The notes under the pieces were generated by a model. The model worked only from the letters and a program-made list of their open reading frames with translations. It was not told where the DNA came from and did no database searches. The position numbers were made by a program, and so were the translations under genes. Below, in pieces: positions 1 to 64,000 of a stretch of DNA of 64,000 nucleotides. Within the stretch, counting starts at the first letter, position 1; each line of letters starts with the position of its first letter. The DNA is from Escherichia phage KBNP1711, in the sequence record NC_023593.1; one strand, written 5' to 3'.

Positions 1-673
1 TCAGTACGGTTCCTCAGTCTACTACGGTGGTGGTGATTTACCAACTGGTATTGGATTCTACAGCGGGGACACGTCACCTTTTCCGGGAGGTAATGGGGCA
101 CCCTTCACATATGCGGAGATAATGACTATTGCTGAAGGTGGTCGTGGAGGTAACTGGTCCCAAATAGGGTTCTCTACTATCACATATGAAGCCCCTCGCT
201 ACAGACAAAGGACTAGTGACCCTTCTTTAATCACAAACTGGCGTGACTTCTTAGTAAGAGATTTGAACACTACCGTAGATGTTAATGGTTTTGTTAAGAT
301 TGCATCACCTATAGTCAAACTAAAATCTGACGGGTCTTCTGAAGTCAATGACCAAGCCCAAGGAGTAACAACCGAAAGATTAGATGTTGGTGTTTATAAG
401 ATCTCTGGAGTTCTAGGTTTTAACTCAGACCCTTCTTGGGGAGGTAATGGTGGCGGTTTCTCTATCCCTCAAAACTCTAATGGTTTGCCTTTGTTATGGG
501 TGGATTACGAAGTTGATGAAGAAGGTGATATTACTCTGAAAACTTACCATCGAACTCACGAGGGAGTTCCTTCTTTTGCAAGTAATGTAATAGAAGGTGT
601 GGTGGATGGAGAACCTATTGACATTCCAGAAGGACGTTGGGTAGATCTTCGTGTAGAGATGCCAGCCGAGTAA
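1..673 (+). CDS. virion protein, C-terminal part (5' end outside window); likely tail fiber/receptor-binding module
   Basis: Frame is open from base 2 to the stop at 671-673 (track ORF 122..673 is the Met-internal part); Gly/Asn/Ser-rich; directly upstream of a tail fiber gene. Confidence 0.45.
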   Translation, partial: QYGSSVYYGGGDLPTGIGFYSGDTSPFPGGNGAPFTYAEIMTIAEGGRGGNWSQIGFSTITYEAPRYRQRTSDPSLITNWRDFLVRDLNTTVDVNGFVKIASPIVKLKSDGSSEVNDQAQGVTTERLDVGVYKISGVLGFNSDPSWGGNGGGFSIPQNSNGLPLLWVDYEVDEEGDITLKTYHRTHEGVPSFASNVIEGVVDGEPIDIPEGRWVDLRVEMPAE

Positions 674-682
674 ATAATATAT

Positions 683-701
683 GCTCCCTTCGGGGAGCTT
701 T
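683..701 (+). terminator. stem-loop gctccc-ttcg-gggagc followed by TTT (terminator or RNA processing hairpin)
   Basis: Perfect 6-bp GC stem with TTCG loop read directly after the stop at 673. Confidence 0.3.
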
Positions 702-713
702 AAGGAGATTTTA

Positions 714-2840
714 ATGTCTAGAGAATTAATGCCCAAATCTGGCATAATGATGCCTCATGTTGTAATTAACCGAGATGCTGCGGTAGTGGGTGTTTCCACT
801 ATTGACGGTATTGCTGGTGCTGTAGATTTAACAGGAAAGTATCTACAGAAAACTGATGCTGCTGATACATACCTAACTAAAACAGATGGAGCTACTAAAA
901 CTTTTGTAACTGATGCAATAGGCCCTATCATGTCTGGTGCTTTGTTTAAAGACGACCCTGTTGTTGCAAACGATGTAGCTTTCCGTTCAGGTGGGGCCAA
1001 TGGTGTAGAATCTGTTGATATGATCAAAGTCACTCCGGAGAATACTATCAAGTTAGGTAGTTATGCTTCTTCCGTTCAGGGTGTAGAGATTCACTCAGCT
1101 GGTCGTCTTCAGGTTGTTGATCAAAACGACAGTGGTATAGAAACTAAATACCCTGTGTACTCTAAGCGCTATCGTCCTGAGATTGAAGATTTACCTTTTG
1201 CTGCAATTGGTTCTTATGTTAAGGATTCAAAAGGTCGTACTGTTGGTGTAACCCGTACCGGTATCAACTCTGATATCAAACAACTTACACAGAAAGTCAC
1301 TTTTACTCAACCTGTAACCGTAGCCGATGCTGTAGGCGATTATGATGCAGTGACACTGAGACAGCTTAAGAATCAGGGTGGTGGTTCTGGTGGTCCTACC
1401 ATGAGTGGTATTTCTAACTTTGGTATTGGTGATTTTCACCTACGTGACAGTCGTGCTTTCATCCCCGCTTTTGAGGTAGTCTCTGACGGGCAGCTTTTGA
1501 ATCGCGCTGACTACCCTGATTTATGGGCTTATGCTCAACTCTTAACTCCAATCAGTGACTCCCTTTGGTTAGAAGACCCTTACCAGAGAGGTAGGTATTC
1601 CACAGGGGACGGCTCCACCACTTTCCGTGTTCCAGACCGAAACGGTATTCAGCCTAATTCCCTTCCGGCTCTTTATGGACGAGGTGATGGTGGTGCTTCC
1701 GCAGCTAATGGTCAAGTGTTTGATTCTGCAGCCCCTGACATTATTGGCTCTGTTGCAGCATATTCTGCTGGAACTTATGCCCAGCTTTTTGGAGTAGCTG
1801 CCAATGCATTTGAATCTAGCAATGCCTTCTTTCCTCAAGGTACAGGGGATACAATACCTCCGGGGTCTGGGCCAGTCGATGGTCGATATAACACTATTGA
1901 GTTTAAGGCTTCCAGATATAATGGAGTTTATGGTCGTAGTAACACAGAAATCATGGGTCGTAACTTTGTCGGTGTGTGGACTATCCGTGCTCATGGTGGA
2001 TTCACTGCTGCTAATACTTCTTGGTCTGTTATTAACAGTGACACTGTTTTGCCAAACACTGGAACTTCTATTAACGGTGGCTCTATTATATCTGAGTACA
2101 AAGTGGGCACAAATGTTGAAGGTTCTGCTTCGTTCAAAATGGCCGGTGCAGTTGGGGCTGCCTATTCTGCTCGTATTACAGTTTCCAATAAAACTTCAGG
2201 ATCTAGTAAAACTTTTGATTTTTTAAGCGATGGAGACCTAAGCGTTCCAGGAAGCTTGCTTACTCTAGAAGGCAATGTCGACGCTAAAAGTCAACTGATA
2301 TCTCGAGGTGGTCGGATAGTTCTTGTAGGTAATAATGATCAAAGCCAATCTTTTATTGAATTTAACAGCAACAATGGTTATACTGTGTACGGAAGATTTT
2401 ACTCAGAACGTGATGGTGACATTACCCTATCAACATCTACAGCCGGAGCTAATCAAAAATATTTTCAATTTCTCAAGGATGGAAGTGCTACAAGCTCCGG
2501 AGGGTGGATCAATTCTTCTGATATCAGAATTAAAGAGAATATCGAACCTATTAAAAACCCACTAGACAAAATGAGGAACATTAAAGGTGTTTCTTGGAAA
2601 CTTAAAAATGGAGGGAAGGTAGGATTTGGTTTTATAGCGCAAGACGTCGAAGTAGATTTCCCTGATGCGATTTCTGTTTCGGGTGATATGGAGATGGCAG
2701 ACGGGTCTTTAGTGAAGGATGTGAAGTCTGTTAATACCTATGGTGTTGCAGCTGCTTTACACCACGAAGCTATTCTTGAACTTATGAAGCAGGTTGAAGA
2801 CCTCAAGAAAGAGGTGTCAGAGCTTAAGTCTAGTAAGTAA
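714..2840 (+). CDS. tail fiber/tailspike protein with C-terminal intramolecular chaperone (peptidase S74-like) domain
   Basis: C-terminus SSDIRIKENIEPIKNPLDKMRNIKGVSWKLKNGGKVGFGFIAQDVEVDFPDAISV matches the self-cleaving chaperone domain of phage fibers; ATG at 714 preceded by AAGGAG; track ORF starts upstream at 681. Confidence 0.7.
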   Translation: MSRELMPKSGIMMPHVVINRDAAVVGVSTIDGIAGAVDLTGKYLQKTDAADTYLTKTDGATKTFVTDAIGPIMSGALFKDDPVVANDVAFRSGGANGVESVDMIKVTPENTIKLGSYASSVQGVEIHSAGRLQVVDQNDSGIETKYPVYSKRYRPEIEDLPFAAIGSYVKDSKGRTVGVTRTGINSDIKQLTQKVTFTQPVTVADAVGDYDAVTLRQLKNQGGGSGGPTMSGISNFGIGDFHLRDSRAFIPAFEVVSDGQLLNRADYPDLWAYAQLLTPISDSLWLEDPYQRGRYSTGDGSTTFRVPDRNGIQPNSLPALYGRGDGGASAANGQVFDSAAPDIIGSVAAYSAGTYAQLFGVAANAFESSNAFFPQGTGDTIPPGSGPVDGRYNTIEFKASRYNGVYGRSNTEIMGRNFVGVWTIRAHGGFTAANTSWSVINSDTVLPNTGTSINGGSIISEYKVGTNVEGSASFKMAGAVGAAYSARITVSNKTSGSSKTFDFLSDGDLSVPGSLLTLEGNVDAKSQLISRGGRIVLVGNNDQSQSFIEFNSNNGYTVYGRFYSERDGDITLSTSTAGANQKYFQFLKDGSATSSGGWINSSDIRIKENIEPIKNPLDKMRNIKGVSWKLKNGGKVGFGFIAQDVEVDFPDAISVSGDMEMADGSLVKDVKSVNTYGVAAALHHEAILELMKQVEDLKKEVSELKSSK

Positions 2841-2846
2841 TCTAGT

Positions 2847-2865
2847 AGCCCCTTCGGGGGCTTTA
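2847..2865 (+). terminator. stem-loop agcccc-ttcg-ggggct after tail fiber gene
   Basis: Perfect 6-bp GC stem, TTCG loop, weak T tract. Confidence 0.3.
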
Positions 2866-2936
2866 GTAGTGAGTATGTTCAAGAAGTAATGAAACTACTA
2901 TATCACAAAAGGAATACACATAGGAGATACGAAGAG

Positions 2937-3155
2937 ATGAAAATGATGAAACAAATCAGTTATGGGTTAGCTTGTGTTGCTACCGGTTTTGCTGTGTCAG
3001 TGGCTGTTCCTGTTAACGCTGTGCATCCTCTGGTAACACAACCTGCACCTGTTGAGAAATTGAGTGCATCATGCAAGCAGCGTACAATTCAAAATAATCT
3101 TGTGGTTATTTGTCCGGACTCTGATTCTAGTGCTCTGAGAAATATGCTTCAGTAA
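2937..3155 (+). CDS. small exported protein (signal peptide, two Cys)
   Basis: MKMMKQISYGLACVATGFAVSVAVPVNA signal-like N-terminus; TAGGAGA 9 nt upstream of ATG 2937. Confidence 0.4.
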   Translation: MKMMKQISYGLACVATGFAVSVAVPVNAVHPLVTQPAPVEKLSASCKQRTIQNNLVVICPDSDSSALRNMLQ

Positions 3156-3185
3156 TTCAGGGCTGACTAGAAAGGGAGGTGAAAA

Positions 3186-3677
3186 ATGGATAATGTCGCA
3201 TTGCCACCGATACAACTGAGCTTAAGCCCAGAAGGGATGGAATTCATCATGAAGCATGAAGGTATGAGAACTCGTGCTTACCAAGATTCCGCAGGTATCT
3301 GGACGATATGTGTTGGGGCTACGCGCGATATGAATGGGTATCCAGTTAGACAGGGATTAACGTATTCTATAGAGGATTGTCTAGCTCTGCTAGATAGAGA
3401 CACACAAGACTCTGTTCGTGCCACTCAGAAAAATATTAGGGTTCCTTTGTTAACCCACGAGTTTGATGCTCTCACCTCTTTCAACTTCAACGTTGGTGGT
3501 GGAGCTTTATCAACTTCTAAACTTAGGAAAGTTATTAACGGGGATGTGAAGGGTGATGTTTATTCTGAGTTCCTCCGTTGGGATAAAATTACAGTTAAAG
3601 GTAAGAAGATTAGTAGTCCGGGGTTGAAGAATCGTAGAACTGCTGAAGCTGATCTTTACACTGAAGGTAAATACTAA
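3186..3677 (+). CDS. lysozyme (glycoside hydrolase family 24-like muramidase)
   Basis: EGMEFIMKHEGMRTRAYQDSAGIWTICVGAT motif typical of phage GH24 lysozymes; GGGAGGTG RBS. Confidence 0.8.
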   Translation: MDNVALPPIQLSLSPEGMEFIMKHEGMRTRAYQDSAGIWTICVGATRDMNGYPVRQGLTYSIEDCLALLDRDTQDSVRATQKNIRVPLLTHEFDALTSFNFNVGGGALSTSKLRKVINGDVKGDVYSEFLRWDKITVKGKKISSPGLKNRRTAEADLYTEGKY

Positions 3678-3688
3678 AAGGAGTTGTC

Positions 3689-4492
3689 ATGGCAGTAGAA
3701 ACTAATGCTAACACAATTAATGACCTCAACCCCCTGTACCCTCGTGACAGGGATTATCTTTACGAAGGGGCGGCTCAGATTCGCCTTGTTAAACAAGTAT
3801 TGCAGAATACTTTTCCAAACGTAACAGAGCCAGTTCAGTTGGACTCAGATTCTCTCAATATTCTGGCTAGCAAAGTTACCTTTACTGGTGACTCTATGGA
3901 TGTTGGTGGGTTGATGATCAAGAATGCCACTCCGGGCACAGGTGATAGAGATGTTGTTACTAAAGGCCAGATGGAAGCTTTCATGCAGAACTGGATGGCT
4001 AACAAAGTATTCAGAATTGGTTCTTACTATATCACTGAAGAAGATATTAACCCTGGTGATAGTTCTTCTCTTGGTTTTGGCTCTTGGGCTAAAGTGACTG
4101 GCGTTATCATGGGTTCTGGTGTAGTAAACCCTGATGGTTCTGTTCCTAATGCTCAGCGTGTTGAATTCCAAGCAGGTGGTACAGGTGGTCGTGTGTTTAA
4201 CACTGTCCGTTCTGATAACCTACCTCTTGTAACTATTAACGGTTCAAGCTTCTCAGTGTCTAGTAACACACACAGTCATAACATGGTGTTTGGTCGTGGT
4301 GACGCAAGTGGTCATAACAGTTCCCCTAACTGGTATAGTCCGGGTGGTGGTTATAATCAGAGAACTGAAAATGATACACACTCTCACACAATCTCTGGTT
4401 CTGTATCTTTTGGTCGTGATGATGTTTCTCGTCAACCAATCAATACTTTACCACCTTTCCGATCTGCACACATCTGGAGACGTATTAGCTAA
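3689..4492 (+). CDS. tail fiber protein with tail-collar-like C-terminal region
   Basis: THSHNMVF...HSHTISGSVSF...QPINTLPPF pattern resembles the phage tail collar domain. Confidence 0.5.
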   Translation: MAVETNANTINDLNPLYPRDRDYLYEGAAQIRLVKQVLQNTFPNVTEPVQLDSDSLNILASKVTFTGDSMDVGGLMIKNATPGTGDRDVVTKGQMEAFMQNWMANKVFRIGSYYITEEDINPGDSSSLGFGSWAKVTGVIMGSGVVNPDGSVPNAQRVEFQAGGTGGRVFNTVRSDNLPLVTINGSSFSVSSNTHSHNMVFGRGDASGHNSSPNWYSPGGGYNQRTENDTHSHTISGSVSFGRDDVSRQPINTLPPFRSAHIWRRIS

Positions 4493-4501
4493 GGAGGAAT
4501 T

Positions 4502-7500
4502 ATGGCGTTATACCCTATAAAATCACTTGGGGCTATCGGTGTTATCGCTGATCAGGCACCAACTGATTTAGCACCTAACGCTTTCACCAACGCTATGAAC
4601 GCTCGGTTTGTTGAGCAGAGAGTTTTTAAGACGGGGGGCAATGCCCCTCTTTCTTACGTGGAAGAAGACAAAGATCTGACTCCACTCTCTTTTGTCTCCA
4701 TGCCTTTCGATTATTATAGCGCAGGAAATAGCTTCCTTGTAGTAGGTACAGATAAGAAGTTATATAAACTGACAGATGAAAGCTTAACCGATATCAGTCG
4801 TAAAGTTGCTACGGTAACTAAGAAAGCTTCTGCTATCATAAAGATCTATCCAGTGGTCTCAAGGATTGTTCCTAAAGAGAGCACTGTCACAATGAACTTT
4901 AACCAGACAAAAGAGTTAGAAGTTCAGGTTTTTCCAGAGGATGCTAATAATGCCAATCTGACTTGGGAAGTAAGTAACCCTTCTTATGCCAGTATTGCAG
5001 TAAATCCTACAGATTCTAAAAAAGCCACCCTTACTACGTTGTCTACAGAAGGAACACTGTCCATTACTGTTTCCACTGAAGATGAATCTGTGACAGCTCA
5101 AATCTCCGTTAACATTGTTGATGGGGATACGGGTATCTTCTTGAGTCAAGACACAATCACAATTCGAAGAGGTGGTACAACAACTCTTACTGCTATCTCA
5201 GGTAAGACTCCTATCACTTGGATTAGTAGCAATGGTGGTGCTTTGTCTGTGACACCTAATGCCAATACACTAACTACTGTTCTCAATGCCATGGGAGAAG
5301 GAACTTTTACTGTTACAGCTGATAATGGCTCTAAGTCTGCTACCTGTACAGTTAATGTGATACCTCAGATTGATTCTATTTCTCTGAGTCAGACAGATGT
5401 TCAGATGGATAGAGGGACTCAGTATGTTCTAACTGCAACAGTCAATCCTGCTGATGCTCCTAATAAAGCAATCACTTGGACTTCCTCTAATCCTAATATT
5501 GCTACAGTATCAGGGACAAGTACAGAGGCTACAATTACTGGACTTCTGGCTGGGTTTACAGAGATTACAGCAGTAACAGAGGAAGGTAGTCGTTCAGCTG
5601 TTTGTACTGTTCGTGTCAACCTAGCAGGTAGAATGCTAAATACCAGAAGTCTAGCGATGGCTGCTAGTGCACCTCTAGTAGAAGAGTTCAAAGAGGAAGA
5701 AGAACCAGTTGTACAGAATGAAGAAGTTGTTTACTTCATGTCTGACTCTATGGGAATTGATACCTCTGGCATGGCTGAAGGCAACAACTTCTTTGACTAC
5801 TCTAACGTATTCGATATGGAAGGTTTTGCTCGTGCTGCGGAGAACTCAAGAGCTGTTCCTCTGACAAATGTGACATTAGATATTGTTGAAGCTTCTCTAG
5901 ATGTAGGTGAAGAGATTGTCATAACTGCTACAGCAGCTCCAGAAGGAGATTACTCTTATCAGTGGGTTGTTGATAAAAGTGGTTATGTTTCTACTACCTC
6001 TACAACTGGTAGGTCTTTGAAACTTACAGCTGTTCGTAAAGGCGAGATTAAAGTTACATGTACGGCGAGTCAGATGACTCAAAGAGATTACGATGCTTTT
6101 GATGATTACCCTTGGTATCATGCAGTAATCTCTAACTGTGCAGTAGCGACAACTCACTATGAAACTCCTCAGGTTAAAGAATTCGAATCTGAATACTTTA
6201 CAGACCTTCCGGGATGGGGTGAACAGACAGTTGTTGATGGTGACGGAAACCCTTCTGTTCGTAAATTTAACTGGAAGTGCGAAAGGGTTAGAGCTTTTAA
6301 CAACAGGCTATTTGCTCTGAATATGAGAGAATCTAATGCCTCTGGTGTTACCACTCATTATCCTTTACGTCTTCGCTGGTCTAACTTTGCGAATGAGAAC
6401 AAGGCTCCTACTTTGTGGGATGATTATGCTTACGACCGACTGACAACTTCTGATCTTTCAGCGAACATTGTTGGACAGACTGAAGCTCTTGAGAATGGTT
6501 ATGCAGGATATATTGATCTGGCTGACTCTAATGGTAGTTTGATTGATGTTCTCCCTTTGAAAGATTACTTATTTGTTTACACCGAGTTTGAAACCTACAT
6601 TGGTTCTCCTACTAACAACACATACCAGCCTCTGATGTTTAAGAAGCTGTTTAATGATTCAGGTATTCTTGCTCCTGAGTGTGTGGTTGAAGTAGAGGGT
6701 GGTCACTTTGTTGTAACCCAGAACGATGTGATTCTTCATAACGGTGCATCTAAGAAATCTATTGCATCTAACCGTGTCAAGAACATGCTCATTAATGAAG
6801 TGTGTTTGGTAAACCCTCTAGCGACTAGAGTTCACTTGCACCAAGATAAGAAAGAGGTTTGGGTCATGTATGTTGGGCCGGGAGAGCCGAAAGAAAGTTT
6901 TGCTTGTACAAAGGCTGCGGTCTGGAATTACGAGTTTGACACTTGGTCTTTCCGTACTATCCCTTATGCTCAGTGTATTGGTCTTGTAGATCCTCCTGTT
7001 CTCGAAAGAGGTCCAGTGTGGACTGACTTCCAAACTATCACTTGGGATGACCCTGCTATTGATAAGCTGGTGTGGAGAAAGGATGCAACTAACTTCCGTC
7101 AGAGAATTACTATCGTAGGCTCTTTCTTAAGGGGTTTCTATCAAGTAGATGTTGGTGCTTTGGATTATTTCTATGACAGAGCGAATGACAAAATAATAGA
7201 GCGTCCTCTGGAAATGAGGTTAGAGAGAACGGGGATTGATTTTGATAACGTTACTAACGAATGGAATCAAAAACATATCAACCGATTCAGACCTCAGACT
7301 ACAGGTTCTGGTACGTATATCTTTGAAGCTGGAGGTAGTCAATTCTCTAATGAGTATGGTCACAACCACACAACTAAGAGTTATACGATTGGAGTTGATA
7401 GGCACGTAGCTGTGAGACTGAACCATCCATACCTATTCTATAATGTTATAGATAATGATGTTAACAGTAACGCAGCCATAAATGGGCTGACAATAGAGTT

Positions 7501-7522
7501 TAATGTTGGCGGTCGAAGATAA
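4502..7522 (+). CDS. large virion structural protein with tandem Ig-like (Big_2-type) domains
   Basis: 1006 aa; repeated ~80-aa units ending ...SATCTVNV / ...SAVCTVRV typical of bacterial Ig-like group 2 domains. Confidence 0.55.
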   Translation: MALYPIKSLGAIGVIADQAPTDLAPNAFTNAMNARFVEQRVFKTGGNAPLSYVEEDKDLTPLSFVSMPFDYYSAGNSFLVVGTDKKLYKLTDESLTDISRKVATVTKKASAIIKIYPVVSRIVPKESTVTMNFNQTKELEVQVFPEDANNANLTWEVSNPSYASIAVNPTDSKKATLTTLSTEGTLSITVSTEDESVTAQISVNIVDGDTGIFLSQDTITIRRGGTTTLTAISGKTPITWISSNGGALSVTPNANTLTTVLNAMGEGTFTVTADNGSKSATCTVNVIPQIDSISLSQTDVQMDRGTQYVLTATVNPADAPNKAITWTSSNPNIATVSGTSTEATITGLLAGFTEITAVTEEGSRSAVCTVRVNLAGRMLNTRSLAMAASAPLVEEFKEEEEPVVQNEEVVYFMSDSMGIDTSGMAEGNNFFDYSNVFDMEGFARAAENSRAVPLTNVTLDIVEASLDVGEEIVITATAAPEGDYSYQWVVDKSGYVSTTSTTGRSLKLTAVRKGEIKVTCTASQMTQRDYDAFDDYPWYHAVISNCAVATTHYETPQVKEFESEYFTDLPGWGEQTVVDGDGNPSVRKFNWKCERVRAFNNRLFALNMRESNASGVTTHYPLRLRWSNFANENKAPTLWDDYAYDRLTTSDLSANIVGQTEALENGYAGYIDLADSNGSLIDVLPLKDYLFVYTEFETYIGSPTNNTYQPLMFKKLFNDSGILAPECVVEVEGGHFVVTQNDVILHNGASKKSIASNRVKNMLINEVCLVNPLATRVHLHQDKKEVWVMYVGPGEPKESFACTKAAVWNYEFDTWSFRTIPYAQCIGLVDPPVLERGPVWTDFQTITWDDPAIDKLVWRKDATNFRQRITIVGSFLRGFYQVDVGALDYFYDRANDKIIERPLEMRLERTGIDFDNVTNEWNQKHINRFRPQTTGSGTYIFEAGGSQFSNEYGHNHTTKSYTIGVDRHVAVRLNHPYLFYNVIDNDVNSNAAINGLTIEFNVGGRR

Positions 7523-7527
7523 CAACT

Positions 7528-7556
7528 AAGGGGCTTCGGCCCCTTTTCTTGTTTTT
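7528..7556 (+). terminator. rho-independent terminator (aaggggc-ttcg-gcccctt + T run)
   Basis: 7-bp GC stem, TTCG loop, followed by ttcttgttttt. Confidence 0.55.
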
Positions 7557-7573
7557 AAACTTTGGAGGTACTT

Positions 7574-8542
7574 ATGGGTGCTGGAGGTTTTCGTAAGAAT
7601 ACTGGACGCAACAACACCACACTTCCCTATAATGTTGGGTTTCTTAATAGGGTAGAGGATACAGAAACATATAACACCGCTGTCTATGATGAATTACAGA
7701 AAGTCAGTACAGCAACTAACCAAATGTTCCAAGCAATCGACGAGATTCATGATGAGATTGATGTTCGTATCAAAGCTCTTAATGCTATGAACCTCCAGTT
7801 TGATGAGCTTGAGAATAGAATTACTACAGAGATTGAAACAGCTATTGCAGATATTATCACACAGATGGGTAATTTATCTACTGAAGATATTTGGGATAAT
7901 TCAACCGTTCCTCCTACTAAACTGGATGGTACGGTAGCTGGTATTAAAACTAGCATTGAAGGGAATGATGTAAAGATTCAAACTGTTCAGGGGATTGTTA
8001 ATGAGCAGGGAGAGGAGATTGCTTTAGTTCAAACAGAACTTTCTAACATTAATAGCAGTCTTTCTCAGTATATGAAGCTCACGGACTACGAAGCTACTTG
8101 GGGTGTTAATTCTAATGTTAATGGTCGATACGCTGGAGTTAAATTAACTAACAACGGAACGAACAGTGCTTTCCAAGTGACTGCTCAGAAGTTTATTGTC
8201 GGTGATGGTAGCTCTGGTAACACCCCTTTCGTCTTTGAGAATGGTAGGGCTAGAATGGAGTTCGCTGATATAAAGAATGTCAATATCACAACTGCCATGA
8301 TTGCTAATGCTCGTATTCAGTTTGCTCAGATTGATAACGTGTGGATTACTGACGGTCAGATTGCTAACCTTACTGCTAACAAGATTACTGCTGGTTCTAT
8401 GAGTGGTTCTAATTGGAGACTTACAGTAGGTGGGGATTTTGTGATGGGTGGTACAGGTGGTTCTCAATTGTGGATGAATGGTAATAGAATAGATTTTTAT
8501 GATGGGAGTGGGACTCTTCGCATAAGAATAGGGAGTTGGTAA
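7574..8542 (+). CDS. putative tail fiber/tail-associated protein
   Basis: GGAGG RBS then ATG 7574 (track start 7562 is TTG); N-terminal coiled coil, Gly/Asn-rich beta-type C-terminus. Confidence 0.45.
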   Translation: MGAGGFRKNTGRNNTTLPYNVGFLNRVEDTETYNTAVYDELQKVSTATNQMFQAIDEIHDEIDVRIKALNAMNLQFDELENRITTEIETAIADIITQMGNLSTEDIWDNSTVPPTKLDGTVAGIKTSIEGNDVKIQTVQGIVNEQGEEIALVQTELSNINSSLSQYMKLTDYEATWGVNSNVNGRYAGVKLTNNGTNSAFQVTAQKFIVGDGSSGNTPFVFENGRARMEFADIKNVNITTAMIANARIQFAQIDNVWITDGQIANLTANKITAGSMSGSNWRLTVGGDFVMGGTGGSQLWMNGNRIDFYDGSGTLRIRIGSW

Positions 8543-8543
8543 T

Positions 8544-9578
8544 ATGGCATATGGAATATGGACAAGACCTGTTGGTCCAGGTCCGGCGGCACCTGCTGAC
8601 ATTTACATCGATAGTGGTAGCACGTTTCCTCAACTCAAGAATAGAGTTAGCGGTAACTTTGCATTTAGTGGAAACATATGTGACCTCCCTATAAACGGGT
8701 GGGATGGAAGTGGTCAAATAGTTATTGTCCCGACAGGTTCTGTGGTATGGGAAAGATACATACCGCCTAATGTGACCTCAGACGTATACTGGATAAACAA
8801 TATCTCAGTTATTAATAACTCTACTTTTCGAGTTACTATGGATTATAATGTTAATGGGTGGGTCTTTGATATGGCTTTTAATGTATATCAGATATGGCCT
8901 AGAGCTAATAGAAACTACGGAATTACTTTTTCTAACACAGCTGATTACTTCTCTATTTCTGACTCTGGCACTGTTGGTCAGTGTATCTGGGCTTGGGAAG
9001 GTGATATAAACGGCTCTCTTCAGATACCAGATATTGGAGGTTTTGATATGAGCCGGGCAACTGTTTATGCAAACTGGAGTCACGGAGGGGCTGGGTTGTT
9101 GTATAACCCATCTAACAGAGTTGTTTATGTGTACCAAAACAGATCTCACGATAATAGTAACACAAACCAAACAGGGTCTATTGGTGGTGTTAGGATTGCT
9201 GTTTTCTGCGATGGTTCTGGAGTACCAACTCACAACGGTGGCCTAAATATCTTTTCCCCAAATGGGTCTCAGTGCGTATTCTCTACCTACAGAACCCCTT
9301 TTAGTGTTGAAGGGTTTATGCCTATGAGTGGAGGTAATACATCTCTGGCCTATCCAATGATACCACTGTCTTATGGGGCTGGGGCTATACGAGGAAGTGC
9401 TAGTGGTTGGTACTTTCAACACACAAGATCTCATATGATGAATGGATCTTCTTTTGGGACAGGGTATGGAAGAATGATATACTCTTGGTCAAATCAGTAT
9501 GATCTCGGTGGTGGGGGTGCTCTAGGATTAAGTATTCCGGTATTAGACGCCAAGAAGATTTTTAGAAGCATACAATAA
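8544..9578 (+). CDS. hypothetical virion protein
   Basis: 344-aa ORF tightly coupled to neighbours in the structural operon. Confidence 0.4.
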   Translation: MAYGIWTRPVGPGPAAPADIYIDSGSTFPQLKNRVSGNFAFSGNICDLPINGWDGSGQIVIVPTGSVVWERYIPPNVTSDVYWINNISVINNSTFRVTMDYNVNGWVFDMAFNVYQIWPRANRNYGITFSNTADYFSISDSGTVGQCIWAWEGDINGSLQIPDIGGFDMSRATVYANWSHGGAGLLYNPSNRVVYVYQNRSHDNSNTNQTGSIGGVRIAVFCDGSGVPTHNGGLNIFSPNGSQCVFSTYRTPFSVEGFMPMSGGNTSLAYPMIPLSYGAGAIRGSASGWYFQHTRSHMMNGSSFGTGYGRMIYSWSNQYDLGGGGALGLSIPVLDAKKIFRSIQ

Positions 9579-9587
9579 GGAGAGGAT

Positions 9588-10382
9588 ATGGATAGAATTT
9601 TAGGAGTTTCAGAACTAGACCCACTGGTTCAACAAGCTGCTAAGAAGTATGGTATTCCTGCTGCTCTTGTTCATGCGGTTATTCAGAGGGAATCTAGTGG
9701 CAAACCCTCTGCTGCTTCAGGAACAGGGCCAGTAGGATTGATGCAGATTAGTAAAGGTTTGGCAAAAGATTATGGTTACAAATTAGAAGATCGTCTAGAC
9801 CCAGCTAAGAATATCGACATGGGTGCTAGATACATCAGGGACAATCTAAAAGCGTTTAATGGTGATGTAAGAAAGGCAATGGTAGGTTATTCAGAAGGGA
9901 CTGGTGGTGCTAAGCAAATGTTTGCTGGTAAGAAAGGGTTCACCCCTCAAGCACTAGACTCCATGAACAACAAACACTTCCTCCCTTTCTTTAACCCTAA
10001 TGATGCAGCAAGACAGACAGCAAACCCTGTAGGAGCTTTACAGGAGGCTCAAGTTGTAGATCAATACAATCCATCAACACTAACTCGTGAGGGTGCTGCA
10101 AACGCTCCTACACAGGCTGAGGTGATGGCTAGTAAGACAGGCGCTCTTGGTGGGAAACCTGCTGAGTTCTACGCTGAAGAAGTGCAAGGTCAAGACCAAC
10201 AAAGACCTCAGAATTTTGGTAATGCTGCACTTGCTGCTGCTGCAATGCTGGCTGGTAAAGTTCCTAACTCACAGACTGTTCAAAGAGCGCATGCACCTAC
10301 TGGAGCTTCCTCTAATTACAGTCCTCAAACTCAAGCGGTGCTCAGACGTTTAGCAAGCATCGGTACAGACATTTACAGGTAA
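9588..10382 (+). CDS. lytic transglycosylase (SLT domain), virion-associated
   Basis: AAKKYGIPAALVHAVIQRESSGKPSAASGTGPVGLMQI is the canonical SLT catalytic region. Confidence 0.75.
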   Translation: MDRILGVSELDPLVQQAAKKYGIPAALVHAVIQRESSGKPSAASGTGPVGLMQISKGLAKDYGYKLEDRLDPAKNIDMGARYIRDNLKAFNGDVRKAMVGYSEGTGGAKQMFAGKKGFTPQALDSMNNKHFLPFFNPNDAARQTANPVGALQEAQVVDQYNPSTLTREGAANAPTQAEVMASKTGALGGKPAEFYAEEVQGQDQQRPQNFGNAALAAAAMLAGKVPNSQTVQRAHAPTGASSNYSPQTQAVLRRLASIGTDIYR

Positions 10383-10391
10383 GGAGGTTCT

Positions 10392-11435
10392 ATGTCTCTC
10401 TTCGGTTCTTCGGCTAAATCTAAAGTTACAGTAGCGCCTTCTTCTCAAGTAGATGCTCTGTTACGTCAGATTGTTTCCAATGCTCAAGGAATGAATAACG
10501 GTCAATTTGTTGGTCGTGAAATGGCAGGATTCAATCAGAATCAAAGTGCTGCTCTATCAGGTTTGGCTAACTCTGATGTACAGAAACAATTAGCTGCTCT
10601 TTATACACCCCGTACTCAGCAAGGATTAGACCAGATGAATACTCTGGCTCAGCGTTATCAAAGTATGGCAAATGGTGGTGTTACTGGTCAAGCTGTTAAT
10701 GATTACAGCAAATCCCTGAATAACTCAGCTCTTGCACAAGCCACAGGTAAAGCAGCTTCTAATGTATCTCTTGGCAATGGCTCTGATTCTGGTTCACTCC
10801 GTCGTGCTAGTGCTCAAGGTGCTGCTCTGGCTAGTGCAAACACTAACCTCTCTCGTAGTATAGATGGTAAGAACATGGGGATTAATAACCTCCAGAACAA
10901 TGAAGCTTTCCAACGTGGTATCCTAGGTGCTCAGACAGGTCTGGCCGGTCAGAATCTTAACTTGGGTGCACAAGGTGTTCAGGCTACTCAGCAAGCCATT
11001 CAGAATCAGCTCTTGGCTGGTAATCTGCAACAGCAGCAAGACCAGACTCAGGCTAACCTTAATTGGGAGAATGCTATTGGTAATCAACAGTTCGGTTGGA
11101 ATCAACTCAACAATCAGCTTAATGTACTTAACTCAGTAAGTCCTATGGCTGGGTACACAATCAAGAATGCACAACCCGGTGTTAGTCAAGGACAGCAATT
11201 GCTTGGTGCAGGTGTGACTGGACTAGGTATTGCAGGTCGCTTAGGTGCTTTCACTCCTAATGCTCAGACTCAGAATGCTTGGAACTCTTACAACGCTTCT
11301 GGCGGACAATCCGGTATGGCTGGTCCTATGATTGGTGGGTCTAACCTTTCTAACCAACAGAGTCAAAACAACTGGCTATCTACCGCAGGTAATAATATTT
11401 TAGGTGGTGTTCTTGGGGCATTCGGGGCTAACTAA
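10392..11435 (+). CDS. Gln/Asn/Gly/Ala-rich virion protein
   Basis: 347-aa low-complexity ORF with AGGAGG RBS. Confidence 0.45.
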   Translation: MSLFGSSAKSKVTVAPSSQVDALLRQIVSNAQGMNNGQFVGREMAGFNQNQSAALSGLANSDVQKQLAALYTPRTQQGLDQMNTLAQRYQSMANGGVTGQAVNDYSKSLNNSALAQATGKAASNVSLGNGSDSGSLRRASAQGAALASANTNLSRSIDGKNMGINNLQNNEAFQRGILGAQTGLAGQNLNLGAQGVQATQQAIQNQLLAGNLQQQQDQTQANLNWENAIGNQQFGWNQLNNQLNVLNSVSPMAGYTIKNAQPGVSQGQQLLGAGVTGLGIAGRLGAFTPNAQTQNAWNSYNASGGQSGMAGPMIGGSNLSNQQSQNNWLSTAGNNILGGVLGAFGAN

Positions 11436-11447
11436 GGAGAAAACTTT

Positions 11448-12416
11448 ATGGCTTTATTCGGTGGTGGGGGTGGTTCTACTACCTCCAAAATGACAAGACC
11501 TGACTATATTCAGAGTTACATTGATCAATTAGTTAATCAAGTAAATAACACTAGTTCAGGCGATTATGTTTATCGAGAGAACGTAGGATTTAATAACAAC
11601 CAGAACCAAGCTCTTAATGATCTTGCTCAATCTGGTGCCTTAGGTGCCCTCTCTTCTCGATATATGGATGCAGCTGGTCAAGGGTTAGGTTATATGGATA
11701 ATGCCTACCAAGGCTTTAATAACCTCTCCGGACAAGGGCCTATCTCAGCAGAACAGATTGGTGCTCTTGCTGGTGAACTCTACGACGATGCTGCTGTACA
11801 AGCAGCTATCACTGCTAACAACGAACAAACTCAACAGAGTCTGGCACGTAATGCTCTTCCTCAACTGGCTCAGCAATATGCTGGTCAACAAGGCTCTGGT
11901 GCTCGTATGGCTAAATCTTTTGCTCAGGGTGATGCTCTGAATCAGATGCAGAATACAGCAACCAACATTACTAACAGTGCTTATGACTCTGCTCTAGGAC
12001 AAGCTCAGAACATCCTCTCTGGAAACAGACAGAACCAAGCAGCTGCTCTTAGTGGACTCTCTAACATTGGTGGTAACTTGGCTGGTCTTGGTCAGCAAGG
12101 TGCTCAGTTGTCACAACAGCAATTAACTAATCAATGGGGTGCTGGTTTGCAGCAACAGCAACAGCAACAAGCCGGTTTGGATAATGCTTATCAGAATGCT
12201 CAGAACGCAGCTAATTGGGGATGGCAAGATATTAATAACCAACTAGGTGCAGCAGGTGTCCTTAATGGTGCCCTCGGAACAACCACAACTACTAAAACAA
12301 CTGGTGGCGGTGGTGGTTTCCTTGGTGGAGCAGCAAGCGGTGCAGCAGCTGGTTCAGCGTTTGGCCCTTGGGGTGCATTAGCTGGCGGTGTTATTGGTGG
12401 CTTAGCCTCTACCTAA
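11448..12416 (+). CDS. Gln/Gly/Ala-rich virion protein (similar composition to previous)
   Basis: 322-aa ORF; Gly-rich C-terminus. Confidence 0.45.
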   Translation: MALFGGGGGSTTSKMTRPDYIQSYIDQLVNQVNNTSSGDYVYRENVGFNNNQNQALNDLAQSGALGALSSRYMDAAGQGLGYMDNAYQGFNNLSGQGPISAEQIGALAGELYDDAAVQAAITANNEQTQQSLARNALPQLAQQYAGQQGSGARMAKSFAQGDALNQMQNTATNITNSAYDSALGQAQNILSGNRQNQAAALSGLSNIGGNLAGLGQQGAQLSQQQLTNQWGAGLQQQQQQQAGLDNAYQNAQNAANWGWQDINNQLGAAGVLNGALGTTTTTKTTGGGGGFLGGAASGAAAGSAFGPWGALAGGVIGGLAST

Positions 12417-12430
12417 CTAGGAGATTAATT

Positions 12431-14095
12431 ATGCAACAAACTTCATACGCGTACCTCCGCAGTCGAGACCCACGCAATCAGATTTATGGTGTAAATCAGG
12501 GAGGGGCACAAGCCTCTCCTTATGTTCCTCGTCCTGCTTACCCACAAGCAGATATGTCTGTTTATACCCGTCCTAATATGGCTCCTGCTGGATTAGCTGG
12601 ATTGGTTTCTCAGGCTAACGAAGATCAAGAAGCAATGCTTGGTCCAAACAAACAAATTGTTCAGGGTGCTAACATCCAACCTGATATCCCTAACGAAACT
12701 CCTGTAGCAGCTCCTCAGTCAGCTTCTCCTTTTGCTAACGATGAAAGCATGGTTGCTGCTGGCCTTTCTCCAGAAACTGCTTCTCAAGAGTTCTCAGACC
12801 CTCTGCCGGTAAGTGCTCCTCCTAAACCGTTGGAACCTACTGATACAGAGTTTACTCAAGACCAAGTTAAACAGGCACAACAGGTTATGTCAACCCTTTC
12901 TTCTGGTTTACCTGAAGCTGAAGGTATGGCAGGTGCTTCTCGTAGCGCTGACCAAGAACGTGTTAACAAGGATTTGATGGAAGTGGCTAAGGCTAAGAAT
13001 CCGATGGAAGAGTGGGGTAAGCTACAGAAACAACCTTTCTATCAGAACTCTAGTTTCTATACAGGCTTGATGGGTGTAGGTCTTTCTATCATGTCCGGTA
13101 AATCCCCTATTGAAGCTTTCCAGATTGGCTCTGGTATGGCTGCACAGGATGAGACTAAGAATCAACTTGAAGCTAACCGCGAATCTCTTATCGAACAAGG
13201 TTACTCTCCAGACTCAGTTGCTGCTGCAATTGCTACTGGTGACCCTTCTGCTTTGAAGATTCGTCAGATTAGCCCTCAAGAGAAACTTGCTTTGTCTGCT
13301 ATTGAAGATGAGAGAGCTAACCGTGAATGGGACAGACGTCAGCAGGTTAACGAACAGTCTATGAGTCGTAGAATGGATGCAACTCGTCAGGCTGCTGAAC
13401 AGCGTGCACAAGAACAGTTTGCTCGTCAGAAAGATCTTATCAACTATCGTGATAAAGTGAAAGCTGATCGTGCTGAACAGATGGCTCAGAGTTTTAACTT
13501 TAATACGAAAGAGATTCGTAACGCCCAGAACACTGCTGAAGGCACGATTGCTAAACAGTGGGCAGAGAAAGGTGGTCTGTTTAACCAGTCTCATAAAGAC
13601 TTGGACTTGGCTGATCAGGCAGTTAAGGATAAAGATTATCAGACAGCTCGTTCTGCTTACATGCAAGCAATTATGAACTCCGCAAGAGCTGAAATTGGTT
13701 CTACTCGTTCTCTAACTGAAGAAGACTTACGTCACTTTGCAGAAGACCCTTCGATCTTTGTTAAGGTCGGTAATACTTGGTCTCTGAAAGGTGGGTACCG
13801 TCCCACTGATGCCGCTCTTGCTTATGCTCGTAAACAGGCAACTGTTGGTCACACTTCAGCGATGAAGGGTGTTAAGGATGCTAAGAGGGATACTATCAAT
13901 GCTTATGTGGGTTCTGGTATGGATAAGAAACGTGCTACTGCACTTGTTAACCGTGCTATACCTTCTGGTGGTTTCTATGACCCGCTGGGTACATTTGAAG
14001 CACAGGCAGAAGAGGCTGTTGGTGGTGATGCTACTAATCCACGCCTGAATGGTGCTCTTTCAGCTTCTGAAGATACTAGCTGGTTCACTCAATAA
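12431..14095 (+). CDS. hypothetical virion/internal protein
   Basis: ATG 12431 after taggaga RBS; the track start 12368 overlaps the upstream gene and is rejected. Confidence 0.45.
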   Translation: MQQTSYAYLRSRDPRNQIYGVNQGGAQASPYVPRPAYPQADMSVYTRPNMAPAGLAGLVSQANEDQEAMLGPNKQIVQGANIQPDIPNETPVAAPQSASPFANDESMVAAGLSPETASQEFSDPLPVSAPPKPLEPTDTEFTQDQVKQAQQVMSTLSSGLPEAEGMAGASRSADQERVNKDLMEVAKAKNPMEEWGKLQKQPFYQNSSFYTGLMGVGLSIMSGKSPIEAFQIGSGMAAQDETKNQLEANRESLIEQGYSPDSVAAAIATGDPSALKIRQISPQEKLALSAIEDERANREWDRRQQVNEQSMSRRMDATRQAAEQRAQEQFARQKDLINYRDKVKADRAEQMAQSFNFNTKEIRNAQNTAEGTIAKQWAEKGGLFNQSHKDLDLADQAVKDKDYQTARSAYMQAIMNSARAEIGSTRSLTEEDLRHFAEDPSIFVKVGNTWSLKGGYRPTDAALAYARKQATVGHTSAMKGVKDAKRDTINAYVGSGMDKKRATALVNRAIPSGGFYDPLGTFEAQAEEAVGGDATNPRLNGALSASEDTSWFTQ

Positions 14096-14160
14096 GACCT
14101 AAGTCCTGCCTTCTATAATGTATATAGGGGGTAGGACATTTTTATTTATAAGGAGACGTT

Positions 14161-17100
14161 ATGGCTAACATTAAATCTTGGGAAGAAGCATCGAAAAGCC
14201 CCAAGTATATGAATGCAACTCCTGAGCAACAGGCTCAGTTGAGAGAGCAATATAAAGCGGCAGGTGGTACAATCCCTGAAGATAAGCCAGTACAACCACA
14301 ACAAGAAGAGCGTGGCTTAGTTGGTGAGTTCGCTCAGGGAGTGTCTAATGCTATCGAATCTGGTGGAGCTAGTATTGCAGCTAGTACCGCTCGTGGTTTA
14401 GGTGGTCTGGTTGAAATGGGTGAGAACGTTCTCGGTTCCCAAACAAGTTATGGTAAAAGAATTCAAGATAACGCAAAACAAGTATTAGAAAAGCGTATGG
14501 CTGGTATCGAGGATGGCTTTGGTAAGACTGCTGGGCAGTATGCTGGAGTGGCTGCTGATATTGGTTTGACGGTTGCTAACCCAGCTTTAGCTGCTGGTGT
14601 TATTGCGGGTCGTGAAGCAGGTCGTGCTTATGCAGACCAGACTCCAGAAGAGGGAGAAGACAAGTCAGTGTTAGATGCTGCTCTTGTTGGTGGTGCTAAC
14701 TTTGCAGCTCAGAAGATTCTTCCGGGTTTTACAGGAACATCTGAATCTACTTTAGGTCGTATTGGTCAGAGTGCTGCTTCTAACGCCGTGGCTGGCGCTA
14801 AGGGTGGTGCTCTCGTAGGTGCTGCTGAAGCTCAGAACAAATATGGTGATGACACTACACTTGCCAATGTACTAGAAGGTGCAATTGATGAAGGTGTTGC
14901 TGGTGCTGCTTATGGTGGTGCTATCGGTGGTGTTCATGGTGCGATTAGTCGCCCTAGTCCTCAAGTGTTTGATAAGACTCCTGAGAATGTTAAGACTGAT
15001 ATCTCCGCTGAAGATGAAGCAATTCGTAGTGCGAAGAATGCTGATGAACTCCGTGAAGCTTACTCTCAAGCCGATACTGCTAACACAGCTTCCGCTCTTA
15101 ACCTGCTAGACCAGAACGATTTCCGTATTACAGATGCTGTGGCTATGGATTCTCCAGCTGCTCAACGTATCCTTAATACTGACCAGACTCGTGCTGAGAA
15201 AGCTGCTTCCTCTCTTACAGAGCGTTCTAACATTCCGGGTCTTAATCCTCTTGCTTCTCCAAGTAAGGTCAAGGGTAAAGCTTTTGCGGATAACGAACAT
15301 AACCAGAAGCAAGCTGTAGCAATGAAAGATGCAATGGCTGACTACACTAAAGACAACACCAAGACTCTTAATGATGTTCTTGATAACCTAGACCGAGAGT
15401 TGAATGACCTTCGTGTTCGTGGTGACTTTACTGGTAGTGCTATTGACATTAAGAATCAGACTCGCAATGATCGTGATTTCATTGATGCTTACAAGAACTT
15501 CTACACTGAAGCAAACAGATTCAAAGCTCGTGATGGTGAAGACTTTAATAACTTTGTAGAGAAAGCTACTGAACTACAGAAACTTGCTGACAATGTTTCT
15601 CCAGAGATGAAGAAAGCTATTGGTGGTTTGAAGAAACTCAAAGGTATGCCTGAAGGTTTCAACCCTATCCAAGATGCCTTTACTCTGAACAACACAGCTA
15701 AGCTAATGAGTAACCAAGACCGTGGTTGGACGACACTGACAGATGATGGTTTCCGTGAAGCCTCTTCTCCAAGCTTTGTTATGAATACCCTAGGTGCTGC
15801 TAAGTATGCTCTGAACCGCTTCTCTTCAGAGAGGGCTAGGTCTCAACGTGCTCGACAGCAGGATTCAAATAGTGAAGCAATTCGCTCTTTGGCTCGTGGT
15901 GATTTAGAGGTTGCTCGTGCTCGAAGTGCAGCAGCAAAAGCACGCGAAGAAATGGAAGCCGAACCGGTTGTTGATGACGTCCAATTTAAGACGCAAGCTG
16001 ATGACCAAAATATGGCTGGTTCTGAACCCTCTTCTCCAGCTACTGTGACGGAAGATTTCTCTCCTTCTCCAGCTCCTTTAACTGCTCGTGATTTGGTTGC
16101 TCAAAGGCGTGCTATCCGACAGGCGGAACAACGTCGTGCAGAGGAAGAAGCACAAGCTGCTCAGAATGCTCCAGTTGAACCAGAAGCTCCAGCAGAAACT
16201 CTGCCTACGCGTAACCCTCTTGAGGAACGTAGAGTGCAAGAAGCTGAGATGGAACAACAGCGTGCAGCAGAAGAGGCTGCTAAAGCTCCTGAGACGCCCG
16301 TAGAAGAGCCTACAGCTAAAGCTGAGCCATTACCTGCTCGTGCTCCTAAAGCTCCTAAGGAAGCTGCTCCTGAGGTTAAACCGGCTACTGGTGTAGAGCG
16401 TCTTGCTGCTATGTCAACAGCTGCTCGTCAGGCTACTAAAAACCGTGCTGAACGTTTTGCTCGTTCTCTGTATACTGCCGGTGCTAAAGCTAAAGCTACT
16501 GCGGAAAACTTCTTGGCTTATAAAGGGGACCCGAAAGAGCTGATGCGTCGTATCCGTCAGGAAGACCAAGCGAACAATGCTGCTCGTCATGAAGAGATGG
16601 CTCGTAACCAATTAGCTTCTCAGCAAGGTATTGCAGCTGCTAAGTCTAACCGAGTCCGTTCTGCATTCTCCGATTGGGTTAAAGAACGTGGGCTACCTTC
16701 TGAAATCGCCTCTAAAGCTCTTCGTGCTGAAGAACGTGGATTAGACGGTAACGTGTCAAGTCTAGACTCTCTGAAGCGCAGAGCTGAGCGTATGTATCAG
16801 AAAGAGCGTGATGATGAGTTTGATAGGATGTATCGTGAAGCTCTGGAAGAAAATAAAGCTTTCGATAAGAAAGATGCACCTAAGCTGAAAGATCAGAAGG
16901 CTGAGTTCCAGTCAGAGATTGATTCTCTGCTTGAGAGCGAACCTCTTCGTCCTGCTCAGAAAGATGCAATGCGTAAGATGATGAGTGATTTTGTTGATGG
17001 GAAGTTTAAAGCGGCTGAGAAAGCTGGAAGGGAAGAAGCTTTAGAGGTTGGTCAAATGAAGGACTTGTGGGATGGATTTATTAATACCTACAATCGTGAA

Positions 17101-18582
17101 GTTGGCATGTTCAATAAAGCTAACAAGAACTCTCAGTATGAAGCAGCAGCTAAGCATCTACAAGCTCGTGAAGAACGTCTTACCTCTTTACGTAACAGAG
17201 CAGAAGCTCGTGCTCAAGCGAAAGCTACAGCAGAAGCTGAACGTCAGTCACTCGAAGCTATTGCTGGTCAGAAGACTGAGATAGAGAAGATGTTTGATGC
17301 GTTACCTAAACCTGTCCGCGAGGCTCAGGAAAGCCGTACTCTGAAACAGCTTGCAGCTCACCATGATAAGAACTCCCCTGTTCCTCCAGAACGTTTCCGT
17401 AGTATTATCGAACGTATCCACAACGCAGAGTCTGACTACCTTGATCGTAAGCGTCGTCTCACTGATGCAGAGGAAGATGCTCGTGAAGCTAAGTGGAACA
17501 AGATGTATGAACAAGCAGAGGAGATGAACCGTAAGTTCGATATAGATGCTCGTGTATCTCGTGATAAGAGCCTCAAAGAAGCCCAGGAGCGACAGAATGA
17601 TCTCATGGCAGTACAACGCCAACGTGATGACATTCACAGCCGTCTGGTGCGTTCTATCGAAGATAAGGGCATACCTAAAGCTGATGCTGAAGCATTTGCT
17701 GGTTCTTATATGGATAATCGTTATGCTCTTCTTGAAAAACCTATGACCCCTACCGAACATCAGAATGCTCGTGCACGTATTGAGTCCGATGTAGAGAAGT
17801 TTGCTAAGAAGTATGAAAGCTTGTCTCCTATCGAGAAAGACGTGGTTAAGATTACTGGTGATGTGGAAGGTAAACTGGATGGGTTGGATGCTGAGACTGT
17901 GAAGGCAGTTGAGGAAGCTAGGAAGGTTGACTCTGATATTAAGAAACTTCAGGATGAAGAGTTGGAGATGGAGAAAGTCCGTTCAGCTTTACCTGATGAT
18001 GAAAAGTCTCAGGCAAATTCCGACATTCTGGAAAGCATTAAAAAACAAGAAGATAAGTTTGCAGGGAAGGTTGAGAAGGCATTCTTGGAAGGCAAGGACT
18101 TGAAGGAACTGGCTAGTGTTGCAGAGGTTCTGGATAGGGTTCATGGTGCTGACAAGGCTGGGAACAACCGTAGATTTGTTCGTGCTCTACAGACTGCTGC
18201 TGACAACAAGAAGAAGTATGGTGATAATCCGGTAGCTTGGTTTAGTGCTGATGATTACTCTGCTATTGCTAAACTTGGTGCTGCATCAGCGGGTGGTAAC
18301 AAATCAAGAGCGTTGGAGAAGATCTTTGGTTCTACAGCAGATCAAGCTAAGGCTAAGCTTTTGGGGAGAGATGATGTAGCGAAGATTAGACGTGTGATTG
18401 AAGCGAATCCTGAAATCAAGATTCCTTCTTACAAGACTACTACTCGTCAAGAGTATTTACAGTTCTTGGAGAAGTATAATGATGAGGGAGTGTTGAAAGT
18501 CAAACGTGGTTCTCTGTCTGACAAGTTGGAAAGGAATAAGCGTCAAGCTAGACTTCGTGTTAGAGTTCGCTCGAAAGAGTAA
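14161..18582 (+). CDS. large internal virion/ejection-type protein (1473 aa, Ala/Glu/Lys/Arg-rich, coiled-coil)
   Basis: AAGGAGA RBS; last gene of the + strand operon, immediately before a strong terminator. Confidence 0.5.
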   Translation: MANIKSWEEASKSPKYMNATPEQQAQLREQYKAAGGTIPEDKPVQPQQEERGLVGEFAQGVSNAIESGGASIAASTARGLGGLVEMGENVLGSQTSYGKRIQDNAKQVLEKRMAGIEDGFGKTAGQYAGVAADIGLTVANPALAAGVIAGREAGRAYADQTPEEGEDKSVLDAALVGGANFAAQKILPGFTGTSESTLGRIGQSAASNAVAGAKGGALVGAAEAQNKYGDDTTLANVLEGAIDEGVAGAAYGGAIGGVHGAISRPSPQVFDKTPENVKTDISAEDEAIRSAKNADELREAYSQADTANTASALNLLDQNDFRITDAVAMDSPAAQRILNTDQTRAEKAASSLTERSNIPGLNPLASPSKVKGKAFADNEHNQKQAVAMKDAMADYTKDNTKTLNDVLDNLDRELNDLRVRGDFTGSAIDIKNQTRNDRDFIDAYKNFYTEANRFKARDGEDFNNFVEKATELQKLADNVSPEMKKAIGGLKKLKGMPEGFNPIQDAFTLNNTAKLMSNQDRGWTTLTDDGFREASSPSFVMNTLGAAKYALNRFSSERARSQRARQQDSNSEAIRSLARGDLEVARARSAAAKAREEMEAEPVVDDVQFKTQADDQNMAGSEPSSPATVTEDFSPSPAPLTARDLVAQRRAIRQAEQRRAEEEAQAAQNAPVEPEAPAETLPTRNPLEERRVQEAEMEQQRAAEEAAKAPETPVEEPTAKAEPLPARAPKAPKEAAPEVKPATGVERLAAMSTAARQATKNRAERFARSLYTAGAKAKATAENFLAYKGDPKELMRRIRQEDQANNAARHEEMARNQLASQQGIAAAKSNRVRSAFSDWVKERGLPSEIASKALRAEERGLDGNVSSLDSLKRRAERMYQKERDDEFDRMYREALEENKAFDKKDAPKLKDQKAEFQSEIDSLLESEPLRPAQKDAMRKMMSDFVDGKFKAAEKAGREEALEVGQMKDLWDGFINTYNREVGMFNKANKNSQYEAAAKHLQAREERLTSLRNRAEARAQAKATAEAERQSLEAIAGQKTEIEKMFDALPKPVREAQESRTLKQLAAHHDKNSPVPPERFRSIIERIHNAESDYLDRKRRLTDAEEDAREAKWNKMYEQAEEMNRKFDIDARVSRDKSLKEAQERQNDLMAVQRQRDDIHSRLVRSIEDKGIPKADAEAFAGSYMDNRYALLEKPMTPTEHQNARARIESDVEKFAKKYESLSPIEKDVVKITGDVEGKLDGLDAETVKAVEEARKVDSDIKKLQDEELEMEKVRSALPDDEKSQANSDILESIKKQEDKFAGKVEKAFLEGKDLKELASVAEVLDRVHGADKAGNNRRFVRALQTAADNKKKYGDNPVAWFSADDYSAIAKLGAASAGGNKSRALEKIFGSTADQAKAKLLGRDDVAKIRRVIEANPEIKIPSYKTTTRQEYLQFLEKYNDEGVLKVKRGSLSDKLERNKRQARLRVRVRSKE

Positions 18583-18589
18583 ACAGGAA

Positions 18590-18630
18590 AAGCCCCCAAG
18601 GATATTCTCCAAGGGGGCTTTATTTTTAAA
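18590..18630. terminator. bidirectional rho-independent terminator at the convergence of + and - strand transcription
   Basis: aagccccc...gggggctt stem flanked by an A-run upstream and T-run downstream. Confidence 0.6.
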
Positions 18631-18823
18631 TCTTTTTGTAGGTAATCGTTCCTTCTTTAACTGCCCTCTCATAAGATTCTTTAAACTTACGCATAGCAGC
18701 TATTTTACCTTCTCGGATTTTATCATAATCAGGTTTATCTGTTTTCATGGGTAGTATCCTATTTAAGTTTTAGAAACCATCAAATTCGTCATACATCCCA
18801 GCACTCTTCATTCATACAACCTC

Positions 18824-19078
18824 CTAAATTAAATCATAATATTGAATAATATCTTTCAGAGCAAAGTCACGAATCTGATCTTTCTCTGTATCGTAGGCTG
18901 TCATAATCCAGCAAGGATTCCCGTCATTGTGATAAACGGAAACACCAACTGAAGTTCGGATAGGAATAACGGCTCGGTCTGCAACCTCACCTCTCCAATT
19001 ACGATAGCGAAAGCGAAGAATTTGTTTCGTAGAGACTGGAGCATCAGTTGTTTCCTTTTTTAAATTGTTTTCTAGCAT
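18824..19078 (-). CDS. hypothetical protein
   Basis: Track ORF 18824..19186 trimmed to internal Met to limit overlap with the HNH gene. Confidence 0.3.
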   Translation of the reverse strand: MLENNLKKETTDAPVSTKQILRFRYRNWRGEVADRAVIPIRTSVGVSVYHNDGNPCWIMTAYDTEKDQIRDFALKDIIQYYDLI

Positions 19079-19445
19079 TATTTTCTTCTTGAGTTTTAGT
19101 TTTATGGCAAGGTTCTTTACAAAGCACTTGGAATCCGTGTTTCTCAACAAGTGCCCTCTGAATAATTTCATCCCAAGTAGCTTCATGGTCGATAGGGACC
19201 AGAGGCTCTATATGGTCAATAGCCATTTCTTTAACAGGGTGGTCGTTGCCACACATAGCACATTGATAGTGCATTGCCAGCTTCCCTGTCTTGGGGTTTA
19301 TCTTGCGTTCTGTTTGAGCATCTTTAAGAGCATCGAACATAGGCTTCCACTTCCTAGTCAGAGAACGAATCCCTGACTTGATGAAGGAATTGTATCGAGC
19401 TTCTGTCCAAGTGCCACTACAGCGAGTCTTCTCAACCTTCGCCAT
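19044..19445 (-). CDS. HNH endonuclease
   Basis: CAMCGNDHPVKEMAIDHIEPLVPIDHEATWDEIIQRALVEKHGFQVLCKEPCHKTK contains the HNH His/Asn and Cys zinc ligands. Confidence 0.7.
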   Translation of the reverse strand: MAKVEKTRCSGTWTEARYNSFIKSGIRSLTRKWKPMFDALKDAQTERKINPKTGKLAMHYQCAMCGNDHPVKEMAIDHIEPLVPIDHEATWDEIIQRALVEKHGFQVLCKEPCHKTKTQEENNARKQFKKGNN

Positions 19446-19618
19446 AACCTATATCCATATCATCCTCCTGCCAGACTCGTTTATTAACACGGTGACTAAC
19501 CTTGTCAGCCTTGGGGATACGACCGGTACGTTGATCAAACAGTTGGTGTTTAATCTTCTGATCTTTACGAGTTTCACGGTTAGGTGAAGTTTCATCATAA
19601 GTACGGTAGTTGAATTTG

Positions 19619-20458
19619 TTACCCATTATCAATATCCTTATTCCAAATTTTATCAAGCCATGACCACTCGAAGAGGTCTTCTGGTGTTTGACCTACGAAT
19701 AGGAGACGAGCATTTTCAAGCATCTTTTCTTCCCATTCTGTATCAAACTTCTTATAATATTCCATTCGCACTATATGATAAAGAGTCCACTTATCATTTA
19801 CACCTTGTAAAAGGTTGATAGCGGCTTTCTTTCCAACCCCTTGACGACGGAGTTGTAACTTACCTCCCCACATAACTTCCTCACGTTCACCACAACCGGG
19901 AATGTTATCTGTTCCATCACCAATGAGCATTTGATAAAAGAAGTTTTGCCAAGCAACCTCATCTGATACATAGTGAGGAGGAACCTCTTTCTGTCTTTCT
20001 CCACATGCCCACCGATAGTGCCATCCGGGAGTTATCAATAAGTCTTTGTCTCGTGTACAGATGATAGTGTTCTTGTCAGTTCGCTGTCTTTCTGCTAATG
20101 CATCATCAGCTTCTCTTCCATAAACATCTACATACTCGTAATTGTTTTTAATGTAGTCACCAACGTTCTGCCAGTGGAAAGGTCTTTCTCCCGGAGGTCG
20201 GTTGGCTTTGTATCCTTGCTGCTTTGCTACATCAAAACGGAAATTACCGCCTTCGCTGAAGTAGAAGATTGTCTTTCGACAGCCAGCGCGAGCAATGATT
20301 GTATCAAGTTTGTTTTGAAGTCGTTCAATTAGAAACCCATAATCTACTGGTGTACGTCCTGTATCCAGAAAAGGATGCTCCTGAGTCAGAGCACCCACTT
20401 CGTATCGGAGAACATCAGCATCCACTAGAGCTACTTCAGGATACTTAACGTCTTCCAT
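19619..20458 (-). CDS. 5'-3' exonuclease (T7 gp6-like, FEN/H3TH family)
   Basis: YKANR, TRDKDLL and IGDGTDNIPGCG motifs match 5' nuclease active-site and H3TH regions. Confidence 0.7.
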   Translation of the reverse strand: MEDVKYPEVALVDADVLRYEVGALTQEHPFLDTGRTPVDYGFLIERLQNKLDTIIARAGCRKTIFYFSEGGNFRFDVAKQQGYKANRPPGERPFHWQNVGDYIKNNYEYVDVYGREADDALAERQRTDKNTIICTRDKDLLITPGWHYRWACGERQKEVPPHYVSDEVAWQNFFYQMLIGDGTDNIPGCGEREEVMWGGKLQLRRQGVGKKAAINLLQGVNDKWTLYHIVRMEYYKKFDTEWEEKMLENARLLFVGQTPEDLFEWSWLDKIWNKDIDNG

Positions 20459-20459
20459 A

Positions 20460-20996
20460 TCACTCCCCTAAAAGTTTACGAACTTCTTTCTTGAATGTTT
20501 CATACTCTTCAGGGTATTCAAACCCACACTCTAACATTGCATAGTGAACAACCTTAAGCAAGTCTTGAACCTTGTTCTTATCTTTGTGTCGATAAGCATA
20601 CTTGATCATGTTACATTGCTGGAAATTAAGCTGAGGGTTAGCTGCATAGAATTCAATAGGTTGAATCTTCTTGGAGTCAGGGTCATAATGAGCACCGCCA
20701 ACCATTACATCTAGTGCTGGACTTCTTTGGCTAGTCTTCTCAGTTGTATTCTTAAAACTGACCACAGGAACAGAAGAGTAAACTATATACTCTTCCCCTA
20801 CTGGTGGTTTTACTCTTAGTCCACGCATGGCATATTCAATCTTTATGTCAGCGGAACCTGAAGCGACCTCTTCAATAGATTTTCGATAGCTGTCAATAAC
20901 TGCCCTTAGCATAGAGATTGTTTTGGTCATATCTTTTACTTTCTCATTCAGTACAACAATCTCTGATTCTTTGAAATCGAACAAATTCATTTCCAC
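20460..20996 (-). CDS. hypothetical protein
   Basis: 178-aa ORF; NMIKYAYRHKDKNKVQDLLKVVHYAM resembles a recurrent phage motif of unknown function. Confidence 0.45.
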   Translation of the reverse strand: MEMNLFDFKESEIVVLNEKVKDMTKTISMLRAVIDSYRKSIEEVASGSADIKIEYAMRGLRVKPPVGEEYIVYSSVPVVSFKNTTEKTSQRSPALDVMVGGAHYDPDSKKIQPIEFYAANPQLNFQQCNMIKYAYRHKDKNKVQDLLKVVHYAMLECGFEYPEEYETFKKEVRKLLGE

Positions 20997-21379
20997 TCTC
21001 CAATGATTTCCATATCAAATTTATCTCCTTTCTTCGTAAGGAGTATTGCCGGTTTATCTTTACTTTTCATATACTCAAACATGTGCAGAGACCCTCTTGA
21101 CTCTCCATCCCAGAAGACTATTGCTGAGTCAGCATACTCTCCCATGTCTACGTTTCGAAGGATACCAGCTTTCTTTCCTAAGGTTGTCCAAGAAGGGATA
21201 AACCTTTTAACCCCAAGGCCGTTGTGCTTAGCAACAATCTCTCCGTGAGAGTCTGGCCCTGTTGCTCCTCCTGATACAACTTCAGTGAAGAGCTTAGGTA
21301 TTTCTTTGGGGAGTAAATCCCACATCTGAATAAAAGAAGGCCAGTCAATAGACCGGCTTCCTGCTATAATCACTTTCAT
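20987..21379 (-). CDS. Rossmann-like protein, SLOG/DUF2493-like
   Basis: N-terminal MKVIIAGSRSI and GGATGPDSHGE glycine-rich loop. Confidence 0.4.
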   Translation of the reverse strand: MKVIIAGSRSIDWPSFIQMWDLLPKEIPKLFTEVVSGGATGPDSHGEIVAKHNGLGVKRFIPSWTTLGKKAGILRNVDMGEYADSAIVFWDGESRGSLHMFEYMKSKDKPAILLTKKGDKFDMEIIGEWK

Positions 21380-21380
21380 A

Positions 21381-22022
21381 TTAAGACCCTTGGAATTCTT
21401 CTTTGTCGAAGTGCTTCTCTACCACATACTCATACAGATCTTTATACTCTGCATAACGACGGTAGAATGTACCGTGTGAGATGCCTAATTCTTTCTGAAT
21501 GGAATCGTGAGGGATACCTAAGAAGAGCATTGAGAACATGCTTGCGAGCTTCTGTGTGTCCATTGTATCACTCAAATCTTGGAAGAAGTAGAAGATACGA
21601 GATTCCATGAAAGGGTCCCCAACTGAATCATGCTTATTAACTGCATATTCCAGAGGACCTTCTGAGTAAATGTCAGGGTTGTTAAACATATCTGCTTCTG
21701 GAATAGCATAGATACGTCGATCACCAACTGTCTGTCGATTAGAACGGATAGACCAGATGATATTCTTCACACGATAGGTCATGTGCTCAATCTCTACCTC
21801 ACCTTCTAGTAGAAGCTCTTCTTGCTTGGAATAGATGAAACGCCAAGCATTAAGCAACACCTCTTGAGCTACATCCTCTGCTTCATGATAGTCACGAATG
21901 TCGTACATAAAGAATTTGTGAACCACTTTCCAGTTCACCTTATAGAACTCATCGAAGGTTGGGAAGTATTTGATTGGAATACCGTGAATACGATACCGAG
22001 TAGGTGTTGTTTTCTTAGCCAC
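21381..22022 (-). CDS. sigma-70 family (ECF-like) sigma factor-like protein
   Basis: [16 protein letters not shown] resembles sigma region 2; C-terminal HTH-like [15 protein letters not shown]. Confidence 0.55.
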
Positions 22023-22052
22023 AAGTTATCCTTAACTTTGTTGGTTTTAAAT

Positions 22053-22262
22053 TTATACGCTGATCAAGTAAATAGCCGTTTCGGGGTTTGGTGTGTGTTG
22101 TTGTGGTGTTCCGAGGATACGAATCCACTCATCGTTTTCTGGTTCGTAATACAACCAAGCATCTGTGAATTTGAAAGTTTTTCCAAACACTTTGTTATCG
22201 TGTTCCCAAATTACGTGAACATTTCGAGTTCCTTGTGGTAGAACTGATTGCGCTCTAATCAT
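22053..22262 (-). CDS. hypothetical protein
   Basis: 69-aa ORF packed between neighbours. Confidence 0.35.
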   Translation of the reverse strand: MIRAQSVLPQGTRNVHVIWEHDNKVFGKTFKFTDAWLYYEPENDEWIRILGTPQQHTPNPETAIYLISV

Positions 22263-22519
22263 TGGATACCTCTTTCTTTCAGAGCCTCTATTAACCCGTT
22301 GTGGTTAGCAGCACACTCTGTGTATTGGTCTTGATACCACTCTAGTGTTGTTGATAGTGCAACACCTTGTGGACCTTCTAGCATCGGTAAATCTACCCTA
22401 CACTCAGCTTTTAGGTTTGTTGGTAAGGGCATTAATTGCCTGCTGTTGTCGCTCATTGAACAACTTGACATACTCATCACTAGCGCAAACATTATAAAAA
22501 ACTGGCTTAGTCTTTTCAT
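22259..22519 (-). CDS. lipoprotein, o-spanin candidate
   Basis: MKRLSQFFIMFALVMSMSSC signal with lipobox-like MSSC followed by Pro-containing segment; starts inside the upstream gene in another frame. Confidence 0.4.
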   Translation of the reverse strand: MKRLSQFFIMFALVMSMSSCSMSDNSRQLMPLPTNLKAECRVDLPMLEGPQGVALSTTLEWYQDQYTECAANHNGLIEALKERGIQ

Positions 22520-22754
22520 AGTGCATCTCTTTGTAAACTGTCTCAGTGTTCTTCTTCCAGTCTGATAGACCATTGAGAACTCTCATAGCAACCTCATCAG
22601 CTGCTTTGTTTCTCTCTATCTCTAATTCTTGCTGATGTTTCTCTTTGTCCAGATTGTTACTATCTGTTTGGTATTCGTTAAACTTCATACCACCAAAGAA
22701 CACAAGAGCTGAAAAGACGATGAACCCTAAGTTATCGCTTAACGTGTTTTGCAT
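22404..22754 (-). CDS. membrane-anchored coiled-coil protein, i-spanin candidate
   Basis: ATG 22754 with GGAGA RBS; one N-terminal TM segment (LGFIVFSALVFFGG) then charged helical region; overlapped by the lipoprotein ORF. Confidence 0.45.
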   Translation of the reverse strand: MQNTLSDNLGFIVFSALVFFGGMKFNEYQTDSNNLDKEKHQQELEIERNKAADEVAMRVLNGLSDWKKNTETVYKEMHYEKTKPVFYNVCASDEYVKLFNERQQQAINALTNKPKS

Positions 22755-22772
22755 ATTATCTCCAACGAAAAA

Positions 22773-22790
22773 AGCCACCCGAAGGTGGCT
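22773..22790 (-). terminator. - strand terminator after SSB gene (agccacc-cgaa-ggtggct)
   Basis: 7-bp stem with T-run on the - strand side. Confidence 0.45.
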
Positions 22791-22812
22791 AAACTATTAC
22801 AAGGAGAGATAC

Positions 22813-23553
22813 TTAGAACGGAGATTCGTCTTCTTCAAAAGTAGACTCAGGCTCACGGTCGATAGTAGGGATAGAAGCAACCGGCTCTTTCTGCTCGTTC
22901 TCAGAAGCCTTAGTGACTTCACGACCAGCGAGAGGAATGTTCTTAGCGTCATTAGCTTGGGTAAGCAGGTTACGCTGGAATGGGAAGATTACCTGGTAAG
23001 CAGCTACGTTATCATCTGTTTCAGCATACGGTTCGAAGAAGACCAAAGGACTGCGAGCAGCAGCAACAGCTTCACGATACTTGGTAGGAATCGGAGTAAT
23101 CTGTTTGATAGAATTCTTAACTTCACCAGCTTTGTTGGTGTAAGAGTTAATCAGAACGTTTACAGGCTGACCTAACAGCATTTCTTTAAACCAAGCTAAA
23201 TCACCTTTCAGTGCTTGGATGCTAGGGTCAACCATCTTAATTAGGTTGAGAATACCAGAGTTCTTAGCTCGTGGGTTTACATCGAAGCTCTTAAATTGAC
23301 ATGCAGGGCGCGGGTCAAGAGCGTTGCCTTCAGAGTCCTTACCGGTTGCATCAACACTAATCAGTTCAAACGCCAAGTCCATACGGAAAGCTGGGTTCTT
23401 AGGAGTAACTGCTTTAGTTTTAGGGTCAACCCAAGGGTCACGATTGTGAACACCAAGACCAACAACACGAACGATACGAGCTTCGTACTCACCATCAGGG
23501 ATTACGTCGTAGTTGGATTTACGGGAAACGGACATAGTTGGGATAGAAGACAT
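22813..23553 (-). CDS. single-stranded DNA-binding protein (T7 gp2.5-like)
   Basis: Acidic C-terminal tail ending EEDESPF; AAGGAA RBS. Confidence 0.6.
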   Translation of the reverse strand: MSSIPTMSVSRKSNYDVIPDGEYEARIVRVVGLGVHNRDPWVDPKTKAVTPKNPAFRMDLAFELISVDATGKDSEGNALDPRPACQFKSFDVNPRAKNSGILNLIKMVDPSIQALKGDLAWFKEMLLGQPVNVLINSYTNKAGEVKNSIKQITPIPTKYREAVAAARSPLVFFEPYAETDDNVAAYQVIFPFQRNLLTQANDAKNIPLAGREVTKASENEQKEPVASIPTIDREPESTFEEDESPF

Positions 23554-23778
23554 ATTTTAATTTCCTTATTTAATTTAAGATTGTTGCTCACTTTGAGCGG
23601 TTATGTATAGTATACATTACACCTATACCGATAAGAGTGCTATGTAGTATAAGCATCAGTGGTAGTAGATATTGACTACTAGTAATGTATATATTGTATA
23701 GATGATAATTCTATTGCAGGCTTGTATATTGGGCAATTCTCAGAATCCCTTGCAAGTACCGAAGGGCAGGAGACACCT

Positions 23779-23843
23779 GCGAGATAAAAATAGAGAATTA
23801 AGGAATCCTTGATTTAGGTTGTGGGGACTCCTAGGGACTTTGA
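23779..23843. repeat. perfect 11-bp inverted repeat AAATAGAGAAT / ATTCTCTATTT around a 43-bp core
   Basis: Read directly in the 414-bp ORF-free region upstream of the SSB gene. Confidence 0.5.
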
Positions 23844-23967
23844 TTCTCTATTTAAAAGATTAATAATTACTTACTACCTAAATAGTTAACTAACTTACTT
23901 AAACCAAATTCAATAATAATAGATAAAAAGATTATTCCTAAGAAAGCTAAGATGTAAAGAACATAAG

Positions 23968-24138
23968 TTACCATTCCATCATTCCTTTTAATCTAGATTC
24001 TTCTACTATTCGCTGATAAAGTAAGTTAGATTCAGCTTGATCTTTTAATATCTTACTATATTGATCTCTGAGACTATCTTTATAAACAACAGGTGGTTTA
24101 AATAGTGATGATACCTTGTTCTTTTCTTCTTTCATCAA
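23968..24138 (-). CDS. hypothetical small protein
   Basis: Track ORF 23968..24219 trimmed to internal Met; overlaps upstream gene end. Confidence 0.25.
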   Translation of the reverse strand: MMKEEKNKVSSLFKPPVVYKDSLRDQYSKILKDQAESNLLYQRIVEESRLKGMMEW

Positions 24139-24604
24139 AGGTCTTCCTAATCTCTTGCAGAGATACAGCTTTAAAGTTGATTTGTTCCATCGAAGTACAG
24201 AAGTATCTCCAATCATCAATCACATGATTATGAGTATGAGCATAGATGTTGAACTTCCCTCTCATTTCATCAGAGTGAATAGGAATGTGAGTTACCCAAA
24301 ACTCTTTGTACTTGAAGTCACCTGATACAGTTCTGAACACTTTCATAATCTGTGGTAATAAATCCAGCCTGTCATGGTTCCCTAAGACAAGATGTTTCTC
24401 ACCCTTAATCTCATAGATGATATCCAGTGCATATGGTTCAAACACCCAATCACCAGTAAAGAAAGTCTTATCACGTTTAGTCACATGGTCAAACGCTGAA
24501 AGAATTGCTTTGTCATGTTCTTCAATACTGCCGAACTGTTTACGAAACTTGCAGATGTTACGATGACCTAAGTGACCATCTCCTGCGAAATATACCTCAG
24601 CCAT
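24098..24604 (-). CDS. calcineurin-like metallophosphoesterase
   Basis: GDGHLGH, GDW, GNHD and HTHNH metal-binding motifs. Confidence 0.7.
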   Translation of the reverse strand: MAEVYFAGDGHLGHRNICKFRKQFGSIEEHDKAILSAFDHVTKRDKTFFTGDWVFEPYALDIIYEIKGEKHLVLGNHDRLDLLPQIMKVFRTVSGDFKYKEFWVTHIPIHSDEMRGKFNIYAHTHNHVIDDWRYFCTSMEQINFKAVSLQEIRKTFDERRKEQGIITI

Positions 24605-24613
24605 AGAGACCTC

Positions 24614-24814
24614 TTAGATAGTACAACCATCACATACGAAATCCCCGCTCAGGGATTCTTGTAATAAACGACTTTGTTCGTCAGATACTAGTTGATTAAC
24701 TACTTTCTGTAACTCCAATAGTTGATCAAAATCTATATATTGTCCTTCCTCAAGAACGTTAGTTTCAATCCCCCATAAAAGTGATGGCATGTTTCCGCTT
24801 GCATTAAAGATCAT
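24614..24814 (-). CDS. hypothetical protein
   Basis: 66-aa ORF, co-oriented and abutting neighbours. Confidence 0.35.
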   Translation of the reverse strand: MIFNASGNMPSLLWGIETNVLEEGQYIDFDQLLELQKVVNQLVSDEQSRLLQESLSGDFVCDGCTI

Positions 24815-25035
24815 AATGTAGTCCTTTGTTTATTATTAATAACATCCAACGCAGTGTAAGCTTTACCTGTTCCTAAGTATTCTAGAACTGGCGGACTCTT
24901 CTTTTCTTCAGCAACCTCAACGTAGGTTTTAACTTCACCTTTCAGAACTTCTTGAGAAGCAATAGCACTTTCTTCAGAGTGGTGTACAACAGTAATTACT
25001 TTCTTTCCAATCTTATAAGTATGAACCCAAATCAT
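24811..25035 (-). CDS. hypothetical protein
   Basis: 74-aa ORF with stop/start overlap to downstream gene. Confidence 0.35.
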   Translation of the reverse strand: MIWVHTYKIGKKVITVVHHSEESAIASQEVLKGEVKTYVEVAEEKKSPPVLEYLGTGKAYTALDVINNKQRTTL

Positions 25036-25217
25036 TTAACTTCCTCAATATCAACTAATTCAAAACTTCCTATTTCTTCAAGCTGGATAATCTCTTTAAC
25101 CTTCTCAACAGCTTTAATAGGGTTTTCTTCTTCTACAACTTTACACCCTGACACTTCAAGACTACCTGTTCCACGAAGGTATAGATTTAACTTGTAGATC
25201 ACTTTGTAATATTTCAT
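25032..25217 (-). CDS. hypothetical protein
   Basis: Track ORF 25032..25238 trimmed to internal Met. Confidence 0.3.
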   Translation of the reverse strand: MKYYKVIYKLNLYLRGTGSLEVSGCKVVEEENPIKAVEKVKEIIQLEEIGSFELVDIEEVK

Positions 25218-25407
25218 CGTATTCCCAATTTCTTTCATAATATCCAGAGTTGTAGTTTAGGGCGCATTTCTCGGCCTCTTCTATGTCATCTGTGTTTAGG
25301 ATATTAACCCAACCACCAACTTCATCAAAACCCTCTTCTTCTTCATTAAACCATACGCTGTATTTCTTCATCTTGATAAGACTCTTCCCCAATCTTTTAC
25401 ATAGCAT
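25162..25407 (-). CDS. hypothetical acidic protein
   Basis: 81-aa ORF. Confidence 0.3.
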   Translation of the reverse strand: MLCKRLGKSLIKMKKYSVWFNEEEEGFDEVGGWVNILNTDDIEEAEKCALNYNSGYYERNWEYDEILQSDLQVKSIPSWNR

Positions 25408-25543
25408 CGACCGTTAACCCACTTTGTATCTGACTTAAATTCTTGAGACAGTCTCACTTCACAATCTTCTCTACTGGCATCCCCTCCGATATCAATCAGA
25501 TACAGGAATAGGGCTATACCTAAAGCCCAAAGAATTAACTTCT

Positions 25544-25936
25544 TCATCGAATCACCAAAGGCTCATCAGAATACACAGGAGCGGCTATTTCTACAGGAGG
25601 TGCTGCTTTAAGGTCATTGAGTCTTACACCCTTTAGCATCCCATCTAGGTGGTCCATCTTGGGGATTCCAACAGGGAAGTCATCAATCCAAATATCTACA
25701 AAGAAACCAAGCTGCCGACAAACATCATCTTTCTGTACACCATTACAAAAGATAATAGGAATCTGCAAGCACTCTGCATCAATCTTAATGTCGTGGTTGT
25801 CGTACCCATTAGGCTCTGCAAAGCGATAAGTTACGAATCGTACATCATAACCCTTCGACTGCATTAATGCTACCACAGAACGCCACAGCTCTTTATCAGA
25901 GGTGTAGGTATCATCGTAATCTAAACCAATGTTCAT
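25544..25936 (-). CDS. HAD-superfamily phosphatase-like protein
   Basis: N-terminal LDYDDT (DxDxT) and later IWIDD motifs. Confidence 0.5.
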   Translation of the reverse strand: MNIGLDYDDTYTSDKELWRSVVALMQSKGYDVRFVTYRFAEPNGYDNHDIKIDAECLQIPIIFCNGVQKDDVCRQLGFFVDIWIDDFPVGIPKMDHLDGMLKGVRLNDLKAAPPVEIAAPVYSDEPLVIR

Positions 25937-25958
25937 ATCTAATCCTTAGACAAGAAAA

Positions 25959-25974
25959 GCCGCCCGAAGGCAGC
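25959..25974 (-). terminator. GC hairpin gccgcc-cgaa-ggcagc with T-run on - strand
   Basis: Intergenic between two - strand genes. Confidence 0.35.
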
Positions 25975-25982
25975 TCTTTAGT

Positions 25983-26180
25983 TTATGCTTCTTGTTCTTC
26001 TGGCTCTTCAGCATTCAGCTGTTCCAGTCGATCATTCTCAATACTCAGATCGATAACTACACCAGTGAGTTCTACTACAGCCTGACGCAGTGCATCTTTA
26101 CCCATCGAGTTAACTTGGGTCATGAAGAATGCTTTACCTTCTTCTGTGGATAGGGTTTCTTTAAGTTCAATAGGGGTCAT
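25983..26180 (-). CDS. hypothetical acidic protein
   Basis: 65-aa ORF. Confidence 0.35.
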   Translation of the reverse strand: MTPIELKETLSTEEGKAFFMTQVNSMGKDALRQAVVELTGVVIDLSIENDRLEQLNAEEPEEQEA

Positions 26181-26183
26181 TTA

Positions 26184-26348
26184 TTATCTCTCATAAATTC
26201 GGGTCACTGTACCACCCGCAGCTTCTACTTGAGCTACGAATGAATCACGCTCTTCATCTGTATAAACCAGCTCATTCAGGAACGTTCCTTCAGAGTCTTG
26301 GTACAGGATGTTCCACTTAGGCAGGGGCTTACGGATCAAGTCCATCAT
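26184..26348 (-). CDS. hypothetical small protein (54 aa)
   Basis: ATG with GGAGG RBS 7 nt upstream; translated by hand, below the track size cutoff. Confidence 0.3.
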   Translation of the reverse strand: MMDLIRKPLPKWNILYQDSEGTFLNELVYTDEERDSFVAQVEAAGGTVTRIYER

Positions 26349-26527
26349 TCTTTATCCTCCCGTTCTTTCCACAGTTGGGCTAGTTCTAAATAATACTCAG
26401 CTTCGTCAGTGCGTCCTTGTTCTTTACAGATGCTATACTGACGGAAGCACCAATCTGAAGGTTGCTCTTCCACTTCCTTGTCTCCTTGAGAAGTAATCAA
26501 TAAGACTACTTCATTTGTTTTTCCAAT

Positions 26528-26719
26528 TCACTCTTCCATTTGAGGAATCTCTAAATGCTTTATAGAGAAGTTTTTATTTGGGAAAGTCTTTATTAGCCAA
26601 GCTGCTTCTTGGATAGCTTTGTTTTCTTTCTCGTAAATACAAAGCCGAGAATCCAATGAAACAATCCTCCCGGTTTCGCTGAAGATAGCCCATGTTTTGT
26701 ATGTGTAAGTAGGTGTCAT
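26528..26719 (-). CDS. hypothetical protein
   Basis: 63-aa ORF. Confidence 0.35.
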   Translation of the reverse strand: MTPTYTYKTWAIFSETGRIVSLDSRLCIYEKENKAIQEAAWLIKTFPNKNFSIKHLEIPQMEE

Positions 26720-27091
26720 TTATTTCTCCAACACCGAGATGCTATATCTATCGTGTAAGGTTTTTCTAACCCAAGCAATGCGTTTAGGGTTTTTGTGATG
26801 AGAGCCTGTGTAACGTTCTCTGTGGTATGTGTCACAACCGAAAGGGTATACCGGGTCCTCAAACCCTTCGTGTTCAAACATATACGTCAGATCATTAAAG
26901 TCCGTATGTTTTGTGAAGAAGTAATAGCTTTTATAACAACGGTAGTTGAAACACAAACCGTGCTCAGGACTGAACCATTTTGGGTATTCGTCTGTCTGAG
27001 AGATGTTATAATACTGGAGGAGGAAATCCTCCATCCCCCTTTCTTTGGCAATACATCTTAGTGTTCGGTAAATAATGTTACTTTGTTTCAT
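26720..27091 (-). CDS. hypothetical protein
   Basis: 123-aa ORF. Confidence 0.4.
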   Translation of the reverse strand: MKQSNIIYRTLRCIAKERGMEDFLLQYYNISQTDEYPKWFSPEHGLCFNYRCYKSYYFFTKHTDFNDLTYMFEHEGFEDPVYPFGCDTYHRERYTGSHHKNPKRIAWVRKTLHDRYSISVLEK

Positions 27092-27100
27092 TGTGAATTC

Positions 27101-27586
27101 TCAATGTGTGTGATTCCAGTTTAATCCTATCTGACAATCAGATGCCAGAGGACATTCCATCTTGAGGTACTCACCAGCTTTCTTAACACAAAGCTCTGTA
27201 AGCTCTTTTAGCTTTTGTGCATCATTACGGTGAACAGAGAACTGCCCTTCATCGTGCATGTCAATAACCTTCGCACAACGAACACCATCACGCTCAATCC
27301 ACTTGTTAAGGAAAAGCATGGCATACTTCATAACAATCGCACCAGCACTCTGTAATAGGGTATTCAGTGCTTTATGAACCATTACCTTACCTGTTGCATC
27401 ACGTCTCATTGTAACACGACGACCATCAACACCCAAGATATAACCTTGAGCTGCCTTCTCTGTCATACGTTCAATAAGAATTGCAATACAAGGATTCTCT
27501 GCCAAGAAACGTGCTCTCATTACTGCACCTTCTTCAGAGCCTCCACCAACGATAGAACCGAGCTTAGCATCACCTGCCCCATCAAT
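27101..27586 (-). CDS. DNA polymerase (family A, T7 gp5-like), exon 2 / C-terminal part
   Basis: Reading frame open upstream of the track Met gives ...IDGAGDAKLGSIVGGG... then HKALNTLLQSAGAIV and HDEGQF (motif C), colinear with T7 DNA polymerase after motif B; 5' boundary approximate. Confidence 0.65.
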   Translation of the reverse strand: MDGAGDAKLGSIVGGGSEEGAVMRARFLAENPCIAILIERMTEKAAQGYILGVDGRRVTMRRDATGKVMVHKALNTLLQSAGAIVMKYAMLFLNKWIERDGVRCAKVIDMHDEGQFSVHRNDAQKLKELTELCVKKAGEYLKMECPLASDCQIGLNWNHTH

Positions 27587-28367
27587 AGTTCAAGCAAAGG
27601 CGCTACTCTTTGCTCCGTTCTCTTATGAACTGCTTACAGTTTCCTGTAAGATCGGACTATATCTTCATCTCCACCTTTACGTGCTGAGAGACAGGCGCTT
27701 CCGTAACACTTGTTACGTACTCCCTTCCGGGATAGTCTCTGAACTTTCCGTGACACAAACTTTTCTACATAGATCAATGAACTGAGCATCAGATAGTTTA
27801 CCTTTTGCATTATTCACTTCCCAAGTTACCCATTGGACATTTCCAATTTCGTAACCTTTCGAATTATCCTTCCTATCTAAAGAAAGTTTATTCGGATGTC
27901 CGCTGACGAAAGATAGTGAATCTCCTGTCAAGGCACATTTGTAGTTTTGCTGAGAAAGAAGCTCGAATAAATAGTCTTGAGTAATCGTGAACTCAAAACC
28001 CCTTTCTCTAGCTCTGTGATGGGAGTTGTGATATCTCTCACGAACCGCTCCACCCCAAGTTTGTCGATATTGTCCCATAGCAGCAGATGCTGCACTTCTG
28101 TTTCGACGTCTCCACTCATTTGAAGCAATGAGAGCACAATTTTTTACATTGACATTGCTTTCCATCTTTACTCTTAGATGAATTATGGAAACTGTCGAGT
28201 GGCTTTTCTTCGCCACAGCTTGAACATATCTTTGTCATAAACACCTCCTTGTGTTGATGTTTATGTCACGGCTTAGCTGCTGATTGGCATATCTTTCGAC
28301 TTAGCTTTCCAGCAATTCACCTGTTTTGCTTCTGCACATTTCTATGCAGTGAACCAATTATTTAGTT
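27587..28367 (-). mobile_element. intron (group I-like) carrying an HNH homing endonuclease ORF, inserted at polymerase motif B
   Basis: Polymerase frame broken by stops between ...RDNAKTFIYAF and IDGAGDAKLG...; intervening ~780 nt has its own RBS and endonuclease ORF; boundaries +/- about 10 nt. Confidence 0.55.
27713..28238 (-). CDS. intron-encoded HNH homing endonuclease with apparent frameshift
   Basis: ATG 28238 with AAGGAGGTG RBS encodes MTKICSSCGEEKPLDSFHNSSKSKDGKQCQCKK then stops; HNH domain (HNSHHRARERGFEF...DRKDNSKGYEIGNVQWVTWEVNNAK) continues in another frame after an A6 run near 28140. Confidence 0.6.
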
Positions 28368-29729
28368 AAAGGCATATATAAATGTCTTCGCATTGTCACG
28401 AGTAGGAAGACCAGCAAGTCTCTGATTATGAGAATGGATATCACCTTCTAACAGAATATCACGATACATAACAGCAGAAGCTAAACCACGTTCAGCTAAT
28501 GCTTTCTTACCAGCGTTACCTTCTGCAATTGCTTCAGCAAGCATGTCTCTACACTCTTTAATGAGGTAGTGAGCAAGCATACGAAGCTCTAATCCAGAAC
28601 CATCATAACCTAGGAAGAGTTCTCTACCAGCTGGTACATAATACTTATATAACCCTACTGGTTTGTCTTTCTTTCCGGGTTTTCCACGTTCGTAGATAAC
28701 GTTTGTATTTTTTCGTAAGTAACACCCATCAGGGATATTGTTGGTAATGATGAAAGGATAGTTATGACTATCATCTGTGGAGTAGTTAGATTGAAATAAA
28801 CTCCTACACTCGTGACCAAACAGACCGCGAGAAGGAATATTAACAACAATGCGATGTTTAAAACGAAATGTCGGAGTAGCGCAGCTATTAGCTTCCGCTG
28901 AGAGTTTACCATCTGGACGTTCCTTATCAATCAGTCCATTAATCAAGCCTAGTCTGTGAGCCGCTACAACACGTCTCTTAAGCAGACTTCCCACCTTACC
29001 TAGATCACCCTCAAGACCTTCTTCAAGAGTCTCTTCGAGGTTTGTAGGAGCTGTGGGCCACTTGTTCGAAGTAGCTAATGCTCTCTTAATTTCATCAAAG
29101 GTTACAGGTTTCTTCCTGTTAGGGTTTAAACCTAAACCAAAGACATAAGCCTTCATGTAGTTGACAGTTTTGTGACGAAAGTGCTTATCCAAGAATTTCT
29201 TGATATCAGCATCAACCATCTGAGCTGTCTGTCGCTCTTTCTCATTGCCACGCATCCAAGAGTTGTACCATTCTTGATACGTTCCACACTTACGCAAGGC
29301 TCGCTTAATCTCAAATGTGTTCCAAGGCTTCTTAGATGTATTAAATTCTGGAGGAAGAAAACCTTCATCCATCAGTGCTTCTTTAACTCGTGCATCCTTT
29401 GATGGGTCAAAGTCAACATACTCAACACAAGTAAAAGCTCCACCGATATCTTCCCTCTTTAACCCCACTCTGTCACAATATAATTGAGGCCACTTCTGAA
29501 GAGCACCAGTCTTCTTAAAGGGTTTCATGTAAGTAGAACCATCAACCCTCATCTTAGGTAACAGAGGAATCAGCTCTCTGTCGATGTTAACGATAATCTC
29601 TCTGAGAAGGTGAACATACCACCGTGCATTCCTCCGATTAAAGTTGACACCACTCTTCGCTTGCTTTGAAATTATATCAGCGACAGTCATCTCCGTTAAG
29701 AACGGAAGTACATCAGGGTTCTCCATCAC
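28368..29729 (-). CDS. DNA polymerase (family A, T7 gp5-like), exon 1: polymerase domain through motif B
   Basis: GYDGSGLELRMLAHY (motif A) and LPTRDNAKTFIYAF (motif B/O-helix) align with T7 gp5 GIDASGLELRCLAHF / LPTRDNAKTFIYGF. Confidence 0.7.
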
Positions 29730-29741
29730 CCTCTCCTTTTA

Positions 29742-30119
29742 TTATCGGTATAGTAAATCTGTAAACGCTTGGTTGTCTGCTATTACGTCCAAAGCCTCAT
29801 CCGTGCTAGGAACTTCAGTTGCTTCCACTTGGTACGCAACTTCACGTACACGGAAAGCTCTTGCAGGAACCCTAAAGTCTGCATGTCTCTCCATAACATC
29901 TTTCTGAACCTGTGCAAGCTTCATACCCCACACTTCTTCATAAAGCTCTGGATGTTTGTTACTAATAACTACATACTGACGGTGTATGGATTTTGACTCT
30001 CTGACCTTAGCTAGTAGATCATTAAATAGATCTAACTCTTCTTCTGAGAGCGCATCTACAACGTCTTCCCACTTCTCTACACAGAAGCGGTGGGCATGTC
30101 TGATAGGTAATGGCATCAC
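29742..30119 (-). CDS. hypothetical protein
   Basis: 125-aa ORF. Confidence 0.4.
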   Translation of the reverse strand: MMPLPIRHAHRFCVEKWEDVVDALSEEELDLFNDLLAKVRESKSIHRQYVVISNKHPELYEEVWGMKLAQVQKDVMERHADFRVPARAFRVREVAYQVEATEVPSTDEALDVIADNQAFTDLLYR

Positions 30120-30398
30120 TCACCCCTTAGGAAAAGGAATCAACAAATCAACTGCTGCTTGAATATCTTCTTGCACTTTAGGGTTTTTGTAAGAAACAAA
30201 ACGGCCTTTGCTGTCTCGAAGCATCACATTAGTGCGGGCAGTTTCTTTAAACATTAAGATATTTTCAGCGGCATCCCTCTCTTCCATCATACCAAAATCC
30301 ATAATATCTTCTGGAGCTGAGGCGATTTTGAGCTTGAAGGTCTGGCCTGTGCCGTTGTCGTAACGATCACTGATCTGGATAGTTTTCACCAGAGACAT
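30120..30398 (-). CDS. hypothetical protein (tandem paralog of 30400..30657)
   Basis: Shares TARTNVxLR..G.F.SYKN..V.......L.PFPKG with neighbour. Confidence 0.45.
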   Translation of the reverse strand: MSLVKTIQISDRYDNGTGQTFKLKIASAPEDIMDFGMMEERDAAENILMFKETARTNVMLRDSKGRFVSYKNPKVQEDIQAAVDLLIPFPKG

Positions 30399-30399
30399 A

Positions 30400-30657
30400 T
30401 TAAACTCCTTTAGGGAAAGGAAGAAGATTTTCTACTGCAACACGATAAACCTTTTCTACGTTTTTGTTTTTATAAGAGATGAACTTGCCATCAGCACCAC
30501 GAAGGATTACGTTAGTTCGAGCTGTCTTTGGGTTATGAGAAATCTGATTAGCAATGATAGACGCGTTAAGAGCATTCTCAGCATAATTAGTGAAGTTCCA
30601 TTTAACAAGTTTAGTAGAAAGAGAATCGATGATAGTTACAGTTTTTACGATAGACAT
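30400..30657 (-). CDS. hypothetical protein (tandem paralog of 30120..30398)
   Basis: Shared motif as above. Confidence 0.45.
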   Translation of the reverse strand: MSIVKTVTIIDSLSTKLVKWNFTNYAENALNASIIANQISHNPKTARTNVILRGADGKFISYKNKNVEKVYRVAVENLLPFPKGV

Positions 30658-30691
30658 ATTTTATTACCTAAAGGATTTGTATAAAAGAAAA

Positions 30692-30711
30692 GGCCACCCA
30701 AATGGGTAGCC
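30692..30711 (-). terminator. hairpin ggccaccc-aaat-gggtagcc with T-rich tail on - strand
   Basis: Intergenic; same GCCACCC stem family as at 22773 and 55503. Confidence 0.35.
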
Positions 30712-30716
30712 TCTGA

Positions 30717-31031
30717 TTAACTTGAGCTTAAAGCCCCTTTGCGACCGCCAGCTGATTTTCCAGCGCGATCTCCACTTTTGCCGCCAGCTGAACGATTTCC
30801 GCTGACTGTCTCAACACGTAAGTTGCTTGACGCATTAGAGCCTCCTGATTTAATGGCTCGTTTGTGTCCGACATCTTTACCTTTGAGTGCAGATTTTCCA
30901 ACGCGTTTTTCAACGATGCGACGTGCACGGTGGCGCTGAGCATCTCCGCTCTTACTTCCAACTCCCGTTTCACCTCTTGCGATGGCTGTACGTCTTTCTT
31001 GTGCATAATCTCTTTTAGCCTTATCAGTCAT
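30717..31031 (-). CDS. highly basic Gly/Ser/Lys/Arg-rich protein (possible nucleic-acid binding)
   Basis: AAGGAG RBS 6 nt before ATG 31031; overlapping alternative-frame ORF 30728..31006 lacks an RBS. Confidence 0.45.
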   Translation of the reverse strand: MTDKAKRDYAQERRTAIARGETGVGSKSGDAQRHRARRIVEKRVGKSALKGKDVGHKRAIKSGGSNASSNLRVETVSGNRSAGGKSGDRAGKSAGGRKGALSSS

Positions 31032-31102
31032 TTACAACTCCTTAATATATCAGTGTACACTAAGGAGTATACATTATGAGAGGGTAGCTTTAGTTGCCAG
31101 CT

Positions 31103-31288
31103 TTAGTCACACCACCCTGTAGGTGGTACAAAAGTGTCAGGAACATCAATAATAGTTGGTTCACCATCATTTACACAGGTATCTTCATTAAATTCTTCAC
31201 ACTCAAAACATGCTTGTTCAATGTTTTTGTAGAAGTCAATGGTAGAAGTACCATCACCACAGTCTCGGATAACTAGGGCAACTTGCAT
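31103..31288 (-). CDS. small acidic Cys-rich protein
   Basis: 61-aa ORF with CxxC-type spacing. Confidence 0.35.
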   Translation of the reverse strand: MQVALVIRDCGDGTSTIDFYKNIEQACFECEEFNEDTCVNDGEPTIIDVPDTFVPPTGWCD

Positions 31289-32029
31289 TTAATTACCACC
31301 CTTTTCCATAGCTTTAACGATTGCTTTACAGAAACCAGAACGAACAATATCATCTGAGTCGCCATCAACAATATCAGCGAACTCGTACAGGTCGTGATCG
31401 TCAATGAACTCAGTAGCCCAAGTAAGACCGCTCTCTCGGCCTTTCATATCGTGCTGGTTAGTGTCACCCATGCAGAACAGCTGGGATGTTTCACCCAAGC
31501 GAGTCATAATAGAGAATGCTTCATCTTTGGTTGTATTCTGGAACTCATCCACAATAACAATGGCATCATTGAAAGAGCGACCACGGAGATATTCCAGAGG
31601 CACAAACTCAATGTTCCCATTACCAAGCTGACATTCATAGAAACCTTTACCATACCGCTGAGTGATTACATCAACAATAGGCATCAGGTATGGTTCGAAC
31701 TTATCACGAAGCCCACCCGGAAGTAATCCAAGAGAGTTACCCATGCCAACAGAGGGTCGGCTAATGATAATCTTTTGAATCTTACCACTCTTCAGTGCAT
31801 CAATGACAGTAGAGGTGATGACGAACGTCTTACCACAGCCCGCAGGAGCGTCTGTGAACACCACTTGTTTAGTCTTGATAGCATTGAGTAGCTCAGATTG
31901 AAACTGATTCTGAGGGACCACTGGCTTCGCTAAAACAACCTCTTCATACTCACGCTTACCTTTCTTAGTGACTAAGGCTTCACGACGTAAATCTTTACGA
32001 GATTCTCTACGGGACTGTCTACGGCTCAT
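31289..32029 (-). CDS. phoH: PhoH-like ATPase
   Basis: Walker A FTDAPAGCGKTF and overall PhoH-like length and order. Confidence 0.8.
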   Translation of the reverse strand: MSRRQSRRESRKDLRREALVTKKGKREYEEVVLAKPVVPQNQFQSELLNAIKTKQVVFTDAPAGCGKTFVITSTVIDALKSGKIQKIIISRPSVGMGNSLGLLPGGLRDKFEPYLMPIVDVITQRYGKGFYECQLGNGNIEFVPLEYLRGRSFNDAIVIVDEFQNTTKDEAFSIMTRLGETSQLFCMGDTNQHDMKGRESGLTWATEFIDDHDLYEFADIVDGDSDDIVRSGFCKAIVKAMEKGGN

Positions 32030-32211
32030 TTTCGCTCTCCTAGCTCTTCGTAATTAAATACAGAGGTTCGACAATCTTTACATGTTGTTGTATAGACCCG
32101 AACATTAATGAACTTCTTGTTCTTCCCTTTGGTGGGTGAGCCTTTAGCAAGCTCGCTGATAACTTTAGAACTTAAGTTTAGGTTTGTTCCTTCACATTTA
32201 GAACACTTCAC
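32026..32211 (-). CDS. small zinc-ribbon protein
   Basis: CSKCEG...CKDC Cys pairs. Confidence 0.4.
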   Translation of the reverse strand: MKCSKCEGTNLNLSSKVISELAKGSPTKGKNKKFINVRVYTTTCKDCRTSVFNYEELGERK

Positions 32212-32378
32212 TCCGGCTCACCAACAGTAACATCCCATACAACTTGGGAGATGATGTTGTTAATCTGTTTGATTTGCTCGTGAGTCAGTTGCATACCTTT
32301 CATTTTCCGAGAGGCATTACTTCGTGCTCTTCGCTGACGATAGAAGTTATTCTTTTTAGTAGAGTGTAAGCTACTCAT
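32205..32378 (-). CDS. small basic protein (57 aa)
   Basis: ATGA stop/start overlap with upstream gene; translated by hand. Confidence 0.3.
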
Positions 32379-32560
32379 TTCACAACCTTAAATTTGAATG
32401 TTGTTGGGTGATAATAATGCAACCTGTTAATGGTGTGCTTTGTTTCAAGATATGTCCTACAGGAGTGACACATAACATGAGACAAACCAGTCACAGGATT
32501 GGGCTTAAAATTGATGATAGTCTTCTCTTTCTTACAGAAGCTACACACTTTCTTATCCAT
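32375..32560 (-). CDS. small zinc-ribbon protein
   Basis: CSFC...CHSC Cys pairs. Confidence 0.4.
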   Translation of the reverse strand: MDKKVCSFCKKEKTIINFKPNPVTGLSHVMCHSCRTYLETKHTINRLHYYHPTTFKFKVVK

Positions 32561-32708
32561 CTTCTCTCCTGCTAATCCTCTGAGTTGTGGGAACAGCAGT
32601 ATTCACATACTCCACAACAAGGACAAATCTCTACACTTGGGTCATATGCATCATCAACTGTCATCCCACACTTGGTGCAGAACACATCATCATCATCTTC
32701 TTCCAATA

Positions 32709-33365
32709 TTAATTCTCCAAAGTTTTCTTCAGAGCTGCCCACGAGATTGGGTAGAGTTTAGCCATCTCTTCATCCAGAGATTGAGCAAACACTCGAACTT
32801 CGTATTGAGCGTGAGAGGAGAGTCGCTGACGACACAACTCAAACCAGCCATACAAAGAACCAGTCCACACCCACTCAGTGATCATTCCCTGAGGAAGAAC
32901 AAATCGAGCTTGCTCTGGTGCAACGAATTCAATCAACTTGTCATATGCTGCTAGAGAGGCTTCATATGCATCGTTAATCAACATTAATGCTTCAGCTCGC
33001 TCTCCATCAATGAGTTGAACCCCTGAACCTGCATGGAGGTCCGAAGGTCTCGCAAAAATCTCTTTAGGGATGAAGACTTCAACTGCTCCATCTTTATACC
33101 TCCGGGACATTTCGTTCCACGAGAATCCAACCTGATGCTTGCCCAGCTGTCTCGCAATTGCGATAGGTGCTTTGCATCGGAAACTGACTTGCGGGTGCCT
33201 GAAAGGCGTGACATGCTTCTCTCTTGCGAGGAAGTTGATGAGACGTTCATCACGTTCATTTAAATCACCTTCACGGGTTACGCCAAAGGAAACTCGAGCT
33301 GCGTTTACTACGCTACGATCACTTCCCATAGCTTCGATTAATGTTGCTTGTAATTGTTCATTCAT
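32709..33365 (-). CDS. thyX: flavin-dependent thymidylate synthase (ThyX)
   Basis: FRHPQVSF...ARQLGKHQVGFSWNEMSRRY resembles the ThyX signature region. Confidence 0.75.
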   Translation of the reverse strand: MNEQLQATLIEAMGSDRSVVNAARVSFGVTREGDLNERDERLINFLAREKHVTPFRHPQVSFRCKAPIAIARQLGKHQVGFSWNEMSRRYKDGAVEVFIPKEIFARPSDLHAGSGVQLIDGERAEALMLINDAYEASLAAYDKLIEFVAPEQARFVLPQGMITEWVWTGSLYGWFELCRQRLSSHAQYEVRVFAQSLDEEMAKLYPISWAALKKTLEN

Positions 33366-33380
33366 CCGTGAATTTCCTTA

Positions 33381-33590
33381 TTAATATTCTTTTACATAAT
33401 AAACCACTAAGGTTCCCATCTCTGACAATGTTGATTTATGTAAGCTTACTTTACTATAAATCTTTGGAGCCATCTTAAGAGCCTTCTTAAAACGGCGAGC
33501 ATCTTTACGAGTAGCAAAGTGCTCTGTAACAGGTATAGACAGATCTTGGTAGATATAATATACCACCGTCCAATATTTTTTCATAATCAA
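33381..33590 (-). CDS. small basic protein, paralog family B
   Basis: KKYW...TRKDARRFKK...VYYV pattern shared with 35447..36083 genes. Confidence 0.4.
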   Translation of the reverse strand: MIMKKYWTVVYYIYQDLSIPVTEHFATRKDARRFKKALKMAPKIYSKVSLHKSTLSEMGTLVVYYVKEY

Positions 33591-33859
33591 ACACCTAGGG
33601 CAGTAGTTAAGAATGCTTTCAGGTTTGCTTCAGTCTGCATACCAGAGATGCTGTAGTGTGCACCACTGTTACGGTCAGGCACAACGAAAGCAGGGATACT
33701 TCGTACACCATACTTAACAGCTTGTTCACGACCATCACCTTCAAGGATATTAATCTCTTCCACTTCTACATCAAACTCCTTAACAACCTTCTCAAAGGTA
33801 GGAGCCATTGCTTTACATGGAGCACACTGATCACTATAAAACTTAATTACTTTACTCAT
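33587..33859 (-). CDS. thioredoxin-like protein (CAPC active site)
   Basis: KFYSDQCAPCKAMAP...GVRSIPAFVV; ATG 33859 with AAGGAA RBS. Confidence 0.6.
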   Translation of the reverse strand: MSKVIKFYSDQCAPCKAMAPTFEKVVKEFDVEVEEINILEGDGREQAVKYGVRSIPAFVVPDRNSGAHYSISGMQTEANLKAFLTTALGV

Positions 33860-34049
33860 TCTATTCCTTGTTAATAAACAGGTTGATATGATGCTGGGTA
33901 GCAGGAACAACAATAAAAGATTTATACTGACCTTTTGCTAAGTCATGAGCAATCTTCTTTGTCTGACCAAGACCCATCACACAGCCGCTAACGATAATGG
34001 CATGTGCTTGTAATTCTTCAGGTAGGTTTAGTTTCACTCTTTGGATTCC

Positions 34050-34235
34050 TTATAGCATACAAAGAATAATAACAAGAGGTAGTGTTATAGCAAAATGTAC
34101 CAGAACAACACTACCTAGCTTGATAGCTTTAACATCCTCTTCTGCTGGGTTTTCTTTAATTGCTAAATTTCGAGCTTTATATATAACAGTACCAACTATT
34201 AACGACCACACGGCCCACACAATCAGTGAAATCAT
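34050..34235 (-). CDS. small two-TM membrane protein (paralog pair)
   Basis: IVWAVWSLIVG...KENPAEE...AIKLGSVVLV pattern. Confidence 0.4.
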   Translation of the reverse strand: MISLIVWAVWSLIVGTVIYKARNLAIKENPAEEDVKAIKLGSVVLVHFAITLPLVIILCML

Positions 34236-34244
34236 ATCAAACCC

Positions 34245-34424
34245 TTATGCAGTCCACAGGTGGAGAAGGAAAGGAATCACAATAGTACAAACTACCAGAG
34301 CGATGCTGCCATGTTTAATAGCTTTAGCTTCACTTGGATTTTCTTTAAGCATCTGCTTCTGGGCCAGATAGACGATACCACCAATAATGATTGCCCAAAA
34401 AGACCATACGATTGCTGAAAACAT
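34245..34424 (-). CDS. small two-TM membrane protein (paralog pair)
   Basis: Internal Met of track ORF 34245..34631; IVWSFWAIIIG...KENPSEAKAIKHGSIALV. Confidence 0.4.
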   Translation of the reverse strand: MFSAIVWSFWAIIIGGIVYLAQKQMLKENPSEAKAIKHGSIALVVCTIVIPFLLHLWTA

Positions 34425-34485
34425 ATTCACATCCTTATAAAGAAGTTCGCCCCACCTCGGATTAGGAGACAGGGCGGAGGTTTGA

Positions 34486-35070
34486 TTAGTAAGACACGTC
34501 ACCACTGGAGTGGGACATGTTGCTCTTGACGAAGTAACAGAACTTTCCAAGACCTTCATTAATTTCTTGAAGCATACTCTGATCAACTGGATAGGTGCAC
34601 AAGTCTGAATCAAACTCGTCCATCTTCTCAATGATACACATAAGAGTCATGCACATGTCAGAAAGCATACCGTCCATGTCGAGATCAGCGTTACCTTCTC
34701 GGAACCAAGCACAACCAAGATAGCTACTAGCTGTTGCATCCACTTTAATGCAGTGATAACGCATTCGCTCTGCTACCCGATCACCAGTTTCACGAGCATA
34801 ATCTTCTAGTTCATCGAACATACCGTGAACACCTTGGAAACCAGCTCCAGAGACGTTCCAGTGATAGTTCTTTGATTTGATGTGTAGAAGTTCAAGGTTA
34901 GCCTGCACACCACACAGGATGTGCTCTAGGCTGTTACCGCTAATCAATTTATTCATTCCCTCTAGACGAGAGATAGAAGAGTCAGTTGTAGAGAATGGGT
35001 TGCTAGAACCCACTCGTGTCAGTTCAGGTAAGTCGAAGACATTATTATGCATTAGGTTCATCTCCTTCAA
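34486..35070 (-). CDS. Dps-like ferritin-fold protein
   Basis: YHWNVSGAGFQGVHGMFDELEDYARETGDRVAERM matches the Dps helix B/C signature. Confidence 0.5.
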   Translation of the reverse strand: MKEMNLMHNNVFDLPELTRVGSSNPFSTTDSSISRLEGMNKLISGNSLEHILCGVQANLELLHIKSKNYHWNVSGAGFQGVHGMFDELEDYARETGDRVAERMRYHCIKVDATASSYLGCAWFREGNADLDMDGMLSDMCMTLMCIIEKMDEFDSDLCTYPVDQSMLQEINEGLGKFCYFVKSNMSHSSGDVSY

Positions 35071-35374
35071 GCTCAGTAGAGTTAGCTACATTTCGTTCCA
35101 GATTTGAGATTACCTGTTGGGTGATAACGATGCAGTTCTGTGGGTCAACTGACTTAGAACGTCCCATCTCAGGGTCATACACCTTAACACGTTTTGCTGT
35201 AGAACCAGTTACCTGTAATACCTTGAGAAGATAACCCTGATTCCCGATAGACCATGCAACAACATCACGATTCTTGATGAATCGACCAAGCATATCACGA
35301 TGATAGAACTGCTGCATAACCTTTGATTTATTAATCTCTTCGGCTGGCGGAGCCACTTTACTCAAATCTAACAT
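35045..35374 (-). CDS. hypothetical protein
   Basis: 109-aa ORF. Confidence 0.4.
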   Translation of the reverse strand: MLDLSKVAPPAEEINKSKVMQQFYHRDMLGRFIKNRDVVAWSIGNQGYLLKVLQVTGSTAKRVKVYDPEMGRSKSVDPQNCIVITQQVISNLERNVANSTELEGDEPNA

Positions 35375-35446
35375 TTCACTCTCTCCTGTTTAACACAATA
35401 TTCTTATACTGTATATACATTTGAGAGTGATCATATCTACTACCAA

Positions 35447-35656
35447 TCAGTAGTAAATTACTTTAGACATAAAAGAACCAGTGTTAGGGTCTTCATGCCA
35501 GCGATGTATGTCAGCGCTTTTTACTATTGTGCCCAGAGTCTTCAACTGTTTCTTAGCAATACGAGCCTCTTTGCGAGTGTCAAACAATTTGATGTTATCT
35601 TTTCTCATATGTTGCTCAAGATCCCAAACAACATGAATAGCCCACATCTTTTTCAT
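35447..35656 (-). CDS. small basic protein, paralog family B
   Basis: Tandem array member. Confidence 0.45.
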   Translation of the reverse strand: MKKMWAIHVVWDLEQHMRKDNIKLFDTRKEARIAKKQLKTLGTIVKSADIHRWHEDPNTGSFMSKVIYY

Positions 35657-35871
35657 TAGTAATGTACCTTTCCGCTGATATAAATACGGCCTGAGGTATA
35701 CTCATAGCCCTTGAGAATCTTAACAGAGGTAGTGGAGCCATCGTTTAGTGCACAGATTGACTTCTTAAGATTGCGTGCATCTTCTCGTGTCTTCTGGTAG
35801 GTCATGGTCACACCCCCACTCTTCCACTCTGTTTTAACTAACCAAACTATTTTCATAAGACCTGCTCTCAT
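35656..35871 (-). CDS. small basic protein, paralog family B
   Basis: Tandem array member. Confidence 0.45.
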   Translation of the reverse strand: MRAGLMKIVWLVKTEWKSGGVTMTYQKTREDARNLKKSICALNDGSTTSVKILKGYEYTSGRIYISGKVHY

Positions 35872-36083
35872 TAGTAGTACACCTTGCTACCAGCCATAAA
35901 TGCCCCTGTTGAGTTTATCATGGCTTTGCTGATAGTAACTTTCTTACACCGTAAACATACCTTCCAGTTCTTTTTACAGATTCGAGCTTCTTGTCGAGTG
36001 TTACAAAAAATAGCCGAAGATATTTCTTGGGTGTTGTTATCATAAACACGAACACACCACTTTTTCATTGTTCCAAACTCCAC
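35871..36083 (-). CDS. small basic protein, paralog family B
   Basis: Tandem array member. Confidence 0.45.
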   Translation of the reverse strand: MEFGTMKKWCVRVYDNNTQEISSAIFCNTRQEARICKKNWKVCLRCKKVTISKAMINSTGAFMAGSKVYY

Positions 36084-36283
36084 TATCTGTCAACCGATTC
36101 AGGGACAAACTGCATTACACAGACCTGATTACGAGGAAGGTTTATTTCACAAGCGGCTTTTCTATCAGCAACCTTAGATGACGAGTTAGGGCCAATTTGA
36201 GCCATCATTAATCCCATAGCTAACATGCCGAGGATTACACCAATTGCTAAAGATGCTACAGTTTCTTGTTTCATCTTGATCAC
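36083..36283 (-). CDS. small membrane protein
   Basis: Hydrophobic ASLAIGVILGMLAMGLMMA segment. Confidence 0.35.
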   Translation of the reverse strand: MIKMKQETVASLAIGVILGMLAMGLMMAQIGPNSSSKVADRKAACEINLPRNQVCVMQFVPESVDR

Positions 36284-36813
36284 ACCCCTTTAGATGCAAC
36301 TACACCTTCAGAATTATTATAACGACCCTTCACTGCATATGAATGTTCCCCTGCATGAGAGTGCTCAAACATAACCATCTGACCAACACGCATACCAGCA
36401 CGAACTCGTAAGCTATGATGCTTGGTTACGTTATGGAATTCAAATGTCAGCTTACTGCTATTAAACCCTGCGTCTGCCCACCCAGCGTGGAGATGGTTCA
36501 AGCCACAACGAGCCATCGAAGACCGCAGGACAAACAAACTGGAGATGTTATCTGGAAGGTTAAACTCTTCCATCGAGTGAGCTAAGAAGAATTGTCCCGG
36601 AGTAATGATAATACCGTCTTCAGGGATTTTTACTTCTTTCCACTTGAGATTTTCTTTCGCATCAATGTCAACAATCCCATCAGCCTGTTCTTCAATAAGG
36701 ATAGTATCACCAATACGGATATCCACACTAGCAGCGTTAACATACTTATGCTCCGCATCCAGAAAACCGTTATCGATAACGTCGTGTAATTCCATGCTTC
36801 CTAATAAACTCAT
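36280..36813 (-). CDS. dCTP deaminase/dUTPase-family protein
   Basis: ASVDIRIGD and HAGWADAGF motifs. Confidence 0.65.
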   Translation of the reverse strand: MSLLGSMELHDVIDNGFLDAEHKYVNAASVDIRIGDTILIEEQADGIVDIDAKENLKWKEVKIPEDGIIITPGQFFLAHSMEEFNLPDNISSLFVLRSSMARCGLNHLHAGWADAGFNSSKLTFEFHNVTKHHSLRVRAGMRVGQMVMFEHSHAGEHSYAVKGRYNNSEGVVASKGV

Positions 36814-36827
36814 TCTTATTCCTTATG

Positions 36828-38108
36828 TTAATCTGTGATACTGTCGCTTTCGTCAACCCAGACTGGATTATTAATCTGTCCTAAACGACGAGCTGATGTT
36901 TCGTTAATAGAGTTAACCCCTGCTGTGCGAGGGTTTGTGTACCACGGTCGGACTATGCTACCCGACTGAATTGCTTGGTTTGCTTCTACATGCCACCTGT
37001 TTGATACCGTGTTGGCTTCAAAGTTACCACCCGCTCCACCACTGATAGGCACAGCTTGAGCTGGTTGATTTACTCGGTTAGTTCCTGCCCCAAAGGCTGC
37101 TGCAAATTCAGACACACGTGCACTAAATGAAGAACGAGCACGCTGAGGAGGTGATATATCATTTCGTGTATCTACTGCACGAGGCATAGCCCAAGTATCA
37201 TCTGTTGAGATATCAGGGGTAGGCTCTTGCTCTAGAGGTTGAAGATTAGCTGTCCATTGACTATTCAGTATACGATAGAAATCTGCACCATAACCACTTC
37301 GGATAACATCCTCTCTGACACCAAAGAAGCGACTGATATCCCCACCGATTCGGGCTAGTTTGTCATTGTATGCAGGTATGATTATTCCACCCTCTGTCAC
37401 TAAATCAGAGACACGACTTGTTGTAAGTGGTGAAGTGATCCAACAATAATAATCAGTAATGTGACCATCGTATCCGAAGAATGCAATCTCTGCATCAGGC
37501 CATTTCTTGTGGACATATGCCACTTCACGGTTAGAACAAACAGGGATTGCACCTGTTTCAGTCATTGCATAGAAGCCGTCAGAAGAGAACCAAAGTGAAT
37601 CTAGTGCTAAGAATCCACGACACACGCTCGGGAAAGTAGCAGCCAGCGCCCCAAGTGAGGTAGGTTCATTGAACATTAACTGAATCTTTGCACTCTGATA
37701 ATTAATCTCTAGGATATCTACAAAATTCAAAGAAGACCCAGGGGCATATTGATTATTACTTCGTCCAATATCCTGCTCAATGAGAAGAGATCTTGTTTCA
37801 ACACCATGAGCCTCTGCCCACTCTTTGAAATCTTCAAGGAACAAGCGAGCCTTAGCTCGCCACATCGACCGATCAGTTACAGACTGTCTCGGCAATCCAC
37901 CCTCTGTAGTGATGAGAAAGATATCAATGTCGTGAGGTTCACGCGTCTGAAAGATTGCATCCCTAACAGCACCACCTGCAATGATAGGGTACACACCATC
38001 AGGGATTAAACGGTTTGCAATCAACTCGTTAATTAACGTAAGACCAGACACAAGCTGCGGACTATCATCAATCCGACGACGAATTAGTGCATTAGGGATA
38101 TTATACAT
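36828..38108 (-). CDS. nucleotidyltransferase with CCA-adding-enzyme-like head domain
   Basis: IIAGGAVRDAIFQTREPHDIDIFL = GGxVRD...DxD motif of the Pol-beta-type tRNA nucleotidyltransferase/poly(A) polymerase head; long C-terminal region of unknown type. Confidence 0.5.
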   Translation of the reverse strand: MYNIPNALIRRRIDDSPQLVSGLTLINELIANRLIPDGVYPIIAGGAVRDAIFQTREPHDIDIFLITTEGGLPRQSVTDRSMWRAKARLFLEDFKEWAEAHGVETRSLLIEQDIGRSNNQYAPGSSLNFVDILEINYQSAKIQLMFNEPTSLGALAATFPSVCRGFLALDSLWFSSDGFYAMTETGAIPVCSNREVAYVHKKWPDAEIAFFGYDGHITDYYCWITSPLTTSRVSDLVTEGGIIIPAYNDKLARIGGDISRFFGVREDVIRSGYGADFYRILNSQWTANLQPLEQEPTPDISTDDTWAMPRAVDTRNDISPPQRARSSFSARVSEFAAAFGAGTNRVNQPAQAVPISGGAGGNFEANTVSNRWHVEANQAIQSGSIVRPWYTNPRTAGVNSINETSARRLGQINNPVWVDESDSITD

Positions 38109-38657
38109 TTACATTTTCCAATATAAAGATGGGGGGTCATTTGGGTCAAAGTTTGCAATATGGCAAAGATATTTATAAACCTTAACCGTTAAGTTTACGT
38201 CCTGTTCACAATAAGTAAACATGTCCTCTGTAAAGGCATCCCATGCTTCTTCCTGTTCACCGTAATCACCCTTAAGCTCTTCTAAGAACTCACCCCATTG
38301 CTTTAAGCCATGACCTCTTGGGCCATGTCTAGGGTCGCCTTTCGGATACTCAGGACTGTCACCAATACGGTCAGGTTTAAGATACCGACTCAGACATAAA
38401 GTGTCTAGGACGTTGAATTTGTAATCAATCAAATCAGGGTACATCTTCTTCAGAGCACATAAGTCGAAGTCAATAACGTTATGACCTACAACAACATCAG
38501 CCTCTGTAAGTTTCTTGATACCCTCTTCAATCTGGTGAGGGCGAAATCCCCACCGTTCACCAGTTGATATATCGAAGATAAAGATACACCATACGTTTGT
38601 GATATTGTCGTACAGTGCATCACTCTCAATATCAAATGCGTAGACTTTCTTTACCAC
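38109..38657 (-). CDS. 3'-5' exonuclease homologous to the proofreading domain of T7 DNA polymerase, encoded as a separate gene
   Basis: [36 protein letters not shown] align with the Exo I-III motifs of the T7 gp5 N-terminus. Confidence 0.75.
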
Positions 38658-40441
38658 GGGCTTTTCTCTCCATCTTGAGCAAGAAGTGATGCTGCATCCT
38701 CTCCATTTGTCAGCGAGAATGGGTTTTCTTCATCAATTTCATGATCTTCACGCTCAAGCAACCGTCCCGTCTCTCCTACATACTTCGTATAGCACACCCC
38801 TGTTTGTCCATAGTTACGCTCTTTGAGGAGTCGTATAATGGAGAGGTTCTTAGCCAGACCATCTGCTTGTTTGTCACGTTCAAAACCGATGATACATTGA
38901 CACCAACGCATAAGAGAACGAGAGCCAGTAAACTGTACCTCTCGAACCTGACCACCTTCTTCATGAGGTGCACCACCTGCCGGAGCATTGAGGTGAGATA
39001 GTACGAATGCTGTGAAGTTTAATTCTTGACACATACCAGCAAGCTCGGAAGCAATCTTACTGATTTCAGTGTTAATCTCTGAAGGTGTTAAATGAGACAC
39101 CAGAGCGGTAATGTTATCAAGGATGATAAACTTACACTGGTTTTCAACAACCCAGAAACGGATACACTGTTTAATGTCGGCCCATTCATTCTGACCAAAG
39201 TTATCATAGAGGAAGAATTTATCTGCATATCGAAGAGCTTCGTTACGCAATGTATCTTCATCATACTCAACATCAGGTCTATGGAAAGGAATAGATGCTG
39301 ACTTGCCTGCAATGTTCTTAACGGACATTCCGACCTTCTCTTCCAAGAAGAATCCGCCACCATTAAAACCATGCTCAAGGCAAAGCCAAGCAACCAGTTC
39401 ATGTGCAATCAATGTTTTACCAGAGCCTACACCACCACCAATTGCTACCATTTCTCCCCAACGAATACCGTAGGTCATCTCATTAAGAGTTTTCCACGGG
39501 TATGGGATACCCCACTCTGCTTTCTTCAGAGCATCATCTAAGCAATCAAAAACAGTTACAGCACCAGCTGGAGATTCCCGCTTCGCTGAATATTTAAGAA
39601 TGTTAAACAATTCCTGACCACGACCAGAGAGGAGCATATCATTCGCATCTTTAAGCTCTTTCTCAACACCGTTGTACTGGAAAGAACCTTTAGGAATACG
39701 AGCAAACTTCACATGTGGGAACAGAGCACGCCCTTTGGTAAGAGCAATCTCACCAGCATCATCGTTGTCCATACAAAGGACAACCTCTTCAAAACCATTC
39801 AAGAACTCACGGTTGCGAGACAGAACGGAAGAAATCGACCCTGCACCGAACGGTAAAGAGACACACGCTGGTTTAATGTTTGTTGCATTTGTAAAAGCTG
39901 TAAGAACGTGGAAGCCAGACATGCAAGACAAGGGGTCTTCAAAGATGAAGAGCTTCTTATTATACACATCTCCACGTTTAGCCTGTGCCATACCAAACAA
40001 ATCAGCTTCTTTCACACTACCGATGTAATAAAACTTTTTACTATCAAGTAGTTTAACCTCGTAACCGACAATGTTTCCGTCACGTTCACGAGGAAAGAAG
40101 TAACTGTCCGGTGTCTGACCATCAGTTTGACTGAGACCAATACGACATTCAAAACGCTCTGATACAGCTTTAGGGATTAATCGACGAGTGAGTTCTCCTT
40201 GAGGTAACTCCAAGCAATCATCCAAGACCTCTCGAAGTTCTTCAGGGGACAGCTCTTTCTTTTCATTTGGTGTAGGTGTCGTGCCTTTCTCAAAGACTTC
40301 GTAATTACCACACCGGTTACAACTACCCCACTCTTCACCGGATTCCTCATTACGGAAGAGAATCATGTGATTGTGGGTTTTATCACGACCATGAGAGATG
40401 CACTCCTTACAGCCTGTGTCTCCCAAAATGATCTTTGACAT
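38651..40441 (-). CDS. DNA primase/helicase (T7 gp4-like)
   Basis: N-terminal Cys4 zinc motif, primase region, Walker [10 protein letters not shown] and DnaB-like helicase motifs. Confidence 0.8.
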
Positions 40442-40478
40442 GCTCTATCCTCCTTGGATTCTCCTTGAGCAAACTACC

Positions 40479-40688
40479 TTACTTATAAAAACTTCGAATC
40501 ATGTCCCAGATTTCTTCCTGCTGGACCCTAAAGAAAGCTAAACGTGTCGATGTACGTTCGATAAACTCTTCACTATGCTTTTCTCTATCTAGCATACTGA
40601 CAAGCTTTTCGTATTTATTGATCTTCCATCGCATTTTTAAATAGTCTGATTCTAGTGTCCTTAACCTCTGACACTCAATCAAATCCAT
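40479..40688 (-). CDS. hypothetical protein
   Basis: 69-aa ORF. Confidence 0.35.
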   Translation of the reverse strand: MDLIECQRLRTLESDYLKMRWKINKYEKLVSMLDREKHSEEFIERTSTRLAFFRVQQEEIWDMIRSFYK

Positions 40689-41107
40689 CAGTTATCCTCT
40701 GACAGATAAAGAGACCAGTCACCAGATTCAACCAGTTCATCTTGCTCTTCATCAATGTGATAAATCCAAGCAGTGACAGTTTCACCACTATCCAGAACCA
40801 CTTCGATAGGTGTACGCTTGTAGAAAGTGTGTGGGTTGTCATTACCACGATGCCCTTCCAGCATGTCATAAGCGCCCTCAACACCATCCATATCCGTCTT
40901 AAACACTTCAACACGAACAGGTTTACCGTTACTGCTGTGTTCCAGAGAAACACTTGGGAAGTATGAACCACCGTAGCGGTACAGGTTGTAGTTTTCTTTA
41001 GTGAAACCTTCACCAATCGATTCAGCACCTGCACGAGCATTCACTCGGAAGTTAGCCTGACCAGTACGAAGAGAACCATAAGTTGCTACATAAATTACTT
41101 CTGACAT
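40688..41107 (-). CDS. gamma-glutamyl cyclotransferase-like (AIG2/GGCT fold) protein
   Basis: N-terminal VATYGSLRTG motif and length typical of GGCT-like proteins. Confidence 0.45.
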   Translation of the reverse strand: MSEVIYVATYGSLRTGQANFRVNARAGAESIGEGFTKENYNLYRYGGSYFPSVSLEHSSNGKPVRVEVFKTDMDGVEGAYDMLEGHRGNDNPHTFYKRTPIEVVLDSGETVTAWIYHIDEEQDELVESGDWSLYLSEDN

Positions 41108-41178
41108 TTTAAATACCTTTGTTCATTGTTTAGTTAATCCGAACTAGCCTCCTCTTTCGAAGAAGCTAGAGCAGATTG

Positions 41179-41361
41179 CTATGCTGTGAAGTTTTTGATT
41201 ACACCGCAAATAACATCTGTTTCAAACGTACCCACCAGAACATCGTCTCGGTAGAAGTTAATCGCTCTACCGTCTCGGTTAAAGTGATCTGCTTCAATGA
41301 GCATTGACTGTACCTGACCATCTGGAGTGGAGGTTCGAAAGATGACGTTATACTGACTCAT
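41179..41361 (-). CDS. hypothetical protein
   Basis: 60-aa ORF. Confidence 0.3.
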   Translation of the reverse strand: MSQYNVIFRTSTPDGQVQSMLIEADHFNRDGRAINFYRDDVLVGTFETDVICGVIKNFTA

Positions 41362-41600
41362 AAAGAAGTTACTCCCTTATCTTCTTGGGCGATAGAGATG
41401 ATACGACTCACACACTGCATTGAGTACTCATCTCCACGCTTTAGGAACGTTACGATAGCAGAGAATTGATTACCAATCATCCGCTCATTTGTGATACCGA
41501 ACTCTTTGCAGAGTTCTTTCAGTTTGCTACGAGAACCAATAATCAGAGGCTCTTTTTCTTCAGTCATTCCGCGACTAATCAAATCTTCAATAGACAACAT
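41358..41600 (-). CDS. hypothetical protein
   Basis: 80-aa ORF. Confidence 0.35.
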   Translation of the reverse strand: MLSIEDLISRGMTEEKEPLIIGSRSKLKELCKEFGITNERMIGNQFSAIVTFLKRGDEYSMQCVSRIISIAQEDKGVTSL

Positions 41601-41623
41601 AATTCCATTCCTTGGGGGTTTAA

Positions 41624-42841
41624 TTAAAAGTTTACTACTTCACCATTAACGGTAGTTACTGATGCAAGACGACGAACACGACCAATCTGTTCACGACTAA
41701 TTGGAGTGTTCCAACCAGAGCGATAGAAGTTGCGACCGCAGAAGAATACAACAACATTAGAAGCAATCCGTCCGTAGTTACGATCAGGGTGGTTGATATT
41801 CGCTAGGTAATATCCACGGGTCAGGTTTGCATTTTCATTAATGGGACGAGCATTTGGTGCAGTTGTTTCAGCTTGCATCACTTCTTGAACTTCTTCAACA
41901 ACAGGCTCAACTGTAGGAGTATCACCAGCTAAAGCAAAGTTCTCATCAGCAGCCTCTTCTGCATCATCTTCCAGCTCCACAGTTTCCTGAATAACTGGCA
42001 GAGGGTATGCTACACGATACTCAGGGTTTTGACCACGGAGAGACTCAACATACTGCAAGAAGTTGTGCTGGTAAGTTTCCAGAGTCGTACCAGTCAGGCC
42101 CGGAGCGGTGTTAACTTCTAACACCCATGCTTCCTCGCCTTTACTGATAATGTCAACAGCACCAAAGTTAAGACCGAGTGCTTGTACTGCTTTGTGCGCT
42201 TGAATCAGAACCTGATCATTTGGTGAATCATTAAAAGCATTTGAATAAACCCAACCAGTGTGATGATTACGAACATCTTCACGATAGTCAGGGTTATCAC
42301 GATACCCATTACGACGAATCTTCTTCTGTACGTAAGTAATAACACCTTCAAAGACATGAACACGCCATTCACGACGTGGGCCAGTGATTGCTTTCGTGTA
42401 CAGAGGAGCCTCTGCAATACCTTCACGAGTAAGACGAACAGTGATACCTTCACCAGAGTGACCGTTCAGTACACCACGTTCATAAACAATACTATTTCGG
42501 TTCCAGTTCTGTGCTTCTTCACGATTAGTGGTATATTCAACAGTCTTGACTTCCGCAAGACGCATAGTATTGAAAGCTGCAACCTTGTTCGCCGCACGAT
42601 TCAACGCTGCTACGTTGTTCAGGACCGTTGCACCTTCGAAGAAGGATTCTTGATAACGACGGTTTCCGTAGTTGATGATCACATCACCAGAACGAGCACG
42701 GAATCGGCTGGTTCCATCAGACAGAAGAGCCATTGCGTTAGCATTGATTCGGTTGTCACGGAGATGTTGATTCAAGCTGGACACCAGAGCATTAACAGAA
42801 TCAGAAGGGCCATAAGGGAGAACACGGATACGAGTAGTCAT
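41624..42841 (-). CDS. ATP-grasp family ligase
   Basis: EWRVHVF and LGLNFGAVDIISKGEEAWVLEVNTAPGL match the ATP-grasp C-terminal nucleotide-binding motifs. Confidence 0.55.
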   Translation of the reverse strand: MTTRIRVLPYGPSDSVNALVSSLNQHLRDNRINANAMALLSDGTSRFRARSGDVIINYGNRRYQESFFEGATVLNNVAALNRAANKVAAFNTMRLAEVKTVEYTTNREEAQNWNRNSIVYERGVLNGHSGEGITVRLTREGIAEAPLYTKAITGPRREWRVHVFEGVITYVQKKIRRNGYRDNPDYREDVRNHHTGWVYSNAFNDSPNDQVLIQAHKAVQALGLNFGAVDIISKGEEAWVLEVNTAPGLTGTTLETYQHNFLQYVESLRGQNPEYRVAYPLPVIQETVELEDDAEEAADENFALAGDTPTVEPVVEEVQEVMQAETTAPNARPINENANLTRGYYLANINHPDRNYGRIASNVVVFFCGRNFYRSGWNTPISREQIGRVRRLASVTTVNGEVVNF

Positions 42842-42843
42842 TT

Positions 42844-43077
42844 TTAGATACCTTTAAGTTTAAGAATTTCGTTGCGAGTACGTTGGATACGTTCTTCAAG
42901 AGTGTGATAATCAAAGATGCAGATCTCTTCTGCTTCATCAGAAGGTGCATCCATTAAACCCATAGCAATCGGATACACTTTTCGCTGTTCCGTTGTCATG
43001 TTCTGTAGCCGGAGTCGTTGATACTCCAGCAGGGTAATTTTCGGCTTGTTAGTTTCCTTGCTTGACATGAGGCTCAA
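42844..43077 (-). CDS. hypothetical protein
   Basis: 77-aa ORF. Confidence 0.3.
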   Translation of the reverse strand: MSLMSSKETNKPKITLLEYQRLRLQNMTTEQRKVYPIAMGLMDAPSDEAEEICIFDYHTLEERIQRTRNEILKLKGI

Positions 43078-43282
43078 CCTTGATACCTTTCAGTTTCACA
43101 TAGTCAGCCAGCACGTTGTTAATAACTGTTGGGAAAGGAATCTCAACAGGTGCATTAACTAACCCACCAATACCCTCTTGCATCCACTTCTGGATTGCAC
43201 GAAGGTTATCACATCCTGTGCTTGTCATTGGAATACGGCGAGTGGTTACAACGTTATCCAACATCATCTTACGAATTTCCAT
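43049..43282 (-). CDS. hypothetical protein
   Basis: 77-aa ORF. Confidence 0.3.
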   Translation of the reverse strand: MEIRKMMLDNVVTTRRIPMTSTGCDNLRAIQKWMQEGIGGLVNAPVEIPFPTVINNVLADYVKLKGIKVEPHVKQGN

Positions 43283-43292
43283 AATACACCTC

Positions 43293-45311
43293 TTAATTAT
43301 GACCTTTACAGTGCACTGAATCGCACACCACTTGATTGGTATTGTTTAGTGTGCAGAGTTCTGCATCACGCCACGGAATCTTTTTAAAACAGACTGCACA
43401 AAACCCCAAAGTAGACCAGAGGGCTTTTGTGAAGGTTGCTGAACGGTTTCCATCGGAAGAGGCAACTGTTCTGGTAATTGAGACTTTTGACTCACGAAAG
43501 GTTTCCGCTACTGGAGCGGATTCCTCCTTTGGGGTAGTCACTGCAATAGCATAAATACCACCCCAACGCTTCTCAATGTAAGCACCGAATACATCTTCCA
43601 GAGTGATTTCACTCTTACGCTTGGTTGAGGATTCCATGACAACCATGTTGTCCAGAATCTTTTGATCGACACGAAGAGCTACTTCAGGACGTCGAGCACT
43701 TGTTGTATCAACACACTTAGTCCAAACATAACCCTCTTTCAGGGTGACTTGAGTTGCTTGCTTCTTTGCTTTATTAGCACAGATTTTACAAACATCGTCA
43801 CCACGAAGTTTACTGAACTCTTCATCAAATTCAAAGTCAGACTTCACTTCACCGCACACCGAACAAACACCGATAGGAATCTCATCCTCTTCAACGTCTT
43901 CTACTTGCTTCTGGATAGAATCAAAACAAGCTTTATGCCAATATGCTTGGTATGCGAAGATTGCACTTGGGGCTTCTTTCCAGTCGATGTGCTTATCACA
44001 GCCACCACAATCACCATGGGAATGGGCTTCCCAGAACTTACGAGTGATAGTCACCCCATTCTTGCTGACAAAACTATCCTCTGCATCAAAAGGGATATCA
44101 TCATCGAAATCAGCTGTAGTGCTTTCCGGCTCCTTTTTCGACAAGTCAAAGAAGTGACCAGAGATCAACACCAAACGAATCATGCTATTAACTTCAGAAA
44201 TACAGCCAACCGTACCACGGTAAACCATATGCTTATTCTTAAGAGCAGCTTCGTAATCAGTTTGCAGGATGTTATGAACATCACCCTCAATATACTCTTG
44301 AGCTTTGTCATCATAAATATAACCAACCATCTTACCGCGATCGGTATCTTTATAACAAACAAACTCGTGAGGAATAATATCAACCTGCATATCACGACGG
44401 ATATCAACACCTTTGTCAGATGCGATCTTGTTTTGTTTCAAGATTGCTTCACGACGACGTACATCACCTGCGGTTACGCCGGGCTTTCTTTGCTCGTCGC
44501 TGTTCCCGTTTACGTAACTTTTTATCCCGCTTGAGTGATTGTTGCTGTAGCTGTTCGAGTAATAACTTCCCCAACGCGTTGCTACCGTAAAAACCGGGAG
44601 TTCATGTACGACCTCCTCTACCAAAGTCATCTTGTTGTCAGAAACATCAAAGATGTACTCTGTACCGACTTTACACTCAAAGTGCTCATCGATTCGATTC
44701 TTGTGGCTCTTAGAACGCTGAAGAATCCACATCAACATAGCTTCTTCTGAAGCACCAAACCATGAAGTTCCCAGACGGGCCAGATGGAATGGACGCTCAT
44801 CGTTGCGAATGATGTGAAGACGGTTATCACTTGCATCATGCCAGATCAGAGTGAATGCACCATCCAACTTCTGAATAGTCTCTGCTGCACCAATCTTGTT
44901 AATAGAGTGGCAGATGTTCTCACTATCAACCTCAAAAACCTTACTGTCAGGCAGAAGGTCTTGATCAACTAAGGTTCCGTTATGAACCAGAGTGATGTTT
45001 CCGTGAGAGAATGGGTGAGCGTTACGTGAGTTAATAGCACCTTTCGTAGCATGTCGGCTATGACCAACAATCCATGAAGGAGGCACTGTGTAATTAGTAA
45101 GGCCAGTTGTCAGCTCGGTGTACTCTTTCTGTAACATGAAAGCATAGGAAGGTAGTGCTTCTTTGTAAGAGAACACAGATCTTTCGCTTTTACGCTGACC
45201 GAAAATACCAGTTGAGTGTTGACCACGAAATACACCAGCATAAAGAAGCTGGTTGTAAACATCTAAGTCATAACTTGAGAGGCTTCCACCTGCTAATACG
45301 ATACCACAAAT
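43293..45311 (-). CDS. class-II (Ntn) glutamine amidotransferase domain protein with long Cys-rich C-terminal extension
   Basis: Hand translation upstream of track start gives (ATT)-CGIVLAGG...VFRGQHSTGI...HNGTL; SD AGGTGG 8 nt before ATT 45311; track ORF begins at GTG 45176. Confidence 0.6.
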   Translation of the reverse strand: MCGIVLAGGSLSSYDLDVYNQLLYAGVFRGQHSTGIFGQRKSERSVFSYKEALPSYAFMLQKEYTELTTGLTNYTVPPSWIVGHSRHATKGAINSRNAHPFSHGNITLVHNGTLVDQDLLPDSKVFEVDSENICHSINKIGAAETIQKLDGAFTLIWHDASDNRLHIIRNDERPFHLARLGTSWFGASEEAMLMWILQRSKSHKNRIDEHFECKVGTEYIFDVSDNKMTLVEEVVHELPVFTVATRWGSYYSNSYSNNHSSGIKSYVNGNSDEQRKPGVTAGDVRRREAILKQNKIASDKGVDIRRDMQVDIIPHEFVCYKDTDRGKMVGYIYDDKAQEYIEGDVHNILQTDYEAALKNKHMVYRGTVGCISEVNSMIRLVLISGHFFDLSKKEPESTTADFDDDIPFDAEDSFVSKNGVTITRKFWEAHSHGDCGGCDKHIDWKEAPSAIFAYQAYWHKACFDSIQKQVEDVEEDEIPIGVCSVCGEVKSDFEFDEEFSKLRGDDVCKICANKAKKQATQVTLKEGYVWTKCVDTTSARRPEVALRVDQKILDNMVVMESSTKRKSEITLEDVFGAYIEKRWGGIYAIAVTTPKEESAPVAETFRESKVSITRTVASSDGNRSATFTKALWSTLGFCAVCFKKIPWRDAELCTLNNTNQVVCDSVHCKGHN

Positions 45312-45385
45312 TTTCTAATCCACCTGAAGGGTAAACCCTTTCATCTAATTAACCTTTAATTGTGCCCCTTTCGAGGCACCCATTG

Positions 45386-46486
45386 TTACAGCAGTCGTTC
45401 TAACTGAATTTCCAAGTGGTCTGGAATATACTCAGTGACGTTGTTATCAGAGACGCCAGATTCACGCATCATGTTGAGCATGTTACGAATCTGCCCTTCT
45501 GTTGCTTCACGAGTTTCACTAATCTCTGTTTCATACAGAGCCATGATCTCGTTATGAACATCTTGAGCATTACCACGGACATATCCGAGGAAGCCATAGA
45601 AGTCAGACATATCACGAAGGGATACAACTACCGACCCACTACTATCAAGAGTTTGTAAACGAATACGCCCAACCTGACGCACAGATCGGTTACGACAGAA
45701 CAGGATATCACGAGCCAGACGATAACCGCTATCAAGATCTTCGTGTCTTGGGGTGTAGTCCAGAGGTAGGTGCGGGAGCATAGGGTCAAAACGAACCCTG
45801 TTGAGCATCTCAACAAACTCTTCATTGTCCATCTCTGCATTTTCAACTGCTAATTTCTTAAGAACCAAGAAGCGGTTTACCAGATTTAACAGCTGACCTT
45901 TCTTCCACTTAGGCTCTGAGATACGGAACTCAACAGAACCGAACTGAGCCAGAGGGAGTAGGTTGAGTGATGTGTACTTATCCCAACGGTCGACGATATG
46001 TCGGAAGAAGTTCTCACCTTCGTAGTTAAATGCTTCAGAAGCGTTCATTACTTGAGCCTGAACCACTGCAAAAGCAGGACAGAAATTACTACGGTAACGG
46101 TGATAACCAGAGCACTTAAACATCAATGCTTCATAGAAAGTCCACCCAAGGATAACTTTCTTAACGATATTGCTATCAGCATCTCGCATATCCATATGAA
46201 CGTGAGTGGAACATCGCCAAGTCCCTTCTGCTTCGGACTCCATCACTGCCTCACTCAGATTGTTGATAGCGTCAAACAGTTCTACACCATTGTAAGGGCG
46301 AGAACAGACCATTTCACATCCGTTGCGAAGCGAGCCATCCTCTGTACATTCCCACATATCTGCTTCGATATGATCGTCACCTTCAAGCTCCAGCTCAATA
46401 CCAATACCGCATTGGAATGCGATACTCGGATGTGCTTCACTCAGACGATTACTACGGTATCCAAAAGCTTGCGCTACAGTTGTCAT
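45386..46486 (-). CDS. glutamine synthetase-like amidoligase (carboxylate-amine ligase) candidate
   Basis: IGIELELEG near N-terminus and CSTHVHMD resemble the Glu-x-Glu and His-x-His metal motifs of GCS2/amidoligase enzymes. Confidence 0.45.
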   Translation of the reverse strand: MTTVAQAFGYRSNRLSEAHPSIAFQCGIGIELELEGDDHIEADMWECTEDGSLRNGCEMVCSRPYNGVELFDAINNLSEAVMESEAEGTWRCSTHVHMDMRDADSNIVKKVILGWTFYEALMFKCSGYHRYRSNFCPAFAVVQAQVMNASEAFNYEGENFFRHIVDRWDKYTSLNLLPLAQFGSVEFRISEPKWKKGQLLNLVNRFLVLKKLAVENAEMDNEEFVEMLNRVRFDPMLPHLPLDYTPRHEDLDSGYRLARDILFCRNRSVRQVGRIRLQTLDSSGSVVVSLRDMSDFYGFLGYVRGNAQDVHNEIMALYETEISETREATEGQIRNMLNMMRESGVSDNNVTEYIPDHLEIQLERLL

Positions 46487-47097
46487 AACGACTCCACTAA
46501 CTCCACAGTGTATTGGTTAAAATCACTTTCAATATGCTTGAACTTGTCAAGCAGTTGTACGGTCTGACGACCACGGCTGTCATATCCAGCACTAAGAAGC
46601 ACACGACCAACATGTGCACCTTTATAATAAACAAGACCATCAGAAGGATTGATGAAGATAAAGCGAGTCAACAAGCCTTCAAAGGATGGGTTAAACAGGT
46701 TATAAACCATCTCACCAGAGATGTTACGACCTAGAGAAGTTACGCCACGGAGTTTGTTACCCATCAACCCCTTAGCTCGCTGACGAACTGGATTGATGTG
46801 AGTCCAACTTACCATGTTACGTCCGTGTTGAAGATAACCAACATCAGGGGATTCCAGAATCAGGTTAGGGTTGAAAACCCCAATCTGAACTGTTGTACGG
46901 TTAAACCCTGAGTCTGTTTTAAACCAACGCTCTGCTTCGAACATCAAAGCCATCTCTGCTTCATGAGAGAAGTCATCACGAGAGAACTCACCTTGTTGGA
47001 ATACGTTCATAACAAACAGTGGGATGTTTAAGTTCCCACGTCTTTCAGCAATCCATGTCCCACAATAGTAATGAGAGAAGTCAGTTACTAAGCTCAC
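46483..47097 (-). CDS. hypothetical protein
   Basis: 204-aa ORF inside the ligase cluster; Cys at position 12. Confidence 0.4.
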   Translation of the reverse strand: MSLVTDFSHYYCGTWIAERRGNLNIPLFVMNVFQQGEFSRDDFSHEAEMALMFEAERWFKTDSGFNRTTVQIGVFNPNLILESPDVGYLQHGRNMVSWTHINPVRQRAKGLMGNKLRGVTSLGRNISGEMVYNLFNPSFEGLLTRFIFINPSDGLVYYKGAHVGRVLLSAGYDSRGRQTVQLLDKFKHIESDFNQYTVELVESL

Positions 47098-47106
47098 GAT
47101 AACCCC

Positions 47107-47913
47107 TTACGCTACCTGTAAACGTTTCAAGAACACATCTGCTTCACGAACATCGTTGGTGTTGATGATCTGGTGCAGCTTTTCAATCGGAAGGCGAGAG
47201 TGGAGGCTCATCAAGAACTCCATGTCGCTATTTTGTACAACCTTGTCAACTTGATCGTACACGAATTGACGATCTTCTTTCTTGCCAATCCAGAAGTTCG
47301 ACAGAGAGCGATACTCAATGCCATAAGGTTTGTAACGGATTGCGGATGCTTTACCGTACAGCTCTTTACGTCGAGTATCACCATCCATCAGAACAGCAGG
47401 CAATGACAGGAAGTAATCACACAGAACGCCCAGCATCATCTGAACCTTCTTATTCACATCCAGAGAGCCAGTGACACCAATGTGCACATGACCACCTGCT
47501 GTACGCAAGCCCTTGTTCTCTGAAGTTGGAGAAGCATTCTTTTGACCAGTGAATGCGTTGAAGTCTGGAGTACAACCAAACACGAAAGCGGACGGATGGA
47601 ATGATTCCAATTCCTCTTTAGAGAAGATATGAGAACTTACACCCAGAGCCGCTTCCATGTCCTGTTTCTTCAGAACTTCGTTGGTAAGATCAATACCGCG
47701 CTGAACGTTGTCATTAAACGCTTCAAAACCTTGTTGTGGGTTGATATCAAACTCAGCCAGCACGTTGTCTTCTTGGAGACGTACATCCTTAGCCAGATCG
47801 ATTTTATTTTCTTTAGAACAACCCAGCTTGCCAGCAACAGAGGTGATGATGCCAGAAGAAGTACGAACAAACATCTCTGGGTCCGTTCCAATTAAAAAGA
47901 TGCGCTTAGTCAT
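47107..47913 (-). CDS. glutamine synthetase/GCS2-like amidoligase candidate
   Basis: Internal Met start MTKRIFLIGTDPEMF and RTAGGHVHIG motifs. Confidence 0.45.
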   Translation of the reverse strand: MTKRIFLIGTDPEMFVRTSSGIITSVAGKLGCSKENKIDLAKDVRLQEDNVLAEFDINPQQGFEAFNDNVQRGIDLTNEVLKKQDMEAALGVSSHIFSKEELESFHPSAFVFGCTPDFNAFTGQKNASPTSENKGLRTAGGHVHIGVTGSLDVNKKVQMMLGVLCDYFLSLPAVLMDGDTRRKELYGKASAIRYKPYGIEYRSLSNFWIGKKEDRQFVYDQVDKVVQNSDMEFLMSLHSRLPIEKLHQIINTNDVREADVFLKRLQVA

Positions 47914-48835
47914 TATAGTATTCCACCAATTCTTTAAAGAGGGATATGATTGTTTCTTTGTTGCTCTCCATATTAGAGCCGCAACGACTTTCAATACGTT
48001 CTAAGAAACCATTTACATTGATGTTAGAAATCTTTTCATCAAGAGATGAACGTTTCCAACCAGTGCTCATAGACCAAACTCTCAAAAAGGTACTCATTGA
48101 AGAGTACATCTCTGCGTTTTGGTTTCGACGACGAGCAATACGACGAAGAGCTGCACGGTCATGGTTTCGGATATACCCTGATGTGTTATCACCTTCTCCG
48201 ACTTTGTTTTGCAACCAAACGTCGGTTGAAAACTCACCTGTATTGCAAATAATCGGAAGAAATGCAAATGCTGGTAAATCATGCGGTAAATAGATAGATG
48301 TTGATTCGTCAGTGGAGTCATTAACTCTATCAAAGTTAAGCTCCCCAAAGAAGTCCTTACTTACCCCAGCAAGAGCTAGAGCTAATCCAACACGACGACG
48401 GAATAGCCATTCTTCTCTATCATCAACTCCCTCTGAAAGAAAATCCATAGATTCATACTCGCAATCGAGATAGCTACGGAAAGTCATTAGTCCTGTAAAA
48501 ACTTTATCTGCTGCGTGTTCACGAAGATCAACCTCTACACTATTAGCAGAAGTTATTGTGAACATATCTTTGTACATAGAACAGGAGTTCAGTACATCAG
48601 CAGTATCCACCAAATGAGACTCAGTCTCATCCATGTTGCAGTGGGGCCAGTAGTTAATCTTACCCATGTGCGCTGTGAAGTTATCCAAGCTGGTTCGAGT
48701 ACTCAGGCCGTTAATGTCACGAGTGCTAAAGTTGTGCATAGAGTTGTGGATACCGAAACAAACTCGGCTCGCAAAACTCTGCTCACCCAACATATCACTA
48801 ACTTCTACAGGAGCTAATGTTGTGGAAATTGCCAT
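47906..48835 (-). CDS. hypothetical protein
   Basis: 309-aa ORF. Confidence 0.4.
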   Translation of the reverse strand: MAISTTLAPVEVSDMLGEQSFASRVCFGIHNSMHNFSTRDINGLSTRTSLDNFTAHMGKINYWPHCNMDETESHLVDTADVLNSCSMYKDMFTITSANSVEVDLREHAADKVFTGLMTFRSYLDCEYESMDFLSEGVDDREEWLFRRRVGLALALAGVSKDFFGELNFDRVNDSTDESTSIYLPHDLPAFAFLPIICNTGEFSTDVWLQNKVGEGDNTSGYIRNHDRAALRRIARRRNQNAEMYSSMSTFLRVWSMSTGWKRSSLDEKISNINVNGFLERIESRCGSNMESNKETIISLFKELVEYYND

Positions 48836-48847
48836 TGTCTTTAACCT

Positions 48848-50041
48848 TTAATTTCCTAAGAAAAGTTTCGTGAGAATTGAATCCCACTCCGTACTAGGCA
48901 GCACATCAAAGCTGCTATTATTTGACAAATTCGACTGTTGAAAGTGGCGAATCAGTGTGTAAGTGTTAACACGGTCATTACCAAATCGAGTATACAACAA
49001 CTCGTTTCGAGTCTTGTCTGATAGGGAAATAGCTTTGGCAAAAGCTACAATCAGCATAGGCTCTTTGAGGGCACGATCTTGAAGGGCTTCTGGTTGAATA
49101 ATAGGTAAGAACATCGAGTTGTTTACATACAGCTCATGCTCTTCGTGTCCGGGAACGTCATACCAAATACTCTGGTAGTCTTCATCACGAAAATGTCCTT
49201 CACCAGCCATATATGACGGTTGACGCCACGCGGTCTGGCGAGGTTCTGCCATATTAGCTCCGATACCCACTGTGTACAGTGTTACAGGGAACAGGCAGTT
49301 GTCATATTCGTTACCAGTAAAGGCAACTCGTACTTCACCAAACAGGTTCTCTTTTGCGTTAATCAATCGAGAATAGGCAAGAGCTTGTAACGGAGACCAA
49401 TTATCCATGTAGAGCTTATCAAGGAAAGTCCACACGTTTGCTTGTTCGTCTTCTTGATAGAACAGACGATTCACCATAAGGTAGAACAGGCAACGATCAG
49501 CAGGAACTGGTTCAGATACATCTTCTGTTACTACACCCATAAAACCTTTTTCATGCCAAACAAGACATGAAGGACGATCTTTATCCATGAAAGCTTCAAG
49601 CGCTTCCATAACTGACTTGACAGTTACATCAGGACGTTCACGATATTCAGCCCAAAGCTCAACTGCATTCTTAGGCTTTTCATCCCCTACATCAGCGTGA
49701 TAGAAAGCATATTGGAAGGAGATGATGTTGTTGCTCCCATCCTTTCCACGCATAGGGATGTGGGTTCCAGAGTTCCAGATAATACGAATATCTTCCATTG
49801 ACATATTTCTGCTCAGGACTTCATCTCTGCCTGAGCTTTGCATCAAGCTATAGCTGCTATCCCAAACATGGACATACTGCGTCCAGCCTTCATTGGCTTC
49901 GTAGGTAATGGGGTCGTAATAGTCGTCATCTTCATCACAATCATCACCACCATGGTAGTTGTCGTGCTGAAGAAATCCATAGCAAGGAGGCCAGACTGTT
50001 AATACGTTGTCGTGCTTATCCTGCAATGTTACTGGAAACAT
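48848..50041 (-). CDS. hypothetical protein
   Basis: 397-aa ORF with acidic Cys-containing N-terminus. Confidence 0.45.
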   Translation of the reverse strand: MFPVTLQDKHDNVLTVWPPCYGFLQHDNYHGGDDCDEDDDYYDPITYEANEGWTQYVHVWDSSYSLMQSSGRDEVLSRNMSMEDIRIIWNSGTHIPMRGKDGSNNIISFQYAFYHADVGDEKPKNAVELWAEYRERPDVTVKSVMEALEAFMDKDRPSCLVWHEKGFMGVVTEDVSEPVPADRCLFYLMVNRLFYQEDEQANVWTFLDKLYMDNWSPLQALAYSRLINAKENLFGEVRVAFTGNEYDNCLFPVTLYTVGIGANMAEPRQTAWRQPSYMAGEGHFRDEDYQSIWYDVPGHEEHELYVNNSMFLPIIQPEALQDRALKEPMLIVAFAKAISLSDKTRNELLYTRFGNDRVNTYTLIRHFQQSNLSNNSSFDVLPSTEWDSILTKLFLGN

Positions 50042-50052
50042 TTTGAAACCTC

Positions 50053-50415
50053 TTATTGTTGTTTGATCAACTCAACGGACTTACGGATGTAAAGAATATC
50101 ACGGAAGTTACGATAGTTGTTCATGAATTGATGCTTCTGGAACTCAGCTTCAAGCAGAGATTCTTTGGCACTTTCATAACTCTTACGGGCAAGATACACA
50201 ACCCGCTCTGGTAATACGTTTGCACGACGGATGATATACTTGTGAGCTTTCATATTGCTCTGCTCACGAGCTATCTTACTTTTTGCTACCGTAATGCCAT
50301 TTGCAAGCCAAACAAGCTCTTGCTCAAGCTCTTCGTTGGACATTCCACCGAGGTTTGATGCAACCTTGTTCAGAGTTTCAATGTTAACGTTGCCCTTGAT
50401 GGGACGTGTATTCAT
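50053..50415 (-). CDS. hypothetical protein
   Basis: 120-aa ORF. Confidence 0.4.
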   Translation of the reverse strand: MNTRPIKGNVNIETLNKVASNLGGMSNEELEQELVWLANGITVAKSKIAREQSNMKAHKYIIRRANVLPERVVYLARKSYESAKESLLEAEFQKHQFMNNYRNFRDILYIRKSVELIKQQ

Positions 50416-50417
50416 AC

Positions 50418-50573
50418 CTACTCCTGTTGTTTACACTCACCAATAACCCACTGATAAGAAGTGGATTGACCTGAAAAGAAACACTGAATAAATCCAGACG
50501 TTCTCTGCGTTACCAGTGCTAGTGCACATATCACTACCGCTGCTGCTAGCAGTTTCATATCTAATTTAGACAT
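50418..50573 (-). CDS. small exported protein
   Basis: Internal ATG 50573; signal-like MKLLAAAVVICALALV. Confidence 0.35.
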   Translation of the reverse strand: MSKLDMKLLAAAVVICALALVTQRTSGFIQCFFSGQSTSYQWVIGECKQQE

Positions 50574-50685
50574 ATTTCCTCTCTTTGAATTTAAAAAAGG
50601 ACTCTCCGAAAAGAGCCAAGCTTTAAATACAAAAAAGATATTACCCAATATCTGTGGATAACCTGCTCTTAAAATATCTATCCGA

Positions 50686-50802
50686 CGGATGTTCGAGGAC
50701 TGTCCCTCTCCCTAGCATCGGCCCCATACGGGAAATATATTAAGATTAGGTTAGTTGAGTCAGAATAACTCACATAGCCCTCCGGAGGGAAGGCTATAAA
50801 TG
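50686..50802. repeat. intergenic element copy 1 (CGGATGTTCGAG ... CTCTCCCTAGC ... hairpin CACATAGCCC...GGCTATAA)
   Basis: Second copy at 55920-56028. Confidence 0.5.
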
Positions 50803-50811
50803 TCACTCTAT

Positions 50812-51027
50812 CTAAAAATCGCCTGATTTTACAAAATCATCACTAAGGATTTCATCAATTTCTTTGCTGGTTAGGTCTTTTCTGAACCAACAACAAGGAA
50901 CATCCACCCATTGACCAGAATTGTTTTCTACAGAGCATCTGTTTCCTGTCTTACTTTTGCATTTATAAGACTTCCCTTTATCTAGGCGATAATGGATTCT
51001 ATAAACAATTGACACAAGTTCTATCAT
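50812..51027 (-). CDS. small Cys-rich protein
   Basis: Internal ATG 51027; Cys-rich C-terminal half. Confidence 0.35.
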   Translation of the reverse strand: MIELVSIVYRIHYRLDKGKSYKCKSKTGNRCSVENNSGQWVDVPCCWFRKDLTSKEIDEILSDDFVKSGDF

Positions 51028-51028
51028 A

Positions 51029-51271
51029 CTATTTATCCCCACCAAAGGCAAGGTAGGCATCTTTGATTTCAGTAACCTGTGAATCAGGTTTGAATGCAGA
51101 CAAATGCCCTGTGTTCAGATTAACTGCGTTGGCAGGGATGATGCAACCCTCTACTTTAGTGTCAGGGATTTTCATGTAGTAGCTTGAAAAGTGCTCTGCT
51201 GAGAAAACTTCCCCAATAGAGATATCACTAATCTTCGCTAGAACATCCTTAGCTGGTTTCCCTATTTTCAT
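51029..51271 (-). CDS. small protein, paralog family A
   Basis: Shares L..G.VF...F/Y..K...C..L..G with seven other genes. Confidence 0.4.
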   Translation of the reverse strand: MKIGKPAKDVLAKISDISIGEVFSAEHFSSYYMKIPDTKVEGCIIPANAVNLNTGHLSAFKPDSQVTEIKDAYLAFGGDK

Positions 51272-51528
51272 TACTCACCTTTCTTAGCACGATCTTTGGC
51301 AGTTTTGCCAGTGCGGATACGATGGGAAACGTTAACCAGAGTGCCACCTTCAACAATGGTAACGCTCTTGTTCTTGGCAACGTCAAACACAGACTTCTCC
51401 GTGCCACCCAAGCGAATCTGCTTAGGCTCACTGAAGGTTTGTGTGGACTTGGACTGGATGTTGAACGGCTGACGGATTGCATCGATTGCACTTACTTTAC
51501 TCATGGGGGAATAGCTCCTAAAAATCAT
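51271..51528 (-). CDS. hypothetical basic protein
   Basis: 85-aa ORF. Confidence 0.35.
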   Translation of the reverse strand: MIFRSYSPMSKVSAIDAIRQPFNIQSKSTQTFSEPKQIRLGGTEKSVFDVAKNKSVTIVEGGTLVNVSHRIRTGKTAKDRAKKGE

Positions 51529-51737
51529 GACTGCGTAGAGGGAATTCCCTACGCAAAAACGACGCTAAAAGAAGCGTCACAGTAGTTGAAAAGAGGTACA
51601 GAAACAGAGGTTATTTAGCTACCTTTTTCTGACCGTTTACGAACCAGATAATTGAACCGTCGGGCTGTCGTTGACCGAAGCCTTTCATGGTTAGCATGTC
51701 TTCCGAAAACTCTTTAAAAGTAATCACTTGCTTACCC

Positions 51738-51983
51738 TTACATTGGAGTTAATACAATCTCTGCTTTGGCAAACCTCTCGCCAACTTCGAGAGTATCAGC
51801 AACAGGACGAGGCACACCAGTACCCAAACAAACAGCCCTTCGATACCCTCCAGTCACAGGCATCATCAAATAGATGACCTGATTATCATCTTCTTTTAAA
51901 GTGAAGATGTCAGCGATTGATAAGTCTTTAACAAAGAGTTTCTTTTCTTCTTTGTTGTGAACCTTAATATGTATTGTGCTCAC
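51738..51983 (-). CDS. small protein, paralog family A
   Basis: Family motif. Confidence 0.4.
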   Translation of the reverse strand: MSTIHIKVHNKEEKKLFVKDLSIADIFTLKEDDNQVIYLMMPVTGGYRRAVCLGTGVPRPVADTLEVGERFAKAEIVLTPM

Positions 51984-51985
51984 AC

Positions 51986-52231
51986 CTACTCCTGAACCAC
52001 AGACATACGAATCATTTCCACCTGAGTGTCACCTTTCATAACACCCAGCACACCAGTCAGAAGGTTAACTGTAGTAATCCAACCCTCTTCTACAGAGATC
52101 TTGTTGGACACATTATTAACACGCATGTAATACTGAGGTGATGCTGTACCCCGCTGAACTACGAAAGGGTTTCCGGGGATGATAGTATCCAGCGGATGTG
52201 TGTTATCTTTGACCTTGGGGATAATTTTCAT
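51986..52231 (-). CDS. small protein, paralog family A (divergent)
   Basis: Family motif, weaker. Confidence 0.35.
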   Translation of the reverse strand: MKIIPKVKDNTHPLDTIIPGNPFVVQRGTASPQYYMRVNNVSNKISVEEGWITTVNLLTGVLGVMKGDTQVEMIRMSVVQE

Positions 52232-52239
52232 CTTGATTC

Positions 52240-52551
52240 CTATTTAAGTTTGAGGCTAATGTTGAGGTGCATACATGCCCTGTTCTGTACAGCAGCATAA
52301 CTTCTACCGAGCATGTCAGCCATTCTCTGAATAGACATGAACCCAGCATTACGGATAAGGAACTGATCTTCTTCTTTAGACCACTTAACTCGGATTACAG
52401 CTCTAGAGATACCGAACTTAGTGCAAGCTGTATTAACTGCATTCTCCGTTACATTCATAATCTGAGCAACTTCTTGAACGGAGTACTCTTTGATTAGTCT
52501 CCGAAGATTTTCAATCTGCATCGGAGTCCATATAGTTCTTCGTGCTTTCAT
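52240..52551 (-). CDS. DNA-binding protein with two tandem helix-turn-helix (Myb/SANT-like) repeats
   Basis: Two ~45-aa repeats each starting with W and containing helix-turn-helix-like segments. Confidence 0.45.
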   Translation of the reverse strand: MKARRTIWTPMQIENLRRLIKEYSVQEVAQIMNVTENAVNTACTKFGISRAVIRVKWSKEEDQFLIRNAGFMSIQRMADMLGRSYAAVQNRACMHLNISLKLK

Positions 52552-52982
52552 ACATCCTCCAATTAAACATTTATATAAGACTTGCTTAGATAAAGATTCA
52601 ATAAAATAGGGGGAGGGGACGAATCCTCCCTTATCCTATTAATTAATGTTGCATGTAAGATCTAACAATCGGTTGCCTTTGTAGGAATAAGCATTATGCT
52701 AATCCAGCACTAAACTCCCGCCCCCTTAGTGGGCTGGGTTATTAAAGGGTAACGCCCTTATGGGCTAGTTACGTGAATGTTAGTTTGATAGGAGATCTGA
52801 AGTCCTATCTCAAAGGACTCTCGTAAGAATCCTTCACGATATTACTTATTCATTTCTCGTCGGCTATCTCTCCAAGCCAACCAAGTGTAGGTTTTCAGCT
52901 CTTCAAAGTCTTCTGGAGAGAATAGATATTCTTTGAAGGTGTCACTAAACCACTCTAAAAATTCTTCAGTCATAATAACCTC

Positions 52983-53156
52983 TTAACAATACTGATCACA
53001 TGGCTGATCACCACATGTCTTACAGATCACTGGAGAGTAACTACAGGCAGGATATACTGACACACCATCAAACGTTTCACACCCACAATCAGGGCATGTA
53101 CCATTGGATTCCATGTCATCGTCATCATACACTTCTCCGCCACCATAACAGCTCAT
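52983..53156 (-). CDS. small Cys-rich zinc-binding-type protein (57 aa)
   Basis: AAGGAG RBS 5 nt before ATG; CPDCGC...CKTCGDQPC; + strand ORF 53000..53185 is judged its shadow. Confidence 0.4.
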   Translation of the reverse strand: MSCYGGGEVYDDDDMESNGTCPDCGCETFDGVSVYPACSYSPVICKTCGDQPCDQYC

Positions 53157-53165
53157 ATGAACTCC

Positions 53166-53387
53166 TTAGTAGACCAAACCTATAGCCTTTGCATCAGGCT
53201 GAGGGACTACTTTTGCACTAGGGCGATAGCCATCCACTGAACCATTCCAAAGATTGACACAGGTGATATACCCATCGCTCAAGTAGTCTGTTTTAATCCA
53301 GAAGTGTTTATCATGACCAAAAATACTTCCGTTTGGCAGCGTGGACAGTTCAACAGTTTTAAGGGATTGTTTAGAATCTAATTTCAT
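53166..53387 (-). CDS. small protein, paralog family A (tandem duplicate)
   Basis: About 50 percent identical by eye to 53397..53618. Confidence 0.5.
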   Translation of the reverse strand: MKLDSKQSLKTVELSTLPNGSIFGHDKHFWIKTDYLSDGYITCVNLWNGSVDGYRPSAKVVPQPDAKAIGLVY

Positions 53388-53396
53388 ATAAGTTCC

Positions 53397-53618
53397 TTAA
53401 TATACCAAACCTACAACCTTTGCATTAGGTTGAGGGGTTACTTCAGCGGATGGAGAAAAACCATCAACAACACCGTTGCAGATATTGATGCAGGTGATAT
53501 ATCCTCCAACCTCTTGATTTCCTTTAATCCAAAAACCGTTATCATGTCTAAAAGCACTCCCACTAAGAAGTCTAGACAAAGGAACTACCGGCAATGTTTG
53601 CTTGGCTTCAACTAACAT
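53397..53618 (-). CDS. small protein, paralog family A (tandem duplicate)
   Basis: As above. Confidence 0.5.
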   Translation of the reverse strand: MLVEAKQTLPVVPLSRLLSGSAFRHDNGFWIKGNQEVGGYITCINICNGVVDGFSPSAEVTPQPNAKVVGLVY

Positions 53619-53627
53619 AACAACTCC

Positions 53628-53876
53628 TTAATTATCGTAGCATGTATCCCAATACATATAGTTAACGTATGTTCTCGGTTTGAGTCCGTACATGATGAAG
53701 TGAGTCTTCTTAATTCTTTCCTTCAGGGTATAATAAAGGCCATCACTGAAGTTACCAATCTTTACTTGGAAGCGTAAAGATCGAGCATCCATTCGAAGCA
53801 TAGAGATTAGCTGTACTCTACTACCCCCAGCCATCTCTTCAAGAAGCTTCTTTGTATTCCAATAATGAGCTGTCAT
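53628..53876 (-). CDS. hypothetical protein
   Basis: Internal Met of track ORF 53628..53933. Confidence 0.35.
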   Translation of the reverse strand: MTAHYWNTKKLLEEMAGGSRVQLISMLRMDARSLRFQVKIGNFSDGLYYTLKERIKKTHFIMYGLKPRTYVNYMYWDTCYDN

Positions 53877-53877
53877 A

Positions 53878-54183
53878 TTACCACTCCTTACCGGTCGTAA
53901 TCGTAGAGCCACCACACCACAACGCTGTATCAATCACAACATTGTCTGGCGTAGACTTCTCTTCGTTGATAGACGGGTTGGCATTAGAACAGGTTGCTCC
54001 GTTCCAGCGCATATCAATCTCACCAGAAGGAACCTTCTCACCTTTATGCCAGCGAGATACACAAATACCGTCCACTGCTACCGCACACCATCCATCAGGA
54101 CGGCTCTGTACGCAGCCTGTAAGGGCCACACAGACAAGGAAGATACAGATTAAGGATATTACACCACCCCAACTCATAAGCAC
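53878..54183 (-). CDS. lipoprotein (Cys-rich)
   Basis: Signal peptide with lipobox LTGC (ICIFLVCVALTGC). Confidence 0.5.
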   Translation of the reverse strand: MLMSWGGVISLICIFLVCVALTGCVQSRPDGWCAVAVDGICVSRWHKGEKVPSGEIDMRWNGATCSNANPSINEEKSTPDNVVIDTALWCGGSTITTGKEW

Positions 54184-54196
54184 CTCCTAATTAATT

Positions 54197-54271
54197 TGGC
54201 GTCCCCACTAGGACTCGAACCTAGAATGGATTTTTAGAAGAAATCTGTTATATCCTTTTAACTATAGGGAC
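54197..54271 (-). tRNA. tRNA-Arg (anticodon UCU)
   Basis: Hand-folded cloverleaf: 7-bp acceptor stem, D stem GTTA/TAAC, anticodon stem GATTT/AAATC with loop CTTCTAA, T arm CTAGG-TTCGAGT-CCTAG, encoded CCA. Confidence 0.8.
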
Positions 54272-54280
54272 TTATTTTAT

Positions 54281-54445
54281 TTAGATCATATCTCGCTTGG
54301 TGATATGACCACATATTTTACATCGAAGTATGTAACGAGTTCCTGTGTCTTCTAGTTTACCGAACTCATCATACACATTTAAACGAATCTCTTTTATAGT
54401 TTCCCATTCATGGAGATGGAAGAGATATTTAAACCACTTGAACAT
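54281..54445 (-). CDS. small zinc-finger protein
   Basis: Internal Met of track ORF 54281..54619; CKICGH. Confidence 0.3.
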   Translation of the reverse strand: MFKWFKYLFHLHEWETIKEIRLNVYDEFGKLEDTGTRYILRCKICGHITKRDMI

Positions 54446-54452
54446 AATAACC

Positions 54453-54704
54453 TCAAGCACAAGCAGGGAGTGTGATGATTTTATACTGACCTTCGAACTC
54501 TCCAAATAAACCCAAGAATGTAGGACTGTAAGTACCAGTACAAACAAACTCATCAAACAGGGCGTTATAGCTAGGCTTAATCTTCCAAGCCCATACATAA
54601 CCCATCTTGTCAATTGCAATGTAACGAGCGTTCAGAGGAACAGTCATCATCACATCATCAACTTCGATCACTTTAGTGATTGGTGCAGCTTGGAAGTTTT
54701 TCAT
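54453..54704 (-). CDS. hypothetical protein
   Basis: 83-aa ORF. Confidence 0.4.
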   Translation of the reverse strand: MKNFQAAPITKVIEVDDVMMTVPLNARYIAIDKMGYVWAWKIKPSYNALFDEFVCTGTYSPTFLGLFGEFEGQYKIITLPACA

Positions 54705-54925
54705 CCTACTCTCCTAACATTTAGGGTAGCTTGATAAAATTTGACAGGGCAAGTCCTATCAAATGTAAATCTTGTTTCAGGATTCTTTATACAGATAGCA
54801 TGTCTGTGCATAACCTTCATGTATAAAGGAGGTTTTGTATCCCCGTCCACTTCTAGAGAGAACACATCACCATTACGTAGACTACCAAAAGTATTATCTT
54901 TAGGTTCAGAATGGACAATAATCAT
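54701..54925 (-). CDS. small protein, paralog family A
   Basis: Family motif (LRNGDVFSL...LYMKV). Confidence 0.4.
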   Translation of the reverse strand: MIIVHSEPKDNTFGSLRNGDVFSLEVDGDTKPPLYMKVMHRHAICIKNPETRFTFDRTCPVKFYQATLNVRRVG

Positions 54926-55107
54926 ACTTTACCTTTAATGAAAATATCATTACCACAGACATAGCATGAACGAACAACAGTAGCGCCACGCTGAACGATA
55001 CGAACCTCTTCCTTAACCAGATTAACACGAGCACCACAGCAAGGAGAGTTAACATAAGAGTAACCAGCTTGTGTATTCTTGATTGTTTGCTTAGACATTT
55101 GATTCAA
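54922..55107 (-). CDS. small zinc-ribbon protein
   Basis: PCCGARV...CYVCG. Confidence 0.4.
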   Translation of the reverse strand: MNQMSKQTIKNTQAGYSYVNSPCCGARVNLVKEEVRIVQRGATVVRSCYVCGNDIFIKGKV

Positions 55108-55447
55108 GATCTCTCAGTTGTTTAGCCAATTGTTCGCACTCGTTGATGCAGAACTCTTCTGTTCTTGGAACCCCATTAGGGTTGAACCGTGTCTTATCAC
55201 CTGCATGGGCACAATCAAATCCGACTGTATTTAAACCACCCATTTCTTCGAGAGAATCCTGCCACGTAACACCGCCATGGACGTTGACATAACAAACCTC
55301 TTCATCGTCCCCATTATATCCGGTGAAGTTTTTACTGCTCAGAGTGTCTGGTAACTCTACATACCCACATAAGTGTGAGTTGTTCATGTTTATAATCACA
55401 GCACAAAGACCTGATTTAGTTACCCAATCTTTAACTATTCGTCTCAT
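55091..55447 (-). CDS. hypothetical protein
   Basis: ATG 55447 preceded by AAGAGGTG RBS. Confidence 0.45.
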   Translation of the reverse strand: MRRIVKDWVTKSGLCAVIINMNNSHLCGYVELPDTLSSKNFTGYNGDDEEVCYVNVHGGVTWQDSLEEMGGLNTVGFDCAHAGDKTRFNPNGVPRTEEFCINECEQLAKQLRDLESNV

Positions 55448-55531
55448 ATAAGCACCTCTTGTTAGTTTAAGTAAGAGTTGTCCCTTAATTAAAACAACAA
55501 AGGCCACCCGATTGGGCAGCCTTTTTACTTA

Positions 55532-55672
55532 TTAACTGTTATATGTCCAATTACCTTGCTTGTTACGAATAGCCGACATAGCATGAAGCCAGAAGCCTTC
55601 CAGTTTCAGAGCACCGTTAGCTACTACATCCATACGTTCAGGGCGGTTCATACGTTTGGTTGATACTTTCAT
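55532..55672 (-). CDS. small basic protein (46 aa)
   Basis: Hand-translated ORF in a region with no track ORF; weak SD. Confidence 0.25.
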   Translation of the reverse strand: MKVSTKRMNRPERMDVVANGALKLEGFWLHAMSAIRNKQGNWTYNS

Positions 55673-55919
55673 ACCTATCTCTCTTTGTTAGTGGAGGCAT
55701 TATTGCCAGTTGATATAAGGGATAGCCCTAGTCAGTAGACTAATCCTGACCGCGTACTCATTGCCGACCTTCTCTGCCTAAGAGTTCAGGTTCTAGAGCT
55801 ATCTCTTATTCCAACTGGTGAAGACTCCCTACCCCTAGGAAGTCTCCTGAATCCCAAACCAATATGTACCCCTACATATTAGAAAGTCTTTCGAAAATTA
55901 ACAGGTTTTAGTCTAACAC

Positions 55920-56028
55920 CGGATGTTCGAGCAAGCTCTCCCTAGCGGTGTGGCATATGCCTGAGTTAATAATTTAATGAGGAACACCCTCACATAGCCC
56001 TCTGATGGATACAAGGGCTATAAGTCGG
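55920..56028. repeat. intergenic element copy 2 (CGGATGTTCGAG ... CTCTCCCTAGC ... hairpin CACATAGCCC...GGGCTATAAG)
   Basis: Matches copy at 50686-50802. Confidence 0.5.
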
Positions 56029-56030
56029 TG

Positions 56031-56249
56031 TTACTTTTGGGATAAACACAGATCGGGACGTGGCATAACAGTGGTTGATAGACCGAAGACTGCAACAGAG
56101 CCACTGTTCAGATCAGCGGCCTTACACAAACCGTCAGGAGTTTTATCTTCTAGCATCAGCCAGAAACGTCTATCGTAAGAGAAAACATCACCACCTTTAA
56201 CATCTTCTGCATTTGCATATTTAGGATAATCAACTACTTTAATTTCCAT
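56031..56249 (-). CDS. small protein, paralog family A
   Basis: Family motif (VKGGDVFSYDRRFWLM). Confidence 0.4.
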   Translation of the reverse strand: MEIKVVDYPKYANAEDVKGGDVFSYDRRFWLMLEDKTPDGLCKAADLNSGSVAVFGLSTTVMPRPDLCLSQK

Positions 56250-56507
56250 CTACTTACCTTTATTGGTAATTACTGCATCTGGGATAAGGATTACAGGAAG
56301 ACTCGAATCAAGCTTCATAACCTGATTAGTACTTAAACTAAGTACAACTGTTCCAGAATCTTTCTTGTTTGACTCTGTTACGTGTGGAGTAAATAAACCA
56401 ACAACCAAATAGTGACCGAAGCGTGTAGCTTTAACTTGGAATACATCGCCAAGCTTTAAATCACCAACTGTAAGATCTGGGTCTTTTAGTTCAAGATCAA
56501 TCTTCAT
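56250..56507 (-). CDS. small protein, paralog family A
   Basis: Family motif (LKLGDVFQV). Confidence 0.4.
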   Translation of the reverse strand: MKIDLELKDPDLTVGDLKLGDVFQVKATRFGHYLVVGLFTPHVTESNKKDSGTVVLSLSTNQVMKLDSSLPVILIPDAVITNKGK

Positions 56508-56757
56508 CTTTAGCCTCGATGTTAGTTATGTGGAGATCATTACGAACTTGGCAGACTTCATCACGCTTAATAGGGACTAGCTTTCCAGTGACAACATCAA
56601 CGCAGTTCACGTAATTGTCTGCGTATAAAGAGTCGGTTCGAATATAAAGGAACCCTTTAGACTCAAAGAGAACCCCCGGCTTCATATTATTTAAGCGAAG
56701 CATTGTACGGTTAGATTTAATATTAACCTTCACTATTGATCTCCTGTTGCTTGGCAA
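56497..56757 (-). CDS. small protein, paralog family A (divergent)
   Basis: Family motif (MKPGVLFESKGFLYIR). Confidence 0.35.
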   Translation of the reverse strand: MPSNRRSIVKVNIKSNRTMLRLNNMKPGVLFESKGFLYIRTDSLYADNYVNCVDVVTGKLVPIKRDEVCQVRNDLHITNIEAKDED

Positions 56758-57028
56758 TAGCTACTCGCAAGTCTTCATTAGCACGAGCAAGGCGTTTAAC
56801 TTCATGATCAAGGCTGATAAGGCGCTTATTTCTATCCTCAACCTGTTCAACCAGATCAAAAAGCTCAAATCTCACCTTTTCTGTATACATCTCCTCTACT
56901 TTAACCAGACTGTTATAGCGACGTTCCCAGCTGGCTGCTTTGTTTCTTAGGATAATAAAACCCAACACAGCAACAGTTAACAGCAATACAAGTAAGAATT
57001 TATATACTTCAATACTCATCTTATTCAC
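56723..57028 (-). CDS. type II membrane protein with coiled-coil ectodomain
   Basis: One TM (FLLVLLLTVAVLGFIIL) then heptad-rich charged helix; follows the SleB-like hydrolase gene. Confidence 0.4.
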   Translation of the reverse strand: MNKMSIEVYKFLLVLLLTVAVLGFIILRNKAASWERRYNSLVKVEEMYTEKVRFELFDLVEQVEDRNKRLISLDHEVKRLARANEDLRVAIAKQQEINSEG

Positions 57029-57217
57029 CTTTAAAGTAAGTTATTATAAGAAATATTATTTAGAATTATTATTTTCTAAACATAATTTCTATAATCTTTT
57101 TCAGAGGTCTATATACAGTCATTACCCCTAGTTCCAAATTGCTTCCACTTTTCAGCGACTATTTTCTAAGTCGCTGTTTTATAAGGGAATTTAGTTTGTC
57201 AATTCTGGCACCTATGA

Positions 57218-57607
57218 TTATTCATGAGCATCATTATTGAACACTAAATCACCACAATACATCGGATTGGTATACCACTTTGGCACCCCCTCGCTCTTAC
57301 TCTGAAAGTAGGTTCCACTATACAGAGGAACATAATTCTTCTTGAGAGCACGTCTAGCAAGCTGCTCGCTTTCTCTTATGGCTTGTTTAGTCATAGGATT
57401 ATCATCACGAATCAGCTTTACATAACGTTTATAAGGTTTCTCCTGTTTTAATAGTACCGGAATCCACTCAAACTGGTTCTTTTGTCTTATCACCTGTTCA
57501 GCGGTCAGTTTTCGTTGGGCCATTCTATTTATCACGGTATCCGCAACTAAAGCCTTACATGCGGTTGGCTGATTCCCTGCCTCATAATAAATAGTCAATG
57601 TCAACAT
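57218..57607 (-). CDS. cell wall hydrolase (SleB/Hydrolase_2-like)
   Basis: IYYEAGNQPTACKALVADTVINRMAQ...QFEW resembles the SleB-type hydrolase core. Confidence 0.55.
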   Translation of the reverse strand: MLTLTIYYEAGNQPTACKALVADTVINRMAQRKLTAEQVIRQKNQFEWIPVLLKQEKPYKRYVKLIRDDNPMTKQAIRESEQLARRALKKNYVPLYSGTYFQSKSEGVPKWYTNPMYCGDLVFNNDAHE

Positions 57608-57687
57608 TAGCTGGGCCGTTGTTATCAGAACTTGATACCTCCTGTTTTACGGGCATAAAAAAGCCCCAGCCGTAGCCGGGGCGGTTA

Positions 57688-57810
57688 TTAACGTGATACT
57701 GCTTCCATGAATCCTATCATAAGTATCAATAAGGTGATAATAACACCAAAAAGCATACCACATAGGAAGAAAAATCCACCTTCACCTAGATATGAAATAG
57801 CTGATTCCAC
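57688..57810 (-). CDS. small hydrophobic membrane protein (40 aa), holin-like candidate
   Basis: GTG start with AGGAG 6 nt upstream; almost entirely hydrophobic; immediately upstream of the hydrolase. Confidence 0.35.
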   Translation of the reverse strand: MESAISYLGEGGFFFLCGMLFGVIITLLILMIGFMEAVSR

Positions 57811-57831
57811 AGATAACTCCTACAGCAACAC

Positions 57832-57853
57832 AAAAAGCCGCTCAAAGGCGGCT
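57832..57853 (-). terminator. - strand terminator (agccgc-tcaaag-gcggct + T run)
   Basis: 6-bp stem; T-run on - strand. Confidence 0.45.
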
Positions 57854-57929
57854 ATGTGGAAGCTTCAAATGGGGAGAGGGCACGGGGCACAGAGAAACGT
57901 CACAGTAGTTGCAAAGAATCCACTCGCTA

Positions 57930-58373
57930 TTACTTAACTCTTGCCTCTTTGATAGGGTCAATATACTTTTCAACTCCCCACTTATGTTTGCTGTCTGCGT
58001 AGAATACGTCAGGTGCACACTGGCTTGTTTTAGGGAAGGCTTGCGGGTCTTTGGTGCTCCCTTTAAACTTCTGTTTACCACGGGTGCGACCATTACAGAA
58101 GATTTCTAACTTCTTCTCTTCTTCTGTTTTAGCTCCCCCGCTCTGTAACAAAGAGCGTTTATGATCAGCTAACAATAACGCATCAGCACGATGAACGCGA
58201 TGGCCTACACGTTTTGCCACACTAGAAGGAATATGAGATTCAGCCTCAGCCCTTGCAGCACGACGTTTTAAACTACGCTTACTGACGTGATTGGTTGCCT
58301 TTGGTTTTTCTTTCTCCAGTTCAGAGATAGCAAAACAGCGCCCGCCCTTCATGCTGATTTTAGATTTAGCCAT
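57930..58373 (-). CDS. basic Lys/Arg-rich protein
   Basis: 147-aa ORF. Confidence 0.4.
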   Translation of the reverse strand: MAKSKISMKGGRCFAISELEKEKPKATNHVSKRSLKRRAARAEAESHIPSSVAKRVGHRVHRADALLLADHKRSLLQSGGAKTEEEKKLEIFCNGRTRGKQKFKGSTKDPQAFPKTSQCAPDVFYADSKHKWGVEKYIDPIKEARVK

Positions 58374-58442
58374 TATCTAATTCCTTTCAGTGATAAGTTA
58401 TATCGTGCAAGCCCATCATAGGGATAGGCTTAACCAAATAAC

Positions 58443-58652
58443 TCAATTGAGTAAACTAAATGATTTCCAACTACGCAACAAAACTGTTCCGTCATCCATT
58501 GCTACACTTAATTGTAGTAACTTCTTATTAATACTGCTTACTGTTAAAATCCGTCCAGTTGTAGATTTACCTTTATTGCTATAAAGATACACGACACGAC
58601 GACTCAATAAACGGGATGGCGCTTTCTTAAATTCAGATATATTGGTGATCAT
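58443..58652 (-). CDS. hypothetical protein
   Basis: 69-aa ORF. Confidence 0.35.
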   Translation of the reverse strand: MITNISEFKKAPSRLLSRRVVYLYSNKGKSTTGRILTVSSINKKLLQLSVAMDDGTVLLRSWKSFSLLN

Positions 58653-58873
58653 GATGCTTGATACCTTTGAATGTATTCAATACGGGTGGATTGAGCAAAT
58701 GACGCTTTAACCGCCATCTTTCTAACTTCTTCTTTACGCTGGTTAGTGTGTACAGTATCCCAATGCTTGTTATCACGTTGGCGCTGTAGTATCTTACTGC
58801 ATTTTCGATGGTTTCCCGTGCTGCGATGTTTCTCACAAATAGGACACTTGCCAAAATTGCTACTGAATATCAT
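58649..58873 (-). CDS. small basic zinc-finger-like protein
   Basis: CPICEKHRSTGNHRKC; preferred over the overlapping frame 58633..58854. Confidence 0.35.
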   Translation of the reverse strand: MIFSSNFGKCPICEKHRSTGNHRKCSKILQRQRDNKHWDTVHTNQRKEEVRKMAVKASFAQSTRIEYIQRYQAS

Positions 58874-59097
58874 TTTCTTAATCCCAGCTTTCTTAAGATA
58901 CGGCCTAACGTTGTTTCTTGCGTGATAATATAGCTGATCGCTTCACGTTCCAACGTTTCAATCTTCATCGGCGACGGATACCATTCACCGGTAATAACGC
59001 ACTTACATTCAACGCCATACTTTTCAGATAGGCGGTAATGTTGACCGTTGACAAGATTTCTATAAACCGTGGTATGTGTAGTTAACATGATCGTCAC
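58870..59097 (-). CDS. hypothetical protein
   Basis: 75-aa ORF. Confidence 0.35.
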   Translation of the reverse strand: MTIMLTTHTTVYRNLVNGQHYRLSEKYGVECKCVITGEWYPSPMKIETLEREAISYIITQETTLGRILRKLGLRK

Positions 59098-59150
59098 CTT
59101 TGATTAAATTCTTTGATTAATGCACTGAATCAATGCACTGATAAAAGAAA

Positions 59151-59176
59151 AGGCGCTACCCGTTAAGATAGCGCCT
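59151..59176. terminator. hairpin with perfect 8-bp stem AGGCGCTA/TAGCGCCT, A-run upstream and T-rich downstream
   Basis: Read directly; lies between two - strand genes. Confidence 0.45.
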
Positions 59177-59199
59177 TATGTTTATTTAGATTGTCTTAC

Positions 59200-60099
59200 T
59201 TATGCTGCGTTACGTGCTGCCATGATCTCAGCTGCCTTGCGCAATACTTCTTCTTCCTCAGCTTTTGCAGCTTGTTCGGTACGGATTGCTACCGTTGAAG
59301 AGATACGACCGCGCAGGCTTTCTAACTTCTCCTGCATTTTGGCAATGGTGGATTCCATTTCATCGGCATACGAATCCAGTGATTCCAGTTCCTTGCTTGA
59401 TGCGTTCATCAGATAATCATCAGAGATCGCTACCGTTGAAGCCGTGACTTTCTTGATGAGTGAGTCAAAGGACTTCTTAACCTTGCCTACTTCTTCACTC
59501 AGGGCAATAGTATTATCACTGGTAGCGCCGTTACGCTCATCAGCCAACAATTTTGCTTCAATACGGATTGCATTTAAGCGTTCAACCAAAGCGTAAATAT
59601 CTTGGTTAAAATCTTCCTTGTTTTTCGCCGGGATTTGCAGGTGTGCCGCCACGTTGTCATTGCAACCCTTGTAAAAGTTAGGGTTATCTACTTCAATTTC
59701 ACGACCTAACGCAAAGTTTTCGAAAGCGTTCGACCAGCGAGCGCGATTCTGTTCCATTTTGGCCTTAATTTGCGCTTCTTTCGCATCTTCTTTCGCTTTC
59801 GCTTCACCTTCCAGATTAATCCACTTTTTACGACCGTTTGCCGCATCGGTGTTAAACTTGACAGGAGTCAGGAAAGTGATTGCAGTGGCGATCACATCCA
59901 TATCACGAAAACGCTCGGTTAACAGAAAATCGACCGCCGCCTGCAATACGTCTAACTTTTTACCGTTGCTGCGGAAGTGCTGCAAATGACCTAACAGAAA
60001 ATTAGAAACATCTTGCTTAATCGCCGCGTTATTGCTACGAATGTTGTTAGCCAGTGCGTTAAAACCAGACTCTTTTACCAGATTAAAAATTTTAGCCAT
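59200..60099 (-). CDS. hypothetical protein (300 aa, helical, Ala/Lys/Glu-rich)
   Basis: ATG 60099 with AAAGGTG upstream; track start 60108 is GTG; first gene downstream of the ORF-free region. Confidence 0.5.
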   Translation of the reverse strand: MAKIFNLVKESGFNALANNIRSNNAAIKQDVSNFLLGHLQHFRSNGKKLDVLQAAVDFLLTERFRDMDVIATAITFLTPVKFNTDAANGRKKWINLEGEAKAKEDAKEAQIKAKMEQNRARWSNAFENFALGREIEVDNPNFYKGCNDNVAAHLQIPAKNKEDFNQDIYALVERLNAIRIEAKLLADERNGATSDNTIALSEEVGKVKKSFDSLIKKVTASTVAISDDYLMNASSKELESLDSYADEMESTIAKMQEKLESLRGRISSTVAIRTEQAAKAEEEEVLRKAAEIMAARNAA

Positions 60100-60108
60100 G
60101 ATATTCAC

Positions 60109-62064
60109 CTTTCAATTGTAAGGGCACTATGCCCCGCTCTCTATGAGCTTTTTAAGTCGCCATTGACTTATCAATATCCACTCATTGTTAAGTAATTATT
60201 GATAAGTGGGGCGGTCTTATCAGAAGTTAACCTTGCCGCCCCTTTATCTGTGATGTTTCATCTGGTATCTTTAATTAGTCGCTATAAACGAAGCCGACCT
60301 GATAGCGATGATCAATCATCACAATAAGGCAGTGCGTCCGACTCTAATTAGTTACTTTATTGTAACCGTCGGCAATATCGTCTACTTTGCTTTCGCTCTC
60401 GCCTATCCTTTTATACTAACTCTCAATCGCTAACCATCGCCCACTACGGGAGGTTATTGCGAAAGAGTCATTAGCCGTCTAATATTCCGACGTTTTATAT
60501 CTTTCGGCAAGTTTACTACATAACCCGACTATGTACTTTCATCTTGTGATGAATCTCAAGCCGTTCGCATCGTAAACGTTCACACTAAACCTTATTGTTA
60601 AATAGCAATTTGCCACTTTTTAACCACTCCCCGCCGCTCTCAATTGAGCGTTAATTAGTCGGGCTTGCCTACCCTGATTAACTTCTTTCACTGTAGCACC
60701 ATGTTAGCGATGGCCGCCGCTACCCTTAACCGTGGGCGATTAGTTTAAGCCTTTGCGTGTACTCAATGAATCCGCTTATCAGTGGTGACGTTTCCAGTTA
60801 AGGGATTGTGAGATTGTTTTCTCTGATAGTCTAGAGAATCTCACACCGTTTTATCTGGTATGCTGTCCGATGGTTATTATCTTCCAGCATATTTAACCGA
60901 TATAGGAGAATGTTTAAATTGTTAAAGAGCGGTAAATCTATCAACGTGCTTTCTCACGTTATGCAACTGTTAGCCGTTGTTACGCTTTTCACTGAAGCGG
61001 TGATTTGCTTAAGTGGTGCTCATTATGGACCATGTTGTTTTTGCCGTCAATCACTTTTTTAATCTTTTTCGTCGTTCCCGCTATTGGGAGGATATATCAA
61101 CCCGCTTTATTGGGTTGAAGATTAAGCGATGAGGCTTAACCCATGATTCATACTGTTAAAGAGCGTTTAGCCTTTTATAGTGTCTGCTAATCACTGCATC
61201 ATTAAAGGCTTACTTATTCATTAACGGGGCGCCTAAGCCCGAACTACCCGCTGCACTATGTGCCACCTTTCCCGCGATACGTTGATTTGGGAACTAGTTA
61301 ACGTTGTTTTGTTAACTTGTGGTTAGTATGGACTACCTTAACCACGTTTGCAACCTCTTTTTTATCATCTTCTTTTATTCTTTTCCCTTATCTCGCGTGA
61401 ATCTATGCGAAAGGGCAAGATGATAAGTCTGATTTGTCTTTTAGGAATCTAGTGCGCTTTCAAGCATTGACCATTTGAAAGTATCGAACAAATGAGGCTT
61501 ATTTTGTTGCTCATCGTCCGCCTGTTCACGTATGAATCAGGAATCAATTCTAGTGGTCAACTAAGCGCCTTATAGTAATGACGTTCCCGCCACCTGTAAG
61601 ACAAATCATATTTTTAAAGAGCGGGATTTTTCAAGTCATCGCTGACTATGCTCACTATATATCAGGCTTTTTCCGGTGTCAATACTCTTTTTCAAGTATT
61701 TTCACTTTCTAGCCTGATTTTTAAAGAGCGGGGCAATTTCTTGCCTTGTATGTTTTACATCGTACCCGATGAAATGAAGTATACATTAATCAGATGAGGT
61801 TGCAATAGGGTAAAGCAAATTATTTTAAACTTTTTGAAAGGTGGGAAGTATAAGAGAATGCGCGCGGGATAACATACCCAAAACAGGCTGTAAATCACTT
61901 TCTAACGTCCTGTAAGCCATTCTAATGAGCTAAAAGGAGGCAAGGTATACAATCACCTTAGAAAAGAAAAAAGCCTCATAGCGAGGCTTACAGGAAGGAT
62001 TAGAGAATCAGATAGATTATGACCATAGGCATGACCACGGCACAATATAAGAGAAAGATTAAGC
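60109..62064. other. 1.9-kb ORF-free region with dispersed short repeats; candidate origin, terminal or regulatory region
   Basis: No ORF of 60 aa or more in any frame; four TTAAAGAGCG copies (60931, 61165, 61614, 61731); inverted repeat CTTATCAATA/TATTGATAAG at 60176-60214. Confidence 0.5.
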
Positions 62065-62430
62065 CTATGGATTTATACATTGACCGTTACCGGATGCCAC
62101 TTCATTCATAGACTCATCGAACAAGGTTAGGGATGAGCGTAACAGGTGATCAATCGTGATTTGTTTACCAGTAGTTTCATTTACCAGTAAAATAGTTTTA
62201 CTATCTGATTGCACATGATCAAAATCATTTAAATGCAAAATAATAACCTTAGGTGACTTTTTACCAGTCGAATAGTTTTCTATCAAATAGGTGCACTGTA
62301 AACCTTCCACCGTATCATGGGAGAATGTTGCAGCCTTAACGCTACCCACAGCCGATAGGAGCACACCCAGCAGGAGAACGACCAGAAAAAACCCTACAAC
62401 CGTTTTAACGACGAATTTAATAAACCACAT
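62065..62430 (-). CDS. exported or membrane-anchored protein
   Basis: ATG 62430; N-terminal hydrophobic segment FLVVLLLGVLLSAVGSVKA. Confidence 0.4.
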   Translation of the reverse strand: MWFIKFVVKTVVGFFLVVLLLGVLLSAVGSVKAATFSHDTVEGLQCTYLIENYSTGKKSPKVIILHLNDFDHVQSDSKTILLVNETTGKQITIDHLLRSSLTLFDESMNEVASGNGQCINP

Positions 62431-62619
62431 AGTAATCAACCTTCAATAATAAGTTTAAGAATATCGAAAGCGGCAACAATCAATAAATAGTTTAAAGAAA
62501 TGAAGCCAATGACAAACAAAAACAGAAACAACACAACCGGACCTCAAAGGATGTAAGAATAAAGCATATCAGCGACGAATATCGCCACTGTAACGACGAA
62601 CAAGCAACGCCAGAAACAA

Positions 62620-62883
62620 TCATGAAGCATCATTGACACCCTCAACAAAAAATGATACGCTGATTTGTTCCACTTCTTCCAGCGACAACAGAATCCCACA
62701 TCGGGCTAAATACTTCCCAATGGTCAAATAGTCCTGTACTAAATAGACCGCAGGAAAGCTAATGGTTTTTATCTCACCCTTAGTTAGAAAGGACAAATAA
62801 GTGTAGTCGATTGACTCATCAAAGGAGAGCGTAACGCCACCATAATTATGCGTGTCAATCAGCGCAATAGTTTCAGTTCCCAT
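62620..62883 (-). CDS. hypothetical protein
   Basis: Track ORF 62620..62988 trimmed to internal Met to limit overlap. Confidence 0.3.
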   Translation of the reverse strand: MGTETIALIDTHNYGGVTLSFDESIDYTYLSFLTKGEIKTISFPAVYLVQDYLTIGKYLARCGILLSLEEVEQISVSFFVEGVNDAS

Positions 62884-63139
62884 TAGTATCATCCCCATTA
62901 AGCCCATGATTAAGCAGGTTGGCCAGTGATAAGCCACCGTCAAAATAAATTGAACGGAAGTCATCGCGGGTAATTTCAAGATCAGCAAACATTAGCCAAT
63001 TTTTAGCCTGCTTAAAACCCATCTTGCAAAAAGTGATAATAGGCACTGTTAATTGACCATCCAGAGTATTAAACATAATTTCGGAACGACCGACAAAACA
63101 AGAAAAACCATTAGTAAACTTAACTTCTTTGATAGCCAT
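62873..63139 (-). CDS. hypothetical protein
   Basis: 88-aa ORF. Confidence 0.35.
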   Translation of the reverse strand: MAIKEVKFTNGFSCFVGRSEIMFNTLDGQLTVPIITFCKMGFKQAKNWLMFADLEITRDDFRSIYFDGGLSLANLLNHGLNGDDTNGN

Positions 63140-63153
63140 AATTATAACTCCTA

Positions 63154-63645
63154 TTATTTAGCACTGATGCAGTTAGATAGGTTAATATGTACAGTATAAA
63201 CCGCATTATTTTCGCTATTGTAAACCGTGGTGGCAAACATTGATTCGTTCATCGGGCCATAACTAACCAGATTCGTGACAGCTTTCGCATGACTGTAACG
63301 TTGTATAGTGCCGAAGGTAACTAGTTCGGGATCGTTATCAGTACGCTTGAGAACTAGATCACTGTTAGGCTGATTGTCTAGTGTTTTGGTACTAACGACC
63401 AGACCATCACGGGAAACGTTACTGAATTTAACTTTTAACACGATTTGATTGGTGTCACTATCCGCACCGTTACAGACTAGCCATTGCTTAGGTGCATCCT
63501 TAACGAATAGACTAGCGGCATCACTAGCAACAGGAGCAGGACTAGCAACAGCGTTATCAGAAAAAGAAGTTACCAGTGCACTGACACCGATGACTGTAAC
63601 CAGCGCATAACTTGCCAGATTAATAGCCTGCATTACTTTCGCCAT
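63154..63645 (-). CDS. secreted protein with N-terminal signal peptide
   Basis: MAKVMQAINLASYALVTVIGVSALVTSFSDNAVA signal-like N-terminus. Confidence 0.45.
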   Translation of the reverse strand: MAKVMQAINLASYALVTVIGVSALVTSFSDNAVASPAPVASDAASLFVKDAPKQWLVCNGADSDTNQIVLKVKFSNVSRDGLVVSTKTLDNQPNSDLVLKRTDNDPELVTFGTIQRYSHAKAVTNLVSYGPMNESMFATTVYNSENNAVYTVHINLSNCISAK

Positions 63646-63766
63646 TTTTTGTTACTCCTTAGATAAAATCAATTAACTATCGCCACTATATAATAAAAGG
63701 AAAGAGCGACAACTGTTTATTTTTAGCTTTCTTATAACTCACTGAATCTTAAAGGAATTTAATTTA

Positions 63767-63973
63767 CTAAACTTTCCTACTCAGAGCATAGTTTACTACT
63801 TCTATTGTTACTTTATAACATAACGCCAGATCAACGGGGAGAACGTGCCGCATAAACAGACCTACGGGGCAACGGTACAACGTAACCAGCACGGGGGGAG
63901 TATAAACGGGTAGGTTATAATGTATGTTGTTACATGATGCTATTGTTAGCGGCTTGCGGAAGTAATATACCAA
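63767..63973 (-). CDS. hypothetical protein
   Basis: 68-aa ORF near window end. Confidence 0.25.
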   Translation of the reverse strand: MVYYFRKPLTIASCNNIHYNLPVYTPPVLVTLYRCPVGLFMRHVLPVDLALCYKVTIEVVNYALSRKV

Positions 63974-64000
63974 TCAAATAATTAACCCATCAAAATATCA

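Follow-up and report, generated by a model that had tools for sequence, protein, structure and literature searches.

A Dps-family mini-ferritin with a conserved partner gene in the replication region of a phiEco32-like Escherichia phage

We describe here a gene for a small ferritin-like protein and its immediate surroundings in Escherichia phage KBNP1711, analysed within a window that comprises the whole 64,000-nucleotide stretch of DNA (NC_023593.1). Both megablast and tblastn identify the window as that of a phiEco32-like podophage (Gordonclarkvirinae), and the gene lies among nucleotide-metabolism and replication genes (ThyX, thioredoxin, dCTP deaminase, a nucleotidyltransferase, an exonuclease and a primase/helicase), so the phage replication context proposed in a first-pass annotation of this DNA holds. 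That annotation gave the gene as 34486..35070, which is the extent of the minus-strand open reading frame if counted from a TTG at 35070. The reading frame itself stands but the 5' end probably does not, as position 35070 is only an upstream in-frame TTG and the ATG at 35052 is favoured; it is the likely start codon on sequence grounds, giving a product of 188 residues and 21.1 kDa. This ATG is preceded by AAGGAG at a spacing of 9 nt, it shares bases with the stop codon of the upstream gene within ATGCATAA, and the annotated orthologs in ECBP2, phiEco32, 4E8 and E20-1 all begin at the equivalent ATG. The features of the locus are collected in Table 1.

Table 1. Features at and around the Dps gene, in window coordinates
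Feature	Position	Strand	Basis and remarks
Terminator-like hairpin	34448..34476	(-)	10 nt past the Dps stop; 11-bp stem with 7 G-C pairs, weak T tail
Dps-family mini-ferritin CDS	34486..35052	(-)	188 aa plus stop; ortholog of phiEco32 gp67, SU10 CDS67 and ECBP2 gp65
End of helix A to helix B, with ferroxidase-centre residues	34762..34866	(-)	BLASTP alignment to E. coli Dps
gp68-like 109-aa protein (phrog_10984)	35045..35374	(-)	PHROG E=5.9e-63; stop overlaps Dps start
In-frame TTG extension of the Dps ORF	35053..35070	(-)	Probably untranslated
Putative tandem promoter region upstream of gp68-Dps	35412..35457	(-)	Promoter scan and sequence

Dps appears to come second in a compact transcription unit, which would run from a putative dual promoter through the gp68-like gene and Dps to a terminator-like hairpin. 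The promoter scan finds a sigma-70-like promoter, TTTACT-16-TATGAT, at 35457..35430 (-), and a AATGTATATA motif, which has just three exact occurrences in the window, is situated at 35421..35412 (-). The SU10 genome paper attributes the latter motif to promoters recognised by the phage sigma factor gp36, giving the gp36 promoter motif as tAATGTATAtA; upstream of CDS68 the same paper describes a good sigma-70 promoter, and it classes CDSs 25–68 as middle genes (PMC4281155). The position of the gp68-Dps unit corresponds to the beginning of the middle genes in SU10, and a 'promoter' is annotated at the equivalent place in the 4E8 record. At the other end of the unit, the hairpin has a minimum free energy of -17.2 kcal/mol with a z-score of -1.48, which is not significant alone, and we refer to it as terminator-like because its position is conserved. 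A hairpin occupies the corresponding site in ECBP2, phiEco32 and 4E8, and in the divergent L011 and L012 a G+C stem of different sequence is followed by a cleaner T-run.

The first-pass annotation proposed a Dps-like protein with a ferritin fold, and sequence, profile and predicted fold all agree on the Dps family. Profile searches of the kind it suggested match the Pfam Ferritin family PF00210, PHROG 3636 and the Dps chains of the PDB. The PF00210 match scores 30.2 bits against a gathering cut-off of 24.5, with the aligned part restricted to residues 56–99, and the family is also matched by all 21 phage homologs aligned (from 32 collected, at 39–95% identity to the query), with a best E of 2.2e-13. 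PHROG 3636, a phage Dps-like family labelled 'DNA binding protein', is matched at E=1.6e-52 with residues 37–181 covering positions 3–149 of the 149 in the profile. In a phmmer search of the PDB nearly all of the 60 matches listed are Dps proteins, and down to E=0.24 they are exclusively so. A profile built from the 21 phage homologs matches PDB Dps chains end to end at E values of 7e-19 to 1e-9, the best being B. anthracis Dlp-2 (7e-19), S. aureus Dps (1.5e-17) and M. smegmatis Dps2 (about 1e-16).

The predicted structure points the same way. An AF2 model with a mean pLDDT of 81.8, and about 90–97 across the helical bundle (residues 41–180), contains the four-helix bundle and, within the long crossover loop, a short BC helix (helix A, 42–66; B, 72–99; BC, 108–113; C, 126–146; D, 155–177), preceded by a low-confidence N-terminal segment of about 40 residues. 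All of the 50 best PDB structures retrieved by Foldseek are Dps, and the top ones have TM-scores of 0.8–0.9 on the target and rmsd values of 1.2–1.4 Å over approximately 140 residues. The fold is thus that of M. smegmatis Dps2 (4m35/2z90), B. anthracis Dlp-2 (1jig), L. innocua Dps (1qgh) and E. coli Dps (1dps/6b0d), at rmsd values of 1.2–1.5 Å, although the phage protein is only 18–26% identical to these solved cellular proteins over the fold, and differs from them in having an acidic surface without a Lys-rich or basic tail and a poorly ordered N-terminal extension of 40 residues. The outcome that would have spoken against a Dps, namely placement in a different four-helix-bundle family with no ferroxidase ligands, is not what is observed, as profiles and fold are those of Dps and the ligands are all present. 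We therefore regard it as close to certain that the gene encodes a real Dps-type mini-ferritin, as far as family and active site are concerned.

The peptide singled out in the first-pass annotation as matching the ferroxidase-site region, YHWNVSGAGFQGVHGMFDELEDYARETGDRVAERM, corresponds to residues 63–97, and a BLASTP comparison with E. coli K-12 Dps (as encoded in NC_000913.3) pairs query residues 56–96 with subject residues 43–83 without gaps. In this alignment phage H64, W65 and H76 pair with E. coli H51, W52 and H63, and phage D80, D91 and E95 with E. coli D67, D78 and E82. Structural work on the E. coli and L. innocua proteins has established H51, H63, D67/D78 and E82 of E. coli Dps as the inter-subunit ferroxidase ligands, with H31, H43, D47/D58 and E62 as their counterparts in L. 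innocua Dps, and the Trp next to these ligands (E. coli W52) has a radical-trapping role. The ligand spacing is the same as in cellular Dps (H-12-H-4-D-11-D-4-E, plus the Trp). All six residues are unchanged in 21 of 21 aligned phage homologs, and the distantly related proteins of Privateer, SE131 and LAh_9 retain them too, so that the ferroxidase match is borne out and its five ligands and Trp are invariant in the phage homologs examined. Among the 135 nearest Dps representatives drawn from a library of 1.84 billion proteins, the H/H/D/E positions are kept in 134 and the Trp in 131.

The L. innocua Dps sequence used for comparison agrees with its published ligand numbering, and D121, D126 and D130 of that protein line the acidic, ferritin-like three-fold pores through which Fe2+ enters. 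The aspartates at L. innocua D126 and D130 (E. coli D142 and D146) are replaced by P155 and by S159, or Asn, in nearly all of the phage proteins, and D150, which aligns with L. innocua D121, is variable among them. We considered whether loss of these pore aspartates is a phage peculiarity and rejected this, as the same states occur in many cellular Dps proteins: in the 135 nearby representatives position 159 is Asp in 70, Asn in 38 and Ser in 7, and position 155 is variable. With about one-third of them having Asn or Ser at the second position, we view the pore states as normal variation within the family. Given the Pro and Ser/Asn residues, Fe2+ uptake may nonetheless be slower or proceed by another route. 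The phage Dps also contains seven cysteines, none of which is invariant across the 21 homologs, and we propose no redox switch for it.

Membership of the Dps family does not make the phage protein a version of the host one. The NCBIfam equivalog model for E. coli-type Dps (NF006975) returns 34.2 bits against a cut-off of 114, and scores with the archaeal and cyanobacterial Dps equivalog models are likewise far under their cut-offs; because of these scores we consider the phage protein, as judged by profile, to be a member of the Dps family and not an equivalog of host Dps. The two also differ in charge. E. coli Dps binds and condenses DNA via a Lys-rich N-terminal tail, and the flexible, Lys-rich N-terminal tail by which DNA-binding Dps proteins of the E. 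coli type are recognised is missing from the phage protein. With a pI of 4.7 and a net charge of -14 it is acidic, its first 44 residues contain three Lys or Arg residues versus five Asp or Glu, and there is a single basic residue in its C-terminal tail. Given this acidity and the missing Lys-rich tail, the label 'DNA binding protein' is unsupported by the sequence. It appears to be inherited from the family name; indeed, neither this nor the 'integrase' label, both of which are widespread for the gene, finds sequence support. The same reasoning bears on the two functions suggested in the first-pass annotation, one of which, modulation of the nucleoid or compaction of DNA, is not supported by an acidic protein without the Lys-rich tail of E. 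coli Dps, while the other, protection from oxidative and iron-dependent damage, fits the sequence.

That this phage lineage encodes a Dps is correct but already known at the level of annotation, the ortholog having been labelled as Dps since 2008. GenBank EU330206 describes phiEco32 gp67 as 'DNA-binding protein; member of the Dps family', and the SU10 genome paper (2014) notes that CDS67 carries a DPS domain and places CDS67, CDS68 and thioredoxin among the few middle genes common to the five C3 phages then sequenced (PMC4281155). The Privateer paper (2021) noted Dps homologs in Kuravirus and called their function unverified (PMC7881722). Our literature searches brought up annotation-level mentions only; neither biochemical nor genetic work on a phage Dps of the lineage was among them. 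The closest relatives are phiEco32 gp67 (ABY52868.1), ECBP2 gp65 (YP_006908916.1) and SU10 CDS67, which are orthologs of equal length with the same placement, the gp68-like gene on one side and thioredoxin and ThyX genes on the other, and with the same start-stop overlap with gp68. The protein is 98.4% identical at the amino acid level to that of ECBP2 (Suseptimavirus) and 82% to phiEco32 gp67; the copy in the window is thus of the ECBP2-like (Suseptimavirus) sequence type rather than the phiEco32 type, with no other substantive difference.

More distant relatives are present in other C3 podophages, including Privateer (QIN94861), SE131 (gp090), GAP52 and the Aeromonas phages LAh_6 and LAh_9. 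These proteins belong to the same subfamily, with 31–41% identity and the same ligands, although they are shorter (about 146–156 residues) and lack the first 25–30 or so residues. Their genes also sit in a nucleotide-metabolism module with a gp68-like gene, and the module recurs in metagenomic relatives as well as in Privateer, SE131 and LAh_9, many of these phages having an anaerobic ribonucleotide reductase (RNR) in addition. In the other C3 podophages the Dps genes are flanked by genes for an ATP-cone protein and an anaerobic RNR, neither of which we found in the window, and no RNR was identified among the window ORFs scanned. The first-pass annotation considered a phage copy of Dps uncommon, and this is true of phages overall, as tblastn detects the gene in 134 of 50,697 phage records, but not of the C3-podophage lineage, across which it is fixed and has long been annotated. 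All but four of these records (130 of 134) are from Escherichia, Shigella, Salmonella, Cronobacter, Proteus or Aeromonas phages, or unnamed ones, with every one inspected belonging to C3-podophage groups, and the remaining four are from two Streptomyces and two Synechococcus phages. DPS genes are also carried by the gut 'Gratiaviridae' and by Lactobacillus phages, for which protection from oxidative and iron damage has been proposed (Benler et al. 2021, PMC8008677); these are unrelated phage lineages with anaerobic hosts, likened here by description. In calling phage DPS rare, that study missed the phiEco32 group (PMC8008677).

The phage proteins constitute, by sequence comparison, a small and well-separated branch of the Dps family rather than a recent capture from a host. 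We base this on the low identity to E. coli Dps (only 39%, over 41 residues), the absence of a close cellular relative from a pattern-based genome scan, and the small number of clusters matched at E<=1e-30. The scan covered 185,579 genomes and yielded 14 loci; nearly all are partial alignments, typically to the ferroxidase motif, and the best is 42% identical and on a 568-bp scaffold. With loci of this kind no cellular donor lineage could be identified. An exhaustive HMM search of 1.84 billion proteins returned 5,204 Dps-like representatives at E<=1e-3, of which seven are at E<=1e-30. The gene is under purifying selection, with a dN/dS of approximately 0.07 versus phiEco32, at a dS that is near saturation.

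The gp68-like gene is a close companion of Dps. Of four C3-podophage groups sampled, three have the two genes abutting or overlapping, with gp68 homologs placed -4 to +17 nt from the Dps match at every phiEco32-like, Privateer-like and LAh-like locus examined; in the 7-11/SE131-like phages the homolog is about 1.1–1.3 kb upstream of Dps on the same strand. We found gp68 in 129 phage records, with the same spread of genera as Dps minus the four Streptomyces and Synechococcus records, and at the loci examined it is absent beside cellular Dps genes and beside the Dps genes of other viral groups. The protein is better conserved than Dps, with 53 of its 109 residues invariant over 17 homologs. It has no Pfam match, and a PADLOC scan of Dps and gp68 gave no matches. 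The AF2 model, which is of modest confidence (pLDDT 65.5), consists of a helix, a five-stranded small beta-barrel and a further helix, and Foldseek returns no significant match for it, only weak Tudor-, KOW- or SH3-like ones at E>=4e-3. Profile matches in the PDB are to the designed propeller Tako8 only, with no single significant stretch, and we judge them spurious. The core of the protein (residues 20–95) is basic, with a pI of 9.8 and 11 Lys or Arg residues versus six Asp or Glu. The gp68-like protein probably acts together with Dps.

Several roles can be considered for the phage Dps. We favour one in which it detoxifies Fe2+ and H2O2 and so protects replicating phage DNA, and we give this a probability of roughly 0.7 when family, active site and role are taken together; the physiological role by itself is moderately likely. 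Dps proteins form hollow dodecamers with 23 symmetry, oxidise Fe2+ with a preference for H2O2 and build an iron core. The phage protein would likewise assemble into a dodecameric shell of the Dps type, oxidise Fe2+ with H2O2 at sites in the dimer interfaces and store the resulting Fe3+, thereby removing both reactants of the Fenton reaction while the phage DNA is replicating. The SU10 ortholog is made as protein during infection, CDS67 having been detected by mass spectrometry in a PEG-concentrated lysate with six peptides and 35.8% coverage (PMC4281155). During lytic infection of Yersinia ruckeri the host dps, catalase and peroxiredoxin genes are among the most strongly induced (PMC7354516), and oxidative stress therefore accompanies infection. 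A reason for carrying a separate dps gene may lie in the small inhibitor of sigma-70 polymerase that phiEco32 encodes (PMC4281155), as a cell whose sigma-70 RNA polymerase is inhibited by a phiEco32-type phage would be unable to induce its own dps. We note that E. coli hosts already have Dps, so that what a phage copy would add is argued here rather than observed. We also note that a purely cytoplasmic role does not account for the presence of the Privateer ortholog in CsCl-purified virions.

An alternative is that the protein binds and condenses DNA, either coating phage or host DNA against nucleases or remodelling the nucleoid as E. coli Dps does in stationary phase. The labelling of the orthologs as 'DNA binding protein' and the position of the gene in a replication module could be read in this way, but condensation of the kind mediated by a Lys tail would be unlikely for so strongly acidic a protein with non-basic tails, and we found no experiment in the literature that bears it out. 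Small beta-barrel folds often bind nucleic acids, and the co-transcribed gp68-like protein, with its basic core and small beta-barrel, could in principle supply the contact to DNA, although its model is of low confidence and has no significant structural match. The condensation of DNA by Dps could be rescued only if gp68 provides this contact, and overall we consider it unlikely.

A role in the virion is less likely again. Here the protein would be situated in or on the very elongated capsid, delivered with the packaged genome or protecting it, and docked through its N-terminal extension or through gp68. The most direct observation is that the Privateer ortholog, which is 41% identical, was found by mass spectrometry in virions purified by CsCl step and equilibrium gradients, and the Privateer paper lists Dps alongside ten predicted virion-associated proteins (PMC7881722). 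The gene is furthermore fixed in all podophages of the C3 morphotype, and the N-terminal extension of 40 residues in the Kuravirus-like clade contains the conserved motifs MHNNxFDLP and RLxxM. However, Privateer and the other distant homologs do not have this extension, the gene is in the middle (replication) module and outside the structural genes, and a stable, dense and possibly iron-loaded 12-mer could co-purify with virions. We do not count the SU10 proteomics as evidence for a virion role, as the sample was not gradient-purified; the lysate was merely PEG-precipitated and also contained DNA polymerase and thioredoxin. A cryo-EM and mass spectrometry study of purified SU10 virions, for which major gel bands only were examined, makes no mention of Dps or gp67, and the only internal (ejection) proteins that a search of its text brought up are gp20–24.

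A related and comparably improbable proposal is that Dps and the strictly co-inherited, translationally coupled gp68 constitute a two-part module specific to phages, in which the basic core of gp68 anchors the acidic Dps cage, whether to DNA or to the capsid. Such a module would account both for the missing DNA-binding tail and for the Dps in the CsCl-purified Privateer virions and, if correct, would associate a ferritin-like cargo with an HK97-fold shell, in a manner loosely similar to the encapsulin-ferritin systems. We give the least credence to the proposal that the protein is not protective but buffers iron for, or donates it to, phage enzymes that depend on it. Its relatives might suggest this, with a Dps gene that adjoins the one for the ATP-cone protein and is near those for anaerobic NrdD and its Fe-S activase NrdG. 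In the window, however, the scan of ORFs found no RNR, none of the identified neighbours (ThyX, thioredoxin and dCTP deaminase) is an iron enzyme, and the gene is kept under purifying selection all the same; Dps proteins, moreover, are not known to act as iron donors for Fe-S assembly.

The analysis confirms the assignment of this protein to the Dps family, and adds to what was known a conserved gp68-like partner gene, a putative compact transcription unit, and the acidic character of a protein without a Lys-rich tail, which speaks against its 'DNA-binding' label. Two loose ends are the obligate gp68 partner and the Dps reported in Privateer virions. If the favoured role in Fe2+ and H2O2 detoxification is correct, this phage lineage would supply its own iron and peroxide detoxifier and so keep its replicating DNA intact after silencing the stress responses of the host, and it would provide a concrete example of a virus that manages Fenton chemistry.

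Orthologs of the Dps-family mini-ferritin encoded in the window carry the GenBank label 'integrase' in many records (e.g. E20-1, IME267, ES17, PAS59 and XT73), and the phages bearing them belong to a strictly lytic group. This label looks like a propagated annotation error; the sequence of the window Dps gene (34486-35052, minus strand) bears no resemblance to an integrase.

One protein from the representative library (P0063, 1,156 residues) has 20 separate matches to profile positions 53–86, which correspond to the helix A/B ferroxidase motif, and this pattern suggests either an odd tandem repeat of the helix A/B segment or an assembly artefact. The closest 'cellular' match to the phage Dps, with 42–45% identity over ~135 residues, lies alone on a 568-bp scaffold (Herbiconiux daphne scaffold643, L013) of an actinobacterial assembly, and may be a phage or contaminant sequence rather than a chromosomal gene.

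In the more distant podophages Privateer, SE131 and LAh_9, a ~95-residue protein annotated as an ATP-cone or an NrdD N-terminal fragment is encoded directly 3' of Dps. Anaerobic ribonucleotide reductase genes also lie within a few kb of Dps, both nrdD and nrdG in LAh_9 and nrdD in metagenomic relatives; these observations also draw on the downstream regions of loci L007, L011 and L012. No ATP-cone protein, NrdD or NrdG was found among the window ORFs scanned.

Within the window, the gp68-Dps unit is flanked by four paralogous proteins of ~69 residues, three of them in a tandem array directly upstream. They share 25–33% pairwise identity, together with a TR(K/Q)(D/E)AR..KK motif and a C-terminal tyrosine, and both of the two that were scanned match phrog_4939, a family of unknown function. 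Immediately downstream of the Dps hairpin are two small hydrophobic paralogs (59–61 residues) in tandem that are probably membrane-spanning, whereas phiEco32 has a single ORF of this size at the equivalent place. We also note a minus-strand group of class II GATase, amidoligase, COOH-NH2 ligase and ATP-grasp-like proteins at 41624-47994 (PF13522, PF12224 and PF14395, with a weak match to PF07478), which is the known peptide-ligase gene set of the phiEco32 type.

Features of the window, and of loci (L) and proteins (P) of relatives
Feature	Location	Strand	Remark
Dps ortholog labelled 'integrase'	L044 401-967		Escherichia phage E20-1, UYE89969.1
Dps ortholog labelled 'integrase'	P0011		phage IME267
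ATP-cone/NrdD-fragment protein	L004 3898-4194		
ATP-cone/NrdD-fragment protein	L005 3908-4207		
ATP-cone/NrdD-fragment protein	L006 3929-4201		
~69-residue paralog	33381-33590	-	
~69-residue paralog	35447-35656	-	
~69-residue paralog	35656-35871	-	
~69-residue paralog	35871-36083	-	
Hydrophobic paralog	34050-34235	-	phrog_9296
Hydrophobic paralog	34245-34424	-	phrog_9296
AATGTATATA	14117-14126	+	exact copy
AATGTATATA	23684-23693	+	exact copy
AATGTATATA	35412-35421	-	exact copy

Promoters that gp36, the phage sigma factor, recognises are reported to carry the motif AATGTATATA (PMC4281155), of which the window has only three exact copies. The shorter motif TAATGTAT occurs eight times against 2.7 expected, a count attained in no shuffle, and the motif sites are candidate middle and late promoters.

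Follow-up and report, generated by a model that had tools for sequence, protein, structure and literature searches.

A class II-derived nucleotidyltransferase with an apparently intact catalytic site

We find that the orthologue of gp73 of phage phiEco32 is, to judge from its sequence and predicted structure, a Pol-beta-superfamily nucleotidyltransferase (NTase) descended from the class II lineage, that of the CCA-adding enzymes and the bacterial poly(A) polymerases. Its catalytic site appears to be intact and the enzyme active. A function in tRNA repair, as put forward in a first-pass annotation of this DNA, is not supported. Besides this, the present analysis adds three points: the protein is a member of a large superfamily of cut-down class II NTases, which is phage-exclusive, entirely uncharacterised and marked by a signature of its own; its gene sits in a rigid replication/dNTP-supply block in kuraviruses; and it occurs there as what are probably very old, exchangeable alleles.

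The window, a stretch of 64,000 nucleotides from Escherichia phage KBNP1711 (NC_023593.1), derives from a phiEco32-like E. coli podophage whose nearest relatives are EP335 and Bas89. The NTase is the orthologue of phiEco32 gp73, SU10 gp74 and Bas89_0068 (phrog_12715): the phrog_12715 profile matches it over its full length (residues 1-425, E=6.5e-164), the gene is syntenic with phi32_73 of phiEco32, and the protein is 96% identical to its counterpart in EP335 and 91% to that in Bas89. In Bas89 and other related phages the gene already carries the annotation 'nucleotidyltransferase' in public records. Moreover, two papers mention it. Its class II CCA-enzyme motif was pointed out in the SU10 genome paper (2014), and in the BASEL paper (2025) it is singled out as possibly coding for a DNA-modification enzyme (PMC11990801). 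Literature searches for functional work on the gp73 NTase family returned nothing useful. The gene and the parts of its product are as follows.

36828..38108, minus strand: NTase gene, complete coding sequence of 426 aa (from the ORF list)
37284..38108, minus strand: folded catalytic region, aa 1 to about 275 (class II-type head, short helix, small alpha/beta region)
37917..37982, minus strand: motif A, aa 43-64, IAGGAVRDAIFQTREPHDIDIF (by alignment to motif A of CCA-adding enzymes)
37716..37718, minus strand: codon of D131, candidate third metal-binding carboxylate (27-sequence alignment and secondary structure of the model)
37620..37682, minus strand: signature region, aa 143-163, with Q143-x-M145 and F159-P160-x-x-C163 (alignments)
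37497..37535, minus strand: conserved helix, aa 192-204, S-x-R-[DE]195-x-x-Y198-x-x-K201-K202-W-P (Y198 and K202 invariant)
36828..37283, minus strand: disordered hypervariable tail, aa 276-426 (pLDDT about 25)

The first-pass annotation had recognized the head signature GGAVRD...DIDIF and assigned it to a Pol-beta-type head of the CCA-adding/poly(A) polymerase kind, and both assignments hold. GGAVRD is found at residues 45-50 and DIDIF at 60-64, and IAGGAVRDAIFQTREPHDIDIF satisfies the class II motif A pattern GGxVRDxxLGxxxxDxD; it aligns to the CCA enzymes 6ibp/7otr with E=0.004, and in hhalign it reaches 91.5%. G45-G46 and D60-x-D62 lie on a predicted strand (40-44), helix (46-53) and strand (61-66), as the hG[GS]...DxD arrangement of the Pol-beta superfamily demands. 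In an alignment of 27 divergent homologues G45, G46, R49, D50, D60, D62 and F64 are invariant. All 27 sequences have Asp or Glu at position 131, which lies on a predicted strand (128-137), and D131 may therefore be the third metal ligand; the alignment thus gives no sign that the catalytic Asp triad is missing. E134 was also considered as the third carboxylate and rejected, as it is invariant in close relatives only and replaced by Q, D, N or S in distant ones.

Fold searches place residues 1 to about 275 nearest to class II CCA-/A-adding enzymes and E. coli poly(A) polymerase, not to antibiotic NTases, with structural alignments that span just 170-215 residues. The short helix of the folded region may be what is left of the first neck helix. 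Pfam PolyA_pol (PF01743) reaches 13.5 bits, below its gathering cut-off of 23, NCBIfam yields no CCA equivalog or other model at E<=0.1, the PcnB models TIGR01942 and NF008634 do not match gp73, and a single-sequence phmmer search of the PDB gave nothing useful. Net charge was considered as a clue to the substrate and dropped: the catalytic domain has a pI of about 5 and a net charge of -7 to -13, but the head and neck of E. coli Cca are equally acidic (pI 5.3, net -9), so that charge does not discriminate between substrates.

The motif B arginines and the tRNA-binding domains are absent

In class II enzymes the RRD of motif B recognizes the ribose 2'-OH and the EDxxR of motif D provides the amino-acid template that selects CTP or ATP, whereas the neck, body and tail domains of the CCA enzymes bind the acceptor/T arm of the tRNA. 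F159-P160-x-x-C163 corresponds to FDWNIC in small phage relatives and to the DFTINA strand in motif B of class II enzymes; FDWNIC itself aligns to RRDLTINA. The arginines of RRD, however, do not precede this strand in any aligned member. EDxxR is likewise not recognizable in the gp73 family alignment. The helix at aa 192-204 is possibly a degenerate counterpart of the motif D helix, although a permissive hhalign comparison requires a 10-residue gap to bring the two together and its confidence is low.

The alpha-helical neck, body and tail are absent from the model, in which a small alpha/beta region and then disorder follow past about residue 205. This agrees with the earlier observations that the remaining ~300 aa do not resemble the usual body/neck and that no HD domain is evident. 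Thus, compared with class II tRNA NTases of the CCA-, CC- and A-adding types (e.g. PDB 1miv, 3h37, 4wby, 1ou5), to which its overall identity is 10-17%, the phage protein lacks RRD, a recognizable EDxxR, motif E, the helical neck/body/tail and the HD domain, and has a 150-aa disordered tail instead. E. coli PcnB (PDB 3aql/3aqk), in contrast, retains both neck and body, and its C-terminal region binds RNA. TENT5/FAM46 and other non-canonical poly(A)/terminal uridylyl transferases are of class I type and eukaryotic, have another helical partner domain and lack GGxVRD.

The tail is the variable part of the protein. Its length across the gp73 family ranges from 3 to 217 aa, and in P0040-P0048 it measures 3-11 aa, so that part of the family is practically tail-less. 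Compared to Bas89, dN/dS is 0.47 for the tail and 0.12 for the N-domain, which is under purifying selection. The homologue alignment nevertheless reveals short conserved aromatic motifs in the tail, W285-T-A-N-L289 and W311 in DDTWAM, and several short family members have acidic/aromatic ends (...YDF, ...WTF, ...WDW).

An elaborated branch of small phage NTases

The gp73 family is phage-exclusive and forms an elaborated offshoot of the small (~200 aa) 'head-only' NTases of phages. These small relatives (~190-250 aa; phrog_1614, 4400, 10174, 7967 and 18122) include Ralstonia DU_RP_I gp11, Aeromonas Ahp1 ORF19, phAPEC8 gp083 and LKD16 Q0E649. The superfamily as a whole is spread over T7-like, phiKMV-like, rV5/phAPEC8-like and marine phages. 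The small relatives are clearly homologous to gp73 (hhalign 99.4%, E=7e-22), share with it the signature GGAxRD / DxDhF / QxM / F[DP]xxhC and are, like it, phage-borne and found in DNA-metabolism modules. A recognizable motif D-like helix, xNPFSNLRRGYRFSERYG, which aligns to class II EDPLRVLRVARFAARY, has been retained in them: they have NPFSNLRR where class II enzymes have EDPLRVLR. In the gp73 family, in contrast, this helix is replaced, about 70 folded residues and, in most members, a long disordered tail are added, and the gene is locked in a block with a polymerase exonuclease subunit and a dCTP deaminase (DCD).

In Ralstonia DU_RP_I and Ahp1 a small relative immediately precedes PolA, and in phAPEC8 and L044 one lies close to it; in many phage groups the small relatives have no adjacent DCD. 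A general linkage to PolA or a primase-helicase could not be upheld: a phmmer panel, which is partly insensitive and missed the PolA of L044, detected either of them within 10 kb in 6 of 25 environmental loci from IMG/VR. The linkage to replication is therefore not universal, and we reduce the statement to DNA replication, recombination and nucleotide-metabolism modules.

A rigid gene block and probably old, exchangeable NTase alleles

The NTase gene is the third of four genes in a block whose other members are:

38651..40441, minus strand: T7 gp4-type primase-helicase, first gene of the block (Bas89 and phiEco32 annotation)
38109..38657, minus strand: DNA polymerase 3'-5' exonuclease subunit (Pfam DNA_pol_A_exo1)
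36280..36813, minus strand: DCD, last gene of the block, directly downstream of the NTase gene (Pfam DCD, E=1.4e-34)

The same order is found in every family locus examined (the window, L001-L004, L007-L010, L022, L023 and L024), and in L022 and L024 a DnaB_C domain marks the position of the primase-helicase. The TAA stop of the exonuclease subunit gene directly abuts the ATG of the NTase gene (junction ...AAAATGTAAATGTAT...), and therefore the two genes are likely to be translationally coupled. A scan of genome contigs gave nothing useful.

Within this block the NTase alleles are 28-42% identical where neighbouring genes are 77-96% identical; in the same comparison the primase-helicase is conserved at 92-98%. 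DCD also has diverged alleles (57% versus 94-96%), which assort independently of those of the NTase. Runaway evolution in place might have produced identities of 30-40%, but was rejected, since dS relative to Bas89 is like that of the neighbours and dN/dS of the N-domain is as low as given above. Moreover, NTase identity levels off at 28-42% whatever the divergence of the neighbours. Very old alleles that have been exchanged, and that carry a variable disordered tail, fit these sequence data better.

Possible functions of the NTase

Our tentative first choice is that the NTase is a template-independent 3'-end tailing enzyme. D60, D62 and D131 would bind two metal ions, as in the class II ancestors, and NMP would be moved from NTPs, untemplated, onto the 3'-OH of a nucleic acid. 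The acceptor would most likely be RNA, which would be tailed in the manner of a poly(A) polymerase during the replication phase; CCA ends of tRNA would not be rebuilt. The disordered tail could serve as an exchangeable adaptor to recruit a partner or the substrate. RNA tailing, as well as a signalling-nucleotide enzyme, was among the looser alternatives of the first-pass annotation, and both are possible. Several observations argue against this reading. No RNA-binding surface is identifiable in the sequence, and since the CTP/ATP-selecting and ribose-discriminating residues of class II are not conserved, donor and acceptor may both be of another kind (dNTPs, a nucleotide, a protein hydroxyl). 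In addition, alleles this diverged amid well-conserved neighbours are more typical of host interaction or counter-defence than of housekeeping RNA/DNA metabolism, and the small relatives are not universally linked to replication. The T7 class II region mixes counter-defence with replication genes, and the position in a replication block is therefore weak evidence of role. Should the NTase be merely a poly(A)-polymerase-like RNA tailer, it would be a modest addition to phage RNA metabolism. Should it instead act on DNA ends, on a signalling nucleotide or on a component of a defence system, it would represent an enzymatic strategy that is new to phage replication or counter-defence, and might account for the resistance of kuraviruses to restriction-modification (RM). 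The question is directly testable, since the BASEL collection has isolates able to grow on E. coli K-12; one of these is Bas89, whose protein is 91% identical.

A counter-defence enzyme that acts on nucleotides, either by making decoy or competitor cyclic or linear oligonucleotides or by consuming a signalling nucleotide, is a rather unlikely alternative. Ho et al. (preprint) describe MNT-like phage NTases, from Bacillus phage Bcp1 and phage Av05, that make competitor cyclic dinucleotides and thereby jam bacterial TIR-STING. Like the NTase, these are phage-encoded members of the Pol-beta superfamily with no cognate sensor/effector, and decoy synthesis is thus possible as a functional analogy. 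They form, however, a separate clade, in which the catalytic motif is GS...SDxD and an NP-x-h2[DE] site follows about 60 aa downstream. The motif GS-x-AY[GAN]T-x4-SDxD of Ho et al. is absent from the NTase, which has AGGAVRD...HDIDIF in its place; the sole match to NP-x-h2-[DE] (NPVWVD, aa 414-419) is in the non-conserved tail and was set aside as chance. PADLOC models of CD-NTases and defence NTases match neither the NTase nor three small relatives at E<=1, structural similarity is clearly best to class II enzymes that tail RNA ends, and the gene lies in a replication block, not in an early anti-defence island.

An equally doubtful reading is a replisome-associated terminal transferase that acts on DNA 3' ends or RNA primers, for instance to protect or process the ends of the genome, and is recruited to the polymerase by the aromatic motifs of its tail. 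The NTase gene directly adjoins that of the exonuclease subunit, with which coupling is probable, and small relatives lie next to or near PolA in DU_RP_I, Ahp1, phAPEC8 and L044. Moreover, acidic, aromatic-terminated tails dock T7 gp4 and gp2.5 on T7 DNA polymerase, and the C-termini of several short family members, as well as that of the phage primase-helicase (...DGEKSPW), weakly recall these. Against this reading, the resemblance to the T7 tail motif is faint, P0040-P0048 have almost no tail, and class II enzymes are RNA-specific. Finally, such extreme allelic divergence is unexpected of a core replisome partner, considering how well the primase-helicase is conserved.

Somewhat less probable still is that NTase and adjacent DCD are components of a covalent DNA-modification pathway behind the unusual RM resistance of Gordonclarkvirinae, as proposed in the BASEL paper. 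Gordonclarkvirinae in the BASEL collection are strongly RM-resistant without known modification or anti-restriction genes, and that paper points to the NTase-DCD pair (PMC11990801). The two genes are adjacent in every family locus. Sites for EcoRV (22), EcoRI (11), EcoKI (6) and EcoP1 (105) occur in the window at near-expected numbers, so that site avoidance does not explain the resistance to these enzymes, and dNTP use would fit an enzyme that has lost the ribose-discriminating arginines of motif B. However, the phage encodes ThyX, which gives DCD an ordinary role in dTTP supply, and no hydroxymethylase, glycosyltransferase or like partner is annotated. DCD and NTase alleles assort independently, small relatives occur without an adjacent DCD in many phage groups, and we know of no precedent for a class II-type NTase that modifies DNA bases. 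In addition, the window is strongly depleted of six-base palindromes (633 versus 951), GATC (136 versus 300) and CCWGG (6 versus 94), which suggests that the phage DNA is exposed to sequence-specific enzymes in nature. Improbable, too, is that the NTase is the catalytic core of an undescribed form of genome protection, by nucleotidylation or tailing of phage DNA or through a nucleotide-derived inhibitor. If so, it would account for the resistance of Gordonclarkvirinae to restriction of types I, II and III despite normal numbers of target sites, and the deep divergence of the alleles would stem from an arms race with the defences of the host.

There is little to recommend a protein nucleotidylyltransferase, of the AMPylase kind or a similar one, with a host or phage protein as its substrate. 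The Pol-beta fold includes the protein adenylyltransferases GlnE, MntA and DrrA, the NTase has no evident nucleic-acid-binding module, and its disordered tail could choose a protein target; but its motif A is of a class II-specific type and no protein-AMPylating enzyme is among its top structural neighbours.

Repair of tRNA 3' ends (CCA) damaged by host tRNA-targeting nucleases, in concert with phage phosphoesterases and tRNA-Arg, is as improbable. In favour of repair, motif A of the NTase comes close to a perfect class II CCA-enzyme motif, and of the proposed partners one tRNA-Arg (the Rfam scan detected tRNA only) and a phosphoesterase are present. The latter, however, lies about 12 kb from the NTase gene, and the 'HAD-type phosphatase' is unsupported. 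The phage tRNA-Arg gene itself encodes CCA, the closely related Bas89 genome has no annotated RNA ligase or polynucleotide kinase, and, as described above, RRD, a recognizable EDxxR, the tRNA-binding domains and a match to any NCBIfam CCA model are missing. True phage Cca, in contrast, is full-length, easily detected and present in about 490 phage records, and bears no resemblance to the NTase. Least probable is a catalytically dead structural or regulatory protein that merely keeps the fold, since homologues over a range of about 21-95% identity all have the same metal- and NTP-binding residues, and purifying selection acts on the N-domain.

The nucleotidyltransferase is an annotated enzyme of a phiEco32-like phage

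The window belongs to a phiEco32-like (Gordonclarkvirinae) E. coli podophage, and the open reading frame (ORF) that the first-pass annotation credited with a GGAVRD...DIDIF signature is real. This ORF and its neighbour are:

36828-38108, minus strand: nucleotidyltransferase (NTase) ORF, ATG start, 426 aa
36280-36813, minus strand: dCTP deaminase gene (compare 10296-10850 in L001 and 7333-7860 in L008, two homologous loci)

GGAVRD corresponds to residues 45-50 and DIDIF to residues 60-64. Over the 3 kb surrounding the NTase gene, DNA identity is 96% with phage EP335 and 93.5% with the BASEL phage KarlSchell/Bas89; at the protein level the respective orthologues share 96% and 91% identity with the NTase. 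Its syntenic counterparts are phiEco32 gp73 (phi32_73, labelled "hypothetical protein") and SU10 gp74. Since RefSeq and the BASEL annotation label the NTase "nucleotidyltransferase", and since its match to phrog_12715 is full-length (E=6.5e-164), the databases already carry it under essentially the name first proposed. The BASEL paper suggests that it might modify DNA jointly with the dCTP deaminase encoded next to it (PMC11990801). The literature searched contained no functional work on the gp73 family or its small relatives. Pfam domain PF26128.2 is precomputed in the protein database on two phiEco32-type homologues, P0018 and P0019; a local Pfam-A scan at E<=1 did not return it for either.

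The NTase is class II-derived without being a CCA-adding enzyme

Pfam PolyA_pol matches residues 43-65 of the NTase below threshold (E=0.094, 13.5 bits, cut-off 23). The class II relationship is nevertheless secure, because it is recovered both by an independent profile match to the PDB and by structural ranking. A profile of 27 divergent family members matches motif A of CCA-adding enzymes in the PDB (E=0.004; family string "givPiIaGGaVRDvlfkntePhDiDI"). The AlphaFold2 model, whose block pLDDT is mostly 80-94 over residues 1-230 and falls to about 55 by residue 275, was used for the Foldseek search suggested in the first-pass annotation. Without exception, the top 44 PDB matches (E=3e-5 for the best, identities of 11-17%) belong to class II CCA-, CC- and A-adding enzymes or to E. 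coli poly(A) polymerase I, whereas OAS1, TUTases and eukaryotic PAP rank well below. The proposed Pol-beta-type head of the CCA/poly(A) kind is therefore supported; its carboxylates are retained, and antibiotic nucleotidyltransferases are not the best match.

Despite this descent, the NTase is not a CCA-adding enzyme, since motif B arginines, body and tail domains and matches to curated family models were all sought and not found. The CCA and PcnB models of NCBIfam do not match it and, as noted in the first pass, it has no HD domain. Genuine phage Cca enzymes, in contrast, are full length, share as much as 46% identity with E. coli Cca and occur in about 490 phage records. The NTase is an already annotated enzyme and a structurally distinct variant within the class II-type nucleotidyltransferases.

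Searched exhaustively with HMMER, a set of 1.84 billion representative proteins yielded about 31 clusters of the gp73 family at E<1e-10 and an additional fringe of ~200-aa proteins, which fall in the phage-only families phrog_1614, 4400, 10174, 7967 and 18122. The gp73 family was not found in the 185,579 species-representative bacterial and archaeal genomes scanned and is phage-exclusive. The small relatives are clearly homologous to it (hhalign 99.4%, E=7e-22, residues 18-186), and they align with bona fide class II enzymes over the whole head (98% probability, E=2e-13). In the latter alignment FDWNIC lies opposite RRDLTINA on the motif B strand, and ...NPFSNLRRGYRFSERY opposite ...EDPLRVLRVARFAARY in the first neck helix (motif D). 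Direct hhalign alignment of the gp73 family to class II covers motif A only (91.5%, 33 columns). The gp73-family counterpart of FDWNIC is FPxxC, which lacks the preceding arginines. A degenerate form of the motif D helix may survive in the conserved helix S-x-R-[DE]195-x-x-Y198-x-x-K-K, whose alignment to motif D is unreliable.

In BFVD the matches to the NTase model include, in addition to phage proteins, uncharacterised proteins encoded by giant and insect dsDNA viruses (E about 1e-5 to 1e-3), from Yasminevirus, Bodo saltans virus ("CAA-nucleotidyltransferase"), Glossina hytrosavirus and Hyperionvirus. Cut-down or atypical class II-like nucleotidyltransferases may therefore be common among large DNA viruses generally.

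A conserved catalytic domain carries a variable tail

Down to ~21% identity, the family alignment retains G45, G46, R49, D50, D60, D62, F64, Y121, I132, Q143, P160, Y198 and K202 as invariant residues. Position 131 is Asp or Glu in every aligned member and lies on a predicted strand adjoining the DxD strand, so that it is likely the third metal-binding carboxylate. E134 appeared to be an invariant acidic residue among close relatives, but is unconserved in the wider family. Past about residue 275 the protein is predicted to be disordered (pLDDT about 25 in the AlphaFold2 model). Among family members this tail is between 3 and 217 residues long, varies in charge and keeps only two short aromatic motifs, [WY]-[ST]-x-[GN]-[LR] near residue 285 and a Trp (W311 in the window protein) which in several short members is at or near the C-terminus. 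Compared with Bas89, dN/dS is 0.12 for the N-domain and 0.47 for the tail.

Several short family members terminate in ...YDF, ...WTF or ...WDW. Separately, the C-terminal tail of the T7 gp4-like primase-helicase of the window (38651-38740, minus strand) is acidic and its last residue is aromatic, which recalls the acidic, Phe-terminated tails by which T7 gp4 and gp2.5 dock on T7 DNA polymerase.

The gene occupies a fixed slot with exchangeable alleles

The order primase-helicase, Pol 3'-5' exonuclease subunit, NTase, dCTP deaminase is found in every full-family locus examined, including the most divergent ones (those of the homologue P0045 on an 85.7-kb contig, the homologue P0022, and L010 on a 90-kb contig). 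In the window the TAA stop of the exonuclease gene directly abuts the NTase ATG, suggesting translational coupling of the two. In the T7-like Ralstonia phage DU_RP_I the small relative is flanked by primase-helicase and DNA polymerase I, and in Vibrio phage VP506 by ThyX and primase-helicase/PolA. The myophage phAPEC8 carries one about 0.6 kb downstream of Pol I, and in Aeromonas phage Ahp1 one is located between DNA ligase and DNA polymerase, with a stop/start overlap (PMC5014404). Linkage to PolA or a T7-type primase-helicase is not universal: a partly insensitive phmmer panel found one within 10 kb in only 6 of 25 environmental loci. Pfam scans of the neighbours returned RecT, a SNF2 helicase-methylase fusion, a DUF2800-family protein and a GMP-reductase-like enzyme and, at locus L044, a helicase and a PolA that the panel had missed. 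The superfamily thus resides in DNA replication, recombination and nucleotide-metabolism modules, with the gp73 branch locked to one block.

Among kuraviruses, identity to the window is 92-98% for the primase-helicase, 80-99% for the exonuclease subunit and 95-99% for ThyX, but drops to 38-42% for the NTase N-domain, with Bas89 (95%) as the exception. In more distant phages this domain is 28-33% identical where the primase-helicase is 77-83% identical. Runaway divergence does not explain this, as in the EP335/Bas89 lineage the dS of the NTase is similar to that of its neighbours and purifying selection acts on the N-domain. The pattern therefore resembles that of old, discrete alleles swapped by recombination within a fixed slot. 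Two alleles likewise exist for the dCTP deaminase (57% versus 94-96% amino acid identity to that of the window) in otherwise near-identical kuravirus replication modules, and these assort independently of the NTase alleles. In Bas89 the divergent deaminase allele is followed by an HNH endonuclease gene, which the window lacks. Allelic islands of this kind are typical of host-interaction genes, which keeps counter-defence readings of the NTase alive.

Possible activities of the NTase

Judged from sequence and model, the NTase appears to be a catalytically intact, phage-exclusive, class II-derived, head-only enzyme in a replication/dNTP block, with a variable, disordered tail. It might transfer NMPs to a nucleic-acid 3'-OH by a template-independent, two-metal mechanism. 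The acceptor would most plausibly be RNA, resulting in poly(A)-polymerase-like tailing, and the tail would serve as an adaptor. We put this forward tentatively, as possible rather than probable in its full form. Other acceptors, namely DNA ends at the replisome or a protein that would be nucleotidylated, are in either case unlikely.

DNA modification together with the dCTP deaminase draws on the report that Gordonclarkvirinae resist the EcoRV, EcoRI, EcoKI and EcoP1 restriction-modification systems (PMC11990801). Site avoidance does not account for this resistance, since EcoRV (22), EcoKI (6) and EcoP1 (105) sites occur in the window at expected numbers and EcoRI sites are mildly low (11 versus about 21 expected); the idea therefore stays. 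However, the deaminase has an ordinary task in supplying dTTP alongside ThyX and a dNMP kinase, further modification enzymes are not annotated, the alleles of the two genes assort independently, and in many phages a small relative has no deaminase gene beside it. Moreover, six-base palindromes (633 versus 951 expected), GATC (136 versus about 300) and CCWGG (6 versus about 94) are depleted across the window (1-64000), as is seen in phages whose genomes encounter sequence-specific enzymes; ten six-base palindromes, including GGATCC and GAGCTC, are absent. We hold such a modification to be improbable. Were the NTase to underlie the resistance, a so far unexplained trait would be accounted for, but there is little chance of this.

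Among counter-defence readings, decoy-nucleotide synthesis would parallel the nucleotidyltransferases of Bacillus phage Bcp1 and phage Av05, which make 3'3'-cGAMP and c-di-AMP and jam bacterial TIR-STING (Ho et al. preprint). That MNT-like family is defined by GS-x-AY[GAN]T-x4-SDxD followed ~60 residues downstream by NP-x-h2[DE] (Ho et al.). The gp73 sequence, in contrast, has neither motif at the corresponding positions, its sole NP-x-h2-D match (residues 414-419) lying inside the unconserved tail, and no PADLOC NTase model matches it. By these motif and model comparisons gp73 therefore falls outside the family, although it may, with low probability, have an analogous activity.

The tRNA 3'-end repair preferred in the first-pass annotation is not supported: the NTase lacks tRNA-binding modules, the annotation of the Bas89 genome lists neither an RNA ligase nor a polynucleotide kinase, and the CCA of the phage tRNA-Arg(UCU) gene (3' end ...GGGGAC-G-CCA) is already genome-encoded, since the tRNA body ends at discriminator base 54200 by Rfam and ARAGORN extends it to 54197. 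Neither do the suggested phosphoesterase partners help. The "HAD phosphatase" at 25544-25936 has no Pfam match and matches only PHROGs of unknown function. The other is genuine but lies ~12 kb away among unrelated small genes:

24098-24604: metallophosphoesterase (phrog_547, E=3e-51)

Other features of the region

Just downstream of the dCTP deaminase gene lie three tandem small ORFs (69, 71 and 70 aa; 35447-36083, minus strand), annotated as hypothetical in relatives, which resemble paralogues with a common ...T(R/K)xEAR..KK... core and a ...(V/I)(Y/H)Y C-terminus. The family-A DNA polymerase gene (about 26700-29729) is seemingly interrupted by an endonuclease ORF (27713-28216, minus strand); Rfam detects no group I or II intron in this region at gathering threshold, and the Bas89 polymerase is annotated as a two-piece join with an internal "endonuclease". 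Finally, upstream of the replication block lies a large peptide/metabolite-modification gene cluster (about 41600-50400, minus strand; Bas89_0073-0086), encoding an ATP-grasp/RimK-like "S6 glutaminyl transferase", an amidoligase, a COOH-NH2 ligase, a GlmS-like amidotransferase and a gamma-glutamyl cyclotransferase.

Follow-up and report, generated by a model that had tools for sequence, protein, structure and literature searches.

An amidoligase cassette of the phiEco32 type in Escherichia phage KBNP1711 and its candidate roles

Introduction

What might a phage make with three ATP-dependent ligases, a glutamine amidotransferase and a gamma-glutamyl-cleaving enzyme, all encoded beside its primase-helicase gene? 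We addressed this question for the block at 40688-50041 of a 64,000-nucleotide stretch of Escherichia phage KBNP1711 (NC_023593.1), referred to here as the window, which shows 96.5% identity to two Gordonclarkvirinae, Escherichia phage EP335 and Bas89. An earlier note, made from the sequence alone, had read the block as components that would form amide bonds with ATP and draw the nitrogen from glutamine, and the folds and catalytic residues described below support this. The block is the already known, phage-only phiEco32-type amidoligase cassette, first reported through genome comparisons by Iyer et al. 2009, as later papers cite it, and named the "peptidoglycan modification cassette" in later literature. 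The note was right that such gene associations were known from comparative genomics, but they are more firmly known than it implied, with a Pfam family named after phiEco32, a literature name, and RefSeq and BASEL annotation. Its view that no function had been established for such a phage cluster still holds: full text of the searchable literature yielded hypotheses only, mainly peptidoglycan modification blocking superinfection, and no experiment on the cassette product. The present analysis adds the paralogy of two CFG-family proteins, a predicted double barrel in a 204-aa protein, the conservation of DUF7195, the interchange of GGACT and Peptidase_C26, and an ATT start with an upstream ORF.

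Organization and distribution of the cassette

All eight ORFs named in the earlier note are real and lie on the minus strand at the coordinates it gave (Table 1). They belong to a tightly packed operon, co-oriented with the replication genes, in which starts and stops overlap or sit 2-12 nt apart; the stop of CFG-family protein B overlaps the start of COOH-NH2 ligase type 2 by 8 nt, and that of the 204-aa protein overlaps the start of Amidoligase_2 by 4 nt (ATGA). Such junctions would fit a stoichiometric complex.

Table 1. Features of the cassette and its downstream neighbor in the window
Feature	Position	Strand	Basis or remark
CFG-family protein A, 397 aa, first cassette gene	48848..50041	-	enzyme-like conservation
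CFG-family protein B, 309 aa, divergent paralog of 397-aa protein	47906..48835	-	PHROG 13102
COOH-NH2 ligase type 2 (GCS2 / glutamine-synthetase-like carboxylate-amine ligase)	47107..47913	-	PF14395, PHROG 3815
204-aa accessory protein	46483..47097	-	two predicted small beta-barrels + invariant loop
Amidoligase_2, second glutamine-synthetase-like carboxylate-amine ligase	45386..46486	-	PF12224, PHROG 7469
Gap ahead of amidotransferase gene + ATT start codon	45309..45385	-	read from sequence
Ntn-type class-II glutamine amidotransferase	43293..45311	-	GATase_6
DUF7195 small protein, 72-77 aa	43049..43282	-	PF23825
77-aa ORF, conserved only within Gordonclarkvirinae	42844..43077	-	
RimK/Ddl-like ATP-grasp ligase	41624..42841	-	PHROG 2599, NCBIfam, PDB, invariant residues
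Two small ORFs (80 aa, 60 aa) between ATP-grasp and GGACT genes, lineage-restricted	41179..41600	-	
GGACT/AIG2-like gamma-glutamyl(amine) cyclotransferase	40688..41107	-	PF06094, PHROG 2520
69-aa ORF, last before primase-helicase gene; candidate cassette member	40479..40688	-	
DNA primase-helicase, conserved downstream neighbor, context only	38651..40441	-	

At least 315 phage records carry the cassette, this being the number in which COOH-NH2 ligase type 2 was found, and the cassette keeps its gene order beside the primase-helicase gene. A gene-neighborhood comparison, as the earlier note had proposed, recovered this gene set with its order retained in five phage groups (Gordonclarkvirinae, Grimontviridae, Lahexavirus, LUZ24-like phages and Zobellviridae) and in 20 fully flanked metagenomic loci, a recurrence which argues that the juxtaposition is not due to chance. 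The amidotransferase, Amidoligase_2 and ATP-grasp genes are each found in 19 of these 20 loci, and 15 have the primase-helicase gene within 10 kb downstream. In a profile scan of one genome per species (185,579 species), 48 loci emerged. Nearly all lie on MAG contigs, none is longer than 86 kb and about 20 measure 40-57 kb, a size fitting phage genomes; the gene is thus not borrowed from host metabolism. Two evolved isolates of a LUZ24-like phage carry missense changes at different positions in the amidoligase and amidotransferase genes, which suggests a host-dependent contribution of the cassette to fitness.

Enzymes of the cassette

The five folds proposed in the earlier note (GGCT-like, ATP-grasp, class-II glutamine amidotransferase and two amidoligases) were recovered by Pfam, PHROG and NCBIfam. 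Catalytic residues, whose loss had been named beforehand as a possible refutation, are intact and invariant across four to eight phage lineages, depending on the enzyme. Both glutamine-synthetase-like ligases score above the Pfam cut-off: COOH-NH2 ligase type 2 matches the family "phiEco32-like COOH.NH2 ligase type 2" (1.8e-7; PHROG 2.4e-114), with D11, E13, E54, H142, H144, E200 and R202 invariant in eight lineages, and Amidoligase_2 matches its own family at 1.3e-5 (PHROG 1.3e-146), with invariant E31, E33, E35, E58, H95, H97, E186 and R188. The ATP-grasp enzyme falls below Pfam cut-offs (Dala_Dala_lig_C 4.5e-4; RimK 2e-3) and is identified by its PHROG (1.4e-177), by NCBIfam models of MptN/RimK/Ddl (7e-8 to 3e-6), by PDB matches to RimK-type ligases/alpha-L-glutamate ligases, and by an invariant HSGxG glycine loop, E158, R160, D230, E242 and N244. 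After its ligase region (residues 1-270) come an acidic linker and a C-terminal domain of 80 aa, with PHROG 20552 matching residues 322-405. Since RimK-type and D-Ala-D-Ala ligase models score about equally, it may act on substrates of either type.

The amidotransferase matches GATase_6 (4.4e-14) in Pfam and, best among NCBIfam models, the N-domains of GlmS/PurF; Cys1, SRHATKG, HNG and DSE motifs were read from the sequence. An Ntn domain (residues 1-225), a linker and a small conserved middle domain (about 300-400) precede three zinc-ribbon-like Cys clusters, which bear out the Cys-rich C-terminus described earlier: a repeated module at 413-465 and 619-665, and CxxC..CxxC at 483-511. These are adaptor-type modules only, and the C-terminus holds no synthase domain; every lineage examined has a 4-Cys ribbon at this end. 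The start at 45311 given in the earlier note is correct: an ATT codon (45311-45309) directly precedes the Cys codon, an in-frame TAG lies two codons upstream, and Bas89 is annotated identically. The program-made ORF listing had given only a shorter, GTG-start version. Within the 74-nt gap before the gene we found a GNRA hairpin (45362-45379; the RNA fold has a z-score of only -1.96) and a nine-codon ORF, MKGFTLQVD* (45344-45315), and ECBP2, EP335 and Bas89 do not differ in the 22 nt ahead of the ATT.

The last of the named enzymes matches the GGACT/AIG2-like family (3e-17; PHROG 1.8e-43) and retains invariant Y10, G11, L13 and L83-E84-G85. In sister cassettes, Peptidase_C26 replaces this enzyme or stands alongside it. 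A gamma-glutamyl-cleaving enzyme was found in 17 of the 20 full loci (Peptidase_C26 in 14, GGACT in 8, both in 5), with assignments verified by Pfam for 12 sampled proteins; in the other three, including Privateer and A24, both were absent from the fetched region. The use of two unrelated folds in one slot points to their shared chemistry, the cleavage of gamma-glutamyl amides.

Accessory proteins and CFG paralogs

The 204-aa protein and the two proteins at the 5' end of the cassette have no sequence matches in Pfam, NCBIfam or PDB, and each belongs to a phage-only PHROG. The 397-aa and 309-aa proteins are paralogs of one family with a C[FY]G motif, a relationship new here. They share an N-terminal hairpin along with this motif; hhalign aligns their ADR/ADK, MxxR, WxQ and (H/Y)xR(D/N)xD motifs, at low overall probability, and a Foldseek search with the 397-aa model returned a 309-aa viral protein as second-best match. 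The confident predicted model of the 397-aa protein had no match among solved structures, and only five homologs of protein B were found. At 45-49% identity to ECBP2, versus 70-80% for the enzymes, the paralogs evolve much faster.

Structure prediction gives the 204-aa protein two small beta-barrels (SH3/Tudor-like) with an invariant loop joining them, also new here. Its most conserved segment, which carries a conserved R-x3-K-G motif, is predicted to be flexible, although the low model confidence of the loop may merely reflect an alignment of 22 sequences. The most conserved cassette protein is DUF7195 (1.1e-17), with 91% identity to ECBP2 versus 45-80% for the enzymes, and it is conserved in Privateer, A24 and Rembedalsseter.

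A candidate gamma-glutamyl pathway

We tentatively favor, at somewhat less than even odds, a cytoplasmic pathway that would protect an amine-bearing small molecule or short peptide with a gamma-glutamyl group, modify it by ligation or amidation, and deprotect it. One of the three ATP-dependent ligases (the RimK/Ddl-like ATP-grasp enzyme or either glutamine-synthetase-like enzyme) would place a gamma-glutamyl amide on the substrate amine. The remaining ligases would form acyl-phosphates from carboxylates for amino acid addition or for amidation with ammonia from glutamine, supplied by the Ntn amidotransferase. Lacking a fused synthase domain, the latter may dock on a ligase through its own beta-barrel and zinc-ribbon modules; it could also act as an EgtC-like gamma-glutamyl amidohydrolase instead of an ammonia donor (EgtC is a weak NCBIfam match, 2.8e-3). 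The GGACT-type cyclotransferase would then strip the gamma-glutamyl group as 5-oxoproline, a task that would fall to the gamma-glutamyl hydrolase Peptidase_C26 in sister cassettes. The putative double-barrel protein and DUF7195 may be non-catalytic scaffold or carrier subunits, and the CFG paralogs may be new enzymes or host-facing specificity factors. Beyond the observed folds, intact catalytic residues, synteny, phage restriction and GGACT/C26 interchange, we infer how the steps are ordered, that the linkage is gamma-glutamyl, that the acceptor is a small molecule, and what biological purpose is served. The known substrates of characterized GGACT and C26 enzymes are free, small gamma-glutamyl amides such as gamma-Glu-epsilon-Lys, gamma-Glu-GABA and folyl-polyglutamate. 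The three loci with neither enzyme count against this pathway.

Alternative roles

Among the substrates listed in the earlier note, a peptide-like metabolite, a protein and the cell wall remain live, while a nucleotide is disfavored. Peptidoglycan remodeling, an idea that later papers attribute to Iyer et al. 2009 and Hardies et al. 2013, is in our judgment unlikely. The three ligases would rebuild unusual stem-peptide linkages on cytoplasmic precursors, which the amidotransferase and GGCT protein would edit or degrade, and the altered wall of the infected cell would block superinfection or ready it for lysis. The ATP-grasp enzyme matches D-Ala-D-Ala ligase about as well as RimK models, but searches of Pfam, NCBIfam and PHROGs linked no cassette protein to a Mur-ligase family. 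MurT/GatD and AsnB/LtsA are favorable precedents for glutamine-dependent amidation of stem-peptide carboxylates; characterized GGACT and C26 enzymes, however, use L-gamma-glutamyl amides, whereas the stem peptide contains D-iso-glutamate. Privateer and Cronobacter A24 carry an endolysin gene some 1-1.5 kb upstream of the cassette, at 3 kb from the cassette's ligase gene, yet the lysis genes of this window are about 17 kb away. Translations read by eye showed no signal peptide or membrane segment, so that only soluble precursors could be substrates.

Protein tagging is similarly improbable. Here the ligases would attach an amino acid, glutamate or another, to a protein of phage or host at a carboxylate or a lysine, in the manner of RimK on S6 or PafA with Pup, and GGACT or C26 would recycle gamma-glutamyl fragments; the target might be the 204-aa protein, at its invariant loop, or a host factor brought in by the CFG paralogs. 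Best matches of the ATP-grasp enzyme include RimK-family protein and cofactor glutamate ligases, but no Pup_ligase family match and no small ORF with a GG[QE] end was found. The predicted barrels and flexible R-x3-K-G segment of the 204-aa protein are consistent with tagging, as is its translational coupling to Amidoligase_2, although the small alignment may account for the low loop confidence. The zinc ribbons of the amidotransferase in every lineage and the fast evolution of the CFG paralogs, a pattern common among host-interacting proteins, also fit. Against these points, no GGACT or C26 enzyme is known that acts on intact proteins.

Decoration of a DNA base or nucleotide with an amino-acid-derived group, which would explain the marked restriction-modification resistance of Gordonclarkvirinae, is very unlikely as the role of the cassette. 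EcoRV, EcoKI and EcoP1 sites are as frequent in the window as expected, so site avoidance does not account for that resistance; some viral contigs pair amidoligase and amidotransferase genes with thymidine-hypermodification genes, replication genes always adjoin the cassette, and the zinc ribbons could bind DNA. A nucleotide substrate is nonetheless disfavored because two cassette-bearing LUZ24-like relatives give no sign of general DNA modification (native Rembedalsseter DNA sequenced normally on Nanopore, with nicks only, and U17 DNA was cut by 11 of 16 restriction enzymes), ThyX and dCTP deaminase in the window indicate normal dTMP supply, and no hallmark gene of thymidine hypermodification turned up in PHROGs, in the EP335 annotation or in Pfam searches of the eight cassette proteins and a further ten ORFs of the window, the annotation and the Pfam searches showing no hydroxymethylase, 5-hmdU kinase, aGPT-pyrophosphorylase or DpdA. 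Salvage of host glutamine, glutamate or peptides for phage synthesis by an auxiliary metabolic set is equally hard to credit, even though one paper places these genes among "host material recycling genes" and PHROG labels two of them auxiliary metabolic, since cellular chromosomes (one genome per species, 185,579 species) lack the ligase families, which therefore do not duplicate host metabolism, and three distinct ligases with accessory proteins in fixed order point to a specific product.

Comparison with known systems

Zinc ribbons, SH3/Tudor-like barrels such as those predicted here, and the extra C-terminal domain of the ATP-grasp enzyme are typical of macromolecule binding and suit a protein or nucleic-acid target at least equally. 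RimK and PafA are precedents of the same folds with protein substrates, which counts against a small-molecule acceptor. The gamma-glutamyl pathway that we tentatively favor would in turn resemble systems in which a ligase is paired with a gamma-glutamyl remover as protecting-group chemistry, namely BtrJ/BtrG in butirosin synthesis and PuuA/PuuD in putrescine use.

Genomic setting and literature status

Over positions 40400-50100 the window is 96.5% identical to Escherichia phage EP335 (100% of the region aligned) and 96.6% identical to BASEL phage KarlSchell_Bas89 (Bas89), and ~90 other E. coli and Shigella podophages match it at roughly 74%. EP335 is classified in the Gordonclarkvirinae, genus Nieuwekanaalvirus, and EP335 and Bas89 share their subfamily with phiEco32. 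This placement, together with the near-identity, identifies the window as belonging to a phiEco32-like virulent podophage of the C3 morphotype. All cassette genes are on the minus strand, upstream of the genes for the primase-helicase, split DNA polymerase, nucleotidyltransferase and dCTP deaminase, and occupy about 12% of a 76 kb genome. A promoter and terminator scan returned no convincing internal signals, and promoter-like sites were fewer than in shuffled sequence.

Later papers credit Iyer, Abhiman, Burroughs and Aravind (2009) with the original definition of the cassette and Hardies et al. (2013) with a discussion of it, after which the name "peptidoglycan modification cassette" or "module" came into use. 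Those later papers give its gene set as gamma-glutamyl cyclotransferase, ATP-grasp, glutamine amidotransferase, amidoligase and COOH-NH2 ligase, and list phiEco32, 7-11, PA11, tf, LUZ24, PaP3, RIO-1 and CW02 as carriers. The roles proposed, as explicit hypotheses, are remodeling of the wall against superinfection or readying of the wall for lysis; a full-text literature search retrieved no experiment on the cassette product. The system is thus already known, as a named cassette since 2009 and from published phages to which the window is near-identical.

In Bas89, HNH homing-endonuclease genes are inserted in and beside the cassette, at three places; one lies within an intron interrupting the COOH-NH2 ligase gene, for which the record gives a joined CDS. 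All three insertions are absent from the window. Elsewhere in the window, the early/middle region encodes a ferritin-like domain protein, for which the overlapping gene of EP335 carries the label putative DNA-binding protein, and a protein with a weak Sigma70_r2 match. phiEco32 encodes a sigma factor, of which the latter protein may be the counterpart.

Cassette genes and other features, with coordinates local to each sequence
Feature	Sequence	Coordinates	Strand	Match
Sigma70_r2-like protein	window	21381-22022	-	2.6e-3 (weak)
ThyX	window	32709-33365	-	Thy1, 1.4e-43
Ferritin-like domain protein	window	34486-35070	-	5.2e-7
dCTP deaminase	window	36280-36813	-	
426-aa "nucleotidyltransferase"	window	36828-38108	-	no Pfam match
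GGACT/AIG2-like protein	window	40688-41107	-	Pfam 3e-17, above curated cut-off
ATP-grasp	window	41624-42841	-	under Pfam cut-offs; PHROG 2599, 1.4e-177; NCBIfam MptN/RimK/Ddl, 7e-8 to 3e-6
77-aa protein	window	43049-43282	-	DUF7195, 1.1e-17
Class-II amidotransferase	window	43293-45311	-	Pfam GATase_6, 4.4e-14, above curated cut-off
ATT start of the amidotransferase gene with 9-codon upstream ORF (MKGFTLQVD, stop)	window	45309-45344	-	
Hairpin (7 bp, GAAA loop)	window	45362-45379	-	
Amidoligase_2	window	45386-46486	-	PF12224, 25.6 bits (cut-off 22), 1.3e-5; PHROG 7469, 1.3e-146
204-aa protein	window	46483-47097	-	
COOH-NH2 ligase type 2	window	47107-47913	-	PF14395, 31.1 bits (cut-off 25), E 1.8e-7; PHROG 3815, 2.4e-114
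309-aa CFG protein	window	47906-48835	-	
397-aa CFG protein	window	48848-50041	-	
HNH homing-endonuclease genes	Bas89 locus	5520-6011, 8839-9348, 13979-14449		
Endolysin gene	Privateer locus	5773-6195		
Endolysin gene	A24 locus	5326-5751		

Enzyme assignments and catalytic residues

The earlier note, made from the sequence alone, had read the block as the parts for amide-bond formation. Its ORFs are all present, its five fold assignments are borne out by matches in Pfam, PHROG, NCBIfam and solved structures, and its interpretation is supported. Pfam names PF14395 for this very group of phages (phage phiEco32-like COOH.NH2 ligase type 2), and the ATP-grasp protein also matches solved alpha-L-glutamate ligases. 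The catalytic residues that such enzymes were expected to keep have all been retained, as judged from cross-lineage alignments and, for the amidotransferase, from its motifs. Among eight sequences for each glutamine-synthetase-like ligase, the invariant residues are DxE (D11/E13), HxH (H142/H144) and ExR (E200/R202) in the COOH-NH2 ligase, and ExExE (E31/E33/E35), HxH (H95/H97) and ExR (E186/R188) in Amidoligase_2. The glycine loop and the metal-ligand triad D230/E242/N244 are invariant among seven ATP-grasp sequences, as are YGxL and the glutamate of LEG among four cyclotransferases. In the amidotransferase, Cys1 is present together with the class-II motifs R, N-G and D.

The amidotransferase start proposed in that first reading (45311) proved correct, though the ORF listing had missed it: the codon is ATT, followed directly by Cys, and a TAG lies two codons upstream. 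The Bas89 annotation uses the same start; with the downstream starts annotated in the EP335, ECBP2 and Klyazma records, the protein would lack its catalytic Cys. A 9-codon upstream ORF ends 3 nt before the ATT, and the 22 nt preceding the ATT are identical in ECBP2, although the two amidotransferases share only 70% identity. A Cys1 codon immediately preceded by ATT or ATC is also found in unrelated lineages (Klyazma and two metagenome-bin contigs) and was counted in 7 of 17 genes caught by a pattern search; for one such contig, L042, the 12 upstream codons shown contain no in-frame stop, which leaves the start there uncertain. The 74-nt gap upstream of the amidotransferase gene, the only sizeable intergenic space of the cassette, contains a hairpin with no U-run after it; this region has a fold z-score of only -1.96. 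The literature searched makes no mention of the ATT start with its upstream ORF.

After the Ntn domain (residues 1-225), no synthase domain can be recognized in the amidotransferase. The remainder consists of a linker of low complexity, one small conserved domain and Cys clusters resembling zinc ribbons, with one module repeated at residues 413-465 and 619-665 and a terminal 4-Cys ribbon present in every lineage examined. On the simplest reading the amidotransferase would dock on one of the ligases and supply ammonia to an acyl-phosphate, allowing glutamine-dependent amidation of a carboxylate. Alternatively, it may act as an EgtC-like hydrolase.

Distribution and gene order

A tblastn search with the COOH-NH2 ligase retrieved at least 315 phage records, whose hosts include Pseudomonas (121), Escherichia (92), Vibrio, Aeromonas, Proteus, Salmonella, Cronobacter, Klebsiella and Rhizobium. 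Among these phages are some groups that serve in therapy (Kuravirus and relatives, LUZ24-like Bruynoghevirus), and the cassette is also conserved in many marine phages. The gene-neighborhood comparison, suggested as a check in the earlier note, recovered the same enzymes in mostly the same order across phage lineages. Two proteins of 270-400 aa without assignment, the COOH-NH2 ligase, a further such protein of roughly 200 aa, Amidoligase_2, the amidotransferase, small proteins and the ATP-grasp follow one another in Bas89, ECBP2, Privateer, Cronobacter phage A24, Aeromonas phage LAh_8 and the LUZ24-like phages Rembedalsseter and UFV-P2; in Zobellviridae the order is permuted. Of the 20 loci with full flanks (6 kb or more in either direction), 19 encode the amidotransferase, 19 Amidoligase_2 and 19 the ATP-grasp. 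The protein of roughly 200 aa was found in 13 of these loci, and 15 have a primase-helicase gene no more than 10 kb downstream. In Grimontviridae an endolysin gene is located ~1-1.5 kb upstream of the cassette, about 3 kb from the COOH-NH2 ligase gene, and in the window the lysis genes are far from the cassette.

A profile scan of one genome per species, covering 185,579 bacterial and archaeal species, yielded 48 loci, nearly all on metagenome-bin (MAG) contigs. None of the MAG contigs with the ligase exceeds 86 kb and about 20 measure 40-57 kb; they look like phage sequence sorted into bins. Cellular homologs with informative neighbors did not emerge from these loci, which are nearly all phage-like MAG contigs, plus contaminant-like scaffolds in one isolate assembly. 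As the scan loci are almost all phage-like contigs, the COOH-NH2 ligase looks confined to phages. The bins concerned include Saccharibacteria, other CPR lineages and one Woesearchaeota bin. An isolate assembly of Herbiconiux daphne has scaffolds of 0.5-1.1 kb that are 48-67% identical to the coliphage gene and look like contamination.

Uncharacterized proteins of the cassette

The three uncharacterized proteins (397, 309 and 204 aa) had no match in Pfam, NCBIfam or PDB, as single sequences or as a profile, and an exhaustive HMMER profile search with the 397-aa family collected 24 proteins only, with no bridge to known families. In a Foldseek search against viral models, the 397-aa model matched a 309-aa protein, both upstream proteins of Cronobacter phage GAP52, and upstream proteins of Proteus phage 3H10_20 and Aeromonas phages LAh_8 and LAh_6 (E 1e-5 to 3e-3 across matches). 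An N-terminal hairpin followed by C[FY]G is common to all matched proteins and to the 309-aa ORF of the window. Several motifs align between the 397-aa and 309-aa proteins of the window; the hhalign probability is low (0.2%), so the case for paralogy is drawn mainly from the shared motif and the Foldseek matches. On this evidence, the two 5'-end genes are paralogs of one family, here called CFG, without a solved relative. Relative to ECBP2 the CFG paralogs are 45-49% identical, the enzymes 70-80% and the primase-helicase 94%; by these identities, the paralogs evolve fast in comparison with the cassette enzymes. The 77-aa DUF7195 protein encoded just downstream of the amidotransferase gene is 91% identical to that of ECBP2. 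Within the literature searched there is no mention of the CFG paralogy or its unmatched fold, of the double-barrel 204-aa protein, or of DUF7195 as the most conserved component.

A proposed gamma-glutamyl protection pathway

In Klyazma and in a Vibrio phage the GGACT gene is missing and a Peptidase_C26 gene of the gamma-glutamyl hydrolase family is found (Pfam, 6.7e-17 and 4.5e-17, respectively). Of the 20 full-flank loci, 17 have one or other of the two enzymes: 14 have C26, 8 have GGACT, and 5 have the two together. Another six C26 and another four GGACT assignments were borne out by Pfam. Characterized members of GGACT and C26, which have unrelated folds, both cleave gamma-glutamyl amides. 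The two families fill one functional slot, and among the features of the cassette itself, the presence there of two unrelated gamma-glutamyl-cleaving folds argues most strongly for a gamma-glutamyl-amine bond that is first formed and afterwards cleaved. The characterized specificities of both families favor a small-molecule acceptor, and we tentatively read the cassette as a pathway in which a small molecule is protected by a gamma-glutamyl group, modified and deprotected.

A bolder form of this pathway, which we consider improbable as a whole, is that phages have invented a route to a novel, gamma-glutamyl-protected small molecule, that the CFG proteins provide a new enzyme fold (with an invariant Cys/Asp/Arg/His set), and that the product alters host physiology or neutralizes a host response. 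The product might be an amidated or aminoacylated diamino acid or polyamine derivative, and the target, for example, a polyamine-based host response to infection. Such a pathway, if true, would explain both the retention of the cassette in hundreds of virulent podophages and the changes in its genes during host-adaptation experiments. In two isolates evolved from a Bruynoghevirus, missense changes were reported in the amidoligase and amidotransferase genes, at different positions, which suggests that the cassette affects host-dependent fitness.

Other acceptors

Protein tagging, in which the amide bond would be made on a macromolecule, seems rather unlikely to us; a macromolecular target stays plausible in view of the adaptor-type domains and of paralogs that evolve fast, and the GGACT and C26 specificities speak for a small one. 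We are equally doubtful about remodeling of peptidoglycan precursors, the role implied by the published name: these are possible acceptors, without specific support from the present analysis.

DNA is an unlikely acceptor, and we regard its modification by the cassette as highly improbable. Gordonclarkvirinae have been reported to resist restriction-modification, and hypermodified DNA was rejected as the main reading of this resistance: the DNA of two LUZ24-like relatives with the cassette can be read and cut, giving no indication of general modification, and the window has ThyX. Native DNA of Rembedalsseter, which carries the cassette, gave normal Nanopore sequencing with only nicks detected, and DNA of the LUZ24-like phage U17 is sensitive to 11 of 16 restriction enzymes. 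ThyX is the only thymidylate synthase found in the window. No source of 5-hydroxymethyl-dU (a ThyA-type hydroxymethylase or TET/JBP) was found, and the EP335 annotation is without others; searches of the cassette proteins and tested neighbors (Pfam/PHROG), and the EP335 annotation, likewise gave no 5-hmdU DNA kinase or aGPT-pyrophosphorylase. With DNA modification unlikely, the reported resistance needs another explanation. Site avoidance was rejected on mixed counts that are uninformative about the cassette: in the whole window, CCWGG is strongly depleted (6 sites versus about 73 expected) and BamHI, PstI, KpnI and SalI sites number 0-2 versus about 10.6 expected, whereas EcoRV, EcoKI and EcoP1 sites occur at expected frequency. 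The literature searched offered nothing usable on Kuravirus restriction digests.

ThyX and dCTP deaminase together indicate that the phage can make dTMP, at odds with a published suggestion of dU-containing DNA. Adjacent to the deaminase gene, the 426-aa "nucleotidyltransferase" is 30% identical to its ECBP2 counterpart and is encoded by the fastest-evolving gene of the replication block.

General salvage of nitrogen or amino acids is a reading to which we give hardly any credence.

Significance

The cassette is experimentally approachable: an E. coli K-12 derivative supports growth of the BASEL phages Bas86-89, which carry it, and the same probably holds for further Gordonclarkvirinae in the collection. 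Once identified, the product would supply a function for five Pfam families or domains and for several PHROGs. Its identification would probably also bring to light gamma-glutamyl chemistry and a protein fold that are both new, and would test the textbook-style, unproven claim that phages remodel peptidoglycan from inside.

Comparison with known systems

Like the cassette, the thymidine hypermodification clusters of phages (Lee et al. 2018, 2021) are multi-enzyme and near replication genes, and amidoligase or amidotransferase genes are part of some of them. Unlike it, they are defined by a dUMP hydroxymethylase or TET/JBP, a 5-hmdU kinase and an aGPT-pyrophosphorylase, which were not found among the proteins tested or in the EP335 annotation; ThyX is present. 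The phage glutamine-synthetase-like ligases share the carboxylate-amine ligase superfamily with PafA. A pupylation-like tag was rejected: Pfam gave no Pup_ligase match, the ligases match Amidoligase_2 and COOH-NH2_lig, and no small ORF in 40479-50415 ends in GG[QE], a 120-aa ORF there ending in KQQ. The ATP-grasp is nearest to RimK-family alpha-L-glutamate ligases, and scores of 28.2 bits against rimK_fam (cut-off 143.4) and 22.4 bits against PRK10446 (cut-off 331) indicate a likeness at superfamily level only.

The gamma-glutamyl cycle (GshA, GshB, GGT, GGCT) offers a fold-for-fold parallel of GCS-type ligase, ATP-grasp, Ntn-hydrolase fold and cyclotransferase. However, the Ntn enzyme of the cassette is a class-II amidotransferase rather than GGT, its cyclotransferase is of the GGACT/AIG2 type, and no family-level match to GshA or GshB was found in Pfam or NCBIfam. 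In the butirosin pathway BtrJ (an ATP-grasp) adds and BtrG (gamma-glutamyl cyclotransferase-like) removes a protective gamma-glutamyl group, and in putrescine utilization PuuA adds and PuuD (Peptidase C26) removes one. Both pathways pair, within one operon, an ATP-dependent ligase with a remover of GGCT or C26 fold, as proposed for the cassette, but there is no sequence-level orthology and no ACP-like carrier was recognized in the cassette. PuuA is a genuine GlnA-type enzyme; the phage ligases, by contrast, fall in the GCS2/Amidoligase_2 families. Pfam gave no match among the cassette proteins to Gln-synt_C, as expected of a GlnA-type gamma-glutamylpolyamine synthetase of the Puu/Pau pathway, and Peptidase_C26 is present in sister cassettes only, not in the window. 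The phage set further differs in having three ligases and an Ntn amidotransferase. The likeness to Puu/Pau is one of logic, not of membership.

The closest system is the phiEco32-type cassette itself, which shares with the block all five enzyme families as well as the gene order beside the primase-helicase gene. Its AIG2/GGCT-like slot, which may instead hold a thiol-peptidase-type class-I GATase, is filled by GGACT in the window, where the genes also show the co-oriented order beside the replication genes of virulent podophages. The block is an ordinary member of this type, with nothing essential different.
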